Shown here: piece after piece, positions 1-64,000 of the stretch | Layout of the letters: each line of letters opens with the position of its first letter | Position numbering within the stretch: position 1 is the stretch's first letter | From: a virus | IMG/VR virus record: IMGVR_UViG_3300028394_000057 | Location: 27,336-91,335 of that record | Direction: 5' to 3' (one strand) | DNA: 64,000 nucleotides | Position numbers and translations under genes: made by a program | Notes under the pieces: generated by a model | Told to the model about the DNA's origin: nothing | The model's database searches: none | What the model saw: the letters and a program-made list of their open reading frames with translations, nothing else

Positions 1-347
1 ACGCAGAAAACATGCTTAGATTTGGTAATCAATATTACGCTATGGGTGGTATGGTTTATGCAAACAAGGGGCTTAAGGTTGCAGCAAGTAAGTATGCTCT
101 TGGAACTGATACTATTCCTGCTATGCTTACCCCAGGAGAATTTGTAATTAAAAAATCAGCAGTGGATTCAATTGGATTAAATAAACTTAATTCTATAAAC
201 TCTGGAACATTGTCATCTAATTCAGTGTATAATTATAGTATCAATGTTAATGTTAAATCAGATGCAAATGTAAACCAAATTGCAGATACTGTTATTAGAC
301 AAATTAAACAAATTGATTCACAAAGATTAAGGAGTGTCAGTATATAA
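1..347 (+). CDS. Tape measure protein, C-terminal part (5' end probably outside window)
   Basis: GG.V...GTDTIPAMLTPGEFVI motif typical of TMP C-termini; frame open to the window edge; precedes tail genes. Confidence 0.75.
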   Translation, partial: AENMLRFGNQYYAMGGMVYANKGLKVAASKYALGTDTIPAMLTPGEFVIKKSAVDSIGLNKLNSINSGTLSSNSVYNYSINVNVKSDANVNQIADTVIRQIKQIDSQRLRSVSI

Positions 348-973
348 TGGCTACTAGTACATATATGCAAGGTCGTAAAGAATATGCTAGACCTCAAGGA
401 ATTTTATTTTCTAAAAATTCTGGAACTTTGGCAGCAAATGGAACTTATGTTCCAAATGGAAATGAATTTGGTGAATCTGGAACATTGGATGCTAATGCAG
501 ATTTTTTAATATTGTCAGATGATAATAGAGGACCAATAGATTTTAAAACCACTAGGATTGAAAATCGTAAAAGAATGATTAATGGTCGTATGCGTTCATA
601 TCATGTTGCAGACAAGTTAACTATTAATCTTTCTTGGAATATGCTTCCATCACGTTCTTATTTTGGAAATCCAAATTTTAACGCAACTACTGGAGTGTCA
701 GATAAAACAGAGTCATGTACAAGTGATGGCGGTGCTGGAGGAGTAGAAATTCTTAGATGGTATGAAAATAACCCAGGTCCATTTTGGATGTTTCTTTCGT
801 ATGATAAATACAGTAATTTTGATAATGATGGCAATGTAAATAGATATACTCACTTAGGAGAATACAGTCAAGTAGTTGAAGTTTATATATCTAGTTTTGA
901 TTATTCCGTTGAAAAACGTGGTGCACGAACAGATGATTTTTGGAATATATCTATATCGTTGGAAGAGGTTTAA
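347..973 (+). CDS. Putative distal tail / minor tail protein
   Basis: Directly after TMP; RMINGRMR..H and W.ISISLEEV C-terminus typical of Dit-like proteins. Confidence 0.55.
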   Translation: MATSTYMQGRKEYARPQGILFSKNSGTLAANGTYVPNGNEFGESGTLDANADFLILSDDNRGPIDFKTTRIENRKRMINGRMRSYHVADKLTINLSWNMLPSRSYFGNPNFNATTGVSDKTESCTSDGGAGGVEILRWYENNPGPFWMFLSYDKYSNFDNDGNVNRYTHLGEYSQVVEVYISSFDYSVEKRGARTDDFWNISISLEEV

Positions 974-976
974 AAA

Positions 977-3900
977 ATGCTTAAAACATATTCAAACGGC
1001 ACTGAAATTTTTGATTTAAAAAATCATTTGCTAGATTCGCAAACAATAAAAACTCAATCAATTGTTTTGGGTGAATGGAATTTAAACATAGCAGATAATA
1101 TAGAAGAGATAGGAAACTATAGATATAGACCTAGTAATTCTGCAAGTTCTTTTTATACGTTGCCATCTACATTTACAAAAGAAACATCATCAACTACATC
1201 TCCAAAATATTATGGTGCTACATTTGCAGATGTAGTTATAGATGGTGGGTATGATATTGATAGTAATCCAATAAGCATTTTAACTGAAAATGAAAAAATA
1301 AAATTTTATTATTCTTTAGAAGATTGTTTTAATAGGTTTCGACCACGTTCTGGAATTAATAAAGCGGTATTTCGTAAAGGATATTATTCACATTTTACTG
1401 ACCTAAATATGGCAAAAAGACCAAGATATTATGTAGCAGATAAAACAAATATTTTTAAATATTGGACATCCTATAGGACAAACGATAATCTTATACTTGG
1501 TATATCAAAAGATGCAGCACCATCATCTGGTGGATATTATATAGATGATGCTGTTCCTTTTGTTAAATATAAAAACAATATATATGCAAATAGGATTATT
1601 GTAAAAATGCAAACTCATGTAGGTAGTGCTGCAGACAAAACTTTATCTAATGACCCTTTTACTGGCGATGCAAATAAAAAAGTTCCTAAAATTTGGAGTA
1701 TAGAAGTTTTAAGAAAAAATAATTCTGGAGGAACCAATTGGACTACAGAAAAAGTTTTGACTAGTTATACAATTAATAATGATGGATATGTAGAATTAGC
1801 GTATGGACCACAAATACCATCAGAATATCAAGATATTTTTACTTATGTTGCAACTATAGCAAATTCTTCTGCTTTGCCAACAAGTTCAACAAATGGGTAT
1901 GCCTATCTTGTAGAATCAGACAATACATATCGTATATGGCTAAGTTCTACTTCATCTTGGGTAACATTTTCTGCAAGTTCTAGTTGGCAAACAATAGAAT
2001 CTTTTTCAAATAGAACAATTCCATATGCAACAGATTTAGTTGGAGATGAAACAAGTCTTACTACTTTTAATTTGGGAGATAACTATACCAGATATAGAGA
2101 ATTTGATGCTATTCAGGGCATTAGGGTAGCAGTAAAAACAATGAAAAATATCAACACTTCTTTTGATTTAATTGAAATTTCTCCAAGACTTGTAGTTGAC
2201 CTATCAGATAAAACATTAAATTTTTCAATTGAAAAAAAAGCATCCGACTTATCTGTAAGTGGATTACCATTAGGAGACATCCTTGCTTCTACTGGCAAAT
2301 TATCATTATTTGATTACGACCAGGCATTTGATAAAGACAATGCAAACAGTATATTGAAAGATATAACGTTTAAAAATTTGCAATTTAAATTTTATCAAAA
2401 AATTATTGATGTTAATGGTTTAGATTATTTGGTTCCAATTAAAACAATGTATTCAGATGGATTTCCAGATTTAAGTTATTCTGATAGAACATTAGATATT
2501 ACATTAAGAGATTTGTTTTTTTATTTTGAATCAGTAACTGCACCTACCGTTTTTGTTAAAAATAAAACATTAAGTTATATAATTTGTTTATTACTAGATT
2601 CTATTGGTTATTCTAATTATATATTTAAAAGAACTTTAAATGAAAAAGAAAAAATTATTCCAGATTTTTTTATTGCACCAGATAAAACAGTAGCACAAAT
2701 TTTACAAGATTTAGCAAAATCAACACAAGCATCAATGTTTTTTGATGAAGAAAATAATTTTGTTGTTATGAGTAAAAATTATATGATGCCAACATACACA
2801 TCAGATATTGAAAATGGCAGAGTAACAGACATAACTCTTTCTGCTTCTACAGACCAAGGACAAAATGACAGTCCTCTAGAATCTGAAACTTCTATACGCT
2901 CTAATGCCTCAATTGCAAATATTTTAGATATTAAAATAGAAAATCACGATGTTTATAATGATGGAAAAATTATTTATAATTCAAAGTATATTCAAAAAAA
3001 TGTTTCTAATCTAGAGCAGGTATCGGCATTAGATTCAGATAAAACATACACATATCAACCAGTTTTACTTTGGGAATTGTCAACAAAAAGTGACACAAGT
3101 AATGTAGAAAAAAATACAAATGATGGATTTGCTTTGTCTGCTGTAACGTTAAAAAAGGCTATTGTTGAAGCATCACCAAGTATTTCTACAACTACTGGAA
3201 AAATTGTAAACAATACAATAGATATTGGAGAAAGCGTCTATTGGTTAAGTAATTATTCTGGATATTTGTTTGCTAATGGTGAAATTATTAAATATGATGC
3301 AAAAGAATATTCCGTAGTAGGTGTTGATGGACTAAGCAACGTTTGGATTTCTAGTGCAAGCGATAAAGATTATTATTTTTCAAAAGTTCCATATAATGGA
3401 AAAATGTATCCTACTGGACTTATAAAAATTTATACAGAAGTTTCTTATACAGCAGATGGAGCATTGGCTACTGTTGTAAAACATGGTAGAGGACAATTTG
3501 GAACAAAAATTATTGGTCATTCTGCAGGGATACCCCAAGACTCTCCTTGGTTTACAAATACTAGCGGAGCATCAAACGATTTTGAATATTTAAGTGGCGT
3601 TAAAACATTTCCTCCAATGACTACTGAAACTACTCCTGTAGAAATTCCAACAATTTTTGGTTCCCCTGCTGCACCTGCTGGAAAAACTGTTCCATATACT
3701 TTAGCAGGTAGTAATATATATTACGAAAATGATTCAAATTTTAATACAAAAAATGGAATTATAAGAAATTTCTTATCATCAACATATCCGTCAATAAACA
3801 AATACAACAAAAGCACAGATTTACCGTTGGGAGCAGTTCAAGCATCTGCTCTTACAATTTTTGGTAATAAGAATAATGTAAGAACTTTGCCAATTAATTT

Positions 3901-5602
3901 TTTGTCATATTCTTATAAAGATTTAGGAAAATGTAATGATACATTTGGAACAAGAATGAGAATAATGGGGCAATTGACATCAAATAAAAGTACAATTCAG
4001 AATGCAACTGGCTCTATGTCATTTTTTAAAGGAAATAGTGAAACCACCTCTGCTCTTAATGTTTATGGTGGTTCTGGCGGTATTGCAATTTGGTTAAATC
4101 CTACAGCAAATTCTGGATATTATTTTGAGATAGCAGCATTGTCAACATACGAATCTTTAAATGATTCAAATATGTGGTTTTATAAATTAAAAAGAAAAAC
4201 TGGAAATGGACTTAAAACTAATTCAGTGAGTGGCTCATTAACTCAAGTAAATGCAGACTTTACCGATGATAGAACTCAAAATATATTGAAAGCAACAAGT
4301 GTTGGTATTATAAATACTAATACTCAATTTAGTGCAACTCTTGCTGTTGGCGATAGAGTTAAAATATCTGGACAAACAAAAACAGAAAAGAATGGATTTT
4401 ATTTAGTAACTAAATTAGGAACCTCAACTACTAAATGGGAAATGGAACGAGACGAACTTGCAATACCAGAAGTATTGTGGAAAGGAAAAACTAGAATAGT
4501 CGTAGATGCTACTGGTACTGTTGGTTTGTCAAAAACTAATCCAAAAGATGAACTTCCAATATATGATTTAAAAGTAAAATGGGAAACCATTGATAATGGG
4601 GCAATAAGATTTTCTTTATATTTAAATGATATTTTGGTTGGGGTATGCGTAGACACTGTTCCAGAAGAAAAAGGAACTCATGTTGGTCTTTTTGTAAGAG
4701 GTACTTCAAAATGTATGTTTGAACATGTTTATGCACTTACTTCTGATTATCGACAAAAATCTCCAACTGCAACTTATTCTAAAATATTTGGAATAGAAAA
4801 CATAAAAATATCAAATACTTTTAATGCTTATAGGCTTAATGAAACAATTATTACAGATTATTTATCTAGTCAAACTACGACAGGTTTTGAAAATGATTTG
4901 TATTTTGAAGAATTTGGAACAATTTTGCGTGAGTGTGCTTATTTTAATATTCGTTATGATAAAGCATATCCTGCTTTACTTGCAAAGATTGCCAATAATC
5001 AAAATCCATTATTAGGTTATTATGTATCTAATTTTAAATCAAGTCCATATGGTGCAGAATTTATGGTATTTAATACTACAGATTCTGTGTTACCAATGGA
5101 TTCGTCAAGTGGAAATTATTTAAGAATTACTGGAGTTACCTTTACAGCAGAATCAAACAACGAATTAACAGTTGATGATTATTTTAATAAAGCAACTGAT
5201 TATTCACACACTCAGTTTACAAGTTTACCAACCAATGCAACAAATTCAAAAAATGATTTAATTTTAATAAAAAATAGCAGACTTACTTATGGTAAAAAAG
5301 ATTTTTCATTGGAAGCACCTTATATTCAGGATAGGGATACTGCATACGAAATGATGGATTGGATGATTCAAAAAATTAAAAAACCAAAAATTGCAATAGG
5401 TGTAGAAGTTTTTGGATTACCAATTGTTCAACTTGGAGACATTATTAAAATAGATTATTATATATCAAAAATAAAAGATGGAATCACTATAACGGACAAT
5501 GTTCAAATTCCAACAAATTCAAGATTTGTTGTTTATGCTATTACTCATTCAGTAGATGCAAATGGTCCGTCACAAACATTATATTTAAGCGAGGTATCAT
5601 AA
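977..5602 (+). CDS. Large minor tail / baseplate hub protein
   Basis: 1541 aa, S/T/N-rich, tail-module position, C-terminal GLPIVQLGDIIKI hub-like motif. Confidence 0.6.
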   Translation: MLKTYSNGTEIFDLKNHLLDSQTIKTQSIVLGEWNLNIADNIEEIGNYRYRPSNSASSFYTLPSTFTKETSSTTSPKYYGATFADVVIDGGYDIDSNPISILTENEKIKFYYSLEDCFNRFRPRSGINKAVFRKGYYSHFTDLNMAKRPRYYVADKTNIFKYWTSYRTNDNLILGISKDAAPSSGGYYIDDAVPFVKYKNNIYANRIIVKMQTHVGSAADKTLSNDPFTGDANKKVPKIWSIEVLRKNNSGGTNWTTEKVLTSYTINNDGYVELAYGPQIPSEYQDIFTYVATIANSSALPTSSTNGYAYLVESDNTYRIWLSSTSSWVTFSASSSWQTIESFSNRTIPYATDLVGDETSLTTFNLGDNYTRYREFDAIQGIRVAVKTMKNINTSFDLIEISPRLVVDLSDKTLNFSIEKKASDLSVSGLPLGDILASTGKLSLFDYDQAFDKDNANSILKDITFKNLQFKFYQKIIDVNGLDYLVPIKTMYSDGFPDLSYSDRTLDITLRDLFFYFESVTAPTVFVKNKTLSYIICLLLDSIGYSNYIFKRTLNEKEKIIPDFFIAPDKTVAQILQDLAKSTQASMFFDEENNFVVMSKNYMMPTYTSDIENGRVTDITLSASTDQGQNDSPLESETSIRSNASIANILDIKIENHDVYNDGKIIYNSKYIQKNVSNLEQVSALDSDKTYTYQPVLLWELSTKSDTSNVEKNTNDGFALSAVTLKKAIVEASPSISTTTGKIVNNTIDIGESVYWLSNYSGYLFANGEIIKYDAKEYSVVGVDGLSNVWISSASDKDYYFSKVPYNGKMYPTGLIKIYTEVSYTADGALATVVKHGRGQFGTKIIGHSAGIPQDSPWFTNTSGASNDFEYLSGVKTFPPMTTETTPVEIPTIFGSPAAPAGKTVPYTLAGSNIYYENDSNFNTKNGIIRNFLSSTYPSINKYNKSTDLPLGAVQASALTIFGNKNNVRTLPINFLSYSYKDLGKCNDTFGTRMRIMGQLTSNKSTIQNATGSMSFFKGNSETTSALNVYGGSGGIAIWLNPTANSGYYFEIAALSTYESLNDSNMWFYKLKRKTGNGLKTNSVSGSLTQVNADFTDDRTQNILKATSVGIINTNTQFSATLAVGDRVKISGQTKTEKNGFYLVTKLGTSTTKWEMERDELAIPEVLWKGKTRIVVDATGTVGLSKTNPKDELPIYDLKVKWETIDNGAIRFSLYLNDILVGVCVDTVPEEKGTHVGLFVRGTSKCMFEHVYALTSDYRQKSPTATYSKIFGIENIKISNTFNAYRLNETIITDYLSSQTTTGFENDLYFEEFGTILRECAYFNIRYDKAYPALLAKIANNQNPLLGYYVSNFKSSPYGAEFMVFNTTDSVLPMDSSSGNYLRITGVTFTAESNNELTVDDYFNKATDYSHTQFTSLPTNATNSKNDLILIKNSRLTYGKKDFSLEAPYIQDRDTAYEMMDWMIQKIKKPKIAIGVEVFGLPIVQLGDIIKIDYYISKIKDGITITDNVQIPTNSRFVVYAITHSVDANGPSQTLYLSEVS

Positions 5603-6168
5603 TGTTAAATGGAGCAAAACCAGTAACATCAAATAATATTTCAACTATTACTGCAACAGCGGCTAAAGCAACCACTACAAAACCAGCAGTTAAAATTGCA
5701 ACATCTAATTTATTTATAGATACATTAAATGTTCCAGACTATAAATCGATAGAAGATTTAATATTTGAAACATTAAACTCTGGAGAAATACTTGATTATG
5801 GTAATACACAGGCTACAGTTGTTGGTAGTGTTGGAACAGGAATAAATGGTTTTCAAGATGATAATTTAAATTTGATAGATACACGTTTATATCCAGACTC
5901 AAACATAGATGAAGAAATTCCTTATGACGGCAATGGACCAAACACTACAGATGGTTCTACAGGTGGTTCTACAGGTGGCATCGTTCCAATTGATTCAAAT
6001 ATAAACTATTACTATCCAATAGTTGGGAATGGAATAGGTGGAGAGTATGTTTATTTTAATACTAATAATAACTTAGTAATTGATTTAATAAATGTAAGGG
6101 AGGGGCAGTATGTAGAGATTGAGTTTTGGAAATACGAAACAGAACTTAATGATACAATATATTCATAA
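5602..6168 (+). CDS. Putative tail-associated protein
   Basis: Translationally coupled within tail operon. Confidence 0.45.
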   Translation: MLNGAKPVTSNNISTITATAAKATTTKPAVKIATSNLFIDTLNVPDYKSIEDLIFETLNSGEILDYGNTQATVVGSVGTGINGFQDDNLNLIDTRLYPDSNIDEEIPYDGNGPNTTDGSTGGSTGGIVPIDSNINYYYPIVGNGIGGEYVYFNTNNNLVIDLINVREGQYVEIEFWKYETELNDTIYS

Positions 6169-7547
6169 TGATTACTTCAAAAGGACAAGAACTTATAACA
6201 AAAAAACTAGCATCTAACACACCATATGCAACACATATTGCATTAGGTTGCGGTGCAAGACCAAGAAACAAATTTAGCGTAAGCATATCATCAACAGAAT
6301 CATCTACTGCTAATGCAACATCTGGGTATGCAAAAATAATTACATCTACAAACCACGATTTTCAGGTGGGGGATTATGTAAAAATATATAATACAGGTGG
6401 TAGTAATATTGCTAGTGCATATCTTGGAACTTGGTTAATAACAAGCATAACCTCGAACAGTTTTAAATTTGCTATTGGTAATAATACAGTAAGAGCATTG
6501 GCATCTCCAAGTCCATCTCCAAAAGTAATTTTAGATTTTTCAAATAAAACATCTTTAGATTTAGAAATGTTTAGAATTCCAATTACAACTTCAACTAGTT
6601 TTAGCGAAGATGGCATTAATAAAATTTTGTTTTCAGCAGATTTGCCAACAACCGAAAGGTATGAAATTAGTGAAATTGGAATATTTTCACAGGTATCAGA
6701 CTCAACATCACAAGTTAATAATAAAGTTTTGTATAGTTTTTTAAATACAGAAAGTTGGAAATATCATTCTTCAACAGCAATAGAAGGAATTTTATTTAAA
6801 ACTACTTTAATAAATACAGCATTGACTACAAATGATATAGTAATAACAGATAAAGCATTTCAAGCAAATGCAAATAATCTTTTATTTAATAATTCTATAA
6901 GAACTTTAAGGCAAGAACGACCAAGATTTTATAATAATTCTTATTTTTTATATGGGGACACCTCTAATTTAGTAGTTAATGGTTCGGGAACTAGCATGAG
7001 ATTAACTCCAACTTCAACAACAAATCATATAGAAATAATTGATAATTCTCTTTCCCAATTAGATAAAGCATCATCAAATGATGAAATAAAGTTTGCACTA
7101 TCAATAGTTAATAAAACACAAAGTGCCGCTGACCCAGATGAAATTAGAGTTTTGCTAGAATTTGCAACTATAGACGGTACTGGAAGTGCTACATCTGAAT
7201 ATAAATATAAAAGATTTCATGCAAAATTAACAAGCACTGAACAAGATTTTTCCAAAAACAGGTACATTGTTTTTACTAAAAAATTAAGTGAAATAGATAG
7301 TTCTGAAAGTTTTTCATGGGAACAAATAAAATTTGTAAAAATATATTCATCAATTATTAAAAGTAGTGCAATAAGCGGAGATTACCTTGCAGCATTTGAT
7401 GCAATAACTTTTAATTTAACAACAAGTACAAATCCACTCTATGGTTTAAGTGCATATACTATAGTAAAAACTAGCGATAATTCAACTATTCCTAAAGAAG
7501 AAAATTCTCAACAATCAGTAGAATTTAAGTTTGGAATTGGAACTTAA
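6168..7547 (+). CDS. Putative baseplate/tail protein
   Basis: MITSKG..I...L...HIALG.G start and EISEIGIF motif seen in baseplate/tail-collar proteins. Confidence 0.5.
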   Translation: MITSKGQELITKKLASNTPYATHIALGCGARPRNKFSVSISSTESSTANATSGYAKIITSTNHDFQVGDYVKIYNTGGSNIASAYLGTWLITSITSNSFKFAIGNNTVRALASPSPSPKVILDFSNKTSLDLEMFRIPITTSTSFSEDGINKILFSADLPTTERYEISEIGIFSQVSDSTSQVNNKVLYSFLNTESWKYHSSTAIEGILFKTTLINTALTTNDIVITDKAFQANANNLLFNNSIRTLRQERPRFYNNSYFLYGDTSNLVVNGSGTSMRLTPTSTTNHIEIIDNSLSQLDKASSNDEIKFALSIVNKTQSAADPDEIRVLLEFATIDGTGSATSEYKYKRFHAKLTSTEQDFSKNRYIVFTKKLSEIDSSESFSWEQIKFVKIYSSIIKSSAISGDYLAAFDAITFNLTTSTNPLYGLSAYTIVKTSDNSTIPKEENSQQSVEFKFGIGT

Positions 7548-7548
7548 A

Positions 7549-8127
7549 ATGGTAGATGTTGGAATAAAAAAAATACAAATTACTGAATCAAGTCTGCCAG
7601 CAATTAGGGATACTGAAGAATATCTTTTAAGGTATAGGGTTAAAACTAACACAAATTCTTCTACTTGGTCTAAAGTTTACGTTGTTGGAAAATCTAACTC
7701 TATAGCGTCTTTAGTTGCCATAGAACCAATAAACCCTAGTATTTCACAAATAGATAACAACAACAAACTACAAGTATCTTGGACTATGCCAAATTCAATA
7801 AATTTAAATTATTTCGATGTTTATGTAAAATGGTACTACACAACAGAAATTCCAAACAATAATACTCAAAATGCCACTGAATGGGTTAGGTATGATAAAG
7901 TAGTTTATTTATCAACAATTAATATAGATATACCCTCTACTGCAAAATGGTTTCAAATTGCGGTAACTGCAGAAACATTTCCTAAATTTGTTAATCAAAC
8001 AATACTTAGCGATAAAACAACATTTTTATTTCAAACAGAGTCGGGTGCTAATTTAAGAAGAAGGACCCAAACTATTGATGGTGGGGGAACTGTTGGTGGA
8101 ACCGCTGCTGGTGGAAATACTGGTTAA
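7549..8127 (+). CDS. Putative tail protein (Fn3-like beta-sandwich)
   Basis: YLLRYRVK and LQVSW..P motifs; ATG at 7549 just after upstream stop preferred over 7531. Confidence 0.4.
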   Translation: MVDVGIKKIQITESSLPAIRDTEEYLLRYRVKTNTNSSTWSKVYVVGKSNSIASLVAIEPINPSISQIDNNNKLQVSWTMPNSINLNYFDVYVKWYYTTEIPNNNTQNATEWVRYDKVVYLSTINIDIPSTAKWFQIAVTAETFPKFVNQTILSDKTTFLFQTESGANLRRRTQTIDGGGTVGGTAAGGNTG

Positions 8128-8174
8128 TGGATTAATTTTTAAAAACACTTTAATATTTATGTTATAATATAAAT

Positions 8175-8609
8175 ATGACAAACATACCTATTCCCTCAAC
8201 CAACCAGCCAATCGACTATGATTTTTTAAACACAATTGTCCAAACAATAAATTATCTTTCTGACGCTAATGCGATAGATAATGCAAATTCAATATCTGCA
8301 ATTTTTAATCAGACTGTTGCATCTAATAAAGTAAAAGTTCTTGCATTAACAAATAATGTTGTTTCTGAAACCAAGAGTCAGCCAAATGTTATGGCTACTG
8401 TGCAAATTAGTTTTGGTTCAACAACTTTTAAGGGCAATCCTTTTGTGGTTGCAACACCAAGGGCTGTTAATAGTGCTAATTTTGCTGGATGCAGTTATTT
8501 TATCTCAAACCTTTCATCATCTGGATGTACAATAAACATTAAATGGCTTGTAGAAAAATCCAGCATCAATATGTTTTTTGACGTTTTGGCTATTGGCGTT
8601 CCAGCATAA
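8175..8609 (+). CDS. Putative tail-tip protein (H-type lectin-like C-terminus)
   Basis: ISFGSTTF...P.VVATP ... D.LAIG pattern; leaderless start 6 nt after TATAAT. Confidence 0.4.
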   Translation: MTNIPIPSTNQPIDYDFLNTIVQTINYLSDANAIDNANSISAIFNQTVASNKVKVLALTNNVVSETKSQPNVMATVQISFGSTTFKGNPFVVATPRAVNSANFAGCSYFISNLSSSGCTINIKWLVEKSSINMFFDVLAIGVPA

Positions 8610-8612
8610 AGA

Positions 8613-9143
8613 ATGGCTGCTCAAACAATGGAGCAATACAATTCTGCTTCTGTAATTACAGGGAATAAAAAGGTTTGGTTTCTTAATGGAAGCCTTGTTC
8701 GTGTATATCATATGAACAACTCTAATGGAATAATGTCTGTTTATAATATCATACTTGACCAGATAGAAAGTTGTTTAATTAGTGATTTTAAAAAGAATAG
8801 ACAAAGAGCATATACCGTAGGAGAGGCTGCAAGCCTTGTTAACAGGCATAAAAAATATATGCCACAATTAATGCTAAAAGGTATTATTCCCTTCCCTATG
8901 GGGTCACAGAAGGGCGGAGAGAGGGGCTGGCAGGTCCGTTCTTACTATTCTGAATCACAGGTAAGAGAAATTCGTGATATACTTGCTTCCTACCATCACG
9001 GTAGACCAAGAAAAGATAAACTAATAACCAACGATGTAACACCTACAAAGCAAGAGTTGACAAGGCGTATGGGCGATGGTATACTGGTATATACAAAGAC
9101 AGAAGATGGCAGATTTGTGCCTATCTGGAATGAATCAATTTAG
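8613..9143 (+). CDS. MerR-like HTH DNA-binding protein
   Basis: YTVGEAASLVNR...GIIP...RSYYSESQV winged-HTH pattern. Confidence 0.6.
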   Translation: MAAQTMEQYNSASVITGNKKVWFLNGSLVRVYHMNNSNGIMSVYNIILDQIESCLISDFKKNRQRAYTVGEAASLVNRHKKYMPQLMLKGIIPFPMGSQKGGERGWQVRSYYSESQVREIRDILASYHHGRPRKDKLITNDVTPTKQELTRRMGDGILVYTKTEDGRFVPIWNESI

Positions 9144-9163
9144 TTCTTGAAAGGACAAACGGT

Positions 9164-9373
9164 ATGAATAATGATGAGACTAAGGTTACAGTAGGGCTAG
9201 GCTATACGCTTAATCTAGGTAACTTTCAATCACTCCGCATTGACTTATCTGTATCAGATAACAAGCGTGAGGGAGAAAATATAACAGATGCATTTGAACG
9301 TGTGTATGCTTTTGTTGAAACAAAGTTGGCTGAAAAAGTCAAGGAATCTGTAGAAGAGACAGAAAATAAGTAA
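9164..9373 (+). CDS. Conserved phage hypothetical protein
   Basis: GYTLNLGNFQSLRID motif; RBS upstream. Confidence 0.6.
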   Translation: MNNDETKVTVGLGYTLNLGNFQSLRIDLSVSDNKREGENITDAFERVYAFVETKLAEKVKESVEETENK

Positions 9374-9681
9374 TGGCTGACCGCAAAGACCGCATGGCTT
9401 TGCTTAGTCGCTACAGTAAACTGCATACTGCAAAGTACCAAGAAAAGCCATCCCTAAATTTAAATGTAGAGCAGTGGGCAGCAGATGCCTTGATTGCTTC
9501 TTATGGTATTCCCGAATGCTATGACCTGCTAGAATATTACTTTGATGTATCAGAAAATCCATCATGGAAATACTTTGCAAATTATGCAGACAACATTGTT
9601 TACAAACGTAAACAAGTACAACAAGATTTAAAAGAACGCCAAGAGCGTAGACTGAAAGCGAAAGAGTGGCTAAATGAATAA
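9373..9681 (+). CDS. Hypothetical protein (possible helicase loader)
   Basis: Coupled to and immediately upstream of dnaB; function inferred from position only. Confidence 0.4.
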   Translation: MADRKDRMALLSRYSKLHTAKYQEKPSLNLNVEQWAADALIASYGIPECYDLLEYYFDVSENPSWKYFANYADNIVYKRKQVQQDLKERQERRLKAKEWLNE

Positions 9682-10894
9682 CACAGAATCGAAACTAATC
9701 TCTGCTGTATTAGCAGACAAACAAGTGCACGTTTTGCTACAAGCAAATGTAGAAAACATACTAAGAACTCACAATGACATCTGGACATTCATTCGTAACT
9801 ATTCAGAAGCCAATGGCACAGTGCCACCAACATCATTAGTTGTAGATAAATTTCGTGACTTTATTCCTGCCGAAGGTATTGGTGCCACCAAGTATCACCT
9901 AGAAGAACTACAGGCTGAGTTCCTGAATGATAGTCTAAAGGATGTTCTTAGGACTACCGCTTCAGATGTTCAGGCAGGTCAGGGAACCAAAGCATTAGAA
10001 GACTTAATCCAGAAGACATCAGAACTAAAAAAGAATACAGCAGTTATCCGTGACATTGATGCCACTGATATTGATTCTGCTGTTGCTTACTTTGAAAACC
10101 TTGCTCGTCAGAATGAACTAGGTTCGATTGGTATCAAAACTGGTTTGCCAGGATTTGACAACTATCTTCCTGCTGGTATTACTCCAGGTCAGTTGGGTGT
10201 GTTTCTTGCTTATCCAGGAATTGGTAAGTCTTGGTTCGCTCTTTACATGGCAGTACAGGCATGGAAGCAGGGCAAGTCACCACTAGTAATATCACTCGAA
10301 ATGTCAGAGACGGAGGTTCGTAACCGTGTGTTTGCTATCATGGGTGAAGGTCTTTGGTCACATCGCAAACTTAGCAATGGGCAGGTAGAGATTGATGACC
10401 TGAAGCGTTGGCACAAGAAAGAACTTGAGGGTAAGCCAGAATTTCATATCATCTCTAATGACAACGGTGGAGAAGTAACTCCATCAGTTATTCGTGGTAA
10501 GATTGACCAATATAAACCTGACCTAGTTATTGTTGACTATCTACAGTTGATGTCTCCAAATCAGAAATCAGATAATGAGACTGTTCGTATGAAAAACCTT
10601 TCTCGTGAACTTAAATTGATGTCTATTGGTGAAGAGATTCCTATTATTGCTATCTCTTCTGCTACACCAGATGACGTTACTAAGTTAGATACAGTTCCTA
10701 CTCTTGGTCAAACTGCTTGGTCACGCCAAATTGCGTACGATGCTGACTGGGTTCTTGCTCTTGGTCGTGCCACCAACTCAGACATTCTAGAGTGTGTGTT
10801 CCGTAAGAACCGTAATGGGTTTATGGGAGAATTCTTGGTTCAGGTTGATTTTGACAAAGGTTACTATCGTTATAAGGATTTTGAAGATAACTAG
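9674..10894 (+). CDS. dnaB: Replicative DNA helicase, DnaB family
   Basis: Walker A AYPGIGKS, SLEMS, IVDYLQLM, KNRNG motifs. Confidence 0.92.
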   Translation: MNNTESKLISAVLADKQVHVLLQANVENILRTHNDIWTFIRNYSEANGTVPPTSLVVDKFRDFIPAEGIGATKYHLEELQAEFLNDSLKDVLRTTASDVQAGQGTKALEDLIQKTSELKKNTAVIRDIDATDIDSAVAYFENLARQNELGSIGIKTGLPGFDNYLPAGITPGQLGVFLAYPGIGKSWFALYMAVQAWKQGKSPLVISLEMSETEVRNRVFAIMGEGLWSHRKLSNGQVEIDDLKRWHKKELEGKPEFHIISNDNGGEVTPSVIRGKIDQYKPDLVIVDYLQLMSPNQKSDNETVRMKNLSRELKLMSIGEEIPIIAISSATPDDVTKLDTVPTLGQTAWSRQIAYDADWVLALGRATNSDILECVFRKNRNGFMGEFLVQVDFDKGYYRYKDFEDN

Positions 10895-10906
10895 TTATAA
10901 TAGAGT

Positions 10907-11251
10907 GTGGACAATATATATCACAGACCTATTAAGAACTTTACGTTTGACGGAATCATTAAGAATGATGCCGCAATTGGTAGACTTCGCATAGAACTTG
11001 TGAGACTTAAAGCACTTGAGATGTGCGAGTTGGGGTATGTGCAAAGACTTGACATAGACCCACAATTTACGATAAAATATAATAACGAAAAAGATTACTA
11101 CGAATTTACATTAACAGTATATGGTACATACATAGGAAAGAATAAAGCATTATGGACAATAGGAATAGACGGAACACAAATGGTTCCTACTCAAAGGAAC
11201 AAATTAAGCGAGTTATTGCAGGGTCAGGCATCACAATCGAATCGGAAGTAG
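10907..11251 (+). CDS. Hypothetical protein
   Basis: Leaderless GTG after TATAAT; 114 aa ORF. Confidence 0.5.
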   Translation: MDNIYHRPIKNFTFDGIIKNDAAIGRLRIELVRLKALEMCELGYVQRLDIDPQFTIKYNNEKDYYEFTLTVYGTYIGKNKALWTIGIDGTQMVPTQRNKLSELLQGQASQSNRK

Positions 11252-12096
11252 ATTCTGATTATATTATATTTTGTCCTTTCCATAATAACTATCGTTCACC
11301 TGCTGGTGAAGTAGATAAAAGTTCTGGACTATTCTTTTGTTTTTCCTGCCACCATGTTTGTGACCTAGCATCTTTAATTATGAATACCTCTGGCAGAACA
11401 TACTTTGAGGCAGTTCGTTACATCAAGTCTAAAGAAACCGAGATTGACCTTTCTTATCAAATTAATCAAACACTTGTAGAAAAGCCAGACTATATTCCAT
11501 ATGATGAATTACAAATTAAAAGATTAAATCAGCAAGCATTAGAATCCGCAAGAGCAACTAGATACTATGATGGCAGATTAATTAATCAAACATCTATTAA
11601 TAAGTTTCAACTCGGATTTTCTGAGAAACAAGATATGGTAACTATACCTGTACATTCCCCAGATGGAATTGCTGTGGGGTTTGTTGGTCGTTCTATTGAG
11701 GGTAAAGATTTCAAGAATACCCCAGGACTTCCAAAAGCAAAAACTTTATTTAACATACATCGTGTCAAGACTGCTGGAAAAGTCTATGTAGTTGAATCAT
11801 CATTTGATGCTATCCGTTTAGACCAATGTGGTTTTCCTGCGGTAGCAACATTGGGTGCAAACGTATCCAATTTTCAAACAGACCTACTCGGAAAGTATTT
11901 CAATAACATAATTGTTATTGCTGATAATGATGAGGCTGGCGGTAATATGAAAGATAAGATAGTTGAACGTCTTGGCTCTCGTGTTAACGTAATTAAAATA
12001 GATAAACAATATAAGGATATTGGCGATATGTCTGACGAAGCAATAAAAAATATTGATGAATCGTTTGACAAAACTATTGCTAGTATGCTAAACTAG
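11152..12096 (+). CDS. dnaG: DNA primase (CHC2 zinc finger + TOPRIM)
   Basis: CPFH...CFSC, VVES.FDA, DNDEAG, KDIGD motifs. Confidence 0.9.
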   Translation: MDNRNRRNTNGSYSKEQIKRVIAGSGITIESEVDSDYIIFCPFHNNYRSPAGEVDKSSGLFFCFSCHHVCDLASLIMNTSGRTYFEAVRYIKSKETEIDLSYQINQTLVEKPDYIPYDELQIKRLNQQALESARATRYYDGRLINQTSINKFQLGFSEKQDMVTIPVHSPDGIAVGFVGRSIEGKDFKNTPGLPKAKTLFNIHRVKTAGKVYVVESSFDAIRLDQCGFPAVATLGANVSNFQTDLLGKYFNNIIVIADNDEAGGNMKDKIVERLGSRVNVIKIDKQYKDIGDMSDEAIKNIDESFDKTIASMLN

Positions 12097-12126
12097 TATA
12101 CCGCTAAGAAAACATAAGGAGAAATT

Positions 12127-12780
12127 ATGAGCGTAATTAAAGGGCTAAAAGATATCGGTGCATTAATGGATAAGCCAAAATATGAAAACAATGGTCAAAA
12201 AGTTCGCTGGGTAAAACTGGCTGACGGACAATCTGCAAGAGTTCGCTTTGTTGAAGAACTTGATACAGATTCAGCAAACTACGATGAAAGTCGTGGTCTA
12301 TCTGTGGTAATCGCAGAACACACTAATCCAAAGGATTACAAGCGTAAGGCAGTTTGTACAATTGACTCTGAGGGTCGTTGCTATGGTTGTGAAATGGGTC
12401 GTAAAGAACCAAAGGGCGGATGGCGTTCACGTCTTCGCTGGTATGGTAACGTCATCATTGATGATGGTACTGAAGCACCTTATGTGGCTGTATGGTCACA
12501 AGGTATTTCAAAGCAGTCTGCTTTCGGAAATCTCCGTGAGTATGCTATTGAGACTGGCTCTATCTCTAACCTAGAGTGGAAGATTAAGCGTAATGGTCAG
12601 GGAACTGAAACCAACTACACATTGCTTCCAACTAAGCCTGACACAGAACCATTCAAGTTCGATGGCATTGAGCCATTCAATCTTGAAAAGGTTGTTCGTG
12701 AAGTCGCTTATGCAGAGCAGGAGAATTTCTACTTCGGTTTTGATGCTCCATCTCTAACATCCAGCAACACTGACTGGTAA
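12127..12780 (+). CDS. Single-stranded DNA-binding protein (gp32-like)
   Basis: H...C...C..C zinc site, IKRNGQGTET.Y motif, position between primase and polymerase. Confidence 0.6.
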   Translation: MSVIKGLKDIGALMDKPKYENNGQKVRWVKLADGQSARVRFVEELDTDSANYDESRGLSVVIAEHTNPKDYKRKAVCTIDSEGRCYGCEMGRKEPKGGWRSRLRWYGNVIIDDGTEAPYVAVWSQGISKQSAFGNLREYAIETGSISNLEWKIKRNGQGTETNYTLLPTKPDTEPFKFDGIEPFNLEKVVREVAYAEQENFYFGFDAPSLTSSNTDW

Positions 12781-12789
12781 AAATAAATG

Positions 12790-12823
12790 TAATGGGGGTA
12801 GACGATTCGCTCTCTGCCCCCAT
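12790..12823 (+). terminator. Hairpin after SSB gene
   Basis: AATGGGGGTAGA...TCTGCCCCCATT inverted repeat. Confidence 0.5.
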
Positions 12824-12853
12824 TCTTCATCTCTAACTTAAGGAAAATTTTAT

Positions 12854-15800
12854 ATGAGTTATGCTGGACTGCACGTTCACACTCACTACTCGCTATTTGA
12901 TGGAATAGCAACACCACAAGAATATGTGGACAGGGCAATCGAAATTGGAATGCCAGCCATCGCAATCACAGACCACGGTTCGCTATCTGGACATCGTGAA
13001 ATGTATCGTACCGCTATTGAAAAGGGTATAAAACCAATTCTTGGTGTTGAAGGATATATTGCACAAGACCGCTTTGACCAGAGAGATAAAACAGAGCGTG
13101 AAGACACACCACTAAACCCTGTATACAATCACTTAATTATTCTTGCTAAGAATGAAAAAGGTCTAGAGAATCTAAACAAACTAAATGAGATTGCTTGGAC
13201 TGAGGGTTTCTATAAGAAGCCTCGTATGGATTGGGAATCTCTAGAAAAATATAAAGAAGGACTTATCATTACTTCTGGATGTCTATCTGGTTTCTTGGCT
13301 AAGGCTATTGAAGCAGATGACCTTGCTGCTGCTAAAGAACATTTGCAGTGGGCTAAGAAAACATTTGGCGATGACTACTACATTGAAGTTATGCCACACA
13401 ATCCACCAGAGATTAATAAAACTATTCTTGCTCTTGCAGATGAGTTTGGTATCAAGCCTATCGTTACTCCAGATTGTCACCACGCTAGTCCAGAACAGCG
13501 TGAGATTCAGGAACTTAAACTAATCCTAAATACTTATTCAAACAAAGTTCAGAAAGATGCAAACTTTGCTGGTACTCAAAAGTATGACAACCTTATGGAT
13601 AAGTTAGATTACTTGTATGGGGCTGACCGTCAGATTACTTTTAGAGATTATGAAATTCATTTGCTTTCTGATGAAGAGATGCACAAGTCTATGGAATCGC
13701 AGGGTATTGTAAGACAAGATATGTATGATAATACTATTGAGATTATGAACAAGGTTGAAGATTACAATATCAAAGACCACTTAGACTTGCTACCAGCACA
13801 GTATCAGAATCCAGACCAAGAACTTTATGAACTTGCTATGGAGGGTTTGGTTGCTCGTGGTGTAGGTGCTGACCCTGCATATCACATTAGGGCTGAAGAA
13901 GAACTTCAAATCATTAAGGATAAAAACTTTGCTCCTTACTTCCTAGTTGTTCGTAACATGATTAACTGGGCTAAGAAAGAAGGCATTATGGTTGGTCCAG
14001 GACGTGGTTCGTCTGCTGGTTCTCTAGTTTGTTATGCGTTAGGGATTACTGATATTGACCCTATTGAGCATGGTCTTCTTTTCTTCCGTTTTATCAATCC
14101 AGAACGTAATGACTTTCCAGATATTGATACAGATATTCAAGATTCAAGACGTGAAGATGTCAAAGATTATCTAGTTAGACAGTATAGGCATGTTGCTTCT
14201 ATTGCCACATTCCTTGAGTTCAAGGGTAAAGGTATGATTAGAGATATTGCTCGTGTGTTAAACATTCCACTACCAGATGTGAACAAGGTTCTCAAACTGG
14301 TTGATGACTGGGATGATTATTTAAGGTCTAAGTCTACTCAGGAGTTCCGTGAGAAGTATCCAGAGATTGAACTTTATGGTGAACAAATGCGTGGTCGTAT
14401 TCGTGGTACTGGTATTCACGCTGCTGGTGTAGTTACTGCTAAAGAGCCTATCTTTAAGTATGCACCACTAGAGACTAGAACAACTCCAGGTAGCAAGGAA
14501 CGTATTCCAGTAGTAGCAGTAGACATGGAAGAAGCAGAACGTATTGGTCTAATTAAGATTGATGCTTTGGGTCTTAAGACTTTATCTGTTATTCAGGATA
14601 CTTTGGCTATCATTAAGGAACGTACTGGTACTGATGTTGACTTATATAAACTAGATATGAAAGATGCAAATGTATATCGCATGCTTTCTGATGGCTATAC
14701 CAAGGGCGTATTCCAATGTGAAGCAACACCTTATACTAACTTGCTTGTTAAAATGGGTATCAAAAACTTTTCAGAACTTGCTGCTTCTAACGCTTTGGTT
14801 CGTCCAGGTGCTATGAATACAATTGGTAAAGATTATGTTGCTCGTAAACATGGTAAGCAAAATATTGATTACAAGCATGAAGTGTTAAAAGCATTCACAC
14901 AAGAAACCTATGGATGTATTCTATATCAGGAACAGGTTATGCTTGCCTGTGTGGAACTTGGTGGAATGACAATGGCTGAAGCGGATAAGGTTCGTAAGAT
15001 TATTGGTAAGAAGAAAGATGCTAAAGAATTTGATGTGTTCAAAGACAAGTTCGTTGCTGGTGCTTCTAGATTCTTAACTCCAAATGCTGCTCAAGACCTT
15101 TGGCATGACTTCGAAGCCCACGCTGGATACTCGTTTAACAAGTCTCACGCTGTGGCTTACTCAACAGTTTCTTACTGGACTGCATGGCTAAAGCACAATT
15201 ATCCTATTGAGTTTATGTATTCATTGCTCAAGAATGAAAGTGATAAAGATGCTCGTACTGAATATTTGATTGAAGCAAAACGTATGGGTATTCCTGTTCG
15301 CTTGCCACACATCAACGAATCAGATGTTGATTTTAAAATCGAGGGTAAAGGAATTCGCTTTGGACTATCATCTATTAAGTTTATTAGTGATAACATTGCT
15401 AATAAGTATCTTGCCGCTAGACCTTTTGGTTCTTACAAAGAACTAGAAGAGTTTACATTTGGTAAGGGCAATGGTGTTAACAGTCGTGCATTACAGGCTC
15501 TACGCCTTGTAGGAGCCGCTACTTTTGAAGACCAACCTAGAAACGATGAAGAAGTTCGTGAGAACCTTTACGAGTATCTTAACCTACCAGAATTTAATAC
15601 ATCAATTCCACAACACTATCACGCATTCATTAATGACGTGGAAGAGTACGAAGAAAAGGGTGCATACATTCTAATGGGGATGATTAAGAACATCAAGCGT
15701 GGTGATGGCTGGTCAAGAGTAGAACTACTAGATAAAACTGGTAGCACTGGAATCTTTGATGAAGCAAACACAACTATTGAAGCAGGTAAGACCTATATAG

Positions 15801-16135
15801 TTCTTGCAAGTGATAATAGAATTGTTACTGCTATTCCAGCAGATGAAACTAAAGGTAATTTGTCTGGGCTAATTAAGATTCTTAACTATCGTCAGTTGCC
15901 ATACAAAGATGATGAACTATTTGTAGTGTCATTTAAGCCAAGGGTAACTAAGGCTGGTAAAAAGATGGCTTCTCTCGTTCTGGCAGACACTAATCGTGAT
16001 ATGCACAGCGTAACAGTATTTCCAACAGCATTCCCAAGGGCTTACATGAAGATTGATGAAGGAAATGTGTATAAATTCTCTTTAGGTAAAACTAAAGATG
16101 GAACAACAATTATGGAAGATGTAGAAAATGTTTGA
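12854..16135 (+). CDS. dnaE: DNA polymerase III alpha subunit
   Basis: PHP domain LHVHTHYSLFDG/AITDHG, GPGRGSSAGSLV, PDIDTD, GIHAAGVV, YSFNKSHA; no intein seen. Confidence 0.96.
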   Translation: MSYAGLHVHTHYSLFDGIATPQEYVDRAIEIGMPAIAITDHGSLSGHREMYRTAIEKGIKPILGVEGYIAQDRFDQRDKTEREDTPLNPVYNHLIILAKNEKGLENLNKLNEIAWTEGFYKKPRMDWESLEKYKEGLIITSGCLSGFLAKAIEADDLAAAKEHLQWAKKTFGDDYYIEVMPHNPPEINKTILALADEFGIKPIVTPDCHHASPEQREIQELKLILNTYSNKVQKDANFAGTQKYDNLMDKLDYLYGADRQITFRDYEIHLLSDEEMHKSMESQGIVRQDMYDNTIEIMNKVEDYNIKDHLDLLPAQYQNPDQELYELAMEGLVARGVGADPAYHIRAEEELQIIKDKNFAPYFLVVRNMINWAKKEGIMVGPGRGSSAGSLVCYALGITDIDPIEHGLLFFRFINPERNDFPDIDTDIQDSRREDVKDYLVRQYRHVASIATFLEFKGKGMIRDIARVLNIPLPDVNKVLKLVDDWDDYLRSKSTQEFREKYPEIELYGEQMRGRIRGTGIHAAGVVTAKEPIFKYAPLETRTTPGSKERIPVVAVDMEEAERIGLIKIDALGLKTLSVIQDTLAIIKERTGTDVDLYKLDMKDANVYRMLSDGYTKGVFQCEATPYTNLLVKMGIKNFSELAASNALVRPGAMNTIGKDYVARKHGKQNIDYKHEVLKAFTQETYGCILYQEQVMLACVELGGMTMAEADKVRKIIGKKKDAKEFDVFKDKFVAGASRFLTPNAAQDLWHDFEAHAGYSFNKSHAVAYSTVSYWTAWLKHNYPIEFMYSLLKNESDKDARTEYLIEAKRMGIPVRLPHINESDVDFKIEGKGIRFGLSSIKFISDNIANKYLAARPFGSYKELEEFTFGKGNGVNSRALQALRLVGAATFEDQPRNDEEVRENLYEYLNLPEFNTSIPQHYHAFINDVEEYEEKGAYILMGMIKNIKRGDGWSRVELLDKTGSTGIFDEANTTIEAGKTYIVLASDNRIVTAIPADETKGNLSGLIKILNYRQLPYKDDELFVVSFKPRVTKAGKKMASLVLADTNRDMHSVTVFPTAFPRAYMKIDEGNVYKFSLGKTKDGTTIMEDVENV

Positions 16136-16466
16136 TGAAGTAGCAAAAGAACTGCACGAAGCCGCAGTAGAAAAAGGTTTTTGGGGCATTGCCTATAACA
16201 ATGATGACAAGGAATCCTTGGATATATTTATGACTAAACAACTAATGATGATTGTGTCAGAGGCGGTAGAGGTTATGGAAGCAATTCGAAAGTCCAAAGG
16301 ACCAGAAGAAGTAGCAGATGAAATGGCTGACATTATTATTCGCACTCTTGACTTGTACGCAGGTCTCCGTGAGTTTGAGTATGTCAATGGTAGCCTTGAC
16401 GATGCTTTTGAAAAGAAGACTGGCTACAATAAGTCTAGACCAGAAAGACATGGGGTTCGTTTCTAA
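16128..16466 (+). CDS. MazG-like nucleotide pyrophosphohydrolase
   Basis: SEAVEVMEAIRK...EEVADEMADIIIR motif. Confidence 0.75.
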   Translation: MFDEVAKELHEAAVEKGFWGIAYNNDDKESLDIFMTKQLMMIVSEAVEVMEAIRKSKGPEEVADEMADIIIRTLDLYAGLREFEYVNGSLDDAFEKKTGYNKSRPERHGVRF

Positions 16467-17473
16467 TGACAACTATCGAAGAAGCAATGGCAGCACTAGA
16501 CCCACGCATTCGTAAGCGTTTGACTAATGGTGTTGGATTTAAAACAGAATATCAGGCTACCCCTAGTTTTGGACTTAACCGTGCACTTAATGGTGGACTA
16601 CCTATGGGCAGACAGGTATTGGTTTGGGGAAGCAAGTCTTCTGCTAAGTCTTCACTTTGTCTACAGATGGTTGCTCTGGCTCAGGAAGAAGGCAAGTTGT
16701 GTGCTTGGATTGATGCAGAGATGGCTTACTCTGAAGACTGGGCTAAAAGACTTGGGGTAGACACAGATAAACTTATTGTGTCACAAGCCAGAACTATTAA
16801 TGAGATGGTTGATGTGGGAACTAACCTAATGAACGCAGGGGTAGACTTGATTGTAATTGATTCAATTACATCACTGCTACCTGCTATCTATTTTGAAAAG
16901 GATACTGATGAACTTAAACAATTGGAAAATACTAAACAGATTGGTGCGGAGTCTAGAGATTTTAGTAACGCTTGGAAGATGCTTAATTATGCTAATAATA
17001 AAGTTAAGCCAACCCTTATGGTTCTTATTTCGCAATCTCGTAACAATATTTCTGCTATGTATACTAGTCAACAGCCTTCAGGCGGTCAGGCTACTAAGTT
17101 TTATTCATCAACGGTTATCAAGTTATTCTCTTCCGAATCAGACAATCAAGCAATTAAAGGCAAGATTGCAATTGGCGATAAACTCATTGAAGAAAAGATT
17201 GGTAGGAAAGTTCGTTGGGAGATTCAATTTAGCAAAACATCGCCAGCCTTCCAATCTGGAGAATACGATTTTTATTTCCGAGGCGATGTTGGCATTGATA
17301 GCATTGGTGATTTGGTTGATACTGCAGAGATGATGGGTATTGTAGAACGCACAGGTGCTTGGTATATCCTACCAGATGGAACTAAATTACAGGGTAGAGA
17401 TAAGTTTGTGGCTCGTGTTCGTGAAGACTTGGACCTACAAGATGATATTAAGGCTAGGGTTGTTCGTGGGTAA
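16466..17473 (+). CDS. recA: RecA-like recombinase
   Basis: ALNGGLPMGR, GSKSSAKS, WIDAE, IVIDS, GAWY motifs. Confidence 0.92.
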   Translation: MTTIEEAMAALDPRIRKRLTNGVGFKTEYQATPSFGLNRALNGGLPMGRQVLVWGSKSSAKSSLCLQMVALAQEEGKLCAWIDAEMAYSEDWAKRLGVDTDKLIVSQARTINEMVDVGTNLMNAGVDLIVIDSITSLLPAIYFEKDTDELKQLENTKQIGAESRDFSNAWKMLNYANNKVKPTLMVLISQSRNNISAMYTSQQPSGGQATKFYSSTVIKLFSSESDNQAIKGKIAIGDKLIEEKIGRKVRWEIQFSKTSPAFQSGEYDFYFRGDVGIDSIGDLVDTAEMMGIVERTGAWYILPDGTKLQGRDKFVARVREDLDLQDDIKARVVRG

Positions 17474-17648
17474 ATACACAGTCTACACAGGTAAGTTTCC
17501 TTGTCATACATGCAGGGTAGAAGTAAAATCTGTAAGAGTATATCCATCAGACAAATTAATAACTTGGATGTGTCCAGACAAACATTTAAATGAAGTTAGT
17601 TTAAAAAACAATAAGAAGAAAGACTATGAGCGAGAGAAGCGAGAGTAA
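17466..17648 (+). CDS. Small zinc-ribbon protein
   Basis: GTG at 17466 overlapping recA stop; CHTC...CPDKH. Confidence 0.5.
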   Translation: MGKYTVYTGKFPCHTCRVEVKSVRVYPSDKLITWMCPDKHLNEVSLKNNKKKDYEREKRE

Positions 17649-17925
17649 GCGTATTGGTGCTAAACAGCACAAGAACTCTGGCAGGGGTACTCACAAGGGC
17701 GATGCTTCTTGGGAAGGGTTTACTGTTGACTTCAAAGAGGTTGGCAAGTCCTTTACCCTGAATAAAGATGTTTGGGCTAAGGCAACTACAGATGCTATTC
17801 GTAATAATAATAACCCAGCAATTGTAGTTGTCCTTGGCGATACTGGAATCAAAACAAGACTAGCAGTCATTGAGTTGTCTTTGCTAGAGATGATACTTGA
17901 CCTATTACCACCTGATAGTGTATAA
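17626..17925 (+). CDS. Putative Hjc-type Holliday junction resolvase / PD-(D/E)XK nuclease
   Basis: E...IGA....SG....KGD......VDFK pattern. Confidence 0.55.
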   Translation: MSERSESKRIGAKQHKNSGRGTHKGDASWEGFTVDFKEVGKSFTLNKDVWAKATTDAIRNNNNPAIVVVLGDTGIKTRLAVIELSLLEMILDLLPPDSV

Positions 17926-17951
17926 TAGAACTATAACATTAAGGAAACAAA

Positions 17952-18257
17952 ATGGAACAAACACAGACAACAATTGAACAGGTCAATGGTCTTACAGAGA
18001 TTGCTGACTTTATGAATGATGAAGAACTGACTACTGCTCTTACCTTTATTGCTAAGGTAATTCTTAAGCCAGATATTCCCCTTAACGTTGCACAAGTAGA
18101 AATCGTTCGTTTGCAAGCAATTGCTGCGAAGATGTCTTTCAAAGCCACATGGCTTACTAACGTAGATAAAGGAGACAGAGCGAAAAAGAATATTTACTAC
18201 ACCGCTGCAGAGGCTATTAACAACCTCGTATCGGCTCTTAAATATATTACTCGCTAA
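17952..18257 (+). CDS. Conserved phage hypothetical protein
   Basis: RBS AAGGA and TATAAT upstream; helical protein. Confidence 0.6.
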   Translation: MEQTQTTIEQVNGLTEIADFMNDEELTTALTFIAKVILKPDIPLNVAQVEIVRLQAIAAKMSFKATWLTNVDKGDRAKKNIYYTAAEAINNLVSALKYITR

Positions 18258-18263
18258 ATTATC

Positions 18264-19073
18264 ATGGCTAAAAATTTATTGCAACAAGTGATGCTCAAGA
18301 AGATTGATGCGAATCCAAATTCAAAACCTTCATTCCTTGACAAAGAAGCATTGATTGAAAAGATTAACTCTGGTTATACTGTCAATCGTGTAGATAAGTT
18401 TCAAACAAAGAAAACATTTGCACCTAGCACAATAGCATTCTCTCATGGAGAATGTCCACGCTATTGGTATCTAGCCTTTGAGGGTGCAAACTTTACAGAC
18501 AATGCTGATGCTTATGGCGGTGCGAACATGACTGCTGGTACAAAGGCACACGAAAGAATTCAAGCAGCAATGGGCAATGTCCCTGGTCTGCTTGTAGATT
18601 CGGAATTCAAGGTAACATACGACAGCCCACCAATTTTTGGCTATGGGGATGTTATTCTTAATTGGGAAGACCAAGAGTTACTTGGTGAGATTAAGACAAT
18701 GCCGAATGAAGGATTTGAGTATCGCAAAAGTGCAGGTAAGCCAAAACTAGGGCATATGGTCCAGTTGCTTATTTACATGAAGATTCTTAATAGAAGCAAA
18801 GCAATCCTGATTTATGAAAACAAGAACAATCACGAACTGTTGATTTTTCCTGTAGAATTAAATCAGTATATGTACGAGTGGGTAGAGAACGCTTTTGAAT
18901 GGATGAGGAATGTTCGAAAGGCTTGGGAAGATAAAACCCTGCCAGAGAAAAATTATCGTTCTAATTCAAAGATATGCAAGACATGCCCTATACAAGCGGC
19001 TTGTGCTTCTGCAGGTTCTGGAGAGATAAAAATTAAATCTCTGGAGCCTTTAAATGAAGAACAAACACTGTAA
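18264..19073 (+). CDS. Cas4-like / PD-(D/E)XK exonuclease
   Basis: CPRYWY, GT..H, G.GD...EIKT, QL..Y, C..C....C Fe-S cysteines. Confidence 0.8.
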   Translation: MAKNLLQQVMLKKIDANPNSKPSFLDKEALIEKINSGYTVNRVDKFQTKKTFAPSTIAFSHGECPRYWYLAFEGANFTDNADAYGGANMTAGTKAHERIQAAMGNVPGLLVDSEFKVTYDSPPIFGYGDVILNWEDQELLGEIKTMPNEGFEYRKSAGKPKLGHMVQLLIYMKILNRSKAILIYENKNNHELLIFPVELNQYMYEWVENAFEWMRNVRKAWEDKTLPEKNYRSNSKICKTCPIQAACASAGSGEIKIKSLEPLNEEQTL

Positions 19074-19353
19074 TTGGTGCGATAAGCAATTTCAAACTAA
19101 ACTATCTTATCAGATATACTGCTCTGCTGAATGCAGGGAACAAGCAACTAGAGAAAAGATTGCTGAAAAATATTTAAAGGATAAGGTAAAGAAGCGTGTT
19201 GGAAAAGTCAGACTTTGTAAATCTTGTAACAAACAATTGTCAATCTACACCGAGGAAACTATTTGTCAAAATTGCGAGGTAAATCCAGATGACGTTAAAG
19301 ACACTCTTAAAGAGATTAAGGATATCCTAAATGGTAAAACTAAACTTGACTAA
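19054..19353 (+). CDS. Zinc-finger protein
   Basis: CNWC...YCSAEC...CKSC...CQNC. Confidence 0.6.
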   Translation: MKNKHCNWCDKQFQTKLSYQIYCSAECREQATREKIAEKYLKDKVKKRVGKVRLCKSCNKQLSIYTEETICQNCEVNPDDVKDTLKEIKDILNGKTKLD

Positions 19354-19906
19354 AAAACCAAAACGATTCTGTGCTATTGATGCCAGTACAAACAGCCTAG
19401 CGTTTGCCATCTTTGACGATAATAAAATTATTGCTTGTGGCAAGATTAAGTTTGAGGGCGTGTCTACCTATGACAAGGTTATGGATGCTGCTAAGAAAAC
19501 AAAAGCCTTCTTTGATAAGTTTGATTTTGATACTATTATAATTGAACACACAGTCTTTATGAACAGTCCTAAGACTGCCGCTCAGTTGGCTATGGTTCAG
19601 GGAGCATTGCTTGGTGCTGCATCTATGGCTGGGGTAAAGAAGATTGGCTCAGTCTCACCTATGACATGGCAGAACTTTATTGGCAACAAGAAGATAACCA
19701 AAGAAGAAAAACACGAGATACAGAAAAAGAATCCAGGAAAATCTGTGTCTTGGTTTAAGAATGAAGAACGAAGTATTCGAAAACAAAGAACAATTAACTT
19801 TGTTAATATAAACTATGATAAGCAGTTAGACGATGACGATGTTGCAGATGCTTGTGCTATTGGTCATTGGGCTTTAAAAAATTGGGACAAGGCGTTTGGA
19901 TACTGA
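19331..19906 (+). CDS. ruvC: RuvC-like Holliday junction resolvase
   Basis: AIDAS, IIIE, DDDVADACAIG motifs. Confidence 0.8.
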   Translation: MVKLNLTKKPKRFCAIDASTNSLAFAIFDDNKIIACGKIKFEGVSTYDKVMDAAKKTKAFFDKFDFDTIIIEHTVFMNSPKTAAQLAMVQGALLGAASMAGVKKIGSVSPMTWQNFIGNKKITKEEKHEIQKKNPGKSVSWFKNEERSIRKQRTINFVNINYDKQLDDDDVADACAIGHWALKNWDKAFGY

Positions 19907-20061
19907 TGGCTAATAAATTTTATACCAATGAGGCATGGCTTCGCAAAAGATTCCATGTAGATAAAAAAACTCCAGAGCAAATTGCTTTAGAGTGTGGCAC
20001 TAGCGTAGAAACAGTCTATGTTTATTTAGCCAAGTTTAAGTTAAGGAAGTCAAAAAGATGA
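19906..20061 (+). CDS. Small HTH protein
   Basis: WLRKRF...KTPEQIALECGTS..TVY..L; ATG at 19906 coupled to upstream stop. Confidence 0.6.
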   Translation: MANKFYTNEAWLRKRFHVDKKTPEQIALECGTSVETVYVYLAKFKLRKSKR

Positions 20062-20345
20062 AAAAAGTAAAATTAGTTAAACAAATTCAAACAAAATTTG
20101 ACAAAGAAGATAGCCTAGAAATCGGCAATTTTACTATTGCTAAAGGTGATATCATTAAGATAGATGGGGAACATGGCGTAAAGTTTATGTTTGAAAGTCT
20201 TGTTACCAATACAGAAACTGGTAAAATTTGGGTGGACTGCTTTGAAATGCAAAAAGCAAAGCCTACCATATGGCGTTCTTTTACTCCAGACAGAATAAAA
20301 AGAATTCCAACAAAACGAGGAAGACCAAAGAAAAATGTCAATTGA
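20058..20345 (+). CDS. Hypothetical protein (SH3-like)
   Basis: GDIIKIDG...WVD...RSF..DRIK. Confidence 0.5.
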   Translation: MKKVKLVKQIQTKFDKEDSLEIGNFTIAKGDIIKIDGEHGVKFMFESLVTNTETGKIWVDCFEMQKAKPTIWRSFTPDRIKRIPTKRGRPKKNVN

Positions 20346-20868
20346 AGAATTAACAGTTGAACATCTCGATGAGATGAACAAGGTTGTGGAGAAGTACCTC
20401 CAAGGTGAAGAACCTACCCAAATTTCTAAAGCACTTGCACTACCACGTCAAAAAGTTGTAGCCCACATTAATCAGTGGCGTGTAATGGCTTCTGACAATG
20501 CCGCTATTCGTGCTAGGGCAAAGGAAGCATTGGTTGGTGCAGACACACACTATAACAAACTAATTAGTAAAGCATACGAAGTTATGGATGATGCTACCAC
20601 TGTTGCTAATCTTGGTGCCAAGACTGCCGCAATTAAACTTGTTATGGATATTGAAAGCAAACGTATAGACATGCTACAAAAGGCTGGTCTACTTGAGAAT
20701 AAAGAACTGGCAGAAGAGATGCTAAACATTGAACACAAACAAGATGTACTTGTTGGTATTCTTAGAGATATTGCAAGTGAGTATCCACAGATTCGTGACG
20801 AGATTATGCGTAGGCTTTCGCAGGTATCAAAAGAGCAAGAGGTTATAACCATTGTCAATGTTCAATGA
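20335..20868 (+). CDS. Putative terminase small subunit
   Basis: N-terminal HTH, helical, directly upstream of TerL. Confidence 0.55.
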   Translation: MSIEELTVEHLDEMNKVVEKYLQGEEPTQISKALALPRQKVVAHINQWRVMASDNAAIRARAKEALVGADTHYNKLISKAYEVMDDATTVANLGAKTAAIKLVMDIESKRIDMLQKAGLLENKELAEEMLNIEHKQDVLVGILRDIASEYPQIRDEIMRRLSQVSKEQEVITIVNVQ

Positions 20869-22648
20869 TTTTCTTGAGGTACTAAAGAGCAACGTTTTTG
20901 CAGAGATACCAGTAGATGTTAAAACATTTGTTGAAGGTGAAGACTATTTGCAACAGCCACCACTATCTCAAATTCAGTATGACATTGTTGAAGCAATGTC
21001 ACAAATTTATAGACTAGAAGAGGTTATAGAACTACTTGGTGAAGAAGAAGGTCGTAGATACTACAAAAAATATACAAAGAATGAAGTAATCCTACAACTT
21101 GGAAAAGGTTCTGGTAAGGATTTTGTTTCTACTGTCGCTTGTTCCTATATTGTTTATAAATTACTTTGTCTTAAAGACCCTGCTCGTTATTTTGGCAAAC
21201 CTACTGGAGACGCTATTGATATTATCAACATTGCTGTTAACGCACAACAGGCTAAGAACGTTTTTTTTAAGGGTTTCAAAAACAAAATTGAGCGTTCACC
21301 TTGGTTCGCTGGTAAATATTATGCAAAAGTAGATAGCATTGAGTTTAATAATGCTATTACTGTTTATTCTGGACACTCAGAACGAGAGTCTCACGAAGGT
21401 CTAAACCTTATTCTGGCAGTGCTGGATGAAATTTCTGGTTTTGCTAATGAAGTTGGAACTGGAAATGACCAAGGAAAAACCGCAGACAACATCTATAAAG
21501 CCTTCCGTGCCTCCGTAGACAGTCGTTTTCCAGACTTAGGCAAAGTAGCACTACTTTCTTTTCCACGCTATCCTGGGGACTTTATTAGCCAAAGGTATGA
21601 CTCAGTTATTGCCGAAAAAGAAGTGGTAATAAAGAAACATAAGTTTATTATGAATGCAGATTTGCCAGAAGACGCAGATGGAAATAGCCTAGATATTGAA
21701 TGGGAAGAAGATAATATTTTGTCTTATAAATTTCCAGGAATGTTTGCTATTAAAAGACCTACATGGGTGGTAAATCCTACTCGTAAAATTGATGACTTTA
21801 AATTAGCGTTCTATACAGACCTGGGAGATGCCATGATGCGTTTTGCTTGTGTCCCCACCTACGCCTCTGACGCTTTCTTTAAGCAACAGGAAAAAGTTCG
21901 TGCTTGTATGACAATTGTAAACCCCATTGATTCTAATAAAAGTTTTATGGAATCATTTAAACCAGACCCAGATAAAAAATACTTTGTCCATGCTGACCTT
22001 GCACAACGCCACGACAAATGTGCTGTGGCTATTGCTCACGTTGAAAAATGGGTAAATGTGCAGGTAGTTAAAGATTATGCCCAAGTAATGCCTATCGTAG
22101 TGGTAGATGCAGTAGTATATTGGGAACCAAAAGTTGAAGGTCCTGTTAACCTTTCAGAGGTAAAGCAATGGATTCAGAACTTGAGGAGACTTGGATTTGA
22201 TTTGGGTATGGTATCGTTTGACCGTTGGCAATCGTTTGATATTCAAAATGAACTGAAGTCTGTTGGTATAAAGACTGAAACTGTTTCTGTTGCCAAGAAG
22301 CATTATGAAGATATGGCTATGCTTGTTTACGAAGAGCGTCTTGCTATGCCAGCCATAGAGTTGCTGTTTGAAGAACTAACAGAATTAAAAATTATGAGGG
22401 GTAATCGTGTAGACCACCCTAGAAAGTCCTCTAAGGACCTTGCAGATGCTGTATGCGGTGCTATCTTTGGTGCTATCTCTCACACTGTAAAAGACATGAA
22501 TCAGATGGTAGAAATACATACATTTCGTGACAGAAAACCAACAGAAGAAATGCATGAGTTTGACAAGCGTAATATCATTCAACGCAATAAACCAGAGCAA
22601 AAAGATTTAGATGCATACTTTAAACAGTTCAACATAAATATAATGTAG
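20852..22648 (+). CDS. Terminase large subunit
   Basis: Walker A GKGSGKD, VLDEI Walker B, HADLA nuclease, DHP....KDLADA. Confidence 0.9.
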   Translation: MSMFNDFLEVLKSNVFAEIPVDVKTFVEGEDYLQQPPLSQIQYDIVEAMSQIYRLEEVIELLGEEEGRRYYKKYTKNEVILQLGKGSGKDFVSTVACSYIVYKLLCLKDPARYFGKPTGDAIDIINIAVNAQQAKNVFFKGFKNKIERSPWFAGKYYAKVDSIEFNNAITVYSGHSERESHEGLNLILAVLDEISGFANEVGTGNDQGKTADNIYKAFRASVDSRFPDLGKVALLSFPRYPGDFISQRYDSVIAEKEVVIKKHKFIMNADLPEDADGNSLDIEWEEDNILSYKFPGMFAIKRPTWVVNPTRKIDDFKLAFYTDLGDAMMRFACVPTYASDAFFKQQEKVRACMTIVNPIDSNKSFMESFKPDPDKKYFVHADLAQRHDKCAVAIAHVEKWVNVQVVKDYAQVMPIVVVDAVVYWEPKVEGPVNLSEVKQWIQNLRRLGFDLGMVSFDRWQSFDIQNELKSVGIKTETVSVAKKHYEDMAMLVYEERLAMPAIELLFEELTELKIMRGNRVDHPRKSSKDLADAVCGAIFGAISHTVKDMNQMVEIHTFRDRKPTEEMHEFDKRNIIQRNKPEQKDLDAYFKQFNINIM

Positions 22649-22692
22649 TGGTATAATAGTTTTGTTGGACATTCCCAACAAGGAGACTACAA

Positions 22693-24633
22693 ATTAATAA
22701 CAAAACCTCAAGATTTATACTAGCAATATTTTTAGCCTTTTTCTGTTTATTTTTTCCATCAACAGCCTCTGCAGAAACAAGGGCTGAATATGATGCAGTT
22801 GTAGCAGAAGCACAGGCTTTAGTTGATGCTACCAAAACCGCTTTGACAGTTGCTCAGGAAGCATACCAGACAGCCTTGAATGAAAAGGCTACAATAGATT
22901 CCATGGTAGAGTCAAACAAAACAGTTTTAGATAATGCAATCCTAGATGTTGAAAGCAAGCAATTGCTGGTAGATAAAGCACAAGTAGACTTAGATTTGGC
23001 TAAGGAAAATTACAACACAAAATTAATTTCAGACCCTAATTGGACTAGACCTGATAAAGAGGTCACACAAACTATTGACGTTCCATATACAGTTCAAGTT
23101 CCATATACGGAGTTAGTTCCAAGAACAGAACTTGTACCGAGAACAATCTTAGTTCCTAATACAAGGATGGAGTCTTATCTAGATTATGAGCCAGTTGAAG
23201 TCACAACTTTGGTTCCAGGTGGACTTACAGCAACTTCTTACAACAGACAAGGGTACAACAATGCTCCACCACTACCAACAGAAACAGAAACACCACTAGC
23301 AACTAAGAATGTTCCTAACATTGATTTCCAATGGGGCGGTGGCTTGGTCTTAAACTCTGGAAAAACTGAAGATGTTTTAGTAAAGTTTGAAGGTAACCTA
23401 ATGGTTCCACAAGATGGATGGTATAGTTTTTACGCTCCAGGAGATGACGGAGTTAAGTTAACAATTGCTGGCATGAGCCTTATCAATGATTGGCGTGACA
23501 AAGGTGGAGGTGGCAGCACCTCACAAGAAGTATGGATTAGAGCAGGTGTTTTTTATCCAACCACACTATACTATTATGAAAATGGTGGTGGAGCATGGGT
23601 ACAACTTTATTCAAAAATTTCTGGTGGTAATATGCAAATTGTTCCTGCATCATGGTTTGGAGAAAGAACAGTAACAGAGATAGTATATCAACCAGTTGTA
23701 AAGTACTACGAGGTAACTTATTACACAGAGGAAATTGTTTATGATGAGGTAATTGTGTATGATGAAATTACTTTATTTAGAGAAGAAATTAGATATAGAA
23801 AAGAAGATATCATCATTGTTGTTCCAGATGAGGATGCTAGTGCTCCACTAATCAATAACCCAGAACTACTGCTGGTTGTTGGTATAGCACAGACCAACTT
23901 AGATGAAAAACAATCTACTTTGTTATTTGCAATATCCGATAGAGATAAGTTGCAGCAAAACTACGAGTCTTCTTTGCTAGTTCAAACAGAAAAAGCAGGT
24001 ATAATTGAAGTAACATCGCAGGGTGTAATAACAAAACAGGAGGAACTACTTGTCGCAGAACAAGAACTACAAGCCATTCCACCTTATGAAGAGCCAACAC
24101 CTACACCTACGGAGACCGAGGAACCTGTTGAAAAGCCAACAGAAGTTATCCCAGAGCCGCTACCAGAGCCAGAGCCGCCAGTGTCCCCCGAACCCAATCA
24201 ACCTGAGTTACCAGTAGATATAGCCACGGTAGACCCACAATCACTTTCAAATGAACAAGTAGCAGAACTTATATCTGTAGCAAATGAAATATTAAATAAT
24301 TCCGAGCAAGGCTCACCAGAGTATGAAGAAGCCCTTGACGCTTTGTTTGTTGCTGCTCAGGCAGATGACATTGTAATCTCTGAAGAACTTGCAGCCATTC
24401 CAGGTGCAGCGGCTTTAGTTGGTGCAATTAACTTTATGGGTAACGTTGGTTCTGACATGTCTCCAAAGGTAAGAGAAGAATCTAAAAAGATTGTTGTAAC
24501 AGCAGTTGTTGCTGTTGGAGCAGCAGTCAACGCAGCAACAGGAGCAGCATTATCTGCAGCAGCACCATCAGCGGCAGCATCTGCATCAGCAGGTGGCTCA
24601 GGTGGAACATCAAGTACAAGGAGGAAAGATTAA
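22693..24633 (+). CDS. Secreted/surface PA14-domain protein; probable ATT start at 22693
   Basis: IDFQWGGG, DDGVKL, YYENGGGA PA14 motifs; coiled coils, PE/PT linker; in-frame signal-peptide-like extension upstream of the TTG at 22843. Confidence 0.7.
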   Translation: MNNKTSRFILAIFLAFFCLFFPSTASAETRAEYDAVVAEAQALVDATKTALTVAQEAYQTALNEKATIDSMVESNKTVLDNAILDVESKQLLVDKAQVDLDLAKENYNTKLISDPNWTRPDKEVTQTIDVPYTVQVPYTELVPRTELVPRTILVPNTRMESYLDYEPVEVTTLVPGGLTATSYNRQGYNNAPPLPTETETPLATKNVPNIDFQWGGGLVLNSGKTEDVLVKFEGNLMVPQDGWYSFYAPGDDGVKLTIAGMSLINDWRDKGGGGSTSQEVWIRAGVFYPTTLYYYENGGGAWVQLYSKISGGNMQIVPASWFGERTVTEIVYQPVVKYYEVTYYTEEIVYDEVIVYDEITLFREEIRYRKEDIIIVVPDEDASAPLINNPELLLVVGIAQTNLDEKQSTLLFAISDRDKLQQNYESSLLVQTEKAGIIEVTSQGVITKQEELLVAEQELQAIPPYEEPTPTPTETEEPVEKPTEVIPEPLPEPEPPVSPEPNQPELPVDIATVDPQSLSNEQVAELISVANEILNNSEQGSPEYEEALDALFVAAQADDIVISEELAAIPGAAALVGAINFMGNVGSDMSPKVREESKKIVVTAVVAVGAAVNAATGAALSAAAPSAAASASAGGSGGTSSTRRKD

Positions 24634-24812
24634 TGAAGAATTTTTTAAATGACCTACTGGGTCAAGCATGGACACTCCTTGGTATGTTTGTAGCATGGCT
24701 GGTCCTTGAGGGTTCAGCAAAAGAAGTTGTAGGATATGCAATCTTTGGAACATCAGTTCTATGGATGATTACTTATCCACTTAGAAATCCAAAAGACAAG
24801 GAGGAAGATTAA
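24633..24812 (+). CDS. Small membrane protein (59 aa, not in ORF track)
   Basis: MKNFLNDLLGQAWTLLGMFVAWLVLEG...; two hydrophobic segments; coupled at both ends. Confidence 0.65.
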   Translation: MKNFLNDLLGQAWTLLGMFVAWLVLEGSAKEVVGYAIFGTSVLWMITYPLRNPKDKEED

Positions 24813-25099
24813 TGAAACTATTCGGTAATGTATTTATGCGTATCGTTGCTACGTTCGTTGCATCTGCACTTGGTGTAGTTGGTGCAGGAACAGTGGCAAG
24901 CGGTATAAGCGGAATTGATATCCCAGTTTGGTTTAGTGCTGTTATGGGTGGTATTTTGGCAGTAGCCAAGGTTGTAGAACTCCTAGCCCTAGCATTCCTT
25001 GAAGATGGCAAACTATCTCGTAATGAGATTAATGCTGCTTTCCGTCAGACTGTTGCTCTTAAAGATGTAAAAGAAGATGTAGAAACATCAAAGAAATAA
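24812..25099 (+). CDS. Membrane protein, holin-like
   Basis: Two TM segments, charged C-tail, near M23 peptidase. Confidence 0.5.
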   Translation: MKLFGNVFMRIVATFVASALGVVGAGTVASGISGIDIPVWFSAVMGGILAVAKVVELLALAFLEDGKLSRNEINAAFRQTVALKDVKEDVETSKK

Positions 25100-25156
25100 C
25101 TTGACAAACCTCTTTCAGTAGTTTATACTAGATATAGACCTGAAAGGGGTTTTTCT

Positions 25157-25396
25157 ATGTCAATGACTTTTGACGAATGGCTACAACATGGCTTAACACA
25201 AGGCTGGATTGGTCCTGCTGTATGCAGTACACACGATGGCGTTCCTACCACTAGAGATGAAGATTTAGAGTGGGAAACTGGAGACCCATGTATCCATGTA
25301 CTAAGACTATATGAAGATGAAGCAACCAAGTTGGCTGTTGAAGAAAATCATGCTCCGTCTGTATGGCGAGCAACAAACAGTGGTTACACTGTATAA
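25157..25396 (+). CDS. Conserved phage hypothetical protein
   Basis: C.THDG.P ... DPC.H motif; TTGACA-17-TATACT promoter at 25102-25129. Confidence 0.6.
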   Translation: MSMTFDEWLQHGLTQGWIGPAVCSTHDGVPTTRDEDLEWETGDPCIHVLRLYEDEATKLAVEENHAPSVWRATNSGYTV

Positions 25397-25407
25397 TTAA
25401 ATAGTGA

Positions 25408-25480
25408 TGGGCATTAACTCAGTTGGCAGAGTGTTCGACTGTTAATCGAAATGTCCCTGGTTCGAGCCCAGGATGCCCAG
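25408..25480 (+). tRNA. tRNA-Asn(GTT)
   Basis: Cloverleaf: TGGGCAT/ATGCCCA acceptor, TTCGA-CTGTTAA-TCGAA anticodon arm, GGTTCGAG T loop. Confidence 0.92.
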
Positions 25481-25484
25481 CAAA

Positions 25485-25556
25485 GCCACCTTAACTCAGC
25501 GGTAGAGTGCCATACTTGTAATATGGAGGTCAACAGTTCAAATCTGTTAGGTGGCT
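25485..25556 (+). tRNA. tRNA-Thr(TGT)
   Basis: GCCACCT/AGGTGGC acceptor, CCATA-CTTGTAA-TATGG anticodon arm, GTTCAAATC T loop. Confidence 0.92.
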
Positions 25557-25622
25557 CTGATGAATGCTATAATAGTATTACTATGAGCAATCGTAGAATA
25601 CATCTTGAAAGGAAGTATAATT

Positions 25623-26087
25623 ATGACAGCAATTTATAAAGAACCATTCCCAGCAAAAACTCGTGGAGATGAATTCGGAAACCTAGCCCCTTATCGTGAG
25701 GGTAGACCACACAGAGGTCAGGACTGGAGTCCAAAGGAACTTTCACCAATTCCAGCAATCACTGATGGAACAGTTTTTCTTAATGAGTGGAGTGATGGTC
25801 TAGGTTGGTTTCTAGTTCATTCAGCAAAAGACGGACACTTCGTTTTATACGCTCACCTAGCAGAACAGTCACCATTGAAGAAAGACTCTAAAGTTAAACT
25901 TGGAGATATCATTGGTAAAGTTGGCGGTGGAAAGAAAACTCCATCAGGTAAATTCTCAACTGGAGCACACCTACACCTGAGCATTGGTAAGGCTAACAAG
26001 GCTTGGAGCAATCCAACAATTCACCTATCGGCATATGATGACTTGGTAGACCCACTAAAGCACATTCTAGCAAACTCAGGAAAGTAA
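25623..26087 (+). CDS. M23 family peptidase (probable endolysin)
   Basis: H.G.D, YAHL, STGAHLH motifs; ATG at 25623 follows GAAAGGA. Confidence 0.85.
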   Translation: MTAIYKEPFPAKTRGDEFGNLAPYREGRPHRGQDWSPKELSPIPAITDGTVFLNEWSDGLGWFLVHSAKDGHFVLYAHLAEQSPLKKDSKVKLGDIIGKVGGGKKTPSGKFSTGAHLHLSIGKANKAWSNPTIHLSAYDDLVDPLKHILANSGK

Positions 26088-26088
26088 A

Positions 26089-26265
26089 ATGCCAGAATAC
26101 ACTTTTAAATGTCCAACATGTAATAAGATTGATAAAGATACCAGAACTTTTGAAGATGCTGCAAAAGAATTTTTATGCAAATCTTGTAATGCTCCAATGA
26201 ATAAAGTATATTCTATTGGTGTTGTCAAGTTTAACGGTGGAGGATTTTACTCAAATGACAAATAG
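26089..26265 (+). CDS. FmdB-family zinc ribbon protein (not in ORF track)
   Basis: MPEYTFKCPTC...CKSC...KFNGGGFYSND. Confidence 0.8.
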   Translation: MPEYTFKCPTCNKIDKDTRTFEDAAKEFLCKSCNAPMNKVYSIGVVKFNGGGFYSNDK

Positions 26266-26482
26266 CCTAATTGAACAAATTGATAAGAAGTGGACACTAT
26301 CAGCATTAGATAGATGTGATGCATGTGGCTCACAGGCTTATGTTCAAGCATTAGGAACAGCAGGGGATTTGCTTTTCTGTGCTCATCATTACGAGGGTAT
26401 TCTAAGAAATGAAAAGGCACAGGAAGCAATGACCAAATTTGCTTATCAAATTATTGATGAGCGTGAACAATTGAGTGAGTAG
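26255..26482 (+). CDS. Actinobacteria-type small zinc-binding protein
   Basis: LSALDRCDACGSQAYV...LLFCAHH...IIDER. Confidence 0.65.
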   Translation: MTNSLIEQIDKKWTLSALDRCDACGSQAYVQALGTAGDLLFCAHHYEGILRNEKAQEAMTKFAYQIIDEREQLSE

Positions 26483-26484
26483 TT

Positions 26485-26898
26485 ATGGAATATTTTTTAG
26501 GGTCAGTAGTTACCTTAGTAAGCATTTTTATTACTGTTAAATTTATTAGACAGCCAAAAAATAAATTTATCAATAACTTTATTGTTCATAATCAATCAAG
26601 GCTGCACGATTTAACAAAATATATGCTTCCAGAAATTAAGTCAGAACCTATCAAAACACAGGCAACCGAATATTTTGATTCAAAGCATATTAAGGTTGTA
26701 TATACCAGTAGCAGTGTTTATTGGATTCAGGACGGTGTCTTCTATACCGCTGATTTTATTAATGGAGAAGTTTTACAAGAAACTAAGAAAAAGGTTGACA
26801 CAAGTACCATGAGTAAGGTAGAATTAGATAAGATAAGTTTTATCGTAGATATATTAGCAAAGGATGAAAAGAATGATAGTGGCAATTCAGGGAAGTAA
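26485..26898 (+). CDS. Hypothetical protein with N-terminal TM helix
   Basis: Hydrophobic N-terminus. Confidence 0.55.
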   Translation: MEYFLGSVVTLVSIFITVKFIRQPKNKFINNFIVHNQSRLHDLTKYMLPEIKSEPIKTQATEYFDSKHIKVVYTSSSVYWIQDGVFYTADFINGEVLQETKKKVDTSTMSKVELDKISFIVDILAKDEKNDSGNSGK

Positions 26899-27223
26899 GA
26901 ACTTCAATGACTACAACGTATTCTTAAGAGCAATGGGGGTAGCCCTATCTAGCCTACCAGAAGGCGATACTGACATACTTTTTGCATCTGCTGGACCATT
27001 AAACATTAATAACATGGGCATGGAATTTACTAACATATCTGAACGCAGTCTAAAGGCTCGTGGAATTAACATTAAGTTAATTAAGGTTCCACCTACTTGG
27101 ATTAAAAATAATATTAATAGCATTGGTTATTTTGCTTATTTTAGCAAACCAAAAGAACCACTATCTGAATTAGTAAACTTGGCTGAAGCCAAGGATATTG
27201 AGGTAGGGGTTTATCGTTACTAA
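26864..27223 (+). CDS. Hypothetical protein (SLOG/YspA-like fold possible)
   Basis: IVAIQGSKNFNDY N-terminus. Confidence 0.45.
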   Translation: MKRMIVAIQGSKNFNDYNVFLRAMGVALSSLPEGDTDILFASAGPLNINNMGMEFTNISERSLKARGINIKLIKVPPTWIKNNINSIGYFAYFSKPKEPLSELVNLAEAKDIEVGVYRY

Positions 27224-27237
27224 ACGAAAGGGTGATT

Positions 27238-27459
27238 ATGTTAATTAAATCACTAGAAGAAATGGAAACAATTGTAGAAAACAATAAGTTTCTATCATGG
27301 GATGGCTGGACAGTTTTAGAACTGAAAAAGTCTGCAATGGCATGGTTAAAACCAAATGCTAAGTTTATTAAACACGAATGGTATACTGCTAATCGTTTTG
27401 ATGTAAACGAGAGTGGCTGGAATATACCTGCTAGTTTGGTAAAGAAGAATGCCAAATGA
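27238..27459 (+). CDS. Hypothetical protein
   Basis: LSWDGWTV motif; RBS GAAAGGG. Confidence 0.55.
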   Translation: MLIKSLEEMETIVENNKFLSWDGWTVLELKKSAMAWLKPNAKFIKHEWYTANRFDVNESGWNIPASLVKKNAK

Positions 27460-27739
27460 AAATTGGAAAGATGAAGCCTTATGTAAAGGTGACGATGTTA
27501 ATCTATTCTTTGATACTTATGAGCAAGATGTTGAAGTCAGAAAAGAAGTAGATTCTTTATGTTCTATTTGTCCAATGGCTCGTATATGTTTTGCAGTTGG
27601 GGTATCTCAAAAATCATATGGTGTTTGGGGTGGAGTTTACTTAGATAGAGGTAAAGTTTCCAGGGAATTTAATAAGCACAAAACCAAGCAAGACTGGACA
27701 GAAACATGGCAACACCTAACAACAGATAAGGAATTCTAA
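27449..27739 (+). CDS. whiB: WhiB-family transcription factor
   Basis: W...ALC......FF...C..C.....C and YGVWGG. Confidence 0.9.
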   Translation: MPNENWKDEALCKGDDVNLFFDTYEQDVEVRKEVDSLCSICPMARICFAVGVSQKSYGVWGGVYLDRGKVSREFNKHKTKQDWTETWQHLTTDKEF

Positions 27740-27981
27740 TGTATACACCAGAGATGGCAACAGCATTTAAAGCAATAGTGCCACCAAAGAATTTTGGTCT
27801 CACTATCTATGACAATGATAATTTTGTTACGCTTGAAATTAATCCTAAAGATTTGGTTGATTTGCTTGACGAAGACAAGACAGCAGTGGTAAAATATATC
27901 AATGATGTCAAAAGTATTTTGGAAGAACTTGGAGCAATTGTGTTTATAGTTAGAGAGGCGTTAGAATCTAATGTGGATTAA
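27739..27981 (+). CDS. Hypothetical protein
   Basis: Coupled ORF. Confidence 0.55.
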   Translation: MYTPEMATAFKAIVPPKNFGLTIYDNDNFVTLEINPKDLVDLLDEDKTAVVKYINDVKSILEELGAIVFIVREALESNVD

Positions 27982-28402
27982 TATTTCAATTGGAGTGGTG
28001 GTAACAGTCGTACTATTCTACACAACCTATAGATTGCTTAGATATAGAATTGCTTTTCAAAATCTAGCAAACGAGTATCTTCAAAAGTTATCCGATAACG
28101 AACTTTTGCTTAAAGAAATAAACAGACTTAATCAGCAAATAAACAATAAAGAACTTGAAAATTCAGATGGTTTTTTAAAATTTGTTTCAGATTCTCGTGA
28201 CTGGGCTTTTCAGTATATTGAACAGGTTCAAAAAGCACTTAATGAATTTGATGAAGAGGTTGCACCCCAACTTGAATGGGCTAATACCTTTGGTCAGGCT
28301 GCAGGTGACACAGTTCACACAGGAACAATGAAAAAGATTTCCGAGGCATACGATAAACTAAAATCAATATTGCCAGAGAATACCGAAACGCCTAATAACT
28401 AG
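27971..28402 (+). CDS. Membrane-anchored coiled-coil protein
   Basis: N-terminal TM; FLKFVSDSRDWAF.YIE. Confidence 0.55.
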   Translation: MWINISIGVVVTVVLFYTTYRLLRYRIAFQNLANEYLQKLSDNELLLKEINRLNQQINNKELENSDGFLKFVSDSRDWAFQYIEQVQKALNEFDEEVAPQLEWANTFGQAAGDTVHTGTMKKISEAYDKLKSILPENTETPNN

Positions 28403-28424
28403 GCACTAAACAAGGAGAAACAAA

Positions 28425-28709
28425 ATGAGTACAACTCAACTAAAGGCTCTGTTCGCATCATATTTGCGTAGCATCCTATCCGCAGTGGCAGCACTATACT
28501 TGGCTGGCATTACAGACCCACAGACTCTTCTATGGTCTTTGGTTGCTGCATTGCTACCAGTTGCAACAAGAGCAGTAAATCCAAAGGACAAGGCATTTGG
28601 TATTGTTCCATCTGCTGAAGTTGTTGCAGAGGCTCTTAAGGATGTCAAGGTAACAAAGGCACCAGTTAAGAAGACTGTGACGGTCAAGAAGACGGTTACA
28701 AAGAAGTAA
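28425..28709 (+). CDS. Putative holin
   Basis: Two TM segments, NPKDKAFG motif, Lys-rich tail; AAGGAG RBS. Confidence 0.55.
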   Translation: MSTTQLKALFASYLRSILSAVAALYLAGITDPQTLLWSLVAALLPVATRAVNPKDKAFGIVPSAEVVAEALKDVKVTKAPVKKTVTVKKTVTKK

Positions 28710-28723
28710 TCTTAATAAATATT

Positions 28724-28753
28724 AAGGCGAGTCTAGAAATAGGCTCGTCTTTC
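28724..28753. terminator. Bidirectional terminator between convergent operons
   Basis: AAGGCGAGTCTA-GAAA-TAGGCTCGTCTT hairpin. Confidence 0.65.
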
Positions 28754-29833
28754 TATATTTGGCAATATTTCTTTTACCTTTAATAATATCTCTAGGTATT
28801 CAAATAAATTTAAATAATTTTGTTTTAAAGATTCTTGAGAAAATTGATTATATCCAATTTTGTATGCACTTTCTTTCAAAGAACTATCGTCTTCCATAGC
28901 CATGTAAGAGTCTATTTTTTGTGCCAACTCAACTGGCGACCCTGCATAAGCAGTTATAGTTCTTCTTGTATTAAATGTTTTAATCTGAGTAGACCTGATA
29001 AGCCATTCTTTTGGTAGCACCTTGTCATTTGGAGAAATGTTGGTCATAATTACTGGCAAGCCACTAAGCAAAGCCTCGTTCATTGGTAAACATAATCCAG
29101 CAAACCTTCTTGGCAAAATTAAAGCATCAAATCCATCATACAAATCTGCTCTATTGACAACATTAAAATATTCTATTCTTGCCCTGGGGTCATTACAAAT
29201 AAAGTTAGAACCAGTTTGAACCTTAAAAACAATTTCAAAATCTGACTCTGCATACTTTAACATTTCAATTACTGTATTTGTTCCATTTCTATCTTGTGTT
29301 GCTGCTTTTCCAACAACATGAAGCAAACGTCTATGTTTTTTAGATAAATTGTTTTGTCTAACTTTGTCAAACTGAGTGTGTTCTGTTGGTGGCGGCAAGT
29401 GAAGAACCTCACAGTGGTTTCCATATAATTCTTTAACTTCTTCTAAATACCAAAAACTTGGAGAGAGTAATACATCTGGCAAATGTGTTGGTTCCATGTG
29501 ATGCAAAAATTCATAATTGAATTGTAATATTGTTTTTATTCCTCTATCCCTGGCAAATGGAACAACATTGTCAGAATAGAATAGTTCGCAAGAAATTACA
29601 ACATCCAAATCGTTTAAAAATTCTAAAACTTCTTGTTCTTGTATCCAGCCTTCTGGATTTCCTAACTGAGTGTTATAGTCTTTATACCATTCTGGATGTG
29701 TTGCAAACTTGCCCTCATTCCAACTAGAAGAATCTACTAAAAATACTTTAGATGGATTAAGCATTTTTGCTAATTCTAAACATTGATTACCTAAACCAGT
29801 ATCATCCATTCTTGCTATAAGACCTATTTTCAT
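28733..29833 (-). CDS. Glycosyltransferase (GT-B, GT4-like)
   Basis: DTGLG N-terminus; LPRRFAGLCLPMNEALLSGLPVI. Confidence 0.8.
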   Translation of the reverse strand: MKIGLIARMDDTGLGNQCLELAKMLNPSKVFLVDSSSWNEGKFATHPEWYKDYNTQLGNPEGWIQEQEVLEFLNDLDVVISCELFYSDNVVPFARDRGIKTILQFNYEFLHHMEPTHLPDVLLSPSFWYLEEVKELYGNHCEVLHLPPPTEHTQFDKVRQNNLSKKHRRLLHVVGKAATQDRNGTNTVIEMLKYAESDFEIVFKVQTGSNFICNDPRARIEYFNVVNRADLYDGFDALILPRRFAGLCLPMNEALLSGLPVIMTNISPNDKVLPKEWLIRSTQIKTFNTRRTITAYAGSPVELAQKIDSYMAMEDDSSLKESAYKIGYNQFSQESLKQNYLNLFEYLEILLKVKEILPNIERRAYF

Positions 29834-30564
29834 TCTGTTAGACCCCAAGCAATATCATCGCTAGTGAATTTTCTAGTTCCAGCACGACCATCTAAATGAT
29901 AAGAGGATGCAACATCAACCCCATTGTTTGGATAATATATCCAAACTTTATTTACATTCCAATTATTGATAACAACATAACTGTAAAACCTATCTTCAAT
30001 AAACTCTTTATCATGGGACTGTGCAAGCACCACGTCTCTATAATAAGACACTTTAGATATGTGTGGTCTTTGGCTCCATTGAATTGTTTTTAAAAAGTTT
30101 CCTTCTTTTTCTAACATCAAATAATCATGCTCTTCTGGAATTTCTTTCATAGGATGGAATCTAACTGTATTGCAGTTGTCTGTCTCTAACATGTCTAAAC
30201 ATTCTTGTATATTAATTTTGTTTTTAATGAGAGGGGTATCAGATTCAATATACAGAATAAGAGAAGTGTTAACTAAATCAATAGTCTCTTTCATCATAGT
30301 GGTTTGATGTTTATGTTCTGTAAAGATAATAGGCAATACGTTTGTCCACTCATGCAATGACTTCCAAAGAATTCTATTCTTATATTCGTCATATCTGTCT
30401 TTCCAAGTAAGTCTTTCATCTCTAAGACCATCTACTTGTAAAATAATTTCGCTGTCAGGAAAATAATGTCTAACACTATCCATGGTTTCTTCAAGAATAC
30501 TGGTATCTGGATGACTTGGTATTACAGATGTTGGTATAATTATTGTTACATCTTTAGAGTTCAT
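29830..30564 (-). CDS. Glycosyltransferase (GT-A, GT2-like)
   Basis: VTIIIPTS, LYIESD motif. Confidence 0.65.
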   Translation of the reverse strand: MNSKDVTIIIPTSVIPSHPDTSILEETMDSVRHYFPDSEIILQVDGLRDERLTWKDRYDEYKNRILWKSLHEWTNVLPIIFTEHKHQTTMMKETIDLVNTSLILYIESDTPLIKNKINIQECLDMLETDNCNTVRFHPMKEIPEEHDYLMLEKEGNFLKTIQWSQRPHISKVSYYRDVVLAQSHDKEFIEDRFYSYVVINNWNVNKVWIYYPNNGVDVASSYHLDGRAGTRKFTSDDIAWGLTE

Positions 30565-31408
30565 TATATTCCTTGACTATTTTAATAGCAAAATCTCTTT
30601 TAAATTTAATCCACCAAGACACGAGCAAATGCATATTTTGTGGATAATCTTTTAATAAACTATCAACAATTTGTGGTAATTCATTCCAATTATTAGTCTT
30701 TGCTATATCTATTTTACCATCAAAAACAAAATCCCAGAAGTCAAAGTCTTGTTCTATGGCACTTTTAATGTCACCAATGGGCAAACAAAGCAACTCTATG
30801 GCTTCGTAGAACCTGAATGAATCAATTGTTACGTTTCCAGCAGGAGCAGGAGCAATCCTACCTTTAATGAATTTTTCATAATACTTTTTTGGCTCATAAC
30901 CCTTCATAAAGCCATCTGTTAAATTAAATACACAGTTATCTATAGTGGGCAAAACTTCAGCCAATTCTTTTCTTCTACTATGATTTATTTGACCAGAGTA
31001 AAAGACATCATATTCTTTTTCTGCATATTCTGGCAGATTTGTTTTTAAAAATTCTGGTGCACCAAGAGGAAATTTATTATGTTTTTCATGTTTTAAAAAT
31101 GGATATTGCATCCAAAACTTTATATCTCTGTGACTAATTTGATTATCTTGAAATTGTCCAGTTTCATTGGAAGTAACAAAAAGCATAACTCTATCTATTT
31201 TACTTAACTCATTATCAATCACATGCTCTTTTGTATAAAAATCTCCACCACATATAACAACAATAGCCTTATCGGTCTTTGGTAGGGACTGAACCCTAAC
31301 TGTCTCTATGTTAGCCCTATTAAAAACTTCTTGCAAAAATGCAAAATCAGATTTTGTGTCTGGGTAATTATCACTTTTAGAGTATAGGTATGCTTTAATT
31401 TGACTCAT
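30554..31408 (-). CDS. Exostosin/GT47-like glycosyltransferase
   Basis: YDVFYSGQ..R, PAPAGN...DSFRFYEAIE..CLPI. Confidence 0.7.
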   Translation of the reverse strand: MSQIKAYLYSKSDNYPDTKSDFAFLQEVFNRANIETVRVQSLPKTDKAIVVICGGDFYTKEHVIDNELSKIDRVMLFVTSNETGQFQDNQISHRDIKFWMQYPFLKHEKHNKFPLGAPEFLKTNLPEYAEKEYDVFYSGQINHSRRKELAEVLPTIDNCVFNLTDGFMKGYEPKKYYEKFIKGRIAPAPAGNVTIDSFRFYEAIELLCLPIGDIKSAIEQDFDFWDFVFDGKIDIAKTNNWNELPQIVDSLLKDYPQNMHLLVSWWIKFKRDFAIKIVKEYNEL

Positions 31409-32108
31409 AATAAAGATGAACCTCGTGTTGATAATCTAAAATTGTTTCGGTATACCCAAGTTGTTTAATCCAACCTCTAAGTTCACTAAGATACAAACCC
31501 CATTGATGAAACATAAACTCTGGATGTCCAGATAACCAAATCTTTGGTTTATATTGTTTTAACACTTCTTCGGCACCACGCAACACCTTAAATTCGCTTC
31601 CCTCTACATCTAGAGTGATAATTGTTGGTGGCTTTAATCCATAAAAAGAAACGCAGTCATCTATCTTTACTTGACCATACATGCTTCCCTCTAGATATAA
31701 TTCTTTAAACCCATGTGCCGCTTCAATATTTTGATATGCTTCTGGTGGAAATTCATCTCTATATATTCTAATAAGTGAATTGTTTTCATCAGATGCAAAG
31801 CATGGAATAGTTGCTAATGGATTTTTTAAATTATTTGCTTCCCAGATTGCTGGCATGTGTGACCAAACTTTTGGGTTAGGTTCAAACAAAACTACTTCTG
31901 CACCCCAAATTTGACACAAGGCAGACATCTCTCCCTCTTCTGCACCAACATAATACACAACATCCCCATCTACAAGATTGTCGTGCATGGATTTTAGCCT
32001 TAGTTTCTCCCAACCATTTTCAGTATACCATTCTGGTCTATCTGCTCTGTGCTTTGGAATGGTAATTTCCCATTCGCCATTTAGAATGGCTTTAACCATT
32101 TCTGTCAT
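31395..32108 (-). CDS. FkbM-family methyltransferase
   Basis: VGAEEG, FEPNP, LDVEGSEFKVLRGA. Confidence 0.85.
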   Translation of the reverse strand: MTEMVKAILNGEWEITIPKHRADRPEWYTENGWEKLRLKSMHDNLVDGDVVYYVGAEEGEMSALCQIWGAEVVLFEPNPKVWSHMPAIWEANNLKNPLATIPCFASDENNSLIRIYRDEFPPEAYQNIEAAHGFKELYLEGSMYGQVKIDDCVSFYGLKPPTIITLDVEGSEFKVLRGAEEVLKQYKPKIWLSGHPEFMFHQWGLYLSELRGWIKQLGYTETILDYQHEVHLYYESN

Positions 32109-33037
32109 TTGTTTTCCTCCATATAAAATTTAATTATTTCTTTCATGCTATCTTTCATAGTATGCTTTGATTCCCATCCAGTTTTTTCGTATAGCAAAGA
32201 TGAGTTCATAAATTGTTTCTTAATTTCAAACCCATCACTTTCAACCATTTTATAATTGACTTCTTTGCCAATAGCATCTCTAACAATATTAAACACTTGA
32301 AGTGTGGAATATCTTTCCCCAGATGATATATTAAATGATGCAACATCATTAACTGTTTCTGCGTATGTTAGTATATTAGCATATGCTGAAACAACATCTT
32401 TCACATTTATATATTCTCTAACATCTCTACCATTATTTCTTATTGTAAATGATAAATTATCTTTATGTGCTTTTAAAATTCCAGGTATTAGTCTTTGAAT
32501 GTTGTTATCTCCAGTGCCATAAATATTACAAGCACGAGTAGTTACAATAGGCATACTGTATGTATTTCTATATGAGTTACACATAATGTCTGTAATAGAT
32601 TTAGAGGCATCGTATGGATATATTCCATTAAGGATATGGTCTTCAAAGTATTCGTCATTAGTTAGTTCTCCGTATGCTTTGTCGCTAGAAGCAACAATGA
32701 TTGACTTACATTCTTTATATTCTCTCAATGATTCAAGCACGTTTAGAGTGCCAACAGCATTTGTATAGAAAGTATTGTACGGATATTTAATTGAATCATG
32801 TGCTTGAGTTTGTGCTGCAAGATGAATAAAATAGTCTGGTCTTGACTTTTCTATAAAGAAATCAACATCTGTTTTGTTATTGATATTTCCATATACCTTG
32901 TTAACATTCTTAGAAAGTTCTGTACGACTGTGTTCGTCTTTCAATAAAACAAACACATCCCAACCAAGAGATAAATAATGGTTTGAAAGGTGTGAACCCA
33001 AAAGTCCAGTAGCACCAGTGATTGCTATACTTTTCAT
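32105..33037 (-). CDS. NDP-sugar epimerase/4,6-dehydratase (extended SDR)
   Basis: ITGATGLLG, HLAAQ, SSDKAYG, YDASK. Confidence 0.9.
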   Translation of the reverse strand: MKSIAITGATGLLGSHLSNHYLSLGWDVFVLLKDEHSRTELSKNVNKVYGNINNKTDVDFFIEKSRPDYFIHLAAQTQAHDSIKYPYNTFYTNAVGTLNVLESLREYKECKSIIVASSDKAYGELTNDEYFEDHILNGIYPYDASKSITDIMCNSYRNTYSMPIVTTRACNIYGTGDNNIQRLIPGILKAHKDNLSFTIRNNGRDVREYINVKDVVSAYANILTYAETVNDVASFNISSGERYSTLQVFNIVRDAIGKEVNYKMVESDGFEIKKQFMNSSLLYEKTGWESKHTMKDSMKEIIKFYMEENK

Positions 33038-33999
33038 TCTATGCCTAACTTGTTAACAATTGTTTCCCAGCGATGTGCGTAGGTGTGTTCATTTTTTGTT
33101 CTTTGATGTCCAGCAAAACGAATCTGTTCTCTCTCTTCATCATTATCTAAATAGTAATCAATTTTTTCTTTTAGTTTATCTAGATTACCATGTGGGTAAA
33201 ATGCAATCTCTTTACCGTCTTCAAAAAATTGGTCAAGACCTGTGATGTCTGGGTAGATAGTAAATCCACCACGACCAGTAGACTCAAATAGTCTGTCGCT
33301 ACTGTAATAAGGATATGAAAAATTAATGTTTAAACTATCTCCAATAGCAATCTTGCTGCGAGCATAAATTCTATTTAAAGCATCTCCTCTTACCGTTCCA
33401 GTTTCACCATCTGGACCAACATGTAAGAATCTATTTCCGTAAGTATATTTTAAAAATTCAATTAGTTGTGGTCTGTATGGATACTCTGGATGATATCCCT
33501 TGCTTCCAACAAAGATAACATCATAATCAAAGTTACTTGCATCGTAATCTGGGTGAACGTAAACCTCTTTATCGTAAACACCTGCTGGAAGATAGTGACC
33601 GATTACATCGGTTTCTTTGTTAAACCAATCAGCCATGAGTTTATCTGTTGCAAAAAAGTGACCAATCTTAGAATAAAAACCATCATTTTCTAAATCTACT
33701 TGTCTTTGCAATCCAAACCAAAGGTCTAAGTGATAGGTCATAGTTGGAATATTTGCTACCTTTAATAATTCTAATAGTCTTGTTAGGTCTAAGTCTCCTG
33801 GATTTGACCAACCATGCGTATGTACCCAAACAAACAAATCTGACCTCATTGCTTCAAATAAAATGTCTGATGTTTTTGCTCCCCAAACACCTTCTTGAAG
33901 TCTGATTACTTCGTGTCCTAGGGATTCTAATGATTTAGCGTGATGATTTTCGCTAGAGTAATCTACCTGAAAATTACCTAAAAATGCTATTCTAGCCAA
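33034..33999 (-). CDS. CgeB-like glycosyltransferase (GT-B)
   Basis: DVIFVGS, SDRLFE..G.G, YYL....ERE.I...G..R....HTY..R. Confidence 0.8.
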   Translation of the reverse strand: MARIAFLGNFQVDYSSENHHAKSLESLGHEVIRLQEGVWGAKTSDILFEAMRSDLFVWVHTHGWSNPGDLDLTRLLELLKVANIPTMTYHLDLWFGLQRQVDLENDGFYSKIGHFFATDKLMADWFNKETDVIGHYLPAGVYDKEVYVHPDYDASNFDYDVIFVGSKGYHPEYPYRPQLIEFLKYTYGNRFLHVGPDGETGTVRGDALNRIYARSKIAIGDSLNINFSYPYYSSDRLFESTGRGGFTIYPDITGLDQFFEDGKEIAFYPHGNLDKLKEKIDYYLDNDEEREQIRFAGHQRTKNEHTYAHRWETIVNKLGIE

Positions 34000-34118
34000 T
34001 GTGTTCCTGTCTGTTTGTTCACAATGTGATACTTACATTATACCAGATATATGCTATAATTTACTTGTACCTGCCAAAAGGGGGTACAAAATAACTCGCT
34101 TAAAAGGAGATGATACAA

Positions 34119-34523
34119 ATGGTAATCTACACAGACCCATTCGCAGCACTTAGTCAGGAATTTGATAAGATGTTTGCACAACCAACAAGGGCTACATACC
34201 CACCCTACAACGTAATCCACTCAAAGGAAAAGAACGAATGGTATCTTGAGTTCGCTCTAGCAGGATTTGAGAAGGATGATGTAACCATCACAACAGATAA
34301 GAATGTTTTGACTGTTGCTGGTGAAACAAAAGAAGACAAAGAACTACCAGAGGATATCCGCTATGTTTATAAGGGCATTGCTGGTCGTAAGTTCACTCGT
34401 TCTTTTACTCTACCAGAATACGCTGAAGTCGCTAAGGCTGAATTGAAGCATGGTATTCTGACTATTGATTTAGTTATCAATGTTCCAGAGGAAAAGAAAC
34501 CTAAGACTATTATTATTAAGTAA
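34119..34523 (+). CDS. Small heat shock protein Hsp20
   Basis: YPPYNV, ALAGF, GIAGRKFTRSFTL, A.LKHGIL. Confidence 0.92.
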   Translation: MVIYTDPFAALSQEFDKMFAQPTRATYPPYNVIHSKEKNEWYLEFALAGFEKDDVTITTDKNVLTVAGETKEDKELPEDIRYVYKGIAGRKFTRSFTLPEYAEVAKAELKHGILTIDLVINVPEEKKPKTIIIK

Positions 34524-34530
34524 GTCGGAA

Positions 34531-34557
34531 GTCCTGGGTATGACAGTAAACTGCCCA
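34531..34557 (+). ncRNA. 3'-UTR H-type pseudoknot motif (copy after hsp20)
   Basis: GTC-C-TGGGTA-T-GAC-AGTAAAC-TGCCCA; same fold as five copies at 46.4-48.7 kb. Confidence 0.6.
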
Positions 34558-34583
34558 CCTAATAGATATGGTATAATAAGACA

Positions 34584-35039
34584 ATGGAAAACTTACTAGC
34601 ACAACTAAGAACGCTACTGGCAGATAACGTTGCCCTTAAATTTAAAGCACACGGATATCATTGGAATGTAGAAGGACATGATTTTTCACAATACCACAAA
34701 TTTTTTCAGAAAATCTATGAGGACTATGATGCTGCAACAGACACTTATGCAGAATGGCTTCGCATATTGAAAGAGTATGCACCATACAGACTAACAGATT
34801 TCTTTGACATGTCAACAGTTCCAGAACCAGTAATTGTTGGTGAACCACAGGGTATGCTGCATGACCTATATCTTTCAATTGAGGCACATATAGAAGCCTT
34901 GGTGATTGCAGGTGGTGTTGCAACAGAAGCAAAACAATACGGATTAGCAAATTTCTTTGCTGACCGTCAAACAGCCTCGCAGAAATTCTGCTGGCAAATT
35001 CGTGTAAGTCACGAAATGGAAATGGAGATAGAAAACTAA
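34584..35039 (+). CDS. dps: Dps / ferritin-like DNA protection protein
   Basis: HGYHWNVEG.DF...H..F...YE......D..AE; leaderless start. Confidence 0.88.
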   Translation: MENLLAQLRTLLADNVALKFKAHGYHWNVEGHDFSQYHKFFQKIYEDYDAATDTYAEWLRILKEYAPYRLTDFFDMSTVPEPVIVGEPQGMLHDLYLSIEAHIEALVIAGGVATEAKQYGLANFFADRQTASQKFCWQIRVSHEMEMEIEN

Positions 35040-36292
35040 TGCCTTATTCAGTAGGAGCACAAAATTCAAATGGATGCTCAGGGTATCCAGTAGTAAAAGA
35101 AGGTGGCGAAGTAATGGGATGCCACAAGACAGAAGCAGATGCAACAGCACAGGTTCGTGCCCTGTATGCTGCTGAAGCAGACAAGGCTGATGGTCCTAAC
35201 AGTGTTAATCCATCGTCTACCCCAAACCCAACATACCCAAATGTTGGAGTGAAGACACCAACATCTATGCGTGGTGGAAAGAAAGTTAAGATTCGTAAAC
35301 CAAAGAATCAACCAGGAAATGGTTCAGATAGTTCTGGTGCAGTTTCTAGTGGTGGAACATCCATTAGTTCTATGTATAAGGCAGATACAATCGTTGAAGG
35401 AGATTATGTAATGGGGCTAACAACTGAAGGTGCAGTTGTTGGTCTTGTTGAGCATGTTATGACTGAGGGTGGAGTTTATGGTGTTGCAGGAACAGAATAC
35501 GCTATTCAATCCACGCCAGAAAATCCAGCAATGGCTGTTAGAATTTATGAGTATGAAGAAGATGAAGACCAATGGTGTCCAACAGCATACTCAATCGGAA
35601 TGCTAATGTCCGATGCACACAAAATTGCAGAACTTGATGTAGAGGTTCAAGAACCAATGGATGGTATGCCAGAAATGGACATGGAAGAAATGTATAAGGC
35701 TGATGGATATTCTCCAACTGCTGGAATGAAGTCTGCTGCTGCTCGTGCTATCCGTTGGAAAGAAGAAGGTAAAGCCACTGGTGCAGGAACTCCTGTAGGA
35801 TGGGGTAGAGCAAGAGATATCGTAGCAGGACGCTCAATGTCTCTCAGCGTGGTCAAACGAATGTACTCTTTTTTCTCCAGACACGAGGTAGACAAAAAAG
35901 GCAAAGACTTTAACAATACAAGTAACCCAAGCAACGGTAGAATTATGTGGGACGCTTGGGGCGGTGACGCTGGATTCTCTTGGAGTCGTGGCATTGCAAC
36001 TAGAGAAGCAGATAAGGCTTTGTTTGCTGATTTTGGTAAAGATTATTCTAGAGATGAAATGTCCGTATCTAAGGGTGGTAGCGTTGGTAGCATGGTTTCT
36101 TGGAATTCTTCTGGCGGTACAGCAACAGGAAAGATTGTTAGAATTATTAGAAATGGTAAGTACAATGTTCCTAACTCAGACTTTGCAGTAACAGGAACAC
36201 CAGAAGACCCTGCCGCAGTTGTCAGAGTATATAAAGATGGTAAACCAACAGACACACTTGTTGGACATAAACTTAAGACTCTTAGAGGATAG
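35039..36292 (+). CDS. Multidomain phage protein with C-terminal DUF2945/Tudor-like domain
   Basis: VG..VSW.SSGG...G.I C-terminus; RMYSFFSRH...W..WGGDAG domain known from head-associated proteins. Confidence 0.5.
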   Translation: MPYSVGAQNSNGCSGYPVVKEGGEVMGCHKTEADATAQVRALYAAEADKADGPNSVNPSSTPNPTYPNVGVKTPTSMRGGKKVKIRKPKNQPGNGSDSSGAVSSGGTSISSMYKADTIVEGDYVMGLTTEGAVVGLVEHVMTEGGVYGVAGTEYAIQSTPENPAMAVRIYEYEEDEDQWCPTAYSIGMLMSDAHKIAELDVEVQEPMDGMPEMDMEEMYKADGYSPTAGMKSAAARAIRWKEEGKATGAGTPVGWGRARDIVAGRSMSLSVVKRMYSFFSRHEVDKKGKDFNNTSNPSNGRIMWDAWGGDAGFSWSRGIATREADKALFADFGKDYSRDEMSVSKGGSVGSMVSWNSSGGTATGKIVRIIRNGKYNVPNSDFAVTGTPEDPAAVVRVYKDGKPTDTLVGHKLKTLRG

Positions 36293-36295
36293 GTA

Positions 36296-36544
36296 ATGAA
36301 GGAACTAATTCATTTTAGTGCTACATGGTGTCAACCATGCAAACAAATGCAGCCAGTATTAGATAAGTTTCTTAGTGATAACCCAGACATTGTTTATACT
36401 AAGTATGATGCTGATGAAAATGTAAGCGTTTTCCAGGAACATGAGGTTAGGGGAGTCCCTGCTTTTATTGGCAAGGTAGATGGCAAGGAAACTTTTCACA
36501 AGGGGGCAGCCACCGAAGCCAGACTTTCCTCACTATTTGCTTGA
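36296..36544 (+). CDS. Thioredoxin
   Basis: FSATWCQPCK, VRGVP. Confidence 0.9.
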   Translation: MKELIHFSATWCQPCKQMQPVLDKFLSDNPDIVYTKYDADENVSVFQEHEVRGVPAFIGKVDGKETFHKGAATEARLSSLFA

Positions 36545-36575
36545 CAAATACCGCCATATACGGTAAAATATATAT

Positions 36576-36827
36576 ATGAGTAAACCAGATTGGGCTACAC
36601 GCCTACAACGCACATTTAAACGTAAATACGACAAGGGCTATGAAGATGGCTATAACAAGGGCTGGGGTGAAGGCTTTGAAACTGGCAGGAAGAAAGCAAT
36701 TGCAGAACAACGTAAAGTAATTATTGCTGCTCTTCAAAAAGATATCAATAAAAATAAACAGCATTACAGCACAGGAGTTCTTGCAGGTCTTAATGCATCC
36801 ATTAGTCTAATTAGGAAAGTAAAGTAA
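36576..36827 (+). CDS. Hypothetical protein with G(Y/W/F)xxG repeats
   Basis: TTGACA-17-TAAAAT promoter, leaderless ATG. Confidence 0.6.
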   Translation: MSKPDWATRLQRTFKRKYDKGYEDGYNKGWGEGFETGRKKAIAEQRKVIIAALQKDINKNKQHYSTGVLAGLNASISLIRKVK

Positions 36828-37177
36828 TGATTAAGTCAGTTAAAATTGGTCCACAAAAGTTTGACGTTGTTGAACGTGATTCTAGAGAAGATGGTATGCT
36901 CAATGATGGTGCCTATGGCTATACCATGGATGGCAAGAACCTTATTGTAATTGCATCTGGTTTGGGTAATGGTAAGCAACAAGTTACACTGCTACACGAA
37001 ATTCTACATGCTGTTCGTATGAGTTACGATGGTATGTCTAGACCAACTAAAGAAGACGACTTTGAATCATGGGAGCATTACTTTATCGCCATGTATGAAA
37101 TTGGATTACTAGCGGTACTTAAAGATAATCCAAAACTAGTAGAATGGTTAACTAATGACAAAACAACAAATAAGTAA
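36827..37177 (+). CDS. HEXXH metallopeptidase-like protein
   Basis: TLLHEILHA. Confidence 0.65.
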   Translation: MIKSVKIGPQKFDVVERDSREDGMLNDGAYGYTMDGKNLIVIASGLGNGKQQVTLLHEILHAVRMSYDGMSRPTKEDDFESWEHYFIAMYEIGLLAVLKDNPKLVEWLTNDKTTNK

Positions 37178-37331
37178 TGATGGCATGGTATGGTTGATAA
37201 TCATATCTGGTATTTTTATTGTTGCAACAGTTATTACAATGATTGTACAAGCAAACTTACCTAAAGAAAACTGTTGGGATAAGTATCCTAACAATGAAAA
37301 TCAAGCAATAATTAACTGCGAGGAGCACTAA
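37155..37331 (+). CDS. Small membrane protein (58 aa, not in track)
   Basis: Read manually; single TM, CW...C tail. Confidence 0.5.
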   Translation: MTKQQISNDGMVWLIIISGIFIVATVITMIVQANLPKENCWDKYPNNENQAIINCEEH

Positions 37332-37501
37332 TGGAACACAGTATATTAGATGTAGTATTTGGCGTTGACCATATCATTGCTGAATTCTTTTGGAATGCAG
37401 TATTTGCAGTGATTGTTTATGCATTCTCAAAGGCAAGAACGTTACGCAAGATTCACAAGTATGTGGACAGTAAACATAGCATAGAACACGAGGAGTACTA
37501 A
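37331..37501 (+). CDS. Small membrane protein (56 aa, not in track)
   Basis: Read manually; GAGGAG RBS; coupled TAATG junctions. Confidence 0.5.
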   Translation: MEHSILDVVFGVDHIIAEFFWNAVFAVIVYAFSKARTLRKIHKYVDSKHSIEHEEY

Positions 37502-37833
37502 TGCACAAAGAAACAGAATTAACTTTGCCAGTCATTGAAAAAATGATGGAACAGACACCATTTGAAAAGGCTGTATCAAGTAAATATATCGAAGCAGAAA
37601 ATTTACTGCTTAGTAAGCATAGAGACTATGGACCAAAGAATATTTCTGGTAGTCCAGGGGGAGCAATAAATGGACTTAGGGTACGGATACACGACAAGTT
37701 GGCTCGCATTAACAATCTTTATGATTCTGGTGCTACCCCCGAAAATGAAAGTCTTAGGGATTCTTTTATTGATATGGCAAATTACGCACTTATCGCACTA
37801 TTAGTTCTTGATGGAGAGTGGGATAATGATTAA
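37501..37833 (+). CDS. DUF1599 / nucleotide-modification-associated domain protein
   Basis: K..DYG, RI.DKLARI, ESLRDSFID.ANYALI. Confidence 0.75.
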   Translation: MHKETELTLPVIEKMMEQTPFEKAVSSKYIEAENLLLSKHRDYGPKNISGSPGGAINGLRVRIHDKLARINNLYDSGATPENESLRDSFIDMANYALIALLVLDGEWDND

Positions 37834-38167
37834 AGCCCCAGAAGATATAATCATTATTAAGTTAGATAAAAAAAATACAGAGCCAGAAAAGTCTGCCAGC
37901 GGTCTTCTTATCATTCAAAGTGAGGCAGACAAGCCAAAAAACATTGGCGTTGCTTTTGCTGTAGGCGAGGGTAGACAATTAAAGAGTGGTGTCCGTGTAC
38001 CAATGGATGTAAAAGTAGGAGACAGAATCATGTTTAATCCTAATAATGTTATGAAGTTTAAACATGATGGGGATGACTATCTATCTTTATACAGTGCCAG
38101 CGTTCTTGCAATACTAGGAGATGAAGATGAAGACGGTTCTAGTGATACCGTGGAAGTCAACTCCTAG
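37826..38167 (+). CDS. groES: Co-chaperonin GroES
   Basis: SASGLLI, G.A.AVG.G.......PMDVKVGDRI. Confidence 0.85.
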   Translation: MIKAPEDIIIIKLDKKNTEPEKSASGLLIIQSEADKPKNIGVAFAVGEGRQLKSGVRVPMDVKVGDRIMFNPNNVMKFKHDGDDYLSLYSASVLAILGDEDEDGSSDTVEVNS

Positions 38168-38804
38168 CAGAGAAAGACCTTTACAAGCAGTACTTGATTG
38201 GTATAAAATTAATCTACCAGACATTGAGATTATTTTTGCTAATGCTTCTGAAGATATCTGGCTTCCTAGTGCTAGTCGTAATATAGGGGTAAAAAGGGCA
38301 CAGGAGGCTTGTGCAGACGTTATTATTATTAATGACGCTGATACTATACCCGAAATTGAATCATTGCTAGAAGCCATTGAAACCTGTCAAAAAGATAAAT
38401 TAATTCATTTACCATACAGATATTGTAAATACTACACTATGGTGGAAAGTGAAAAATATTATGATGGCACAGATATCAATTTATTAAAACGCTCCCTACA
38501 TGATTCTAATGGTGGTGTTTGGGTATTTACACCAGAAACTTGGTGGAGTGTTGGTGGTATGGATGAAAAGTTTCAGCAATGGGGCAAAGAAGATACAGCA
38601 CTAGAGATAGCACACACAGTTATCAAAAATAGTAAGTTTATTAGGCATGATGGATTCATTTATTGTTTTGGTCATGTTAAACAGATTCAGGACAATGGCT
38701 ATGAGCAGAGTAATGTTCGTAATACAGAACTTTATAAACAATATTTAAATACTTTTACTCCAGAAGATATGTTGAACTTAGTTAAACAGGTTAAACATAA
38801 ATAG
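38127..38804 (+). CDS. Glycosyltransferase (GT2/GT7C-like)
   Basis: SRN.G, DADT, GGMDEKFQQWGKED. Confidence 0.8.
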   Translation: MKTVLVIPWKSTPSRERPLQAVLDWYKINLPDIEIIFANASEDIWLPSASRNIGVKRAQEACADVIIINDADTIPEIESLLEAIETCQKDKLIHLPYRYCKYYTMVESEKYYDGTDINLLKRSLHDSNGGVWVFTPETWWSVGGMDEKFQQWGKEDTALEIAHTVIKNSKFIRHDGFIYCFGHVKQIQDNGYEQSNVRNTELYKQYLNTFTPEDMLNLVKQVKHK

Positions 38805-38820
38805 GAGTTATACTTGTAAT

Positions 38821-39027
38821 ATGAATTGTTCATTGTGCCAGGAACTTTTAGTTCCAGTTGTTTACGGATTTCCAACTTACGAGCAGATAATGTCTGCCAA
38901 AGAAGACAAGATTGTTTTAGGCGGATTGCCTAGACCTCTTGCCCCTACTCATTTTTGTATTGCTTGCCAGGAAGAGTATCGTTTGGATGGGGACATTCGC
39001 ACACCCAAGTTTTCTCATAATAAGTAA
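38821..39027 (+). CDS. Small zinc-binding protein
   Basis: C..C....PVVYGFP...LGG...C..C. Confidence 0.6.
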   Translation: MNCSLCQELLVPVVYGFPTYEQIMSAKEDKIVLGGLPRPLAPTHFCIACQEEYRLDGDIRTPKFSHNK

Positions 39028-39077
39028 TAATCTTTTTACAGTTCCAATGATGTCCAGTCATGCAAAACCCACAAATT

Positions 39078-39452
39078 CTAATTTCCAATTTGATGCTCAA
39101 CAATGTGTGACAGTTTAATTAGGTATCCTTTAGATGGGTTTGGTTCAATATTGCATTTAATGGCTCTGCCACTCTTCTCTACAACAGCCTTCAAATCTTC
39201 GGTGGTAGTTATGACAACCATGTTCTCAAGAACAAACGCATAGTGAGTAGCCTTAGATACACTAAGACCAGATGGTTTCCAAGATTGAGAAGCATTATAC
39301 CAACATTCAGTTTCAATGTATAGGTTGCCTGTTTCTTTCCAACGCTTATCACGCTTCACCTCTACTGTCTCAATGGACAGGATGTTTGCTACTGTTGCTT
39401 CGCCTTGCTGACCAAACTTTAGGTCAATGTCAAAGTCGCTATTTGCTGGCAT
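39078..39452 (-). CDS. PD-(D/E)XK nuclease-like phage protein
   Basis: FDIDL.FG..GE, EVKRD, TGNLYIE, SGL. Confidence 0.6.
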   Translation of the reverse strand: MPANSDFDIDLKFGQQGEATVANILSIETVEVKRDKRWKETGNLYIETECWYNASQSWKPSGLSVSKATHYAFVLENMVVITTTEDLKAVVEKSGRAIKCNIEPNPSKGYLIKLSHIVEHQIGN

Positions 39453-39560
39453 ATCAAACCCTAACTAGTTTGCGTTTGATTGAGTCAAACCTGAGTGGAT
39501 GCTTCTTAGAAGCCTTACCATTCTGTCTATTGCTGTTTCTTGCACCTTTTGCTTTAGCCA

Positions 39561-39746
39561 TTATATATCCTCCTTCACCAACATCAATGCTGTTATGATT
39601 ACGGTAACAATAGCGGTAAAGAATTCAAGACCAAGCACCAGCCCTGATTTGTAATTAAAAGCAGAGAATATAATAAGTAATACTATTTGAGATAAAGCAA
39701 AGAGTGTTCCCCATGTAATTAAGAATGCTAATCGTAATCTAGCCAT
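39561..39746 (-). CDS. Small membrane protein
   Basis: Two hydrophobic segments. Confidence 0.5.
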   Translation of the reverse strand: MARLRLAFLITWGTLFALSQIVLLIIFSAFNYKSGLVLGLEFFTAIVTVIITALMLVKEDI

Positions 39747-39937
39747 TAGAACCAACTCCATTCATTTTCTTCATTATCTTCTAAATCCCTAAAAGCCTGA
39801 AGTAATTTTTGAGTTTTTCGGACATGGTATCCCATTTGGATAATGTCTAGACCAGTAACCTCTACTTCATCGCTATCGTCTAGCGTAACCACATAGGTGC
39901 GGTCAGGGTCAATTACAAATCGTGTTTTATTCGGCAT
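39746..39937 (-). CDS. Hypothetical protein
   Basis: Leaderless ATG after TGCTATAAT. Confidence 0.55.
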   Translation of the reverse strand: MPNKTRFVIDPDRTYVVTLDDSDEVEVTGLDIIQMGYHVRKTQKLLQAFRDLEDNEENEWSWF

Positions 39938-39956
39938 AGAATTATTATAGCACTAA

Positions 39957-40322
39957 CTAAGAAATTGTCCAGAACTTTTTCATATCTGGAACATCGTTAG
40001 GATGGATAGCCTTGATGCCAGCCTTTGAATAGGCAGACCTTGCTCCAGCATTATCATCAATGGCTAGAGTTGCTTCTTTTAATTTTTCAGCAGTTTCTGC
40101 TTTCCATTTATTTGATTCTTTATATGAATAAGGATTCATCAATAAAGAGTTGTACTTTACTCCAGCAGCCTTGAGTGCATCTACAGTCTCAGAACGCTGA
40201 CTTCTTTCTCTACCTGTAACTATAACTACCCTAGTTTTAAGTGAATTTATATAATCAATCGTCTTTTGGATTGGTTGTGTCCCATTACGGAGTAGGGTAT
40301 TATCAATGTCGCATATAATCAT
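39957..40322 (-). CDS. HAD-family phosphatase (PNKP phosphatase-like)
   Basis: ICDIDNTL, VTGR, K, IDD motifs. Confidence 0.8.
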   Translation of the reverse strand: MIICDIDNTLLRNGTQPIQKTIDYINSLKTRVVIVTGRERSQRSETVDALKAAGVKYNSLLMNPYSYKESNKWKAETAEKLKEATLAIDDNAGARSAYSKAGIKAIHPNDVPDMKKFWTIS

Positions 40323-40454
40323 ATATTCATTATACCAGCAAAAGTTCAGTTTGTAAAGGGTAAAATCGGGCGAAAATATGAGGTCTTAACGCTTGACAAG
40401 CAAGCGATTATCCTGTACAATTGATGTATAAGGTCCATTAAACGATAGGAACGT

Positions 40455-40985
40455 ATGCAAACCTTTTTACCATATAAGCAGTTCGATAAGTCTGCACAAG
40501 CCCTAGATAATAAGCGATTAAATAAACAGATATTGGAGTCTTACCAGATTCTTAAGGTGTTGTCTAATGATGACCCGAAGGCTGCTTGGCGTAATCATCC
40601 TGCTGTTAAGATGTGGCGTAACCATGAGGGACAGTTGTGGCTATATACTATGGCTATGGTTGAGGAAGCAGATGTTCGTGGCATTAAGACTGACAAGAAT
40701 GTTAGTAATCTTAATGAACTTAAGTCTTGGGCTGGTGATTTGTGGGGGTATGGAAAACCTAAGTGGTATACAAACCCATTTGCAATGGATAGATTAACTA
40801 CTACACATAAGGCTAATCTATATACTAAGGATTCTATATACTATTTTGAGTTCTATGATTCATTGGCTACATCTAATCCTTGTTGCCCTGAGCGTAAAGA
40901 ACCTTGTAAGTATTATTGGGTTACACATGACCCACTATTTAAGGAGAACCATGAAACTACTAAAAGTTTTCAGATGGCGAGTTAA
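40455..40985 (+). CDS. Pyrimidine-dimer DNA glycosylase-like (MSMEG_6728 family)
   Basis: MQTFLPY..F..SA..LD.KRL.KQ..E..QIL, W.NHPAVKMW; TTGACA-17-TACAAT promoter. Confidence 0.8.
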   Translation: MQTFLPYKQFDKSAQALDNKRLNKQILESYQILKVLSNDDPKAAWRNHPAVKMWRNHEGQLWLYTMAMVEEADVRGIKTDKNVSNLNELKSWAGDLWGYGKPKWYTNPFAMDRLTTTHKANLYTKDSIYYFEFYDSLATSNPCCPERKEPCKYYWVTHDPLFKENHETTKSFQMAS

Positions 40986-41190
40986 GTTAGTTCAGCAAGG
41001 ATATGATAAGGGCTGGGAGCATGGCTATGAAGCAGGTATGGTTGAGCAGAAGAACCAGATTATAGATTTGTTGTCTAGTCATATTGAGAAGATTGATTGG
41101 TTACAGGAAACACCGATAGAAGTGAAAGATATTTTACCTATCGTAAAGAGCCACGAAGAAGAGAAGGAGTTAGTTGGATGGGCAGAATAA
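40951..41190 (+). CDS. Hypothetical protein with GYxxG repeats
   Basis: AAGGAG RBS before ATG 40951. Confidence 0.55.
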   Translation: MKLLKVFRWRVKLVQQGYDKGWEHGYEAGMVEQKNQIIDLLSSHIEKIDWLQETPIEVKDILPIVKSHEEEKELVGWAE

Positions 41191-41345
41191 AGGATATAGA
41201 TGCAGAGATGCATGAGTTACCTGACTATGAGAAAGGTATTCAGTTTGAGAGAGAACGTATCATAAAGATACTTCAGGATGAGATAGGTATAGACTATCCA
41301 CCAATTGATGACATTATCGAGTCTATCAAAAATTTCGGGGAATAA
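41178..41345 (+). CDS. Hypothetical protein
   Basis: AAGGAG RBS; YEKG...ERERII motif. Confidence 0.5.
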   Translation: MGRIKDIDAEMHELPDYEKGIQFERERIIKILQDEIGIDYPPIDDIIESIKNFGE

Positions 41346-41398
41346 AAAGAACCATCGTAATCCCTAGTATAAAATACACCTAGTAGAAAGAATAACAC

Positions 41399-41605
41399 AT
41401 GAGCAGATATGTACACACATACAAATATAATAAACTCACACAAGGAACAAGAAAGTATAGTCCTATCAGAGTAAAGTTCTGGCTATGGGGCTTTGAATTT
41501 ACCTATGAAACAAAGAAGTCTTTAGGTGGATTTGCTATCGCAGACAAACAAAATGTTCCTGATGTCAAGTCAGATGCATTCAAAAGAAAATATCCTAAAG
41601 CATAG
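41399..41605 (+). CDS. Hypothetical basic protein
   Basis: Last plus-strand ORF before the non-coding junction. Confidence 0.5.
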   Translation: MSRYVHTYKYNKLTQGTRKYSPIRVKFWLWGFEFTYETKKSLGGFAIADKQNVPDVKSDAFKRKYPKA

Positions 41606-41681
41606 TTATACACAGGAAATACCCTGAAAAAATACACACATCGTAAAGTTATCCACAGAGTTATCCACATGTTTATCCACA
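41606..41681 (+). promoter_or_regulatory. DnaA-box cluster
   Basis: TTATCCACA at 41649, 41661, 41673 and TTATACACA at 41606. Confidence 0.75.
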
Positions 41682-42266
41682 GATAAATCTTACTGATATA
41701 AACAGATATCATAGTGGAGCAAAGTGGAGAATAATTGTATGTGTAATTGAGCATATCTAACTATCCTCGTAATCATTTTTGCCAAACATCCTAGCCCCCT
41801 ATGCCAAACACCCCCTATCATATTTTGTGCATTTTGTCAAGTATTTTAACGATATTGTTATAAAAAACATATCAAATATTAAATAAACAAACATAATATG
41901 TATAAAAATGTGCAAAAATTATATAGGTTCGTAATCCCATATCCGCCTATGTGTTTATACTTATACTAGGGGAAATGTGTATCAAGGGTTGTTTGTGTAC
42001 CCTGGCTCTGCCAGCCCCTTCGGGGGTATATAAAAGAGTGTTCGTAATACCCCTATAGTAAATACACCTGATATAAACTCTGGGGATTTTTTTATGTCCT
42101 TCGTAATGTCAAATAAACTTATTTTATATACATAGACTTTGGGGAAAAATATTATACCTTCGTAATGTCTATTTATCAATAGCATGGCTATCATTGTTAT
42201 GGGATTGTTATAATTTTTGCGCAAAAAAATATACCCCTGCATCTCTGCAAGGGCATATCTAATTAG

Positions 42267-42461
42267 TTAGTCGAACTTAGAATCTTGTTCAACAATGCTA
42301 TCTAGGTTTTCTACGATAGCAGGTAGGTCAGACCATAGGTAATGGTAGAAGATACTTTCTATCTCACTAGCCAATACTTCCCACTGCTTATCTGTGAATG
42401 TGCGTGAGAAGAATGTCTCTACTTCTGAACGGTGAACTGTGTAATCTACTTTATTTTCCAT
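42267..42461 (-). CDS. Hypothetical protein
   Basis: TTGACA-17-TATAAT promoter, leaderless ATG. Confidence 0.6.
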   Translation of the reverse strand: MENKVDYTVHRSEVETFFSRTFTDKQWEVLASEIESIFYHYLWSDLPAIVENLDSIVEQDSKFD

Positions 42462-42479
42462 AATACAATTATACTCCTA

Positions 42480-42746
42480 CTACTGCTGATTGTCAAGGAA
42501 GATGTCATCTAATGTTACATAACCGTTATCTGTTTGCTCTAGGCTACCCAGCAATAAATCAAAGGTCTCATTGATAAACTTAGTAGACAGGGCTGTTGGC
42601 TTTACAATCTCATTGTCTAGCAGGTATGCCAGAGGAAGCCCTAAGTCATTATAGGAAATGAAGTCAGTAAAATTCTGGTCGTTACGATAGTTCATCCATA
42701 GTTCCGCTAGGATACTACATCTATCATCAAATGATGTTGCTGTCAT
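42480..42746 (-). CDS. Hypothetical protein
   Basis: C.ILAELW..Y......DFI.YNDLGLPLAY. Confidence 0.6.
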   Translation of the reverse strand: MTATSFDDRCSILAELWMNYRNDQNFTDFISYNDLGLPLAYLLDNEIVKPTALSTKFINETFDLLLGSLEQTDNGYVTLDDIFLDNQQ

Positions 42747-42928
42747 TTTTATTTTCTCTTTCGTGTTTCATTGCTTCTAATACAATTAGTAATCTTCTAT
42801 ATGCTACATTTGATAAGGTCATTGCTAAATACCGTCCAGCAAATTCTAAATCAAATCTTAGGTCTGATATCCAATTACTAAGTATCTCAGCAAACTTTTC
42901 TTCTTTTGTTCTTGTTTGTCTTCTCATA
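42727..42928 (-). CDS. Hypothetical protein
   Basis: GGAG RBS before MRRQTRTKEEK. Confidence 0.55.
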
Positions 42929-43056
42929 TTTATACTCCAATATTCTATTATACCAAAAATGTTGGGGAAGCACAAGTAGCAATATACCGCTCATGCTTCC
43001 CCTGGTAGTCAGACACAGAAACCCCTAACTGCTCTGACCATTAGTAGGGAGTGTTC

Positions 43057-43434
43057 TCAACCCACTAAGTCGTGAAGTTTACTTATACTATCTATCTCAT
43101 ATAGAGAGTCTTGACCTTCGATGTCTATACTATAGGGGTCAGGCAGGTCATTTAGGAAGTCGTTTATGTCCTTGCTGATTTCAAGGGCATACAGTTCGTC
43201 CCTAAAGTCCCACCAGTCAGTACCGTATTCTAGTTCACTACGGAACGCTCGTATCTTTGCAGTCTCGTTGATGTTACACTTATAAAGGATTCCTGTGTAT
43301 ACATGCGTAACCGCTTCTCCATCTAATATATATAAAGCAGGATTAAGAGTGATTACATCTTCCCATTGGTTGACACCATTCTCGTCATGTCCTAAATCTA
43401 CAAACCAAACATTTATATCCCAATACTTTGTCAT
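43057..43434 (-). CDS. Acidic hypothetical protein
   Basis: ORF track; coupled chain. Confidence 0.55.
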   Translation of the reverse strand: MTKYWDINVWFVDLGHDENGVNQWEDVITLNPALYILDGEAVTHVYTGILYKCNINETAKIRAFRSELEYGTDWWDFRDELYALEISKDINDFLNDLPDPYSIDIEGQDSLYEIDSISKLHDLVG

Positions 43435-43604
43435 ACGATTCGTTGCTCCAGTTCTTCTAGGGTTTCATTATTCCAACTAAGGTTATCATTATACCGCATC
43501 TGCTGTGAGATGTCAAGCACATTGTTGATAGCGTTTGTCCAGCCTTCTTCGTACCCTGCATCGTAGTCAGGGTTGTTGTTATACTTATTAATTTTATCTT
43601 CCAT
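43431..43604 (-). CDS. Hypothetical protein with YDAGYEEG repeat
   Basis: ATG near 43604 coupled to upstream stop. Confidence 0.5.
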   Translation of the reverse strand: MEDKINKYNNNPDYDAGYEEGWTNAINNVLDISQQMRYNDNLSWNNETLEELEQRIV

Positions 43605-43975
43605 TAGTAGTTCCAATCTGTGTAGGTTCCATCGCCACCACATTGGTCGCAATCTTGGTCAGGTTCAGTCTCTTCATCATCTGGATTATAGCAGTCACAT
43701 ACGACAAACTTGCAGATGGTAATGCAAATGTCATCGCTGTCATCCCACGGTATTTCAGTAACATAATAACTAATCCTATTAGCCAAGTGATAACCTTGAA
43801 CAAGATATACACCTTCATCACCATCTAACTCAGTCCATACGGTAGAGTTAGGTTGCTCACAAACAAATAGCACTTCATCACCATAGGTCTCAAATGATGT
43901 AGTGTCATCTTTAACTAAATGGTTTTTGATAGGCTTGTACTTATTTACCCATTCTTCATAGGTCATCTCACTCAT
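43604..43975 (-). CDS. Acidic hypothetical protein with C-terminal CxxC motifs
   Basis: FETYG.E, G.H..NRI.Y, CDQCGGDG. Confidence 0.6.
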   Translation of the reverse strand: MSEMTYEEWVNKYKPIKNHLVKDDTTSFETYGDEVLFVCEQPNSTVWTELDGDEGVYLVQGYHLANRISYYVTEIPWDDSDDICITICKFVVCDCYNPDDEETEPDQDCDQCGGDGTYTDWNY

Positions 43976-44157
43976 CAGAACTCAATCTCGTAGTCATCAA
44001 ACTCAACTGTGTATGAGTTGTTGCCATCCCATACCTTTATCTCGTTGGCAAGTTCAGCCACCTTATCGTGGATGTCATTGTCATCGTTAGGGTCTTCTAT
44101 CTCAACTTCAAACTCTTGTGAATACCAAAAGCGAACTGTTGCTGTTATCTTTTCCAT
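43975..44157 (-). CDS. Very acidic small protein
   Basis: ORF track; AG-rich RBS. Confidence 0.55.
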   Translation of the reverse strand: MEKITATVRFWYSQEFEVEIEDPNDDNDIHDKVAELANEIKVWDGNNSYTVEFDDYEIEF

Positions 44158-44174
44158 AGGGTTTACTCTCTCTC

Positions 44175-44723
44175 TTAGAAGTGGAAATCTACTGGCACTA
44201 AACAGTATACACTACGATAGGCTGTCTTGTCAATACCCAGTTTTTTTCTCAGGTATTCAGTCTTTACTGTGCAGTCGCCAGTGTCAAAGAAACCACTGTC
44301 CCAGTTCCAATAGCCACGCATAATCTTCAAAGCACTTGACAGGCTAGGAATGTTGGCTTCGTAAATCTCACCAAAATCAAGGGTATCTCCATTAGAATAC
44401 TTAGTCATAACAGCATTGATAGTAGGAAAATCAAACTCAGAAAAGTATTCGTTGAACTGTGCCAACTGCTTTTGGTCAATCAAATCTAATGCTTCTAAGA
44501 ATGAACAAGCATTGTCATCATTGTAGATAAGGACAGGAACATCTTCCCACCTGCCACCAACCTGATACCAATCAGACCAGCCACCAACAAAGCCCTCTGA
44601 TGTTGCTTCGTGGTTCAGCCATTCACCTACTTCTTCCTGTGCTAAGGCTCTAAGTTCTTCGTCTGTGTATTCATCTTCTAAATCAAGTTCTAGTTCTGTT
44701 GCTAGGTATTGCATAGTATGCAT
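44175..44723 (-). CDS. Acidic hypothetical protein
   Basis: DWYQVGGRW and VDFH motifs; boxed promoter at 44767. Confidence 0.65.
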   Translation of the reverse strand: MHTMQYLATELELDLEDEYTDEELRALAQEEVGEWLNHEATSEGFVGGWSDWYQVGGRWEDVPVLIYNDDNACSFLEALDLIDQKQLAQFNEYFSEFDFPTINAVMTKYSNGDTLDFGEIYEANIPSLSSALKIMRGYWNWDSGFFDTGDCTVKTEYLRKKLGIDKTAYRSVYCLVPVDFHF

Positions 44724-44957
44724 GGGTTTACTCTTTCTCTAGGTTATATATCTATGATACAGGATACCCCTGACATTTGCAATAGTTCTGGGGAAAATGT
44801 TATGCTTTCGTAATCAACCAGGATGTTTACAGGTTTACATAATCATGGGGAAATTGTTATAGCATCGTAATACTACCCAATGTTTATTAGTTTACATAAT
44901 TATTTTCTGCGCACAAAACCAGGGCAGTCAGATTGCTCCAACCACCCTGGTCCCCTA

Positions 44958-45134
44958 TTATCCCTATATGTCAGCCAAAACATTTCTAGCAGTCTCAACA
45001 AACTCATTGAATTCGTCTTCACGCTTTAGTCTCATCTCTATTAGTTTCAATACTTCTAGAGTAGGCATTTGATTTATACCCTTGACTTTTTTGAAACCGT
45101 CAATCATGGACAAGACGATTTCTTTGTCAGTCAT
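44958..45134 (-). CDS. Hypothetical protein (58 aa, not in track)
   Basis: MTDKEIVLSMIDGFKKVK... read manually. Confidence 0.45.
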
Positions 45135-45363
45135 TTACTTCTACCACTTCTATCATTTGATAAAGGTCATTATACTTTACGCTGTTGTATAGAATTTCCA
45201 GTAGTTCGTGATGAGCATAGTGAACCATGTCTTCCATTGTTCGTGGTTCCAGAGTTTCGCCTTCTTCAAGTTCGCTTTCAAGATACTCTCGTTCATTCTC
45301 GGTGTATCCATCATCTTCAAACTCAAAGTCCATTGTGATTTGTGCTCTAAGCATTTTAGGCAT
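45127..45363 (-). CDS. Acidic hypothetical protein
   Basis: AGGAG RBS before MPKMLRAQ. Confidence 0.55.
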   Translation of the reverse strand: MPKMLRAQITMDFEFEDDGYTENEREYLESELEEGETLEPRTMEDMVHYAHHELLEILYNSVKYNDLYQMIEVVEVND

Positions 45364-45706
45364 ACTTCTTCTCCTGCTTCTCCCAGTATTCGTCCTGAGC
45401 AATCATACTATCCAAATCGCTAATGCGACCTTCAATACAAGCAATAGCAAATCTGCTCAATGCTTTTGTGTGTAGTTCGTTTTCTAGTATTGCTAGTTCT
45501 TCTCTGTGTTGTTCCAACATAGTTTTTTCCAAGTCTTCTTCTCTTTCCTTATACATAGTTAGATAAATGTTTGCTTGTTCTGCTTCCCATTCATCGTGGG
45601 TAGGGCAGTAATCTTGATTGCCTTCGCAGATGTCGCAGAATGAATGGCAGTCAAAACTACCGTGATGTTTTGGACATTCTACTCTTTCGCAATCGCAATC
45701 ACTCAT
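45356..45706 (-). CDS. Cys-rich hypothetical protein
   Basis: CDC...CPKH...DCH.FC.IC....CPTH. Confidence 0.55.
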   Translation of the reverse strand: MSDCDCERVECPKHHGSFDCHSFCDICEGNQDYCPTHDEWEAEQANIYLTMYKEREEDLEKTMLEQHREELAILENELHTKALSRFAIACIEGRISDLDSMIAQDEYWEKQEKKYA

Positions 45707-45875
45707 TATCTTCTTCTTCTTCGTCTGCTTCTAGTTCTTCAACTTCAATAGAATAAACTCCGTCATAGTGTAGGTCATCTTCCCACTTCCAACCAATCGC
45801 TTCTGCTTCTGCTTCGCTATCTGCTTCTACTTCGTTGCTGAACTCAACAATGGTCTTTACATAGTATTTTGGCAT
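45699..45875 (-). CDS. Very acidic small protein (58 aa, not in track)
   Basis: MPKYYVKTIVEFSNEVEADSEAEAE...; downstream of boxed promoter 45923. Confidence 0.6.
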   Translation of the reverse strand: MPKYYVKTIVEFSNEVEADSEAEAEAIGWKWEDDLHYDGVYSIEVEELEADEEEEDNE

Positions 45876-45932
45876 TTGTTATCTTTCTGTTAGGGGGTGT
45901 TGTGTTTCTATTATAGGGGATACCACTGACAT

Positions 45933-46241
45933 CTAGGACATCATAGACGCTTTTTCAAGCATCTCGTCATAGAGTATCTTGGAATTATCATAGGATAGTT
46001 TGTCTTCTAGGTTGCTCTTGATAGTTCTGAGCATTCGCAGATAGGACTGGAACTCAGGACCACTGGTATCGTGCCAACCACGCTCCGCACTGTCCCATAG
46101 TTGTCTCTCTAATGCTTCTATCCCCCAAGTGTAGAATTGCCTAGTCTGCCATTGTTCTAGGTCATTTCCGTCAGGGTAGATGTAAGGAGCATCTTCTTCA
46201 TCATAAACAGGGGTAAGGATAATAGTTTCGTTTTCATTCAT
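45933..46241 (-). CDS. Hypothetical protein
   Basis: Leaderless start after boxed promoter 46261. Confidence 0.6.
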   Translation of the reverse strand: MNENETIILTPVYDEEDAPYIYPDGNDLEQWQTRQFYTWGIEALERQLWDSAERGWHDTSGPEFQSYLRMLRTIKSNLEDKLSYDNSKILYDEMLEKASMMS

Positions 46242-46415
46242 AAGTCAATTATACAGACTACCACTGACAAAAGCAATAGGCTTGGGGAAATCGTAACCCT
46301 TTCGTAATCAAGGTTTTTTGTTTATATAAACTATCTAAAATTTTGCGCACCGATTTGCCCACTTTGTCAAGTAGGAAATGGTGAGCAGTTTGAAATCTTG
46401 CTCAGGATTGTTTTA

Positions 46416-47429
46416 CTATACGGAAGCCAAAACCAAGTTCATCAAACGGTTTTTCTCAGCGTTGATTACAGGGTCAAAGCCAGAAGCAGAAGCGTAAATA
46501 CTTTCGTTGTTTGTGCCACGAGCATTACGATACCAGTCTAGGCGTTCTGTTAGAGCATTCATAGCACCCCAAGCAGTTCCAGCAATGGTGTTGTTGTATG
46601 TGCCAGTGTAGATAGATTGGATTAGTTCAATCTTATCAGACCACTTCTTCATAGAACCCTTGCTGTCCTTAGTTGGCATTGGATACGCTTTTAGAACAAT
46701 GTCGTTGAATTGCTGATTTGTGATTTCAGTTTCAATCATAGACTTAGCAAGAATGTCAAACTCGTCTAGGTAGTGATTAGCCAAGCCCAACGCTTCACGA
46801 GCAACAGCAATTTTACCCTCTGCGGTTTGTGTGTGTCTAATCTTGAATGATTGCTTCAAACCCTTTTTACCTTTTAGAGAAGATAGAGCAAGGTTGAGAG
46901 TGTTAGCACATACAACACGAACAGGAGTAATAGACGCTTGGATAGCGATACTTCCATCGTGGCTTGTGTTTAGTAGCAGGTATGACTTGACAACATCAGA
47001 CACGCCATTAGGGTCAAGGATAGTTTCACGCTCTAATGCGATTGAACCGAATACTTGTCTGCCACCCTTGATTGAACCAGCAGTTTCCCAACGACCGCCA
47101 CCATCTAGCAGGTTATCACCAAAAGAAAACAAGTCTTCATTTTGTAATGGAACATAACGCTCACCAACGACACCAAGAATGTCTGTCTGCTCTGCGTTGA
47201 ATGGATTAGTTCGTGATACGAATGAGTAGTTTCTATCGCTAGTGAAACCAGCAGGAACAACAACATCTTCAAGTCTGACATTCCAGTTGTCTAGGCTTGC
47301 GAGTGATAGCATTTCTGCGGTAGAAACTTCTTCATTGAATACAGTTCCTAGATTATGCCAAGCAGGTTGGCGGAGTGAAGCAAAACTAGCCTGACCAGTT
47401 GCTTCGTTGATTTCTAATTCGTGAGCCAT
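46416..47429 (-). CDS. DUF932 / TIGR03299-like phage-plasmid protein
   Basis: MAHEL...PAWH.LG, Y.P.QN, ETAGS..GG, SHDGS, RVVCANTL, RHT, GTAWG..NA.TE; start reset to 47429 (GAAAGG RBS). Confidence 0.85.
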   Translation of the reverse strand: MAHELEINEATGQASFASLRQPAWHNLGTVFNEEVSTAEMLSLASLDNWNVRLEDVVVPAGFTSDRNYSFVSRTNPFNAEQTDILGVVGERYVPLQNEDLFSFGDNLLDGGGRWETAGSIKGGRQVFGSIALERETILDPNGVSDVVKSYLLLNTSHDGSIAIQASITPVRVVCANTLNLALSSLKGKKGLKQSFKIRHTQTAEGKIAVAREALGLANHYLDEFDILAKSMIETEITNQQFNDIVLKAYPMPTKDSKGSMKKWSDKIELIQSIYTGTYNNTIAGTAWGAMNALTERLDWYRNARGTNNESIYASASGFDPVINAEKNRLMNLVLASV

Positions 47430-47696
47430 AGGGACTACACCTTTCATTGTTGGATTTATTTGATAGTCAATTATCCCACGATTTCGGGGATTTGTCAAGT
47501 GTTTCGTAAAACAATTTTGCATTCTTTACCATTTCGTTACTTTTCGGGGCGCAGAAAAATCCCCCTGCTACTTTCGGGATTGTGTCCAGACTTCACAGGG
47601 GGATTGTAAGCAGTTTAGACACTTGCTTAGGTGTTTGGCTAACACAAGCCCTGTGATTTACCCTTACGGAACAGGGGGCTAGGGGAAGCCAATGGT

Positions 47697-48134
47697 TTAT
47701 AGCAAATCAAGAACAGAGTTGTATGTGCTTGATGTGATTGTTTCCTGAGTGGTTAGTTTTAGAAGCGATAGTGTCTTCTCCAACTTTTCCTTTTTGTCCC
47801 TGTTCTGCCAAGTGTCAGGGTCGCTAGGCTTCTCTGGCTTTGTGCCAATCTTAGCAACGATTTCCTTGCCAACTGCGATAGAAACAGAACCACGATAATC
47901 GCTGTTGATAGAGATGTTGTCTTCTTGATTACCATAGTCGCTGTAATCAACAATAGACTTTTTGTTTTTGCTAACCAAGTCAATTAGGTCTGCTGTGAAA
48001 GAAACAATCTCTTTCTTGTATGCTGAAAGCAACTTTGGATAATCTGCTTCTGCCTTAGCAATTTCTGCTAACTTGTTCTCAATCATCTCTACTACTACTG
48101 ATGTTGGGAGTTTTACGGATACGGAACGAGCCAT
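47697..48134 (-). CDS. Hypothetical early protein
   Basis: TTTACA-17-TATAAT promoter at about 48178-48205. Confidence 0.65.
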   Translation of the reverse strand: MARSVSVKLPTSVVVEMIENKLAEIAKAEADYPKLLSAYKKEIVSFTADLIDLVSKNKKSIVDYSDYGNQEDNISINSDYRGSVSIAVGKEIVAKIGTKPEKPSDPDTWQNRDKKEKLEKTLSLLKLTTQETITSSTYNSVLDLL

Positions 48135-48250
48135 AATGTTTTACTACTTTCTATTAGTGGGTTTTTGTATAATACAATTATACAGGATTTAGGGGGATTT
48201 GTAAATAGGCAGTTTAGACATTTGCCTAGATGTTATAGTTCTGTTATGAA

Positions 48251-48408
48251 CTACTTGGCAGTTGTCCAGCGTGGCTGTCCAGCAACATCAAGTTTGATAC
48301 GGACAGAGCCGTTTGCGTTCTTGATTACTTCCTGAACAGTGCCAACAACGCCAGACTTCTGGGTTGCGAACTGTGAGCCAACAGATGGAATGGTAAATGA
48401 ATTAGCCA
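48251..48408 (-). CDS. Small SH3-like early protein
   Basis: VGSQF.T.KSGVVG.V.E; TTGACT-17-TATACT promoter; start approximated at MANSF. Confidence 0.6.
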
Positions 48409-48749
48409 TTTTTTGCTTCTTTCTACTTGTAGTTTTTCTCAACTTTTGTTGATAATACAAGTATAAGGCATAATCGGGGAAAAGTCAAGGGTATTCGTAA
48501 AAGATTTTTGTATCGTTATCATTTCGTTATCAAAATCGGGGCGCAGAATTTTAGTGAGCAGTTTATACACTTGCTCAGGTGTTAGGTATGTTATTATTCA
48601 GCAGTATTACCTCAATACCCTTTACTTGCCACTGCCTATTATGTTTTCTCCTTTTATCAAACATAAAAACTTTACCCAACTTTACCGCTTGGTGCGAGAG
48701 CAGTTTCAACACTTGCTCAGGTGCTTAGGCAGAAAAGAAAGGGAACTGC

Positions 48750-49133
48750 CTAAGATGTGATGTTCCAGTCATCTAATTCCCAGTGAGAGTTGTCTAGGTA
48801 TTCTTCTGCTACTCCCAAAGGATTTTCGGTAATGCCAAAATCTTCTGCTAACTTATCAGTATCAAAACCGATAGGGACAGTAAAGGTTGCTTGAACTTTG
48901 AAAGTCAATTCCATTTCAACTTCTTCTGTTAGTGTAAAGCCAAAGATTTCTGCTATCTCTGTTGCTGTGTCAAAGTCAATCTGCGAATTGGTTAGGGCTT
49001 CTTTCAACCAGTCTTCAAGTGTTTCTGTGTTTCTGGTCATCATACCTAATGCTTGCCAAAGGTCTTTGTTTTCTGTTGTTAGTTTTTCTAGTTCTTGTTT
49101 TAGTGCTGATAATACAGGGTGGTTGCTTTCCAT
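48750..49133 (-). CDS. Acidic hypothetical protein
   Basis: Boxed promoter 49176. Confidence 0.6.
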   Translation of the reverse strand: MESNHPVLSALKQELEKLTTENKDLWQALGMMTRNTETLEDWLKEALTNSQIDFDTATEIAEIFGFTLTEEVEMELTFKVQATFTVPIGFDTDKLAEDFGITENPLGVAEEYLDNSHWELDDWNITS

Positions 49134-49190
49134 TGTTTTCTTCTTTCTTTTAGTGTATCTCTATTATAAACCTAACCACTGACATTGTGA

Positions 49191-49567
49191 TTAGTCTTCG
49201 TCTTCTTCGTCATAGTCTTCACAGGTATCTCCACAGGCAGAGAAGCAAAGTTCGCATTCGTCTTCTTCTTGTTCTGCCCCTTGTGGAATAAGTGTTGTGA
49301 AGCCATCATTAGCATCTTCGTCTTCGCCTACGCTATGGACACCCTGAATAAACTTCAAGGCACAACTTTCGGCATACCACTTTTTTAGAGTGTCAAACAT
49401 TTCTGCTGGTTTCATTTCACTTCTGGTTCTAATCTCGTCATACTGATACTCACGCATAAGTTCTACTTGCTTGTCATCCATAAGCACATAGATTTTGTGG
49501 CAGGTATCAAAAGCGATACCCTGAGCAAACTGAACTGACATCTCTACATCATCCCAATAATCTTCCA
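49191..49567 (-). CDS. Acidic hypothetical protein
   Basis: IAFDTCHKIYVLMD, W...SC.LKFI; boxed promoter 49608; start approximated at MEDYW. Confidence 0.6.
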
Positions 49568-49693
49568 TTGGTTTCCTTTCTTCTTTGTATTTCAATTATA
49601 CAGGCTACCCCTGACATTTCGGGGATATTTAGCGTGTTTCGTAAATGTGTTATGAGTTTGTTATAAAAATCTGCGCACCCCGAAGGGTAGGAA

Positions 49694-49876
49694 CTAAGCC
49701 CTAGCCTTATCCCATTCATACTGCTCAATAAAGTTCTTAGCAGATAACCAAGCACGATACATTATTTCGTCATCAGGGCTTCCCTGTATGTCCCAACGCA
49801 ATAGTCTTCCTATTGTGTGTGAGTTTCTGTCTTCTAAGTCTGCTAATACTATTTCGTATGCTTTCTGTAATTCCAT
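49694..49876 (-). CDS. Hypothetical protein
   Basis: ORF track; RBS upstream. Confidence 0.5.
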   Translation of the reverse strand: MELQKAYEIVLADLEDRNSHTIGRLLRWDIQGSPDDEIMYRAWLSAKNFIEQYEWDKARA

Positions 49877-50147
49877 TATGCTTTCCTAACTATAATTACT
49901 TCTTCACAAGTTTCACACTCTAAGGCGTAGTCTGTTGGTTTTTCCCAACTAGAATACTTTGCGATTACTATGTCGTGGTCAAAGTGTTCTGCTAAATCCA
50001 TTAGTATCCTGCTTTCTCTAAAATTGCTAATAGGGCTTCTGCTTCTTCTTCTGTTAGTTTTGCTATTGCTTCTTCGTTGATTACATTATCAAAGTTTATC
50101 ATTTGTTTCCTTTCGTTAGAGTTCTATTATATTTGCTACCACTGACA

Positions 50148-50348
50148 TTAGACTTCATCTTGCCATTTACCACAATTTTCACAAACTGCATCTCCAATAC
50201 CCATGTTCCAAATCAAAGGCTCAAAGGAACAAGAATTACATTTATGATAAGACACTCCATACAACTCCATGTCTTTTTCAGACATCTCATCCCAATAGAT
50301 TTTATGTGTTTTAGTTTCACACTCTTTACAATTTATACTAACTGACAT
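50148..50348 (-). CDS. Small zinc-finger protein
   Basis: CKEC, CNSC, CENCG. Confidence 0.55.
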   Translation of the reverse strand: MSVSINCKECETKTHKIYWDEMSEKDMELYGVSYHKCNSCSFEPLIWNMGIGDAVCENCGKWQDEV

Positions 50349-50565
50349 CACTTAGCCACTCATCACAAACTGAACAAGCCCACTCTAAGTTTTCTGCTTG
50401 TGTAAAATCGTGGTCGTTCTTCTCAAACCACTCTGCGAAACTAGGTCTGTTCCAATCAGCACAACTGTCAAGGTAGTTGTAAAAGTGTTCGTCAAAACTT
50501 TCGTTATCTACAACAACCATACCTTCGCTATCGCCATAACTTCCGTCAAATGCTACATACAACAT
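50338..50565 (-). CDS. Acidic hypothetical protein
   Basis: YVAFDGSYG; AAGGAG RBS; TTGACT-17-GATAAT promoter. Confidence 0.6.
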   Translation of the reverse strand: MLYVAFDGSYGDSEGMVVVDNESFDEHFYNYLDSCADWNRPSFAEWFEKNDHDFTQAENLEWACSVCDEWLSDVS

Positions 50566-50908
50566 AGGGGTTCTCCTTCTTTATCTTATAATCCATTATC
50601 CCAGAAAATCAGGGAAAAGTCAAGGCTATTCGTAAATGAGTTATGGGTTTGTTATCAAAATCGCTGCGCAGCCTTTCGCCTACTATTGTAGGAAAAAGAC
50701 TACTAAGATTATTAGTATTAGTGTGCCGATTATCTGTAATGTATTCATACTCAATTATCTCACGATTGTCTTAGTAAGTCAAGAGCCTTTTTGTGTTCCA
50801 TGATGTCTGCACAATAGCGACACAAATCAGTTCCTTCCCAATTTTCGTCAATACATGCAACAGGGTCATTGTCATCTTCTACATTTTGACATGCAATCCA
50901 AGCCATTT

Positions 50909-51427
50909 TTACAACTCCACTTCTTCGTCATTGTGAGTAAAGTAATCATTAGAGCAGTCAATACACATACCCAGTTCTTCAGCGTGTATGTCTTTAGACA
51001 TTAGTTCTCCACAGTTATCACAAGGCAGGGTATGAACAAAATCAAAATCAAAATAAGCACCCATTGGCTCATCGTGAGAGCCACGCCTAGCAGTTAGTTT
51101 CTTGTTTGGAATGTCAAGTGTCCAAGTGATAGTGAAATCTCCGTTGATAGTCAAAATACTATCAAGTTTATCAAGCGTAGTTTTAGCAGAGCCTTCCAAG
51201 TTTTGCCAAGTCATTCTTCTGCCCTTGATTAGAATAAAGTCATCTTCTGCAATCTCATTTAGTTTCTGCCACTCACCAATAACATAAGCGGTATCTTCTT
51301 TCTGCATCTCATAGCAATCGCCATAGCAGTATTCCATAGGCACAAACTCGCCTAGTTCTTCGTTGTAATCTTCGCAAGTGCAATCTGAAGATAGTGTTGC
51401 AATCATTACATCTAAGTTCTGTTCCAT
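50909..51427 (-). CDS. Hypothetical protein with SHDEP motif
   Basis: Start reset to 51427 (AAAGGAAA RBS after boxed promoter 51469); W....G, GDFT, SHDEPMG. Confidence 0.6.
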   Translation of the reverse strand: MEQNLDVMIATLSSDCTCEDYNEELGEFVPMEYCYGDCYEMQKEDTAYVIGEWQKLNEIAEDDFILIKGRRMTWQNLEGSAKTTLDKLDSILTINGDFTITWTLDIPNKKLTARRGSHDEPMGAYFDFDFVHTLPCDNCGELMSKDIHAEELGMCIDCSNDYFTHNDEEVEL

Positions 51428-51458
51428 TAGGGTTTCCTTTTCTTTTGATAATACTATT

Positions 51459-51572
51459 TTACTTGATACCACTGACATTATGACAATCGCAAGAGCAACA
51501 ATTACAATCACTAAAATTGTCATTACAGGTAGCGTGATAACCTAAATCACATCTAGGGGTAATGTAAATCAT
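51459..51572 (-). CDS. 37-aa Cys-rich micro-protein (not in track)
   Basis: MIYITPRCDLGYHATCNDNFSDCNCCSCDCHNVSGIK; GAAAGGA RBS after boxed promoter 51609. Confidence 0.5.
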   Translation of the reverse strand: MIYITPRCDLGYHATCNDNFSDCNCCSCDCHNVSGIK

Positions 51573-51967
51573 AGTCTTCCTTTCTTGATAATACTATTTT
51601 ACACCTAACCACTGACATTGGCGGTATTTAGGGGGAGTTTCGTATGTATCGTAACATAAGCGTTACAATCGGGTGCGCAGCCCGAAGGCTACCGTTTATA
51701 GGTAATCGAAAACATCTCCGTCAAATCTGGATGTTTCTAGTTCTTCCATTAGTTGAAAAACATCTATTTCGCCATTGTGATACTGGTCAAATAGTTCTTG
51801 GGCTTCTTCCATTTATCTCTCCTTGTTTGATAATACTATTATAGAACTAACCACTGACATTGCAGGGGTCATCACATTCAGCGTCATGTTCGTGGTCACA
51901 CACATAACAAACCATGAACTCATTTAGGTCTTCTGGGTCGTAGTCATCTAAACATTCTTTACAGGTA

Positions 51968-52267
51968 TTAAGCATTTAGCACACTTTCTACGATGTAGTC
52001 TTCTAAACCAAAATACTTTACTAAGTCAATAGCAGGAACTCCGTCTTCGCCTGTCAAATCTGGCAGGGTATTTAGAATAATAGGTTGATTAGCATTATCT
52101 CCATTTACAAAGTCAAGAGCAAATACCATTTCTTCTGCCAACTCTCTAAGGTCAATACGATTACCATAAGTAGAGCGTAAGCCCTTACCAATAAAGATTT
52201 GATATATTTGTTCTTCTAGGGGATAACTCTCAATGCCTAGTAGATTTAGTTTAGTTGATTTAGCCAT
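51968..52267 (-). CDS. Hypothetical protein
   Basis: AAGGAG RBS. Confidence 0.55.
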   Translation of the reverse strand: MAKSTKLNLLGIESYPLEEQIYQIFIGKGLRSTYGNRIDLRELAEEMVFALDFVNGDNANQPIILNTLPDLTGEDGVPAIDLVKYFGLEDYIVESVLNA

Positions 52268-52437
52268 TAGTTATACTCCTTGATAGCCTTGATGATGTTT
52301 GATTTGCGACTACCCTTGCGAGTGGCAGGAGTAGCGACTAGGTGCTTATTTAGCAACAGACTTCTAAAAAGTTCTGCCGAGTGAGCGTTGCGAGTAGCCT
52401 GTGCTACTTTATTTAGTGGTGGCTTTCTTTTCTTCAT
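52267..52437 (-). CDS. Small basic protein
   Basis: Leaderless MKKRKPP after boxed promoter 52457. Confidence 0.55.
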   Translation of the reverse strand: MKKRKPPLNKVAQATRNAHSAELFRSLLLNKHLVATPATRKGSRKSNIIKAIKEYN

Positions 52438-52716
52438 AGTCCTATTATACATTACACCACTGACATTGTGGGGATTTGGGAAACATTTCATAACTATCGT
52501 AACTCAATTGTGACCTTTCGGGTGCGCAGAAAAATTGCCACCCCGAAGGGTAGCAATCAAAACCTAAAAAGGTTTGAGTGTGTCTATTGTTCTAGACAAC
52601 TTGACGATAACATCTTTTTGGTTATCAACAATTTTCTTATACTGACTAAGCAAATAACTCTGCCAGAATAAATAACCAACTAGAATAACTCCAATAACTG
52701 CGAATACAATTTCCAT

Positions 52717-52905
52717 TTATCTCTCCCAACAAGCGTCAAAAAACTTACCAGATAAAAATCTGTCGTTGTCATTTTTGAACATCTCAGCAAACTCATTTAC
52801 TAAATCGCTAAAAATCTGCTCACCCTCTAAACCCAAACTTTCAAGAGCAGGTCTAAATGCTGAGAGTATGTCAGCAGTTTCAACATAGTCCTTGCGTGTC
52901 ATCAT
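52717..52905 (-). CDS. Hypothetical protein
   Basis: MMTRKDYV..A.IL...F..DN.RF...KF..AC motif. Confidence 0.6.
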   Translation of the reverse strand: MMTRKDYVETADILSAFRPALESLGLEGEQIFSDLVNEFAEMFKNDNDRFLSGKFFDACWER

Positions 52906-53114
52906 TAGTTATCTTCCTTACCTGCGTTGATTAGGATTGTGATTAGTTCTTGGCGTTCTTCGGTTGATAATTCCAAAGCCAGTTCTAATGCGTGGCTTGT
53001 TCCGTGTCCAGTGTGATTGCGAGTTCTGATTGTTAGATTGAACCAGTTTTCACTTCCAAAACTAAAACCGCCAAAAGTGTATCTTTCATTTTTATTTTCC
53101 ATTTTATTTTCCAT
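52905..53114 (-). CDS. Hypothetical protein
   Basis: Boxed promoter 53145. Confidence 0.55.
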   Translation of the reverse strand: MENKMENKNERYTFGGFSFGSENWFNLTIRTRNHTGHGTSHALELALELSTEERQELITILINAGKEDN

Positions 53115-53154
53115 TTCTTCTTGATGTTATTATTATACAACCTACCACTGACAT

Positions 53155-53331
53155 TTAGAGTTGGTCAGCAGTATAGTCTTTTAGTTCTTCACGCCAATCG
53201 TCAGGGTCTTCACCCAGATAGTTCAGGGTATCCAAGTTTAGTGGCATTACGCCATCATAGTCTTTACAGGTATAGCAGATGTGGTCATCTATGCTAAATA
53301 GGGAGTAGCAAAATACGCAGATGTTTTTCAT
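53155..53331 (-). CDS. Zinc-finger micro-protein (58 aa, not in track)
   Basis: MKNICVFC...ICYTCKDYDGVM. Confidence 0.6.
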   Translation of the reverse strand: MKNICVFCYSLFSIDDHICYTCKDYDGVMPLNLDTLNYLGEDPDDWREELKDYTADQL

Positions 53332-53748
53332 TTATTTCTCATTTCTTTTCTTGATAATACTATTATACCCCCTACCACCGACATTTGGCAATAGGCAATT
53401 TTCGGGGCGCAGGTCTGCGCACCCCGAAGGGTAATGAGTTAGCAATCTCCGAAGAGTTCACTCTCAACAGTAGACCAGTCATCTTCATACTCGTTCAGGT
53501 CTTGGTCGCCCTCATAGTCATCAGACTCGTAGTTATCGCTGTATAGTAGCATAGTTGCCTTTCTTGGTTGATAGAATAATTATACTTTGAACCACTGACA
53601 TCGGGGAAAAACCAGGAGAAACGTAATTACCTTCGTAAATCGTTTCGGGGCGCAGGTTAGCGCAGAAAGTTGCGCAGAAATTTTGGTGCAATTATTTATT
53701 GTATAAAATAAATAACTACAACCAAAACTAAAACTACACAAATAAAAA

Positions 53749-53949
53749 TCACTCTTCATCTTCCTGCTCTTGCAAGAAATCAATATATTCATCAACAGAA
53801 ATTTGATACATGATTGGGTCGCAGTTTGCAAGAATTTGAGATGCATAAAAATCTGAGTATCCAATTTTGTAAGGTGGATAAAGTTCGTCTAGCATTTCGT
53901 CATGCATGGCTTCTAGTTCTTCTTGGCTGTGCTGTTCTCTAATGTCCAT
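53749..53949 (-). CDS. Acidic hypothetical protein
   Basis: DEMLDE.Y...KIG...F.AS.IL..CDPI.Y. Confidence 0.6.
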   Translation of the reverse strand: MDIREQHSQEELEAMHDEMLDELYPPYKIGYSDFYASQILANCDPIMYQISVDEYIDFLQEQEDEE

Positions 53950-54034
53950 TAGTTTTGCTCCTCTGCTTGATAGTTGAAAAGATAATCTAAAAATTCTTCT
54001 AGTGCTTGACTTTGTAGTGTGTGAAAACTTAGCA

Positions 54035-54235
54035 TTAGTTTTGCTCCTTGTTTTTGTCTAGTTGGTAAAGTGAACCTAGCGTATAGGCTTGGTCAAATAT
54101 TTGTCTAAAGTTTACAACTTGATAAATGTCAATGCCAGCATCATCAGCATAAGATTTTACCTTATTCCAATAAGTCCAAAAGTCTTGCTCACGCTTGGCG
54201 TAAAACTTTTCCATATTATCCATTTTATTTTCCAT
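54035..54235 (-). CDS. Hypothetical protein
   Basis: Boxed promoter 54263. Confidence 0.5.
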   Translation of the reverse strand: MENKMDNMEKFYAKREQDFWTYWNKVKSYADDAGIDIYQVVNFRQIFDQAYTLGSLYQLDKNKEQN

Positions 54236-54750
54236 TTCTTTAGATTTCAATTATACAACTAACCACTGACATTTATCCTAGCGGACACGCTTGGCTTCAG
54301 GGTGTTCAATTAGAAATAACATTAGGTCTAATTGGTGAATAGCAGAAATAACGGTTTCTCCGTTGCTAGTGTATTCAAATAGGGTGTATCTCTTGCTAGG
54401 GTTTTTGTGTAATCTCATTAGTTATCTTTCTTTTTAGTTAGTTCAATTATAGCGGATACCACTGACATCTTACCAGCGGTAAGCGTGTTCGTGTTCATTC
54501 ACTAACTTTTCAAACTCTTCGCTTGTAGCGAACTCAATTACAGTTCCACACTTGGCACATTCGGCAGTATCTTTACTCAATTTATTTCTCATTTCTTTTT
54601 ATCTACTTACAGTATAAACCTAACCACTGACATTTAGGCGGACAAACACACATTTTTATGCCTTTATAACAATAGTGTTATAAATGTTTTTCGGGCGTGT
54701 CGTTCGGGGCGCAGAAAATTTTGGGTAGTTAGCCCAAAACTTTTTTACTT

Positions 54751-54969
54751 TTACTTTTTGCGTGAGCGAATTATAAATACTAACGCTAAAATAAATGCTA
54801 AGATAAAAAACTGAACGCTTACAAATCCCCAAATACCAGACTGAACTTTATCAGTAGCGTCATCAGTAAATACTGATAAATAATTTAGAGTGTCAGAGAT
54901 GAAGAAAGAAAAGATACCAGCAATCAACGCTGACATTACAATTCCAATTTTTAGAAAGTTTTTTTCCAT
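54751..54969 (-). CDS. Small two-TM membrane protein
   Basis: Two hydrophobic helices, basic tail. Confidence 0.55.
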   Translation of the reverse strand: MEKNFLKIGIVMSALIAGIFSFFISDTLNYLSVFTDDATDKVQSGIWGFVSVQFFILAFILALVFIIRSRKK

Positions 54970-55285
54970 TAGTTATTTTCCTTTTTGTCAGTTTTGATTT
55001 GAGAGATAAAGTCTTCTCTCATTGACTTTTGGATTTCTGCCAAAGCAATTTTCCAGTCTTCCATTATTTATTCTCCATCTTATTTACAATTTGAGCAATC
55101 AACGCTTTTTGCTTTTGAGTTAGTTGTCCAAAACATAGACCATAAGCATAGGCAACAGGATTTTCACCAGCAACGCCATCTTTTAGTCTTAGTTCGTTCA
55201 TTAGTCTAAAAGTGTCAAAGTCTTTATCTAACATTTATTTTCCTATTCTTTTCTTACTTACAATTATACAGGATACCACTGACAT

Positions 55286-55444
55286 TTATTCAGCAGTTTC
55301 CAATTCATCAGCATACATTTCAGCAATAAAGTCATACTCTTTTACTGCCTTGCTGATTTCCATTAGACCATCATACTCTTTACAAGTAGGGCAGATGTAA
55401 GCCCAAGTTTTAGTTCCGTCATAGACACAGATAATTCCAACCAT
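55286..55444 (-). CDS. Zinc-finger-like micro-protein (52 aa, not in track)
   Basis: MVGIICVYD...ICPTCKEYDGLM; similar to 53155-53331. Confidence 0.55.
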   Translation of the reverse strand: MVGIICVYDGTKTWAYICPTCKEYDGLMEISKAVKEYDFIAEMYADELETAE

Positions 55445-55642
55445 TTTTTTTATTTCCTATTCTTTTTGTAGATTATTATTTAGTTATGCTTTTTAGTTTT
55501 GCGAACATTGCCATAAGTTCATCAAACTCACTTGCGAGCATTGTGTCGCTTTCAGCGATAGCCATTAGTTCTTTGTATCTTGCTTTGATTTCGTAGTTGG
55601 TCATTTGTTAGTCCTTTCTTTGACTACTATTACACTACCAGC

Positions 55643-55871
55643 GACCACTGACATTTAGGGGATGTTTAGGGGTGTGTTGCTATTTCGTTATCGAACTGTT
55701 ATTTTTTGCCTAGTAGATACTTTACAAGGTTCTTTTCAGCAGTAGTTAGGGGGATACCTGCTCTGGCATACTTAGCAAGCATTATGGTTAGTTCTGTCTT
55801 TTTATCTTTCATAGTATTACTATACACTAGACCACTGACATTTAGGGGATGTTTAGGGGTGTGTTGCTATT
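55643..55871. repeat. 42-bp exact direct repeat flanking a one-gene cassette
   Basis: GACCACTGACATTTAGGGGATGTTTAGGGGTGTGTTGCTATT at 55643-55684 and 55830-55871. Confidence 0.9.
55699..55812 (-). CDS. 37-aa basic micro-protein (not in track)
   Basis: Leaderless MKDKKTELTIMLAKYARAGIPLT... Confidence 0.5.
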   Translation of the reverse strand: MKDKKTELTIMLAKYARAGIPLTTAEKNLVKYLLGKK

Positions 55872-56176
55872 ATGTTATCTATTTGTTATACTTGGGGGCG
55901 CAGCCCGAAGGCTAGACCCTAGTAGTCAGAGTCATCAGCAAACCAATCATCACCGCCTATGTATGGCGAGTAAGCCACACCTGTAACCTCATCACGCCCA
56001 CACTTGTGGTCTTTGCTGAATGGAAGAGAAACCCAGCCCTCGCAAGAGTCGCAGAAAATGTGCTTCATAGTTTTTACCTTTCGTTATAAGATAACCTTAG
56101 CAGAACTAACATACATTGTCAATAGCAACACACCTATCGTTATCATCTTGTTACATATCGGGGGGCGCAGAAAAAT

Positions 56177-56251
56177 TGGGGTGTCTAGAGAGAATTGAAC
56201 TCTCATTGCTTAGACCACAACTAAGCGTTCTACCATTGAACTATAGACACC
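56177..56251 (-). tRNA. tRNA-His(GTG) with encoded G-1 and CCA
   Basis: G-GTGTCTA / TAGACAC-C-CCA; CTTAG-TTGTGGT-CTAAG anticodon arm; GTTCAATTC T loop. Confidence 0.9.
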
Positions 56252-56277
56252 ATATTTTATTTAGTATTGTTATTGCG

Positions 56278-56386
56278 TGGTCTAAGTGAGTTACGCTCTC
56301 ACACTCTTACAATCTAGTAGGTGCTTATCTGTTTTACCAGTGTAGCGTTCCTATCGCTGTTGTCGCTCTCTATGAGCCATTAGACC
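56278..56386 (-). ncRNA. tRNA-like RNA with expanded anticodon region
   Basis: GGTCTAA/TTAGACC-A acceptor, GCTC/GAGC D stem, GTGAG-N7-CTCAC T-like arm. Confidence 0.55.
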
Positions 56387-56507
56387 TTATTTAGTTATCA
56401 ACTTTTATTTCTTATAGTATTACTATACACCTAACCACTGACATTTGACGCACCAACACACCTTTATTACATTTCGTTATCAATTAGTTATAATTGGGGG
56501 CGCAAAG

Positions 56508-56585
56508 GGTAGCGTGTAGGTACAAATGTATTTAACAAAGGGTAGCGTGTACCCTCTGTGTGCTCACTATAAGTGGTAGCGTGTA
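56508..56585. repeat. Three GGTAGCGTGTA direct repeats
   Basis: At 56508, 56541, 56575 (33-34 bp period). Confidence 0.8.
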
Positions 56586-56679
56586 CCCTACATATCATGT
56601 ATCATACACATTAGCAAAATATTCAGATTTTGTTAAATATGATTTTAAAATATTTTTCAGATTTTGGCGGTATGTATGT

Positions 56680-56904
56680 TTACTGTCTTTTGACAAAGTA
56701 TGAACCATAACTATCGTGTTTAACATACCAGTATGATTTACATTTGTTGCATTGCCAATCTTGTTTTGGATGAAAGTATTGTACATATGGTACTTTGCAG
56801 TGGTGTATTTTGTTTTCTGTGTCTCTAAATTTGATTTGGTGATGTAGATAAGCAAATATGCCTATAAATATTAATATAGATAACGATATGATAACGATTT
56901 CCAT
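56680..56904 (-). CDS. Small membrane-anchored Zn-ribbon protein
   Basis: N-terminal TM, HHC..P...WQCNKC. Confidence 0.5.
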   Translation of the reverse strand: MEIVIISLSILIFIGIFAYLHHQIKFRDTENKIHHCKVPYVQYFHPKQDWQCNKCKSYWYVKHDSYGSYFVKRQ

Positions 56905-57086
56905 TATGGTAACCTAATTTCTGGGGTATTGCGAAGCAACCCATGCTTTATCAGCCACCAGTTAATAAGTTTATACGACACTTTACTCTGATTGGCTATA
57001 TCCTTTGATGTCATCTTGGCTGCTATGCATGCTTCAAGATATTCTTTTGATTCGTAATGTTTGATGTACGGAACTTTTTCTTCCAT
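56904..57086 (-). CDS. Small HTH protein
   Basis: Y.SKEYL......MTSKDIA....VS...I..WL.KHGL; resembles 19906-20061. Confidence 0.55.
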   Translation of the reverse strand: MEEKVPYIKHYESKEYLEACIAAKMTSKDIANQSKVSYKLINWWLIKHGLLRNTPEIRLP

Positions 57087-57304
57087 AAGTCTCTCTCTTT
57101 CGGTAGATTTATAGTATATCATATTTTGGGGGTATCTGTGTTAGGAAGCATAGGTTCTAATCGCTCTATGGGGCATTTAAACCCCTATTTGACCTATCTG
57201 GCAACTTTGTTGCATACTGGGAGATATGAGGGTTTGGTGTCTCACATTTTTACCGTTTTAAAAAACTCAAAACACTCAAAAGATAGTGTATAATTATTTA
57301 TATT

Positions 57305-57598
57305 ATGACAATTACAGATTGGGCAGGTTTAACACTAACCGCATTATCTATCATCGCTATTATTATTGGCGGAATCAAATGGTTCATTACCGCAGAAATT
57401 AAAGTCCTATCAACCGAACTTAAAAATAATTTATCAGAACTCAAGCCTAATGGTGGGTCATCTATGAAAGACCAGGTATCACGACTAGAGGAAAAGTCTC
57501 ATAAATTAGAAGATAAAATCGACAACCTTTATAACGTTCTTATAAACGAAGGTGTCAAAACTAACAAAACTAAAAAATCAGAAAATAACGAACTTTGA
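57305..57598 (+). CDS. Membrane protein with coiled coil
   Basis: TM helix; ELKPNGGSSMKDQV.RLE. Confidence 0.65.
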   Translation: MTITDWAGLTLTALSIIAIIIGGIKWFITAEIKVLSTELKNNLSELKPNGGSSMKDQVSRLEEKSHKLEDKIDNLYNVLINEGVKTNKTKKSENNEL

Positions 57599-57823
57599 TT
57601 ATTATTATATAATATATAAACTATTAAGTAAATTATTATATTAATATATAGATATAGCCCTAAACCTTTATAGTTTAGAGGGTATCACACTTTTTGTGAT
57701 TTGTCAAATGAAAATAAAAATCCCTACAAAATGATATAATTTATCATATAGAGCCAGTGTCTGATACTCTCTCTCATACCCACTTCAGGCACTGGTTCTT
57801 TATTTATAGTGTATAATGTTTAT

Positions 57824-58219
57824 ATGTCTTGTTCATCCTGTTCTTCTGATTCCGTGATTTCTATTGGAGCAGAACCCTCAAATATTAAATGGACCATTGT
57901 TCGTGGTGATGATGCATCTGCTACGTTTTATTGGTATGAGGATGATGGTGCTACCGCCAAAGATACCACAGGATGGACTTATTTGGCAAGTGCTTACAAT
58001 GCTAAAACATCAACAAAATACACCCTGACGGTTGCATCTGCTGCAGGATATGTAACAGTTTCTATCCCAAATGCAACAAGTGCACAATGGGGTACTGGAA
58101 GTTCCAATATCGTTGCTGAACTCAAATTTGATTTACAAGTAACAATTTCATCTAAGAAATGGACACCAGTTATTGGAAATATAGTAGTATATTCTGATAT
58201 CACAGGAAGTGCTCTTTAG
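57824..58219 (+). CDS. Putative virion structural protein
   Basis: WTIVRGDD, FDLQ, G.I.V..D.T beta-rich pattern; leaderless ATG. Confidence 0.5.
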   Translation: MSCSSCSSDSVISIGAEPSNIKWTIVRGDDASATFYWYEDDGATAKDTTGWTYLASAYNAKTSTKYTLTVASAAGYVTVSIPNATSAQWGTGSSNIVAELKFDLQVTISSKKWTPVIGNIVVYSDITGSAL

Positions 58220-58506
58220 TGACTACTTTTAGTATTATTCCAGACACCACGCAAAATTCAAATTTAAAAATTATTTCAAATACAACAAATGTCAAAGTAA
58301 CTTCACCAAATACGGAATCAAAAGTAACAGTTGTTGACGGCTTACAAGTTTCAAATTTAAAAATTTTTTCATCAAATACATCGGCAAATGTTTCTATTGT
58401 TGGCTTTGGCGGTCCATCTGGAATAGTGGCTGCAAATAGTCCACTAGTTTATAATTCGGCAACAAAGACCTTATCATTAAATGCAATCGATGGCGGAAAC
58501 ATTTAA
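58219..58506 (+). CDS. Putative virion structural protein
   Basis: SPLVYNSATKTLSL..IDGG. Confidence 0.45.
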   Translation: MTTFSIIPDTTQNSNLKIISNTTNVKVTSPNTESKVTVVDGLQVSNLKIFSSNTSANVSIVGFGGPSGIVAANSPLVYNSATKTLSLNAIDGGNI

Positions 58507-58524
58507 CTTAAAGAACGAGAGAGA

Positions 58525-59574
58525 ATGAAAGTAGCAGTATATACAATTGCTCTAAATGAAGAGCAATTTGTTAAAAGATGGTATGAATCAGCCAGGGATG
58601 CTGACTACTTATTAATAGCAGACACAGGTTCTACTGATAAAACTATCAAACTTGCAAAATCTTTGGGTATTAATGTTATCAATATTAATGTTGTTCCCTG
58701 GCGTTTTGACGATGCTCGTAATGCAGCACTCGCTGCTTTACCAAATGATATTGACTATTGCATAGCACTTGATATGGATGAGGTTTTGCAAACAGGTTGG
58801 AAAAATGAACTACAAAAAGCATTTGATGCTAAATACACAAGACCTAGATATCAATATACTTGGTCATGGCTTGAGGATGGAAAACCTGGGTTACAATACG
58901 GTGGAGATAAAATTCATTCTAGAAAAGATTATAGGTGGAAACATCCAGTTCACGAAGTATTGGGAACATCTACAATAGATGAAGTTCAAGGATGGATTGG
59001 GTTAGAAATTCATCATTATCCAGATAGTTCAAAATCTCGTGGACAGTATCTGCCTCTTCTTGCTTTATCGGTTAAAGAAGACCCGCACGATGATAGAAAT
59101 GCTTTTTATTATGCTAGAGAATTATTTTTTAATGATTCTATTGAACAGGCTACCGAAGAATTTAAAAGATATTTAAATTTACCTACAGCGTTGTGGGGTG
59201 CTGAAAGAGGAAGAGCATATAGATATCTTGCACAATGTAATCCAAATGAAGCATTAGACTATTTAAATAAATCTTTATATGAAGATGCTTCTAGACGAGA
59301 AACATATGTAGATATTGCTTTATATTATTATAGATTAGAAGATTGGAAAAATGTTTTTGAGTTTTCAGAGAAAGCGTTAGCCATTAAAGATAAGCCATTA
59401 GACTATCTTTGTGAAGAGTTTGCTTGGAATGAGTTGCCTTATGATTTAGCAGCCATTTCAGCCTATAATTTACAGAATTTTGATTTAGCAAAAAGTTATG
59501 GTAAAATTGCTTTAGACTTGCAGCCAAACGATAAAAGATTGCAAAATAATTACAAACACTATTTAGAAAGTTAA
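58525..59574 (+). CDS. GT2 glycosyltransferase with TPR domain (paralog 1)
   Basis: AVYTIALNEE, DTGSTD, WRFDDARN, LDMDE, HPVHE; TPR-like C-terminus. Confidence 0.88.
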   Translation: MKVAVYTIALNEEQFVKRWYESARDADYLLIADTGSTDKTIKLAKSLGINVININVVPWRFDDARNAALAALPNDIDYCIALDMDEVLQTGWKNELQKAFDAKYTRPRYQYTWSWLEDGKPGLQYGGDKIHSRKDYRWKHPVHEVLGTSTIDEVQGWIGLEIHHYPDSSKSRGQYLPLLALSVKEDPHDDRNAFYYARELFFNDSIEQATEEFKRYLNLPTALWGAERGRAYRYLAQCNPNEALDYLNKSLYEDASRRETYVDIALYYYRLEDWKNVFEFSEKALAIKDKPLDYLCEEFAWNELPYDLAAISAYNLQNFDLAKSYGKIALDLQPNDKRLQNNYKHYLES

Positions 59575-59576
59575 AT

Positions 59577-60518
59577 ATGAAAATCGCAGTTTACACAATT
59601 GCACTTAATGAAGAAAAACACGTTGAACGTTGGTATAACTCCGTAAAGGATGCTGACTATATTCTTATTGCTGATACTGGTTCTACTGACCGTACCGTGG
59701 AAATTGCTAAATCACTTGGCATCAACGTATTTAATATCTCAATCAAACCTTGGAGATTTGACACATCCAGAAATACAGCCTTAGCCTTGTTACCAGCCGA
59801 TATTGATATGTGTGTATCACTTGATATGGATGAAGTTCTTTCAGAAGGTTGGAGAGAAGCACTAGAACAGACAACTGGAAATCAAATTACTTATGTTTTT
59901 AATAACGAAAAAAACTTTATTAACAACAGAATTCATTCCAGACATGGTTTTATTTGGAAGTTTTTAATGCACGAAGGATTGCAACCAGACAGAACAGAAG
60001 TTGTTGAAGAGTTTTGTGCTGGAATAGAGGCAACCCACATACCTGACCTAGAAAAGTCTAGAGGTCAGTATCTAGAATTACTTAAAGATGCTTTAAATGA
60101 AAATCCAGAACTTGGCAGGTACTACAAATATTTGACTAATGCTTTGGTTGCTCAAGGCAACATGGAAGAAGCAGAAGAATACTATCTAAAAGTATTAGAC
60201 ATTCCTAATTTTACTATTGAAGATACTGCTCGTGTTTATAAAATTCTTTCAGAACTTATACCCGAAAAAACTGGAGAATATTTATTGCTATGCCTTCAAA
60301 CAGCACCAAAAAGACGTGAACCACATTATTATATTGCAAAATGGTATGCAGAACATGAACGATGGGAAGAATGCTTGTCATGGTGTAATCAAGCACTCGC
60401 TATTACTGAAATAACTATGGATGTATTTAAAGATAATGATGCTTGGGGTGCACCAATGCAAGAAATACATCAAAAGGCTCTATGGTATACTAAGAATGAA
60501 CAAAGGATTAAAGAATGA
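59577..60518 (+). CDS. GT2 glycosyltransferase with TPR domain (paralog 2)
   Basis: Same motifs. Confidence 0.88.
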   Translation: MKIAVYTIALNEEKHVERWYNSVKDADYILIADTGSTDRTVEIAKSLGINVFNISIKPWRFDTSRNTALALLPADIDMCVSLDMDEVLSEGWREALEQTTGNQITYVFNNEKNFINNRIHSRHGFIWKFLMHEGLQPDRTEVVEEFCAGIEATHIPDLEKSRGQYLELLKDALNENPELGRYYKYLTNALVAQGNMEEAEEYYLKVLDIPNFTIEDTARVYKILSELIPEKTGEYLLLCLQTAPKRREPHYYIAKWYAEHERWEECLSWCNQALAITEITMDVFKDNDAWGAPMQEIHQKALWYTKNEQRIKE

Positions 60519-61552
60519 AAATTGCGGTATACACAATTGCCCTGAATGAAGAAAAATTTGTAGAGCGTTGGTATGAGTCTGCCAAAGACGCAGACTACCT
60601 ACTAATTGCAGACACAGGCTCTACAGATAAGACTATTAGAATTGCTAAAAAACTTGGTATTAATGTTATAAAAATTTCTGTCAACCCTTGGCGTTTTGAC
60701 GATGCTCGTAATGCAGCACTGGCTGCCTTGCCAGACGACATTGATTATTGTGTTTCTATGGATATGGACGAAACTCTTTCAGAAGGTTGGAGACCAGCAT
60801 TAGAAAAAATGACTGGTACACAAATTGAACATATGTTTCATTTTACTTTTAGAGATAAAGAAGAGAAGCATCCAGAAAGTTCTTTTATTGCCTGTAGAGT
60901 TCATAAACGTCATGGCTATCGCTGGAAGTGGCTAGTACATGAAGCAATTGTTCCAGACAGAATTGATGCAGTTGTAGAGTTTTCCGATGACTTTATTATG
61001 GAGCATCACCCAGACCCAGACAAATCTCGTCAACAGTATGACAACATGATTGAAGATGCTTTTAATGAATATAAGATTGGCAGATACTATATTTACCATG
61101 CGATGCAATTAACTAGTTTTGGTAGACTTAATGAGTCTGCAGAAATTTGGAAAGGTTTCCTAAAACTTGATGAACCCATTACAACTTTTAACAAAGCATC
61201 CGCATATCGTTGGTTGGCTAAGTGTGAACCTAAAAAACAAAAAATATATTGGAGAAAATCACTTAAGACTATGAAAACAAGAGAGACCTATCTTGAACTA
61301 GCCATTTATCATTATAATAAAGAAAATTGGAAAAGGTGTGAATATTATGCAAGTAAAGCGTTAGATATTAAGGTTCAAGTGGATAGTCTTTTGCGTGGTA
61401 ACTGGTCTTGGGGGTATTTGGGACATAACTTGCAACTAGCCGCTAGATACAATAAGAAACTGTTTAAATGGTCTAAATCTTATAAACAAAAGAAAAGAAT
61501 TGTTTCTATTGGTTCCAGTATTACTCATAATTTTAAGTTATTTGAAGACTAG
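60515..61552 (+). CDS. GT2 glycosyltransferase with TPR domain (paralog 3)
   Basis: Same motifs. Confidence 0.88.
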   Translation: MKIAVYTIALNEEKFVERWYESAKDADYLLIADTGSTDKTIRIAKKLGINVIKISVNPWRFDDARNAALAALPDDIDYCVSMDMDETLSEGWRPALEKMTGTQIEHMFHFTFRDKEEKHPESSFIACRVHKRHGYRWKWLVHEAIVPDRIDAVVEFSDDFIMEHHPDPDKSRQQYDNMIEDAFNEYKIGRYYIYHAMQLTSFGRLNESAEIWKGFLKLDEPITTFNKASAYRWLAKCEPKKQKIYWRKSLKTMKTRETYLELAIYHYNKENWKRCEYYASKALDIKVQVDSLLRGNWSWGYLGHNLQLAARYNKKLFKWSKSYKQKKRIVSIGSSITHNFKLFED

Positions 61553-61571
61553 AATATGTTATAATTAAATT

Positions 61572-62663
61572 ATGCCACAAGATATTAAAGCAAATTCTGC
61601 GTATAATACACAAATACCCTCAACAACAGATACAGCAAATATTCTTGCTGCTTTTATAAATTATCATTATGGAGTAACCAATGGCACCGCTCCAGAAGAC
61701 AATGCACTTACTCCTGGTCTTGGTGTTGTTGGATTGTTAAATTTAAAAGCAAACTTAGCCTCACCAATTTTTACTGGAACAGTATATGCTCCAACAATTA
61801 AGCCAGCCGTATCTGCTAATACCTCTTTAAGTTTATCTACAAACAATGTCTCCGCTTCTGCTGGAAACATAACTTTAAATGCTGGTAACTCAACCTCAGC
61901 AGGTAATGGGGGAAGCATAACCTTAACATCGGGAACTTCCGCAAACTCTAATCCAGGAAATATAACATTAGCCGCTGGCTCTGGAACTGTTAATCTAACA
62001 TCGACAACAGTTGCAGTTTCAGGAGGACTTACAGTTGGTGGAGGATACGGTTCTTCTGGTGTTACAATTACTAGTCTTGGAGCATTGTCACTAGACTCAA
62101 CTCTAACTTCTGGTTCAAATATTGTTTCTGAAGGAAAAACTAGTTCAGTTACAGAGCAAGCCGCTGGTTTCTTTTTTGGTTCATCTGGACAGGTACAAGC
62201 AACTAGGGACAATGGAACACCAATTTATGCACATAGATATGGTTCAATAAGCGGTTCTCAAACTATGATTCAATTTGTCTATAAGGGAGTGCTTAGTGGA
62301 ACAATTGCGACTACTTCTGCAGGTACTCCAGCATTTGTTGCCGCATCCGACTACAGAATAAAAACAAATATTACACCAATCACTGACGCTATCGAGCGTA
62401 TGAAAAATGCTAAAGCATATACTTTTTATAAAAATATAGACCCAACCCATACTCTTCAAACAGGTTTTATTGCTCACGAATTAGCAAAAGTTCAATCAGA
62501 TTTAGTTGTTGGTGAAAAAGATGGGGTAGACAAAGATGGAAACCCCATCTATCAAGAGGTTATGGAAACAAAACTTATACCAGTAATGGCACAAGCCATC
62601 AATGACTTAATAGGTCTAGTTGAAAAATTAACATCTAGAATTGAAGAACTAGAAACTAAGTAG
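61572..62663 (+). CDS. Tail fibre/spike with C-terminal intramolecular chaperone (peptidase S74)
   Basis: G.ITL.AG repeats; SDYRIKTNI, GFIAHEL, LIP....AI..L......L..RIEELE. Confidence 0.85.
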   Translation: MPQDIKANSAYNTQIPSTTDTANILAAFINYHYGVTNGTAPEDNALTPGLGVVGLLNLKANLASPIFTGTVYAPTIKPAVSANTSLSLSTNNVSASAGNITLNAGNSTSAGNGGSITLTSGTSANSNPGNITLAAGSGTVNLTSTTVAVSGGLTVGGGYGSSGVTITSLGALSLDSTLTSGSNIVSEGKTSSVTEQAAGFFFGSSGQVQATRDNGTPIYAHRYGSISGSQTMIQFVYKGVLSGTIATTSAGTPAFVAASDYRIKTNITPITDAIERMKNAKAYTFYKNIDPTHTLQTGFIAHELAKVQSDLVVGEKDGVDKDGNPIYQEVMETKLIPVMAQAINDLIGLVEKLTSRIEELETK

Positions 62664-63213
62664 TCTTTACAATCCTTACAAATCTTATTTGACTATTGCT
62701 GTAATCAGATAGATATTCAATAACCGTAGTTCCATAATAACTATTAGAGTTTACAATCTTACCCTTGCCAATATAAATACCAGAGTGATAGAAATTAGTA
62801 GAACCATTATAAGCAAATACAACAATGTCTCCTAGTTTTGGATTAGAAACTCTTTTGCCCACATGTGCTTGTTTGTTGGCGGAATGTGGAAGTTCAATCC
62901 CAAATTGTTTATATGTCCAAACAACCATTCCAGAACAATCCCATCCATATGGGGTAGAACCAGAAAACACATAAGGTGTTTTGTTTACACGATGAAATAT
63001 TTTTATTAGAGTTTCTTTCATCTTGGCAGTATTGTTATTTAATTTAGCAGTGTGAACTAAATCAGTAGTTATATTTTTAGAATTAATTAATTTGGCTGTA
63101 GTGACCTTTGTTGGCGGCATTTCACTAGCACTGGCTTGAGGGGTAACACAACCAGTTAAAGTCAAACTTAAAATTCCTGTGGCGAGTAATCTTTTGATTT
63201 TTAAATTATTCAT
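62656..63213 (-). CDS. NlpC/P60 cell-wall peptidase, predicted lipoprotein/secreted
   Basis: PYVFSG...GWDCSG, LPHSA..Q, GDIV.F, HSGIYIG; LTGC lipobox-like. Confidence 0.88.
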   Translation of the reverse strand: MNNLKIKRLLATGILSLTLTGCVTPQASASEMPPTKVTTAKLINSKNITTDLVHTAKLNNNTAKMKETLIKIFHRVNKTPYVFSGSTPYGWDCSGMVVWTYKQFGIELPHSANKQAHVGKRVSNPKLGDIVVFAYNGSTNFYHSGIYIGKGKIVNSNSYYGTTVIEYLSDYSNSQIRFVRIVKTT

Positions 63214-63339
63214 ATTTTCCTCCTCAACGGAAAAACACCTTTTTGAAGGGTGTTCATATAAATTATACCACGATTTAACCTATTTGACAATAGTATATAT
63301 GCTATAATTATGTTACTACATTCGAAAGGTGGCAAAATC

Positions 63340-63582
63340 ATGTCTATTGATTTTAATTCATTACTTACCGTTGAAGAAAGAAAAGCGGTAGCAACTCAAA
63401 GAGTACAGCAGTTGGCAGTTGAAGCATATCAACTAAGTCTAAATTTAAAAGTACTTGAAATACAAGAAACACCAAATGAGCAAGCACTTACAGATATTGG
63501 CAATAACCTCAACTTGCTTGACCAGATGATTTCTATTTACAATCAAGAAATAGATTCTTTATCAAAAGAGGTAACTGAGTAA
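63340..63582 (+). CDS. Hypothetical coiled-coil protein
   Basis: GAAAGGTGG RBS before ATG 63340. Confidence 0.55.
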
Positions 63583-63583
63583 C

Positions 63584-64000
63584 ATGTCAACAACCATGCA
63601 GCAAAAAAGGGGAGTAGCCACCGACTGGACTACAAACAATCCCATTTTGCTTGCTGGTGAGATAGGTTTTGAAACTGACACCAATAAGTTTAAAATTGGT
63701 AATGGTTCTACTGCATGGAATAGTCTTAGTTATATTACCGTCACTGGTCCTACAGGACCAACAGGACCAACAGGTGCTACTGGTGCAGCCTCAACTGTCA
63801 CTGGTCCTACTGGTGCTACTGGTCCTACAGGACCAACAGGGTCTGCAAGCACAGTAACTGGTCCTACAGGACCAACAGGGTCTGCAAGCACAGTAACTGG
63901 TCCTACAGGACCAACAGGTGCTACTGGTTCTGCTTCTACAGTTACAGGACCAACTGGTCCTACAGGACCAACAGGGTCTGCAAGCACAGTTACTGGTCCT
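63584..64000 (+). CDS. Collagen-like fibre protein (runs off window; not in ORF track)
   Basis: [13 protein letters not shown]...[22 protein letters not shown]...W..L.Y head domain followed by GPT/GAT triplets interrupted by ASTV. Confidence 0.85.

Follow-up and report, generated by a model that had tools for sequence, protein, structure and literature searches.

A conserved non-coding module with a putative docking array for host DnaA in the early region of a freshwater actinophage

DnaA boxes occur in the DNA of the phages lambda and P1. P1 oriR, pSC101 and RK2 oriV are phage and plasmid origins at which DnaA serves as a helper, and in lambda the origin is activated by transcription from pR, which is aided by DnaA. 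In T5-like phages, pairs of DnaA boxes 3 bp apart are found in the untranslated iss region (Davison preprint, 10.1101/866236). The origins of T5 have been reported near the middle of the genome (10.1101/866236), and the iss arrangement is therefore not an origin. In the T5 record (AY587007.1), box pairs are located at 9358/9370, 9419/9431 (-) and 6106/6118 (+). The terminal repeat of T5 is 10,139 bp long; the pairs at 9358/9370 and 9419/9431 lie 0.7 kb short of its inner end (10139), past the terminators of the pre-early genes, which run rightward, in DNA that is rich in repeats and free of genes. The presence of DnaA boxes in phage DNA is thus known already, T5 being the case checked in its record. 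The rules of DnaA binding have been described in bacteria. In E. coli, ChIP-seq has shown that DnaA binds pairs of boxes 2 or 3 bp apart, and that one inserted base abolishes binding (PMC11317965). The bacterial unwinding system consists of a box followed, within about 16 bp, by at least three DnaA-trios (NAN, consensus 3'-GAT-5') (PMC8287927).

Phages that infect the dominant freshwater actinobacteria are not yet in culture, which limits insight into how they start replication and time their early genes. What is new in the present analysis is a conserved composite module, which was followed across about 60 variants in a large clade of uncultured actinophages, lies in a likely terminal-repeat position and shows convergence with T5. 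The window, the whole stretch of 64,000 nucleotides that was analysed, is part of a single viral contig of 91,335 bp, which is rated complete and breaks within a collagen-like repeat gene. The phage encodes a UvsX-like recombinase and WhiB along with the helicase, primase and DnaE named in the initial annotation, all three of which were confirmed, as a DnaB-like helicase, a primase and a DnaE-type polymerase. Its closest cultured kin are Streptomyces phages of the Jay2Jay group (about 50-55% protein identity), and all sequencing runs that contain this phage and name their source come from freshwater or lake water. These three features, WhiB, kinship and habitat, characterise it as a freshwater actinophage, and WhiB and the nearest cultured kin point to Actinobacteria as the likely host, which is uncultured. 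When a genome collection was searched with the phage WhiB, only two contigs were returned, binned as Nitrososphaera and Flavobacterium; both are probably mis-binned phage DNA.

The box array and its probable binder

Three perfect DnaA boxes (TTATCCACA) stand head to tail on the + strand at 41649-41657, 41661-41669 and 41673-41681, with a period of 12 bp and gaps of 3 bp; their flanks over 41649-41681 (+ strand) are aGTTATCCACAGg. An outlying box, TTATACACA, lies at 41606-41614 on the same strand, has the sequence of E. coli R2 and is found at the same place in three relatives (L001, L007 and L009). The initial annotation had reported the four boxes, co-oriented, and they were indeed found with starts at 41649, 41661, 41673 and 41606. 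The outlying box is abutted by the stop codon of the last + strand gene (41399-41605), which encodes a 68-aa protein of no known family; this protein is conserved down to 34% identity in relatives and has no PHROG or Pfam match. Between this gene and the first - strand gene, the gap at 41606-42266 (about 660 bp) is non-coding, because its internal ORFs lack protein conservation while the flanking genes are conserved. Transcription converges on the gap, with + strand genes on the left and - strand genes from 42267 onward, so that the largely non-coding, convergent setting described earlier is borne out. The array is 25 kb away from the replication genes. Cultured phage records contain no DNA match to 41300-42500.

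In the whole 91,335-bp genome, five perfect boxes are present, compared with 1.1 ± 1.3 for 9-mers of the same composition, and TTATCCACA is the sole 9-mer found three times at a period of 10-13 bp. The box counts and this unique triple periodicity exclude chance as the source of the array. Related DNA points in the same direction. Among 160 related loci (2.09 Mb), retrieved from IMG/VR with two proteins encoded near the locus, TTATCCACA occurs 476 times, against 26.5 ± 16 (maximum 158) for composition-matched words, which corresponds to an 18-fold enrichment in approximately 2 Mb of related phage DNA. The initial annotation had named a lack of conservation in related phages, along with a lack of DnaA binding, as grounds for refutation; the boxes are conserved: of 14 relatives with at least 70% identity in the neighbouring gene, 13 keep an array of two or more boxes at the syntenic site. 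Among more distant relatives, about a quarter carry an array downstream of that neighbouring gene. L006, a close relative with 84% identity in the neighbouring gene, keeps the remaining module but has TTTACATGTAAA-type palindromes instead of the boxes.

The spacing and the tolerated variants of the boxes were analysed in 388 distinct box contexts from the relatives. A second perfect box stands at +12 in 55 contexts and at +11 in 17, compared with one at +13 and none at +10, and the further partner distances of 21, 33 and 42-45 bp place the boxes on one face of the helix. Nearly all partner boxes with one mismatch carry it at position 5 (C to A, 63) or at position 3 (A to T, 17), and no such variant was present at out-of-phase control offsets in the 388 contexts. 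The tolerated variants give TTWTNCACA, which is the classical DnaA rule. Moreover, the consensus of box and flanks, aG-TTATCCACA-Gg, has the flanks of E. coli R1 and R4 (MG1655 record). The spacing in the phage family obeys the 2-3 bp rule of E. coli. The exact triple array with 12-bp period was also found in at least 120 metagenome contigs, and 17 of the 120 listed adjoin dnaA or dnaN, which indicates that arrays of such form occur at real origins.

Judged by these patterns in the sequence, the boxes are an element under selection, of the DnaA type. The three boxes together with the outlier at 41606 very probably form a selected docking array for host DnaA, with one protomer per helical turn. 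Host DnaA is suggested as the binder by the enrichment, the conservation, the spacing, the tolerated variants and the flanks, and by the lack of a DnaA-like protein of the phage. No DnaA-like domain (PF00308, PF08299), including a stand-alone DnaA DNA-binding domain, was detected in the whole genome, and no initiator (Rep) family was detected among the neighbouring or replication-module ORFs scanned; the earlier statement that no recognisable initiator is encoded holds to this extent. The gene at 40455-40985, a 'DNA binding protein' considered as an initiator, was ruled out as it is a pyrimidine-dimer glycosylase. A phage or host protein of the same preference could also bind the array, which would then consist of iterons for an unrecognised phage initiator or regulator. 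Helically phased head-to-tail repeats are typical of iterons as well, and many nearby phage genes have no known function. Such a binder is nevertheless improbable, since four independent features agree with DnaA (the 9-mer itself, the bases beside it, the variants that are tolerated and the spacing rule of 2-3 bp), the genome encodes no protein resembling DnaA domain IV, and the same triple array stands at chromosomal dnaA loci.

A conserved module in the early block

The array is the fixed left end of what its alignment marks as a conserved, non-coding and presumably cis-acting module of about 650 bp (41606-42260). The module was aligned in 11 and then in 38 diverse instances, and its motifs were counted over approximately 55-60 distinct instances. 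In the aligned instances the order of the elements is fixed, and the module starts with two to seven co-oriented boxes. Beside the array, a TTACGA half-site (41641-41646, - strand) is placed as in the early-region 'operon heads' of relatives. The conserved block GATAAATCTTACTGAT follows the boxes at 41682-41697 (+ strand); its TTACTG, 9 nt past the last box, is invariant in the 38 diverse modules. Two AGTGGAG repeats approximately 10 bp apart come next (41713-41729, + strand), and distant relatives have three. Read on the - strand they are TTCTCCACT and TGCTCCACT, look-alikes of the DnaA box at 7/9 and 6/9 positions and inverted with respect to the strong array; the GTGGAG repeats may therefore represent weak inverted DnaA boxes. 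A TTACGA box at 41767-41772 (- strand), with a nearly invariant TCGTAAT, is kept at a fixed spacing from the last box, 94-96 bp start to start and +86 to +91 from the box end. It is followed by the direct repeats CCAAAC..CCCCCTA (41774-41817, + strand), the copy number of which differs among relatives.

The promoter-like element P2 (41811-41839, - strand) matches the consensus with TTGACA, a 17-nt spacer and TGn-TAGGGG. It would fire leftwards to the DnaA array, which is about 130 nt away (70-170 nt across instances). Of 60 distinct modules, 48 have a P2-type TTGACA-16..18-TAnnn[T/G] and 51 a perfect TTGACA. The predicted P2 transcript would start G-rich over the CCAAAC..CCCCCTA repeats. The AT-rich tract that had been placed after the boxes is real: it spans 41820-41925, is 83-90% AT and is a candidate unwinding region. 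Ranked by AT content, it comes sixth among the 100-bp windows of the genome; although the sequence diverges, 55 modules share an enrichment of AT at +150 to +260, counted from the last box. At its right edge lies an inverted box of consensus type, TTTTGCACA (41909-41917, - strand); such a box was found in 11 of 56 modules, so that the bracketing of the tract by inverted boxes is weak evidence.

Further to the right, four TTACGA-N11-(T)TTCCCC boxes (41934, 42047, 42106 and 42165; 41929-42165, - strand) are present, the last three of which are spaced by 59 bp. Since about 15 early promoters of the genome are preceded by the same box, these sites look like operators and not like iterons. Two adjacent GC-rich hairpins, CTGGC/GCCAG and CCCC/GGGG (42000-42030), are conserved in two relatives (L007 and L011) and show no resemblance to the described pseudoknot copy at 34531-34557. 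A second promoter-like site, TTGATA-17-TATAAT (42151-42179, - strand), has 11 of 12 matches and a TTACGA box in its spacer; it would fire into the module, and no ORF follows it. Its TTGACA...TATAAT counterpart is conserved in five relatives (L005, L007, L009, L011 and L013). The module is closed by a hairpin that stands 4 nt from a run of seven T (42223-42254, - strand). The last early operon, in which 42267-42461 is the first - strand gene, likely terminates here; a bulge and the 4 nt that separate hairpin and T run kept a simple scan from calling this site. In Rfam, the module gave only a sub-threshold chance match, and between P2 and the array neither covarying pairs nor a conserved fold were detected. 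The conservation of the module is thus not accounted for by an ORF, an Rfam family or a covarying RNA fold.

The module stands at the distal end of the block of early genes. Depth was taken from error-free assembled contigs of three public runs, in which contig depths are coarse, and it steps up approximately 2.2-2.4-fold between about 41.2 and 56.7 kb. In run X2 the depth is about 4.4-6.7 outside this interval and 10-12.4 within it, and in run X3 the corresponding values are about 3-3.8 and 6.5-8.3. In run X1, contigs within the interval have a depth of 28.3-28.5 and those that straddle its edge 16.4-20.6, from which a depth of about 12 outside the block is back-calculated. The cultured relative Jay2Jay has a direct terminal repeat of 11,438 bp, seen as duplicated gene coordinates, with the same layout of two small + strand genes at the left end followed by - strand early genes, among them a homologue of 46416-47522. 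Taken together, the depth step in three runs and the synteny with Jay2Jay suggest that the early block (42.2-57 kb) is probably a terminal repeat of about 15.5 kb that was collapsed by assembly. The module probably lies 0.4-1.1 kb inside the left boundary of this repeat and would consequently be present in two copies per packaged genome.

The distribution of the boxes in relatives follows the same block. Five whole relatives (93-96 kb) carry 6-12 perfect boxes each, compared with 0-1 for the reversed word, and nearly all of these boxes fall within one block of 15-19 kb, which is the early block. Many of them form 12-bp pairs beside hairpins and the heads of early genes. This confinement indicates that regulation through DnaA boxes is a general trait of the early region in the lineage; of these boxes, the present genome keeps only the module array, and none of its roughly 15 early promoters has a DnaA box.

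Possible functions of the module

The reading that fits best is a replication origin that needs host DnaA together with local transcription, with a probability of roughly 0.36. It fits best because P2 points into gene-free DNA, the predicted transcript starts G-rich, the AT-rich tract lies on the oriC-like side of the boxes, weak inverted boxes are present and no phage initiator was detected. In such an origin, the two - strand promoters (42179-42151 and P2, 41839-41811) would fire into gene-free DNA. The G-rich start of the P2 transcript over the CCAAAC..CCCCC repeats, near the AT-rich tract, may favour opening of the duplex or the formation of an RNA-DNA hybrid. An oligomer of DnaA assembled on the strong array and the weak inverted boxes about 30 bp away could hold the opening or recruit the DnaB-type helicase of the phage, after which the phage primase and DnaE would take over. 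A similar transcription-activated logic is known from lambda pR/ori, from the primary origin of T7, which lies at the end of the early region, and from T4 oriF and oriG.

The initial annotation had called the locus oriC-like, and this description stands in part. The boxes are of the DnaA type and selected, and the conserved AT-rich tract lies on the side on which E. coli R1 has its unwinding region, so that boxes and AT-rich tract follow each other with the same polarity as R1 and the unwinding element of oriC. No run of DnaA-trios was found beside the boxes, where a lone stretch of three NAN triplets, TAT-AAA-CAG, lies 15 nt past the last box in sequence that is variable among relatives, and downstream of the last box neither strand has a TAG or CTA repeat. 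The AT-rich tract starts about 140 bp from the array (140-250 bp off), and just 33 bp of 73% AT adjoin the array itself. By its sequence, the locus is not oriC-like in the strict sense. The GC skew, proposed earlier as a check for an origin, does have its cumulative maximum at the locus; this peak coincides with the switch of the coding strand, the AT skew flips too, and the - strand island at 28.7-34 kb shows the same GC-skew behaviour. GC skew follows the coding strand and is therefore uninformative on the origin. Against a plain origin speak the converging genes, the 25 kb that separate the array from the replication genes, the position of the array downstream of a conserved promoter, the much-alike arrangement in T5 that is no origin, the share of only about a quarter of more distant relatives with an array, the lack of boxes in L006 and the occurrence of box pairs throughout the early block of relatives.

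The last of these points, together with the depth step, also bears on the main rival to an origin, a somewhat less probable explanation in which the array is a boundary element of the T5 iss kind: DnaA bound there would mark where the terminal repeat ends on its inner side and would act as a roadblock or anchor. Host RNA polymerase would be halted where the early DNA that enters first comes to an end, perhaps along with DNA entry driven by transcription, and the remaining genome would stay insulated up to the time at which early proteins have acted. The rise in contig depth of about 2.2-2.4-fold at approximately 41.2-56.7 kb in three runs and the 11,438-bp repeat of Jay2Jay with its similar layout are consistent with such an edge, as is the position of the array downstream of promoters and behind a terminator. 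The boxes of relatives are confined to the early block, T5 has box pairs of 12-bp period in the same position and orientation relative to early transcription, and DnaA roadblocks to elongating polymerase have been described (cited in PMC11317965). However, the terminal repeat is deduced from contig depths and synteny, not from read ends, and the Jay2Jay repeat contains no DnaA boxes. For T5, the role of DnaA in stopping DNA entry is a preprint proposal (10.1101/866236), and the inverted-repeat arrangement of T5 with its 52-bp spacer is absent at the phage array. Moreover, a boundary leaves unexplained both the conserved AT-rich tract and the conserved P2, whose sole product would be blocked. 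The two functions do not entirely exclude each other, as an origin at the repeat boundary could double as a barrier.

The association of boxes with early-gene heads has a further bearing. The box-TTACGA arrangement of the array is the one found at these heads in relatives, the boxes of five whole relatives lie within their early blocks, and DnaA is known as a transcription factor whose binding units are box pairs with gaps of 2-3 bp (PMC11317965). DnaA-ATP on the array might accordingly sense the state of the host and adjust transcription nearby, that of the two small + strand genes or that of the P2 RNA, which would extend into these genes in antisense, and so tie a decision of the phage to the replication status of its host; box pairs near early promoters in relatives may work likewise. 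Regulator sites typically show exchanges of the kind seen in L006, where another motif replaces the boxes. This explanation is unlikely all the same, since no - strand gene lies downstream of the array, the stretch from P2 to the array has no conserved RNA fold or Rfam match, and none of the approximately 15 early promoters of this genome has a box.

The least probable function is that of a datA-like sink, which the initial annotation had offered beside an origin: the array would remove host DnaA by titration or inactivation and thereby block host initiation. The boxes are of high affinity and optimally spaced, they multiply with the copy number of the phage, doubled if they lie in the terminal repeat, and relatives have 6-12 perfect boxes per repeat. 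In this genome, only four boxes are present at the site, which makes a sink weaker than an origin here. A sink also needs neither a fixed position nor conserved partner elements, and L006 does without boxes.

If the module is an origin, a lytic phage that encodes DnaE and DnaB would rely on the initiator of its host. The conserved putative DnaA docking module is a concrete cis element, which can be synthesised and tested with purified DnaA.

Comparison with known systems

The plasmid and phage origins P1 oriR, pSC101, RK2 oriV and lambda resemble the module in their DnaA boxes, AT-rich tract, direct repeats and nearby promoter. They differ from it in having a gene for a cognate Rep or O initiator and the iterons of that protein, for which no counterpart was found among the phage ORFs scanned. 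Four TTACGA-N11-TCCCC boxes, three of them at 59-bp spacing, do flank the AT-rich tract, but the same box is also present at about 15 early promoters.

Bacterial oriC (PMC8287927, PMC6669920) shares with the phage locus tandem high-affinity boxes, flanks of the R1/R4 type and gaps of 2-3 bp, as well as AT-rich DNA 3' of 5'-TTATCCACA. Unlike oriC, the phage locus has no trios within 16 bp, an AT-rich tract about 140 bp off and no linkage to dnaA or dnaN, and it lies between converging genes. The paired-box regulation of E. coli (Stringer, Fitzgerald and Wade 2024, PMC11317965) is similar in that the bound unit is a pair of boxes 2 or 3 bp apart. The paired boxes of E. coli belong to cellular promoters, whereas in the phage the array is placed where converging units have their 3' ends, and no gene follows it.

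The T5 iss region also resembles the module. Both have box pairs with a 3-bp gap that read TGTGGATAA along early transcription, and both are gene-free, repeat-rich and located behind early terminators, at 0.5-0.8 kb from the inner end of a long terminal repeat, which for the phage is a probable one. Mirrored, the layout of the T5 iss region is the layout of the phage. In T5, the pairs form inverted repeats (IRD'-52 bp-IRC') and half of the boxes are off-consensus, whereas in the phage the strong boxes are co-oriented and only the weak GTGGAG look-alikes are inverted. A promoter and an AT-rich tract accompany the three or four perfect, co-oriented boxes of the phage, unlike those of T5. The hosts belong to different phyla and the two regions have no sequence homology. 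If the parallel is real, it bears on what stops the entry of T5 DNA and on why DnaA boxes are found there. A still broader and decidedly speculative proposal is that in abundant freshwater actinophages of a large clade and, by convergence, in T5-like coliphages, pairs of DnaA boxes at the inner edge of the early-gene terminal repeat make host DnaA a general gatekeeper that holds the remaining genome apart from the early DNA, which enters first. If so, DnaA could bring entry or transcription to a halt at this edge, or, in response to the DnaA-ATP state of the host, could move the phage on from early transcription to replication.

DnaA-box arrays in the module and in metagenomes

The conserved non-coding module (41606-42260) carries three perfect predicted DnaA boxes at its left end (41649-41681). 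In the close relative L006, the exact site of these boxes is occupied by TTTACATGTAAA-type palindromes (L006:7540-7620); TTACTG, the GTGGAG repeats, and the remaining module are retained despite this replacement. Triple arrays of perfect DnaA boxes with a 12-bp period were found in at least 120 metagenome contigs (L168-L287). Among the matches listed, 17 adjoin dnaA or dnaN, 9 code for relatives of the proteins of this phage, and 94 are unclassified. In two of these contigs (L186 and L222), the register is unbroken over at least nine DnaA boxes each, and a 116-kb contig (L219) is characterized by 28 of them.

Of all intergenic stretches in the genome, the one at 57557-57808 is the richest in AT (88% AT). 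It is located just beyond the early block at the point where genes of the - and + strands diverge, contains no DnaA boxes, and is an alternative candidate for an unwinding region.

Bipartite boxes and early promoters

The module also contains four copies of a bipartite box, TTACGA-N11-(T)TTCCCC, of which at least 15 copies are present on the - strand between 41360 and 53638 of the window. These boxes are placed upstream of early promoters or inside them, and in some early promoters the -35 element (TTGACW) falls within the N11 spacer. The second half of the box, TTTTCCCCA, differs by one base from the DnaA-box variant TTTTCCACA. A perfect match to the promoter consensus TTGACA-17-TATAAT (42468-42496, - strand) precedes the last early gene (42267-42461).

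Neighbouring and related phage genes

The gene at 40455-40985 encodes a pyrimidine-dimer DNA glycosylase similar to T4 endonuclease V (PF03013, E 3e-20), which is widely conserved in the clade (371 relatives in IMG/VR). Relatives of the phage WhiB protein were found in the genome collection only in L164 and L165, which are binned into MAGs of Nitrososphaera and Flavobacterium; both are most likely phage contigs that have been mis-binned.

Contig ends and a putative terminal repeat

Both ends of the record (genome positions 1-200, outside the window, and 91136-91335, at its end) lie within a gene with collagen-like (Gly-Pro-Thr) repeats. Therefore, the assembly was interrupted in a repeat, and the phage genome probably has a circular map.

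At the right edge of a high-depth block, three copies of GGTAGCGTGTA with a period of 34 bp (56507-56590) are followed by an AT-rich stretch. In error-free Logan contigs from three runs, the depth of this block (~41200-56700) was ~2.2-2.4 times that of its flanks. The triplet could be a part of the other repeat boundary. This step in contig depth, along with synteny to the cultured Streptomyces phage Jay2Jay, which has an 11,438-bp direct terminal repeat, suggests that ~41200-56700 is a direct terminal repeat of ~15.5 kb, collapsed in the assembly, that would carry the ~45 small early genes.

Follow-up and report, generated by a model that had tools for sequence, protein, structure and literature searches.

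The promoter array and its genes

The window analysed here is a stretch of 64,000 nt from the 91,335-bp genome of an uncultured freshwater phage (IMGVR_UViG_3300028394_000057). A pattern search of the window with AATGTCAGTGG-N7-TATAAT, allowing up to 3 mismatches, returned 20 matches, all on the minus strand between 44754 and 56445, whereas shuffled sequences gave 0.45 on average and never more than 2. The 20 same-strand copies with a 7-nt spacer reported by a sequence-only reading of this DNA were thus recovered, at a density of 20 promoters in 11.7 kb. No further copies (core with up to 1 mismatch, followed by a -10) were found elsewhere in the whole 91,335-bp genome. The matches are listed below as putative PafBC-type promoters, a designation based on their sequence and spacing; hexamers are TATAAT unless given.

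Promoter 1, 56422..56445, minus strand: box, N7, TATAGT; outermost; followed by a tRNA-like stretch and tRNA-His (56177-56250); no ORF start close by
Promoter 2, 55819..55842, minus: TATAGT; leaderless, ATG 55812 at 6 nt past the hexamer, 37-aa ORF
Promoter 3, 55632..55655, minus: TAGTGT, the weakest -10; ORFs 55604-55476, 55444-55286
Promoter 4, 55263..55286, minus: ORFs 55234-55064, 55064-54969, 54969-54751
Promoter 5, 54611..54634, minus: TATACT; ORF 54592-54470
Promoter 6, 54446..54469, minus: ORF 54418-54278
Promoter 7, 54250..54273, minus: ORFs 54235/54223-54035, 54035-53949, 53949-53749
Promoter 8, 53579..53602, minus: ORF 53552-53439
Promoter 9, 53362..53385, minus: core ATGTCGGTGG; ORF 53331-53155
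Promoter 10, 53132..53155, minus: ORFs 53114/53102-52905, 52905-52717, 52716-52564
Promoter 11, 52444..52467, minus: leaderless, ATG 52437 at 6 nt, 56-aa ORF; further ORFs 52267-51968 and 51975-51847 downstream
Promoter 12, 51838..51861, minus: ORF 51812-51696
Promoter 13, 51596..51619, minus: TAAAAT; ORF 51572-51459
Promoter 14, 51456..51479, minus: TAAAAT; ORFs 51427-50909 (172 aa), 50906-50760
Promoter 15, 50126..50149, minus: ORFs 50102-50001, 50001-49876, 49876-49694
Promoter 16, 49595..49618, minus: core ATGTCAGGGG; ORF 49568-49191
Promoter 17, 49163..49186, minus: ORF 49133-48750
Promoter 18, 46248..46271, minus: core TTGTCAGTGG; leaderless, ATG 46241 at 6 nt past the hexamer, 102-aa ORF
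Promoter 19, 45910..45933, minus: ORFs 45875-45699, 45706-45356, 45363-45127
Promoter 20, 44754..44777, minus: core ATGTCAGGGG, TATCAT; ORF 44723-44175 (182 aa)

Alignment of the 20 copies revealed a core in which positions 1-4 (T, G, T, C), position 6 (G) and positions 8-9 (GG) are invariant, while position 5 is A in 19 copies (A or G overall). The spacer is exactly 7 nt in every copy and the hexamer is always TAnnnT (TATAAT in 13, TATAGT and TAAAAT in 2 each, TATACT, TATCAT and TAGTGT in 1 each), with TG directly before it in most copies. The box occupies -29 to -20 relative to the predicted start, where a -35 would be. No TTGACA-like consensus was found upstream of it in the aligned copies, and a single copy (53391) scored as -35-like, with TTGCCA. 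The hexamer variants and missing TTGACA described by the sequence-only reading agree with these counts, as do the upstream stop codons that adjoin or overlap the box at 45933, 50148, 53155 and 55286. A clear hairpin was observed upstream of some promoters only, such as the GC-rich hairpin 17-43 nt upstream of promoter 9.

An ORF start lies downstream of 19 of the 20 copies, at 6 nt in 3 cases and at 14-34 nt in 16, the latter preceded by a GAAAGG-type ribosome site. The earlier statement that each box heads micro-ORFs therefore stands for 19 units and fails for promoter 1, which heads RNA genes. These 19 units carry about 45 tiny ORFs of unknown function; among the array-region products, family matches were limited to a DUF932 protein, and the approximately 45 others gave none.

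Other features of the genome that bear on the array are the following:

42151..50623, minus strand: span with canonical SigA-type -35/-10 promoters, interspersed with box promoters
43516-43488 and 42496-42468, minus: canonical promoters, perfect 12/12 TTGACA-17-TATAAT
50623-50595, 48488-48460, 48205-48177, 47498-47470, 44233-44204 and 42179-42151, minus: other canonical promoters
46416..47522, minus: DUF932 protein, by family match; canonical promoter at 47498
27464..27637, plus: phage WhiB-like gene (Pfam Whib, E 3e-12)

Two promoter classes, as proposed earlier, are thus present in the same region, and promoter 16 and the canonical promoter at 47498 have an upstream scaffold in common. The WhiB-like gene indicates an actinobacterial host, without having a link of its own to the box; together with the phage DnaE, whose nearest relatives belong to Streptomyces phages, it points to a probable actinobacterial host. 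Neither an integrase nor a repressor was found in the phage.

Identity of the box

PafBC-dependent promoters (RecA-NDp, recA P1-type) operate by "sigma adaptation" in Mycobacterium and other Actinobacteria (PMC8635444, PMC11804915, PMC8223512). The housekeeping actinobacterial RNA polymerase cannot use them alone; they require the heterodimer PafBC, which binds ssDNA via its WYL domains and then takes a place between sigma region 4 and the DNA. The GTC is recognised by the PafB subunit, and the transcription start lies 6-7 nt past the hexamer. The consensus of these promoters, the "-26 element" or RecA-NDp promoter of Actinobacteria, is tGTCgg(N10)tA(N3)T; its 5' portion spans -23 to -28, a -35 is lacking, and PafB R46/R50 read the GTC (PMC8635444). 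The phage core and spacing, TGTCAG-N10-TAnnnT without a -35, equal this consensus: TGTC, including the GTC triplet of the -26 element, and G at position 6 are found in 20 of 20 copies, 10 nt separate the element from tAnnnT in 20 of 20, and a canonical SigA -10 is combined with an absent -35 consensus.

The same pattern was identified in bacterial genomes. The exact 23-nt form lies 7 nt before leaderless DUF222/HNH genes in Mycobacterium and other actinobacterial genomes, where it overlaps a LexA box; in a 70%-GC actinobacterium this form precedes recA by 25 nt. At 5 of 5 recA genes examined in class Actinomycetes, tTGTCGGnG(G/C)-N7-TAnnnT adjoins the LexA box. Across 58 published Actinomycetes genomes, 425 occurrences of TGTCRGTG-N8-TAnnnT compare with 20 of the reversed control; one Mycobacterium has 15 and 0, respectively. 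Judged from sequence, the pattern marks the host DNA-damage regulon.

By sequence and spacing, then, the box is a known host promoter type of an activator-dependent class and not an unknown element or, as the sequence-only reading had it, a non-canonical one, while that reading's view that it replaces the -35 is borne out. Its reader is most likely host RNAP-SigA with host PafBC, because no WYL, HTH_11, sigma region 2 or integrase was matched in the phage genome. The activator candidates named earlier (phage WhiB, the HTH proteins, a canonical-promoter early gene and host WhiA) were not supported; the motif matches host PafBC tGTCgg-N10-tAnnnT and not WhiA/WhiB sites.

The phage promoters share with the published ones the -26 tGTCgg, the invariant GTC, the 10-nt gap, the missing -35, starts that are often leaderless and the setting in Actinobacteria. 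They differ in being phage-borne and heading genes of unknown function, whereas the host ones head repair genes; in favouring A over the G of most hosts at core position 5; and in having an extended conserved GTGGT and no LexA boxes. In contrast to the weak host hexamers, the phage -10s are near-consensus (TATAAT in 13 of 20, often after TG), so some PafBC-independent transcription is plausible. No published paper on such phage PafBC-type promoters was found.

Conservation of the pattern was observed in at least 119 metagenomic viral contig stretches, a single one holding as many as 19 copies in one orientation; 473 unique sites from these relatives share one common matrix. At 517 of the relatives' sites, the first ORF start was located relative to the hexamer: 52 of them have it 6-7 nt away, forming a sharp spike, and a peak covers 20-37 nt. 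The window has 3 of 20 starts at a spacing of exactly 6 nt. This pile-up of start codons 6-7 nt past the hexamer supports promoter function, as it would fit leaderless mRNAs beginning at the predicted transcription start. The motif is absent from BillNye and Paradiddles, the cultured phages nearest by DnaE, and hence no laboratory system is at hand.

Co-oriented asymmetric sites are also familiar from the stoperators of cluster A mycobacteriophages, which are numerous, 13-14 nt long and contain TGTCA and GTGG-like words. The box resembles these in being a co-oriented asymmetric TGTCA/GTGG-type site in an actinophage. Stoperators are repressor sites in temperate phages and their distance to the -10 is not fixed; a stoperator identity was rejected on the fixed 7-nt spacer to the -10 in 20 of 20 copies and the lack of an integrase.

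Exchange of cassettes among related phages

For 11 of 46 clusters, comparison with relatives placed the 5' end of homology blocks between -6 and +3 of a box; random positions fall there in 1.6% of cases. Block starts at the box are 15 times as frequent as expected by chance. Cassette order is permuted in relatives L050 and L109, and content differs too. Promoter 4 (55285) is a chimera of two neighbouring L037 promoters, implying a 199-nt one-cassette indel. At promoter 6, a 196-nt one-gene cassette is missing from L037. Promoter 8 (53601) is also chimeric: its promoter and leader are like those of the L037 promoter at 12744, and its gene is like that following the L037 promoter at 13037, corresponding to a 293-nt one-cassette indel. 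Promoter-to-promoter joins were seen in the relatives' contigs, and one repeat was identified within the window:

55625..55889, minus strand: 78-nt promoter-plus-upstream repeat in two copies (identity 85%, perfect over a 42-nt core) that flank the one-gene cassette of promoter 2 at a spacing of 187 nt

Recombination within a promoter-leader module of about 60 nt is supported by sequence comparison, since order and content differ, blocks start at the box and two window promoters are chimeric. Selection for self-sufficient units could alternatively account for junctions at promoters. The suggestion that the box serves as homology for cassettes was partly right: gain, loss and re-ordering are in register with the promoter modules, while the homology is the whole promoter-leader-ribosome-site module and not the 11-nt box alone. 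It is highly improbable that the box is chiefly a recombination site of an integron-like or other site-specific cassette system, its promoter likeness being secondary. Cassette gain, loss and permutation with junctions at the box would suit such a system, but no integrase was found, many mosaic junctions are plain gene boundaries without a box, and the observed crossovers fall anywhere in the module, for instance in the ribosome site AAGAAAGG, and so fit general homologous recombination.

The array is comparable to the PeSL cassettes of T4-type phages, where short promoter modules, hairpin-bearing in some cases, likewise recur in a region full of tiny non-essential genes and where indels and re-ordering are in register with them (PMC2839356). 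Repeated promoter modules, a plastic region and in-register indels all recur here. The promoters, however, are sigma-70-like there and PafBC-type here, with a clear hairpin in some units only. T4 middle promoters also have a box in the -35 place before a normal -10, and a factor that bridges DNA and sigma region 4; their MotA box at -30, used with AsiA in "sigma appropriation", is compared with PafBC in PMC8635444, the same parallel that the sequence-only reading drew. Whereas MotA and AsiA are phage-encoded and remodel sigma, no phage factor (WYL, HTH_11, sigma region 2) was found here, and the motif is the host's own.

Interpretation of the array

The boxes are probably the upstream halves of PafBC-type promoters read by host PafBC with ssDNA, in modules that recombine the cassettes. 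Each would be a -26 element, TGTCAG, with its GTC at about -27 to -25 and 10 nt from a SigA -10. With no factor of its own, the phage would most likely have plugged some 45 small accessory genes (19 of 20 units) into the host ssDNA alarm, and these would fire once infection, DNA cutting or replication yields ssDNA, while other same-strand genes would run from ordinary -35/-10 promoters. A unit would consist of (often) a hairpin, the promoter, a short leader with or without a GAAAGG site, and 1-3 tiny genes; as the promoter-leader parts are alike between units, recombination would add, remove and re-order cassettes among related phages. The sequences themselves show the architecture, its conservation, the register of start codons and the indels in step with the modules. 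We infer the dependence on PafBC, the ssDNA trigger and the timing; gene size and position suggest that the array genes may be early.

A more far-reaching version, which we offer tentatively, combines the ssDNA alarm as a sensor of infection or attack with a draw-off of PafBC and the modules as recombination substrate. Cut or resected incoming phage DNA, or host DNA breakdown, would activate PafBC, which would then turn on shuffled small counter-defence or takeover genes when needed. The many strong sites on replicating phage DNA might pull PafBC off the host repair regulon, and the promoter-leader modules would double as a substrate that keeps this library fluid across a very large lake-phage family.

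A phage-made or virion-delivered activator other than PafBC, acting like T4 MotA/AsiA, might instead read the box, its likeness to the host motif being convergent or partly exploited. The family-less array products could hide a small DNA-binding protein, the arm's first genes (57122-56595) precede the first box and follow a canonical-like promoter, and a weak, sub-threshold sigma-r4-like HTH occurs at 19957-20034. We regard such an activator as unlikely: core and spacing are exactly those of the PafBC consensus and of host recA promoters, the relevant domains were not found in the phage genome, and the box is kept at hundreds of sites in phages with widely differing array genes, a constancy that a constant host reader fits better. 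The near-consensus TATAAT hexamers with TG directly upstream in most copies could also be self-sufficient, TG-extended -10-only promoters, given that actinobacterial SigA often needs no -35. The box would then act as an operator through which expression is repressed or timed, or as a decoy that titrates PafBC and dampens the host repair response; 20 sites multiplied by phage copy number would exceed the host sites (15 in one Mycobacterium). This account seems improbable, as the spacer fixed at 7 nt here and at the relatives' sites reflects the need of a promoter element and not of an operator, no repressor or integrase was found, and a decoy role is compatible with activation.

PafBC "sigma adaptation" has so far been known only as a bacterial DNA-damage response. 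If the host-PafBC reading is true, abundant freshwater actinophages would have a new form of viral takeover of host transcription without a factor of their own, with phage gene expression tied to ssDNA sensing. Strong PafBC-type promoters would also become available from the array, to be tested directly in mycobacteria, corynebacteria or Streptomyces. In-register cassette exchange illustrates how regulatory modules can drive accessory-gene turnover in phages beyond the T4 group.

Box promoters of the arm

The element AATGTCAGTGG-N7-TATAAT occurs 20 times in the window (pattern scan, up to three mismatches), each time on the minus strand and within 44754–56445, whereas dinucleotide-preserving shuffles gave a mean of 0.45 and a maximum of 2 copies. 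No further box was present in the rest of the 91,335-bp genome. All 20 copies share TGTC at core positions 1–4, G at position 6, GG at positions 8–9 and the following T, together with the 7-nt spacer and the TAnnnT frame; position 5 is A in 19 of them. TTGACA-like conservation was not found upstream of the 20 boxes. These results confirm the sequence-only reading, which had described 20 same-strand copies with an exact 7-nt spacer, no conserved TTGACA, and stop codons touching the box, the last being equally correct. An ORF start follows 19 of the 20 boxes, and the outermost copy (56444) heads a tRNA-His and a tRNA-like stretch. The window belongs to one virus record of 91,335 bp and 36.5% GC, which CheckV rates as "complete". 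The start and end of this record (window 63584–64000 and the genome start) both lie inside a collagen-like Gly-Pro-Thr repeat gene, so that the "linear" ends probably reflect a break in the assembly rather than true termini.

At least 119 IMG/VR contig stretches contain the exact pattern. With a relaxed pattern, which tolerated one mismatch in the 10-nt core and accepted any TAnnnT hexamer, the matches listed showed up to 19 copies per locus, always co-oriented, in contigs of 36–41% GC, and among these matches the matrix of 473 unique relatives' sites equals that of the window. At 517 relatives' sites, first ORF starts cluster at two distances from the hexamer, in a spike at exactly 6–7 nt (52 sites) and in a broad peak at 20–37 nt. 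Leaderless mRNAs, which are common in Actinobacteria, characteristically have their start codon where transcription is expected to begin. The spike thus provides independent, indirect support for the hexamer as a putative working -10. Three promoters of the window (55841, 52466 and 46270) belong to the leaderless type.

A PafBC-type promoter

The PafBC consensus, tGTCgg(N10)tA(N3)T, combines a 5′ part at -23 to -28 (the "-26 element") with a 3′ part that is the SigA -10, without a -35; in this "sigma adaptation", the GTC triplet is read by PafB and sigma region 4 is contacted by PafC (PMC8635444). PafBC becomes active when its WYL domains bind single-stranded DNA, and it associates only with RNA polymerase that is already at a promoter of this kind (PMC11804915). 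RecA-NDp is considered identical to the PafBC motif, and both range across Actinobacteria (PMC8223512). The phage element, TGTCAG followed by TGG, 7 nt (10 in total) and TATAAT, has the same core and the same spacing. Judged by its sequence, the box belongs to a promoter type already known from hosts, which the phage would use wholesale. No published link tying RecA-NDp or PafBC to phage promoters was found in a literature search.

The exact pattern in bacterial genomes returned mostly single matches at about chance level in unrelated phyla; the informative ones were the actinobacterial matches, locus L214 with eight copies, and a few loci with two or three copies. In high-GC Actinobacteria, the matched sites precede an actinobacterial LexA box (CGAAC-N4-GTTCG), behind which come leaderless DUF222/HNH genes; this context points to the RecA-independent DNA-damage promoter RecA-NDp. 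TGTCRGTG-N8-TAnnnT was counted against its reversed control in one Mycobacterium (15 vs 0), one actinobacterial MAG (21 vs 0) and 65 sampled genomes of the class Actinomycetes (465 vs 20, or 425 vs 20 without the seven unpublished genomes G311, G340, G334, G347, G336, G328 and G319, of which the other claims are independent). The recA gene of a 70%-GC actinobacterium carries the exact 10-mer as ATGTCAGTGG-N7-TAGGGT, and recA of small Actinomycetes genomes has tTGTCGGnG(G/C)-N7-TAnnnT beside a LexA box in five of five cases.

LexA boxes in the window itself are at chance level only. The early arm of the closely related contig L037 contains a LexA-box look-alike (CGAAC-N4-GTTCG, ~10400–10600), and the window has none above chance. 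L214 (CAZCDW010000001.1; 85 kb, 45% GC) is a phage-like sequence from a MAG labelled Bifidobacterium, with eight co-oriented copies of ATGTCNGTGG-N7-TATAAT in 8 kb, in which core position 5 takes all four bases.

Host and reader of the box

An actinobacterial host is likely because the phage carries a WhiB-family gene (window 27464–27637), its DnaE polymerase has its nearest counterparts in Streptomyces phages (55% identity), and it derives from freshwater metagenomes. Its cultured DnaE relatives BillNye and Paradiddles are without the motif, and Megablast gave no match to the array among cultured phages. The ~1-Mb genomes L247–L251, sampled from the class of one matched genome, have recA regions of 32–34% GC. 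Upstream of recA they carry a LexA box and TTGTC with an ambiguous -10 distance (TTTAAT at N10 or TAATAT at N12), and a WYL protein is encoded in four of the five. They are probably not hosts of this phage, and no conclusion here rests on them.

The simplest reading, which we consider likely from the promoter sequences, is that host RNAP-SigA together with host PafBC reads the box; the near-consensus hexamers might also permit some PafBC-independent firing. Searches of the phage genome for WYL and HTH_11 domains (the latter being the PafB/PafC DNA-binding type), sigma region 2 and a tyrosine integrase found none of them, and the sole weak match was a sub-threshold sigma-r4-like HTH distant from the array. 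A small phage protein outside the known families could conceivably read the box instead, and a family (Pfam and/or PHROGs) was found for only one of 30 arm products, a DUF932 protein. Among the activators proposed from the sequence alone, phage WhiB, the HTH proteins and host WhiA (GACAC) were rejected in favour of PafBC, whose consensus the core and spacing match exactly.

Canonical promoters and other repeated elements

Canonical promoters had also been noted in the neighbourhood, correctly so, and two of them are perfect.

Canonical promoters of the arm (window positions)
43516, 42496; minus strand; canonical -35/-10 promoters, perfect 12/12
48205, 47498, 48488, 50623, 44233, 42179; minus strand; other canonical -35/-10 promoters

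They are interspersed among the PafBC-type promoters and form no separate block. An upstream scaffold (TTTACGAA ... CCCC) is common to three canonical promoters and to box promoters; for example, canonical 47498 and box promoter 49617 (repeat families D10 and D12) are 83% identical over 30 nt. The upstream 30 nt shared by the canonical TTGACA promoter at 47470–47510 and the PafBC-type promoter at 49595–49645 suggest that one promoter class may have been converted into the other. A two-class programme is plausible from this arrangement of promoter sequences.

Several further elements accompany these promoters. A very AT-rich divergent gap (57200–57800) separates the minus-strand arm from plus-strand genes and contains a predicted canonical-like promoter (57632–57604) that would drive three ORFs upstream of the first box. 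TTACGAA has 22 minus-strand and 2 plus-strand copies in the window; 12 lie in the arm (42047–57057, minus), typically 30–40 nt upstream of PafBC-type and canonical promoters alike, and this motif could act as a second regulator site or as an UP-like element. Between cassettes, at 49684, 51686, 53428 and 55909 and also at 52549 (all minus), a short GC hairpin that has a TTCG loop and (T)GCGCA(G/C) after it is repeated 40–110 nt upstream of boxes; it is probably a terminator or RNA-end element. Behind mid-arm genes, a 29-nt element (TAAGCAGTTTAGACACTTGCTTAGG-like, repeat family D4) is present in six copies at 46382–48725 and 51969–51997.

Cassette exchange among relatives

Comparison with related contigs shows the arm to be a mosaic. 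There are 46 distinct positions at which homology blocks of at least 150 nt start; 11 of these lie between -6 and +3 relative to a box's first base, against 1.6% at random. The 3′ ends of the blocks lie mostly at gene ends, and other mosaic junctions are located at plain gene boundaries. Cassette order is permuted in the related contigs L050 and L109. L037 is collinear with the window over 3.6 kb, with three clean one-cassette differences. Promoter 55285 agrees with one L037 promoter from the box through the spacer to the hexamer, and with the next in its leader and gene (199-nt indel). Promoter 53601 matches L037 promoter 12744 as far as the ribosome site AAGAAAGG; from that site on it matches the gene behind L037 promoter 13037 (293-nt indel). 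A 196-nt cassette at window 54468 is missing from L037.

Within the window, a 187-nt one-gene unit is bracketed by copies of a 78-nt promoter repeat, whose perfect core measures 42 nt. Promoter-to-promoter joins, such as 53367 to 55645 and 54241 to 56431, were observed in relatives' contigs from another lake data set, where they represent related phages rather than the same strain and serve as comparative evidence only. In sequencing run X3, from a near-identical population, no cassette joints were found and contigs merely break at repeated promoters. The chimeric promoters, the joins and the in-register indels point to the whole ~60-nt promoter-leader module, and not the 11-nt box alone, as the recombining homology. 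The proposal that the box provides homology for cassette recombination thus finds support, in a wider version than first put forward.

Among described systems, PeSL cassettes of T4-type phages come closest to these promoter-leader modules (PMC2839356). The present analysis contributes in-register chimeric promoters, a leaderless start-codon spike, and a scaffold common to canonical and PafBC-type promoters.

Follow-up and report, generated by a model that had tools for sequence, protein, structure and literature searches.

A compact H-type pseudoknot of 27-28 nt, here called the knot, occurs exactly six times in the window (the whole 64-kb stretch of phage DNA that was analysed), and is an RNA element without an Rfam family. 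Here and in the viral contigs that carry it elsewhere, the knot lies in sense orientation, typically behind the end of a gene. Its context suggests a non-terminating cap for the RNA 3' end that cutting further downstream would leave on the upstream transcript, a reading that is given about an even chance of being right.

Six copies of one pseudoknot and its fold

The original prediction had described five copies on the minus strand (46382-48724) and one on the plus strand, and all six are present at those places and with those sequences. They were scored with a covariance model in which S1 alone is encoded as paired. The six copies score 34.5-46.6 bits (E 1e-12 to 8e-9), and the best match beyond them reaches 9.3 bits (E 0.8), so the motif is far beyond chance. 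No seventh copy was found across the whole 91,335-bp genome. A comparison of the full 2.7-kb region with GenBank phage DNA found nothing similar; this freshwater phage has no close isolate there. The copies, their upstream partners and one further element are:

34110..34523, plus strand: hsp20 gene, HSP20 domain (Pfam PF00011, E 3e-17), upstream partner of copy 6
34531..34557, plus strand: copy 6; S1 GUC/GAC (3 bp), S2 UGGGUA/UGCCCA (one U-G); 34.5 bits; starts 7 nt past the TAA of hsp20
46382..46409, minus strand: copy 1; S1 AAUC/GAUU, L1 C, S2 UGAGCA/UGCUCA, L3 UCAAAC; 44.4 bits; starts 6 nt past the TAG of the DUF932 gene
46416..47522, minus strand: DUF932 gene (Pfam PF06067, E 4e-49), upstream partner of copy 1
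47555..47603, minus strand: terminator-like element, read from the sequence, starting 3 nt behind copy 2
47607..47634, minus strand: copy 2; S1 ACAC/GUGU, S2 UAAGCA/UGCUUA; 44.2 bits; starts 62 nt past the TAA of the 145-aa ORF
47697..48134, minus strand: 145-aa ORF with no assigned function, upstream partner of copy 2
48206..48233, minus strand: copy 3; S1 ACAU/AUGU, S2 UAGGCA/UGCCUA; 35.8 bits; starts 17 nt past the TAG of the 52-aa ORF
48251..48409, minus strand: 52-aa ORF conserved in many relatives, upstream partner of copy 3
48555..48582, minus strand: copy 4; S1 ACAC/GUGU, S2 UGAGCA/UGCUCA; 46.6 bits; 114 nt behind copy 5
48697..48724, minus strand: copy 5; S1 GCAC/GUGU (one G-U), S2 of just 5 bp (UGCUCU); 37.4 bits; starts 25 nt past the TAG of the 127-aa ORF
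48750..49133, minus strand: 127-aa ORF, upstream partner of copy 5

The statement that five copies lie shortly after a stop codon was roughly right, with distances of 6, 7, 17, 25 and 62 nt. Copy 4 follows copy 5 and no gene; no ORF of at least 50 aa separates the two, and a 29-codon mini-ORF terminates at a UGA within S2 of copy 4. The true start of the DUF932 gene is probably the ATG at 47429, since its alignments in relatives begin at residue 20-32 and a promoter (47498-47470) falls within the long ORF. Copy 2 is the sole copy in the window with a terminator-like follower, an 8-bp G+C-rich stem (UCCCCCUG/CAGGGGGA) with a 28-nt loop and then five U, which the consensus terminator scan missed owing to the long loop. 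Behind five of the six copies, neither a cut site nor a terminator could be recognised, and only promoters are seen. The -35 hexamer of one such promoter (48205-48177) adjoins the 3' end of copy 3, and copy 6 is followed at 12 nt by a promoter-like sequence, TGnTATAAT.

The knot consists, in this order, of S1 with 3-5 bp, a first loop that is the single base C, S2 with 5-6 bp (URRGYA/UGCYYA), a junction of one base and an A-rich loop ending AAAC. The linker C, the AAAC, a G-C at S2 position 4 and an A-U at S2 position 6 are invariant, and two-sided changes are seen in all four S1 pairs and in three S2 pairs. In 55 family sequences from relatives, 94.9% of cells are paired and the covariation score is 0.56 (0.19 when shuffled), a value reached by 0 of 500 shuffles; pairing falls to 24-38% when the partners are slid by one to three columns. 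The 150 matches from unrelated viral contigs are 96.9% paired, with a covariation score of 0.41 vs 0.11. Both sets uphold the observation that the two stems covary around an invariant linker C and AAAC. G-U pairs are frequent and would read A-C on the opposite strand, so that they fit the sense RNA only. Covariation establishes the fold itself at the level of sequence; the C may further make tertiary contacts in the deep groove of S2, and the adenines in the shallow groove of S1.

Some variation is tolerated around this core. One copy has a hairpin inserted at the junction base, and AAACU is mostly followed by G, a minority of copies having A instead (UACCCA or UACUCA variants). A role as functional stop codon was considered for the URR triplet of S2 and rejected, since UGG variants are common (e.g. 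copy 6) and the 3' ends of only 9 ORFs fall within it.

At the gathering score, Rfam 15 finds three tRNAs only in the window. At E up to 10, both the region 46200-48900 and the 61 nt around copy 4 give only chance-level matches to unrelated families, and preQ1-I, pistol, hammerhead and twister are among the families that the knot does not match. Together with the covariation in both stems and the strict strand bias described below, these scans bear out the description of a structured sense-strand RNA of no named family. A literature search for the conserved 10-mers returned unrelated primers only, and the literature on exonuclease-resistant RNA in phages held nothing relevant. The motif is not visibly described in two catalogues of candidate structured RNAs, as far as a keyword check reaches.

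The knot occurs hundreds of times in viral contigs, including those of unrelated phages of several bacterial phyla. Isolate carriers include Roseobacter phage SIO1, Lentibacter phage ICBM1, and Clostridium and Lactobacillaceae prophages. A pattern scan of bacterial and archaeal genomes gave 120 loci that are mostly chance matches; S1 is paired in only 25 of them, a few of which may still be due to chance.

Position behind stop codons and ahead of tRNAs

Random orientation in relatives had been named as one outcome that would speak against the structure. The sense bias is strict: the gene's strand carries 197 of 198 unique family copies and all 142 strict matches. In two sets, of 180 and 143 copies, a co-directional stop precedes the knot by no more than 40 nt in 118 and 92 cases, respectively, and a convergent gene end within 40 nt is seen for just 4 and 8 copies. 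The distance from stop to knot has its mode at 5-6 nt and is never 0-4 nt, in two independent sets, and the distance from the knot to the next gene start is broadly spread, with medians of 122-156 nt. About one third of the copies (about 35%) lie >30 nt from the nearest callable ORF end, the ORFs being simple longest-ORF calls made with no gene finder. TAA is the commonest stop ahead of knots, and tandem copies without an intervening gene occur in relatives.

In 41 distinct contexts the knot precedes a tRNA on the same strand, the tRNA starting 3-18 nt and mostly 3-7 nt behind it; a knot just downstream of a tRNA was never found. These positional rules, the 5-nt limit behind stops and the tRNA on the downstream side only, are newly found. 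None of the six window copies has a tRNA behind it. A type III hammerhead (Rfam, 50.5 bits) begins within the last 3 nt of one knot, and two further hammerhead cores, recognised by their core motif, come after knots. The predicted hammerhead cuts are 5-12 nt behind the knot.

Homology between relatives stops at the 3' edge of the knot, suggesting that the knot belongs to the upstream gene. At copy 1, 31 HSPs with relatives end at 46377-46385, which is this edge, and the edges of copy 2 coincide with starts or ends of homology blocks. The orthologous DUF932 gene end was compared in 80 relatives, of which 64 have the knot and 16 a G+C-rich stem-loop, in several cases with a U-run. A tRNA lies no more than 150 nt behind the DUF932 end in 37 of the 64 relatives with the knot vs 0 of the 16 without it.

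RNA evidence comes from assembled contigs of six metatranscriptome runs, which represent small parts of the region and may include DNA carry-over. The RNA-library contigs have loose ends at 47606 and 48723, and such contigs cannot show RNA ends, strand or level. When the contigs of four runs are compared, some continue from the upstream gene through copy 5, and others lose likeness at the knot edges.

The sequence behind the knot has little in common with that of a terminator. The first two bases are C-rich with ~1% G, T amounts to just 0.16-0.46 per position, and no U-run is present behind knots. Terminator-like hairpins follow only 3-4% of copies, and folding of the 35 nt downstream of knots does not surpass that of shuffled sequences (median z +0.16, n=302). 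Where tRNA genes lie 3-7 nt behind the knot there is no room for a promoter, so the polymerase must read through, and the knot is most likely a non-terminating element.

A proposed cap for the upstream RNA and its alternatives

Among the roles first suggested for the knot, a 3'-exonuclease block fits best. The knot would form the tail of the message from the upstream gene, and RNA polymerase would read through it. The transcript may then be cut downstream by RNase P at a tRNA, by a hammerhead ribozyme or by a host endonuclease, or it may terminate further on. Trimming of the upstream fragment by 3'-to-5' exonucleases would halt at the knot, with no protein needed, and the upstream message would survive. 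By being kept at least 5 nt behind the stop, the knot would never have to be unfolded by the terminating ribosome. In relatives, an ordinary terminal stem-loop or a terminator occupies the same slot. Points against the cap are that many structures are unwound by RNase R, that five of the window's six copies lack a recognisable cut site or terminator behind them, and that about one third of copies lie >30 nt from an ORF end. Moreover, the strong conservation of S2, C and AAAC across phage phyla could reflect recognition by a conserved host factor instead.

The knot lies directly ahead of tRNAs and hammerheads, and its architecture resembles that of coremin (short hairpin, first-loop C, A-rich AAACU spacer and a loop-spacer pseudoknot). 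RNase J is present in the hosts of some carriers (Clostridium, Rhodobacteraceae and probably Actinobacteria). These features would suit a roadblock in the 5'-to-3' direction, like coremin, that stops RNase J or a 5'-scanning RNase E and protects a downstream gene, tRNA or ribozyme. Such a role is unlikely, however, since the knot tracks the upstream stop tightly and the next gene start broadly, is inherited with the upstream gene with homology stopping at its 3' edge, and gives way in relatives to stem-loops of the terminator type, whose protective effect is on upstream RNA. Coremin's downstream hairpin, needed against Xrn1, is also absent, and a tRNA 3 nt downstream would be freed by RNase P anyway. 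No more probable than this is that the knot is a specific site or signal for a conserved host machine, e.g. the terminating ribosome, and acts on termination, recycling, re-initiation or coupling and not on decay. In the ribosome version, a stop codon positioned in the A site would place the knot at the mRNA entry channel. The hard 5-nt lower limit and the 5-6 nt mode between stop and knot are consistent with such a signal, and frameshifting pseudoknots in contact with the ribosome are spaced in the same way. Phages of different phyla show hardly any variation in S2, C and AAAC, and coremin is known to stall ribosomes (PMC10520033). However, about 35% of the copies are >30 nt from a stop, copy 4 and the tandem copies in relatives follow no gene, and read-through or frameshifting is excluded at copy 1 by its TAG and then in-frame TAA; the 5-nt limit is equally explained by the need to stay folded. 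Slightly further down in likelihood is a protein-free roadblock working two ways on two machines, which would cap cut 3' ends and also insulate neighbouring genes at the mRNA entry of the ribosome. If so, there would be no re-initiation, no unfolding of a downstream tRNA or ribozyme and no spread of decay, and genes would form terminator-free, cassette-like units that are shuffled at the knot.

It is improbable that the knot is a transcription terminator or a pause signal working without a U-run. It fills the slot between the stop codon and the next promoter in the window, and this slot is held by intrinsic terminators in 16 relatives, so the position implied by the suggested "terminator substitute" stands. 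Termination does not, given the tRNA genes 3-7 nt behind with no room for a promoter, the C-rich bases behind the knot with no U-run, and the terminator-like hairpin that copy 2 has of its own. The invariant unpaired C and AAAC in a compact pseudoknot, a size and topology that recall preQ1-I and the P1-pseudoknot part of pistol, and the adjoining hammerhead ribozymes would agree with a tiny ribozyme that cleaves itself or an aptamer that binds a ligand (riboswitch). This role, likewise among those first suggested, is very improbable, since a 61-nt query has no family match even at E up to 10 and the knot follows genes of unrelated function, precedes promoters and controls no particular gene class. 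In addition, a ribozyme needs no hammerhead or RNase P site 3-12 nt away, and the Shine-Dalgarno sequence is outside the fold. Equally remote is a function at the DNA level, with the knot as a 28-bp shared sequence for exchange of gene cassettes between phages and the RNA fold as secondary. Homology blocks do begin and end at knot edges, and the gene-less tandem copies look like emptied cassettes, but compensatory changes and G-U pairs in interleaved stems are unneeded for exchange and indicate that a single strand with a defined polarity is folded. A freely varying S1 would spoil homology, and recombination at conserved sequences is an expected by-product.

Other candidates were rejected. ACCA, as in a tRNA-like 3' tail, is the commonest 4-mer from the knot's last base, yet at ~10% it is as frequent as the separate C, C and A preferences predict. 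A ToxI-like antitoxin decoy has no linked toxin and an integron attC-like site no linked integrase, and the gene-end and tRNA rules argue against both.

In bacteria, RNA ends are protected by hairpins; eukaryotes and their viruses use xrRNAs and triple helices. If the knot is a protective cap, a sequence-conserved 28-nt pseudoknot with this role in phages of several bacterial phyla would define a class of phage RNA elements that is both new and very common, and would explain stable messages upstream of co-transcribed tRNAs or ribozymes without terminators. The knot would also serve annotators as a marker of gene ends and strand, and would offer synthetic biology a tiny portable RNA-stabilising part.

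Comparison with known RNA elements

Coremin (xrRNA-C) and its Watson-Crick variant are found in beny-, cucumo- and other RNA viruses (PMC6546385, PMC10520033, PMC10321173). Coremin and the knot share a hairpin of 3-5 bp (S1 of the knot, with 96% of cells paired and all four pairs changed on both sides), an unchangeable pyrimidine (C) as first loop base and an A-rich spacer containing AAACU. In both, loop bases pair with the bases right after AAA to form a small H-type pseudoknot, and the setting is 3' untranslated, often with several copies. Coremin acts as a protein-free mechanical roadblock, as is proposed for the knot. Of the spacer AAACUA, essential in coremin, the knot has an invariant AAACU, mostly with G and less often with A as the next base. 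However, the coremin loop is YGAD or YGNNAD, with G required at position 2, whereas the knot loop is C-U-R-R-G-Y-A-W with an invariant U at this position. The second coremin stem has 3 pairs or is non-canonical, compared with 5-6 Watson-Crick pairs in the knot. Stalling of Xrn1 by coremin depends on a second hairpin immediately downstream, and none is conserved behind the knot. Coremin blocks a eukaryotic 5'-to-3' enzyme, whereas the context of the knot points to protection of upstream RNA in bacteria. For all its likeness to coremin and to the luteovirus pseudoknots, the knot lacks the features that define coremin.

Luteovirus frameshifting pseudoknots (BWYV type, 28 nt) have a critical C that crosses the deep groove, and the T2/T4 gene 32 leader pseudoknot is also comparable. 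The BWYV pseudoknot is discussed in PMC10321173. In size and topology these pseudoknots match the knot. Their first loop, of one or two bases, likewise has a critical C, and their last loop, rich in A and ending AAAC, lies along the shallow groove of stem 1, as is proposed for the knot. Also shared is a distance of 5-9 nt to the ribosomal A-site codon, a recoding-type spacing that about 40% of the knot copies show. Unlike the luteovirus type, the knot has no slippery sequence and no extended reading frame, lies behind stops and not inside genes, and has a longer stem 2; unlike the T2/T4 gene 32 pseudoknot, it is not a 5' leader operator. A -1 frameshift or stop read-through was rejected, since the TAG at copy 1 has an in-frame TAA next, TAA is the commonest stop, and one third of copies are >30 nt away.

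The 3' end of MALAT1 and MEN-beta consists of a triple-helical ENE and then the tRNA-like mascRNA, which is cut by RNase P. In MALAT1 this cut leaves a 3' end that has no terminator or poly(A) site and is shielded by structure. A structured element directly upstream of a tRNA-shaped RNase P substrate is shared with the knot in its 41 tRNA contexts. The MALAT1 fold is a U-rich stem-loop clamping an A-rich tail, and is eukaryotic and nuclear, whereas the knot is a 28-nt pseudoknot in phages, most copies of which have no tRNA behind them.

Bacterial terminal stem-loops (intrinsic terminator hairpins and REP elements) are barriers to 3' exonucleases. They share with the knot the position behind the stop, and they interchange with it at the DUF932 end (64 vs 16). 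The knot differs in being a pseudoknot that has no U-run, is non-terminating and is conserved in sequence across phyla. The PeSLs of T4-type phages are simple stem-loops with early promoters and belong to one phage group. Like the knot, they are repeated modules that flank small early genes at the edges of shuffled cassettes; the knot, in contrast, is common to unrelated phages and covaries as a pseudoknot.

Fold and distribution of the pseudoknot

The six sequences of the original prediction all occur in the window as written; scanned for the structure, neither the window nor the genome as a whole holds any others:

46382-46409, minus strand, copy 1, behind a DUF932 gene
47607-47634, minus strand, copy 2, behind a 145-aa ORF
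48206-48233, minus strand, copy 3, behind a 52-aa ORF
48555-48582, minus strand, copy 4
48697-48724, minus strand, copy 5, behind a 127-aa ORF
34531-34557, plus strand, copy 6, behind hsp20

Each copy is an H-type RNA pseudoknot with two stems, S1 and S2, and the following layout:

Layout of the knot, 5' to 3': S1, 3-5 bp; one base, C; S2 5' strand, U-R-R-G-Y-A; one base, A or U; S1 3' strand; 1-4 variable bases and AAAC; S2 3' strand, U-G-C-Y-Y-A

The six copies were aligned with 49 non-identical copies of relatives, chosen by sequence pattern and S2 pairing, with S1 pairing not a criterion. Standard pairs fill 94.9% of the cells in this alignment, and two-sided changes occur in all four S1 pairs and in three of the six S2 pairs. 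The covariation score is 0.56 versus 0.19 in shuffles (0 of 500 reach 0.56), and shifting the partner columns by 1-3 lowers pairing to 24-38%. The sense strand is the folded molecule, because the 25 G-U or U-G cells would become A-C mismatches on the opposite strand. A covariance model built from the alignment, with pairs encoded for S1 only, gives the six copies scores between 34.5 and 46.6 bits; in the 128 kb of strand searched, the best match after them reaches 9.3 bits. The loop lengths agree with those of classical H-type pseudoknots, with a single base to span the deep groove of the 5-6 bp stem and, in the last loop, five to eight A-rich bases to follow the shallow groove of the 4-5 bp one. 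By analogy with luteovirus pseudoknots, the invariant C and the adenines probably form tertiary contacts. In one copy (L245:6625-6672, plus strand) the one-base S2/S1 junction holds an extra 16-nt hairpin, which is compatible with the fold and resembles the tolerated insertions of real structured RNAs.

With the DUF932 protein whose gene directly precedes copy 1 as the query, 80 related viral loci were retrieved. These contain 142 strict knot copies, all on the strand of the gene, and 197 of 198 unique looser copies keep this sense orientation. The predicted structured sense-strand RNA at gene ends is borne out by covariation in both stems and by strand bias. An exact-pattern scan of viral contigs gave at least 120 loci, and the covariance model identified 157 copies in 100 of them. 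Both stems are again evident in the alignment of these copies (96.9% paired, covariation score 0.41 versus 0.11). The knot is also present in cultured phages, namely Lentibacter, Celeribacter and Clostridium tetani phages and Roseobacter phage SIO1, where it lies about 10 nt behind the ribonucleotide reductase gene. In bacterial genome records, S1 is paired too in 25 of 120 pattern matches, and where neighbours were checked they are prophage or mobile-element genes. Two Lactobacillaceae isolates have the gene order minor capsid, knot, scaffold protein, and further neighbours include ArdA, ArdC-like and DUF2958 genes.

Eight of these 25 loci are Candidatus Saccharibacteria MAG contigs (L085, L086, L132, L161, L171, L179, L192 and L193). 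They may be prophages, mobile elements or mis-binned phage contigs; in L193, the single one checked, a DUF2958 domain is encoded by the ORF immediately preceding the knot.

The knot had been assigned to no named family, and the window has no match to it in Rfam 15 at gathering score. The region of the knots gave no family match at E values up to 10, nor did a 61-nt stretch around copy 4 at the same limit with the most permissive filters. The conserved 10-mers of the knot returned only unrelated primers from the papers searched. The knot is a genuine RNA element that is widespread, uncatalogued and governed by sharp rules of position.

Position at gene ends

The knot is linked to the end of the gene before it: in the 40 nt preceding the knot, a co-directional ORF terminates in 118 of 180 family copies and in 92 of 143 copies from unrelated contigs, with convergent gene ends at only 4 and 8 copies, respectively. 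In both sets the stop-to-knot distance is never 0-4 nt, peaks at 5-6 nt and stays within 30 nt for about 65% of copies; distances from the knot to the start of the next gene are broadly distributed. Five window copies had been placed shortly after a stop codon, which holds at 6, 7, 17 and 25 nt, the remaining one being 62 nt away. In ribosomal frameshifting, a 5-nt spacing places a structure just outside the mRNA entry channel with the preceding codon in the A site. Such a spacing leaves the knot outside the channel, and a terminating ribosome therefore need not unfold it.

Likeness between relatives covers the upstream gene and ends at the 3' edge of the knot, where 31 HSPs stop (46377-46385). 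The knot is thus inherited together with the gene before it, and knots mark the borders of exchangeable gene modules and the junctions in the mosaic genomes of these phages. Ends of DNA likeness cluster at knot edges, at 46377-46385, 47602-47608, 47634-47642, 48553-48557, 48580-48586 and 48698-48699, and in RNA-library contigs from relatives the likeness is lost at 47606 and 48723.

Some knots stand in tandem with no gene between them, such as copies 5 and 4, 114 nt apart (48555-48724, minus strand), and three in a close relative (L002:1586-1863, plus strand). Such tandems could represent gene cassettes that were emptied, or small RNAs. In copy 4, the UGA within S2 closes a 29-codon mini-ORF. 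Just before copy 5 is a 7-bp hairpin (48726-48752, minus strand; UAGGCAG / CUGCCUA) with the pyrimidine-rich loop CCUUUCUUUU; the hairpin takes in the 127-aa ORF's stop codon. Hairpins of this kind, with an identical loop, also stand before knots in the relatives L005 and L064.

What follows the knot and its possible role

No U-run follows the knot, and the two bases after it are C-rich with about 1% G. Terminator-like hairpins lie behind only 3-4% of copies, and the 35 nt downstream fold no more stably than shuffles. A same-strand tRNA gene, mostly tRNA-Asp, begins 3-18 nt (mostly 3-7 nt) behind the knot in 41 distinct contexts, and no knot was found just behind a tRNA. One contig has a type III hammerhead (Rfam, 50.5 bits) that starts inside the final three bases of a knot, and hammerhead cores, as core motif only, follow two more knots, one in the same contig:

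L136:7541-7620, minus strand, hammerhead at the knot 3' end, with a second site in L136
L204:13746-13840, plus strand, hammerhead core at the knot 3' end, core motif only

The predicted hammerhead cuts lie 5-12 nt behind the knot. Given a tRNA or hammerhead directly behind it, cutting by RNase P or the ribozyme would leave the upstream RNA ending a few bases past the knot. In the window, most copies precede promoters, not cut sites.

The orthologous DUF932 gene end was compared among the 80 relatives. In 64 the knot lies 5-18 nt behind the stop, and in the remaining 16 a G+C-rich stem-loop occupies the same place, several of these being textbook intrinsic terminators with a U-run. The knot thus fills the slot of a terminal stem-loop. 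A tRNA lies within 150 nt downstream in 37 of the 64 loci with the knot versus 0 of the 16 without, although these loci are related and do not count as independent events. With a tRNA as close as 3-7 nt there is no space for a promoter, so the knot appears to be the version used where transcription must continue. This swap argues against a terminator and for a role that terminal hairpins would share, the protection of the 3' end of the upstream RNA.

We consider it an even chance that the knot is a read-through cap, which stops 3'-to-5' exonucleases at the 3' end of the upstream message. The knot would be transcribed as the tail of that message while RNA polymerase reads on, the transcript would be cut or ended further downstream, and exonucleases would trim the upstream RNA back to the knot and halt there. 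That the knot itself is a terminator is quite improbable, since the tRNAs 3-7 nt behind it require continued transcription. A block of 5'-to-3' decay shielding the RNA downstream is unlikely; it would suit the tRNA neighbours and the resemblance to coremin, but is hard to square with the link to the upstream gene and the swap for terminators. We hold it just as doubtful that the knot signals to the terminating ribosome or to another conserved host factor, for which the 5-nt rule and the sequence conservation speak, while a third of copies are far from any stop. A ribozyme or aptamer, or a DNA-level recombination site, would each be very improbable.

Coremin and the phage knot have in common a short hairpin, a first-loop pyrimidine, an AAACU spacer and a loop-spacer pseudoknot. 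However, two features that define coremin fail in the phage knot, the YGAD/YGNNAD loop and the required downstream hairpin, which has no counterpart here, and coremin blocks a eukaryotic 5'-3' enzyme. Membership was set aside for these reasons. The closest likeness in shape is to BWYV-type pseudoknots. In the proposed function, the closest analogues would be the terminal stem-loop of bacterial messages and the MALAT1 3' end, where a protective structure directly precedes an RNase P substrate. We rate that function as well constrained, and the knot would belong among RNA-end-protecting structures.

Early-gene promoters and the phage

The minus strand of 44754-56443, and only that strand, has about 20 copies of TGTCAGTGGT-N6-TATAAT. 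The motif gives 21 matches at up to 3 mismatches versus 1.4 expected, and 0 of 100 shuffles reach 21. It represents a phage-specific promoter class with a conserved spacer, ahead of nearly every small gene of this stretch, and may be where a phage regulator or sigma factor acts. Five exact copies of CTGCGCCCCGA (minus strand, at 47544, 48536, 53402, 53645 and 54704) lie about 60-90 nt upstream of promoters. With near copies there are 12 matches (up to 2 mismatches) versus 2 expected, which makes this the second repeated element lying upstream in the early-gene cassettes. The DUF932 ORF probably starts at ATG 47429 rather than 47522 (minus strand); the extension contains a strong promoter (47498-47470), and alignment with relatives begins only at residue 20-32.

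The source genome is a single contig of 91,335 bp with 36.5% G+C from a tailed phage, and encodes a minor tail protein, a DnaB-like helicase, a DnaE-like polymerase and tail fibres. Among cultured phages, large Streptomyces phages come closest, with protein identities of only about 50-55% (DnaE-like polymerase 55%, DUF932 about 50%), a kinship that contrasts with the low G+C and freshwater origin. The phage DNA is present in freshwater metagenomes, and the host is probably a low-G+C freshwater actinobacterium. Leaderless messages are common in Actinobacteria, and those of a ferritin/Dps-like gene and a 102-aa ORF look leaderless from their start sites. The ATG of each lies 6 nt behind a TATAAT, at 34584 (34572-34586, plus strand) and 46241 (46241-46256, minus strand), respectively.
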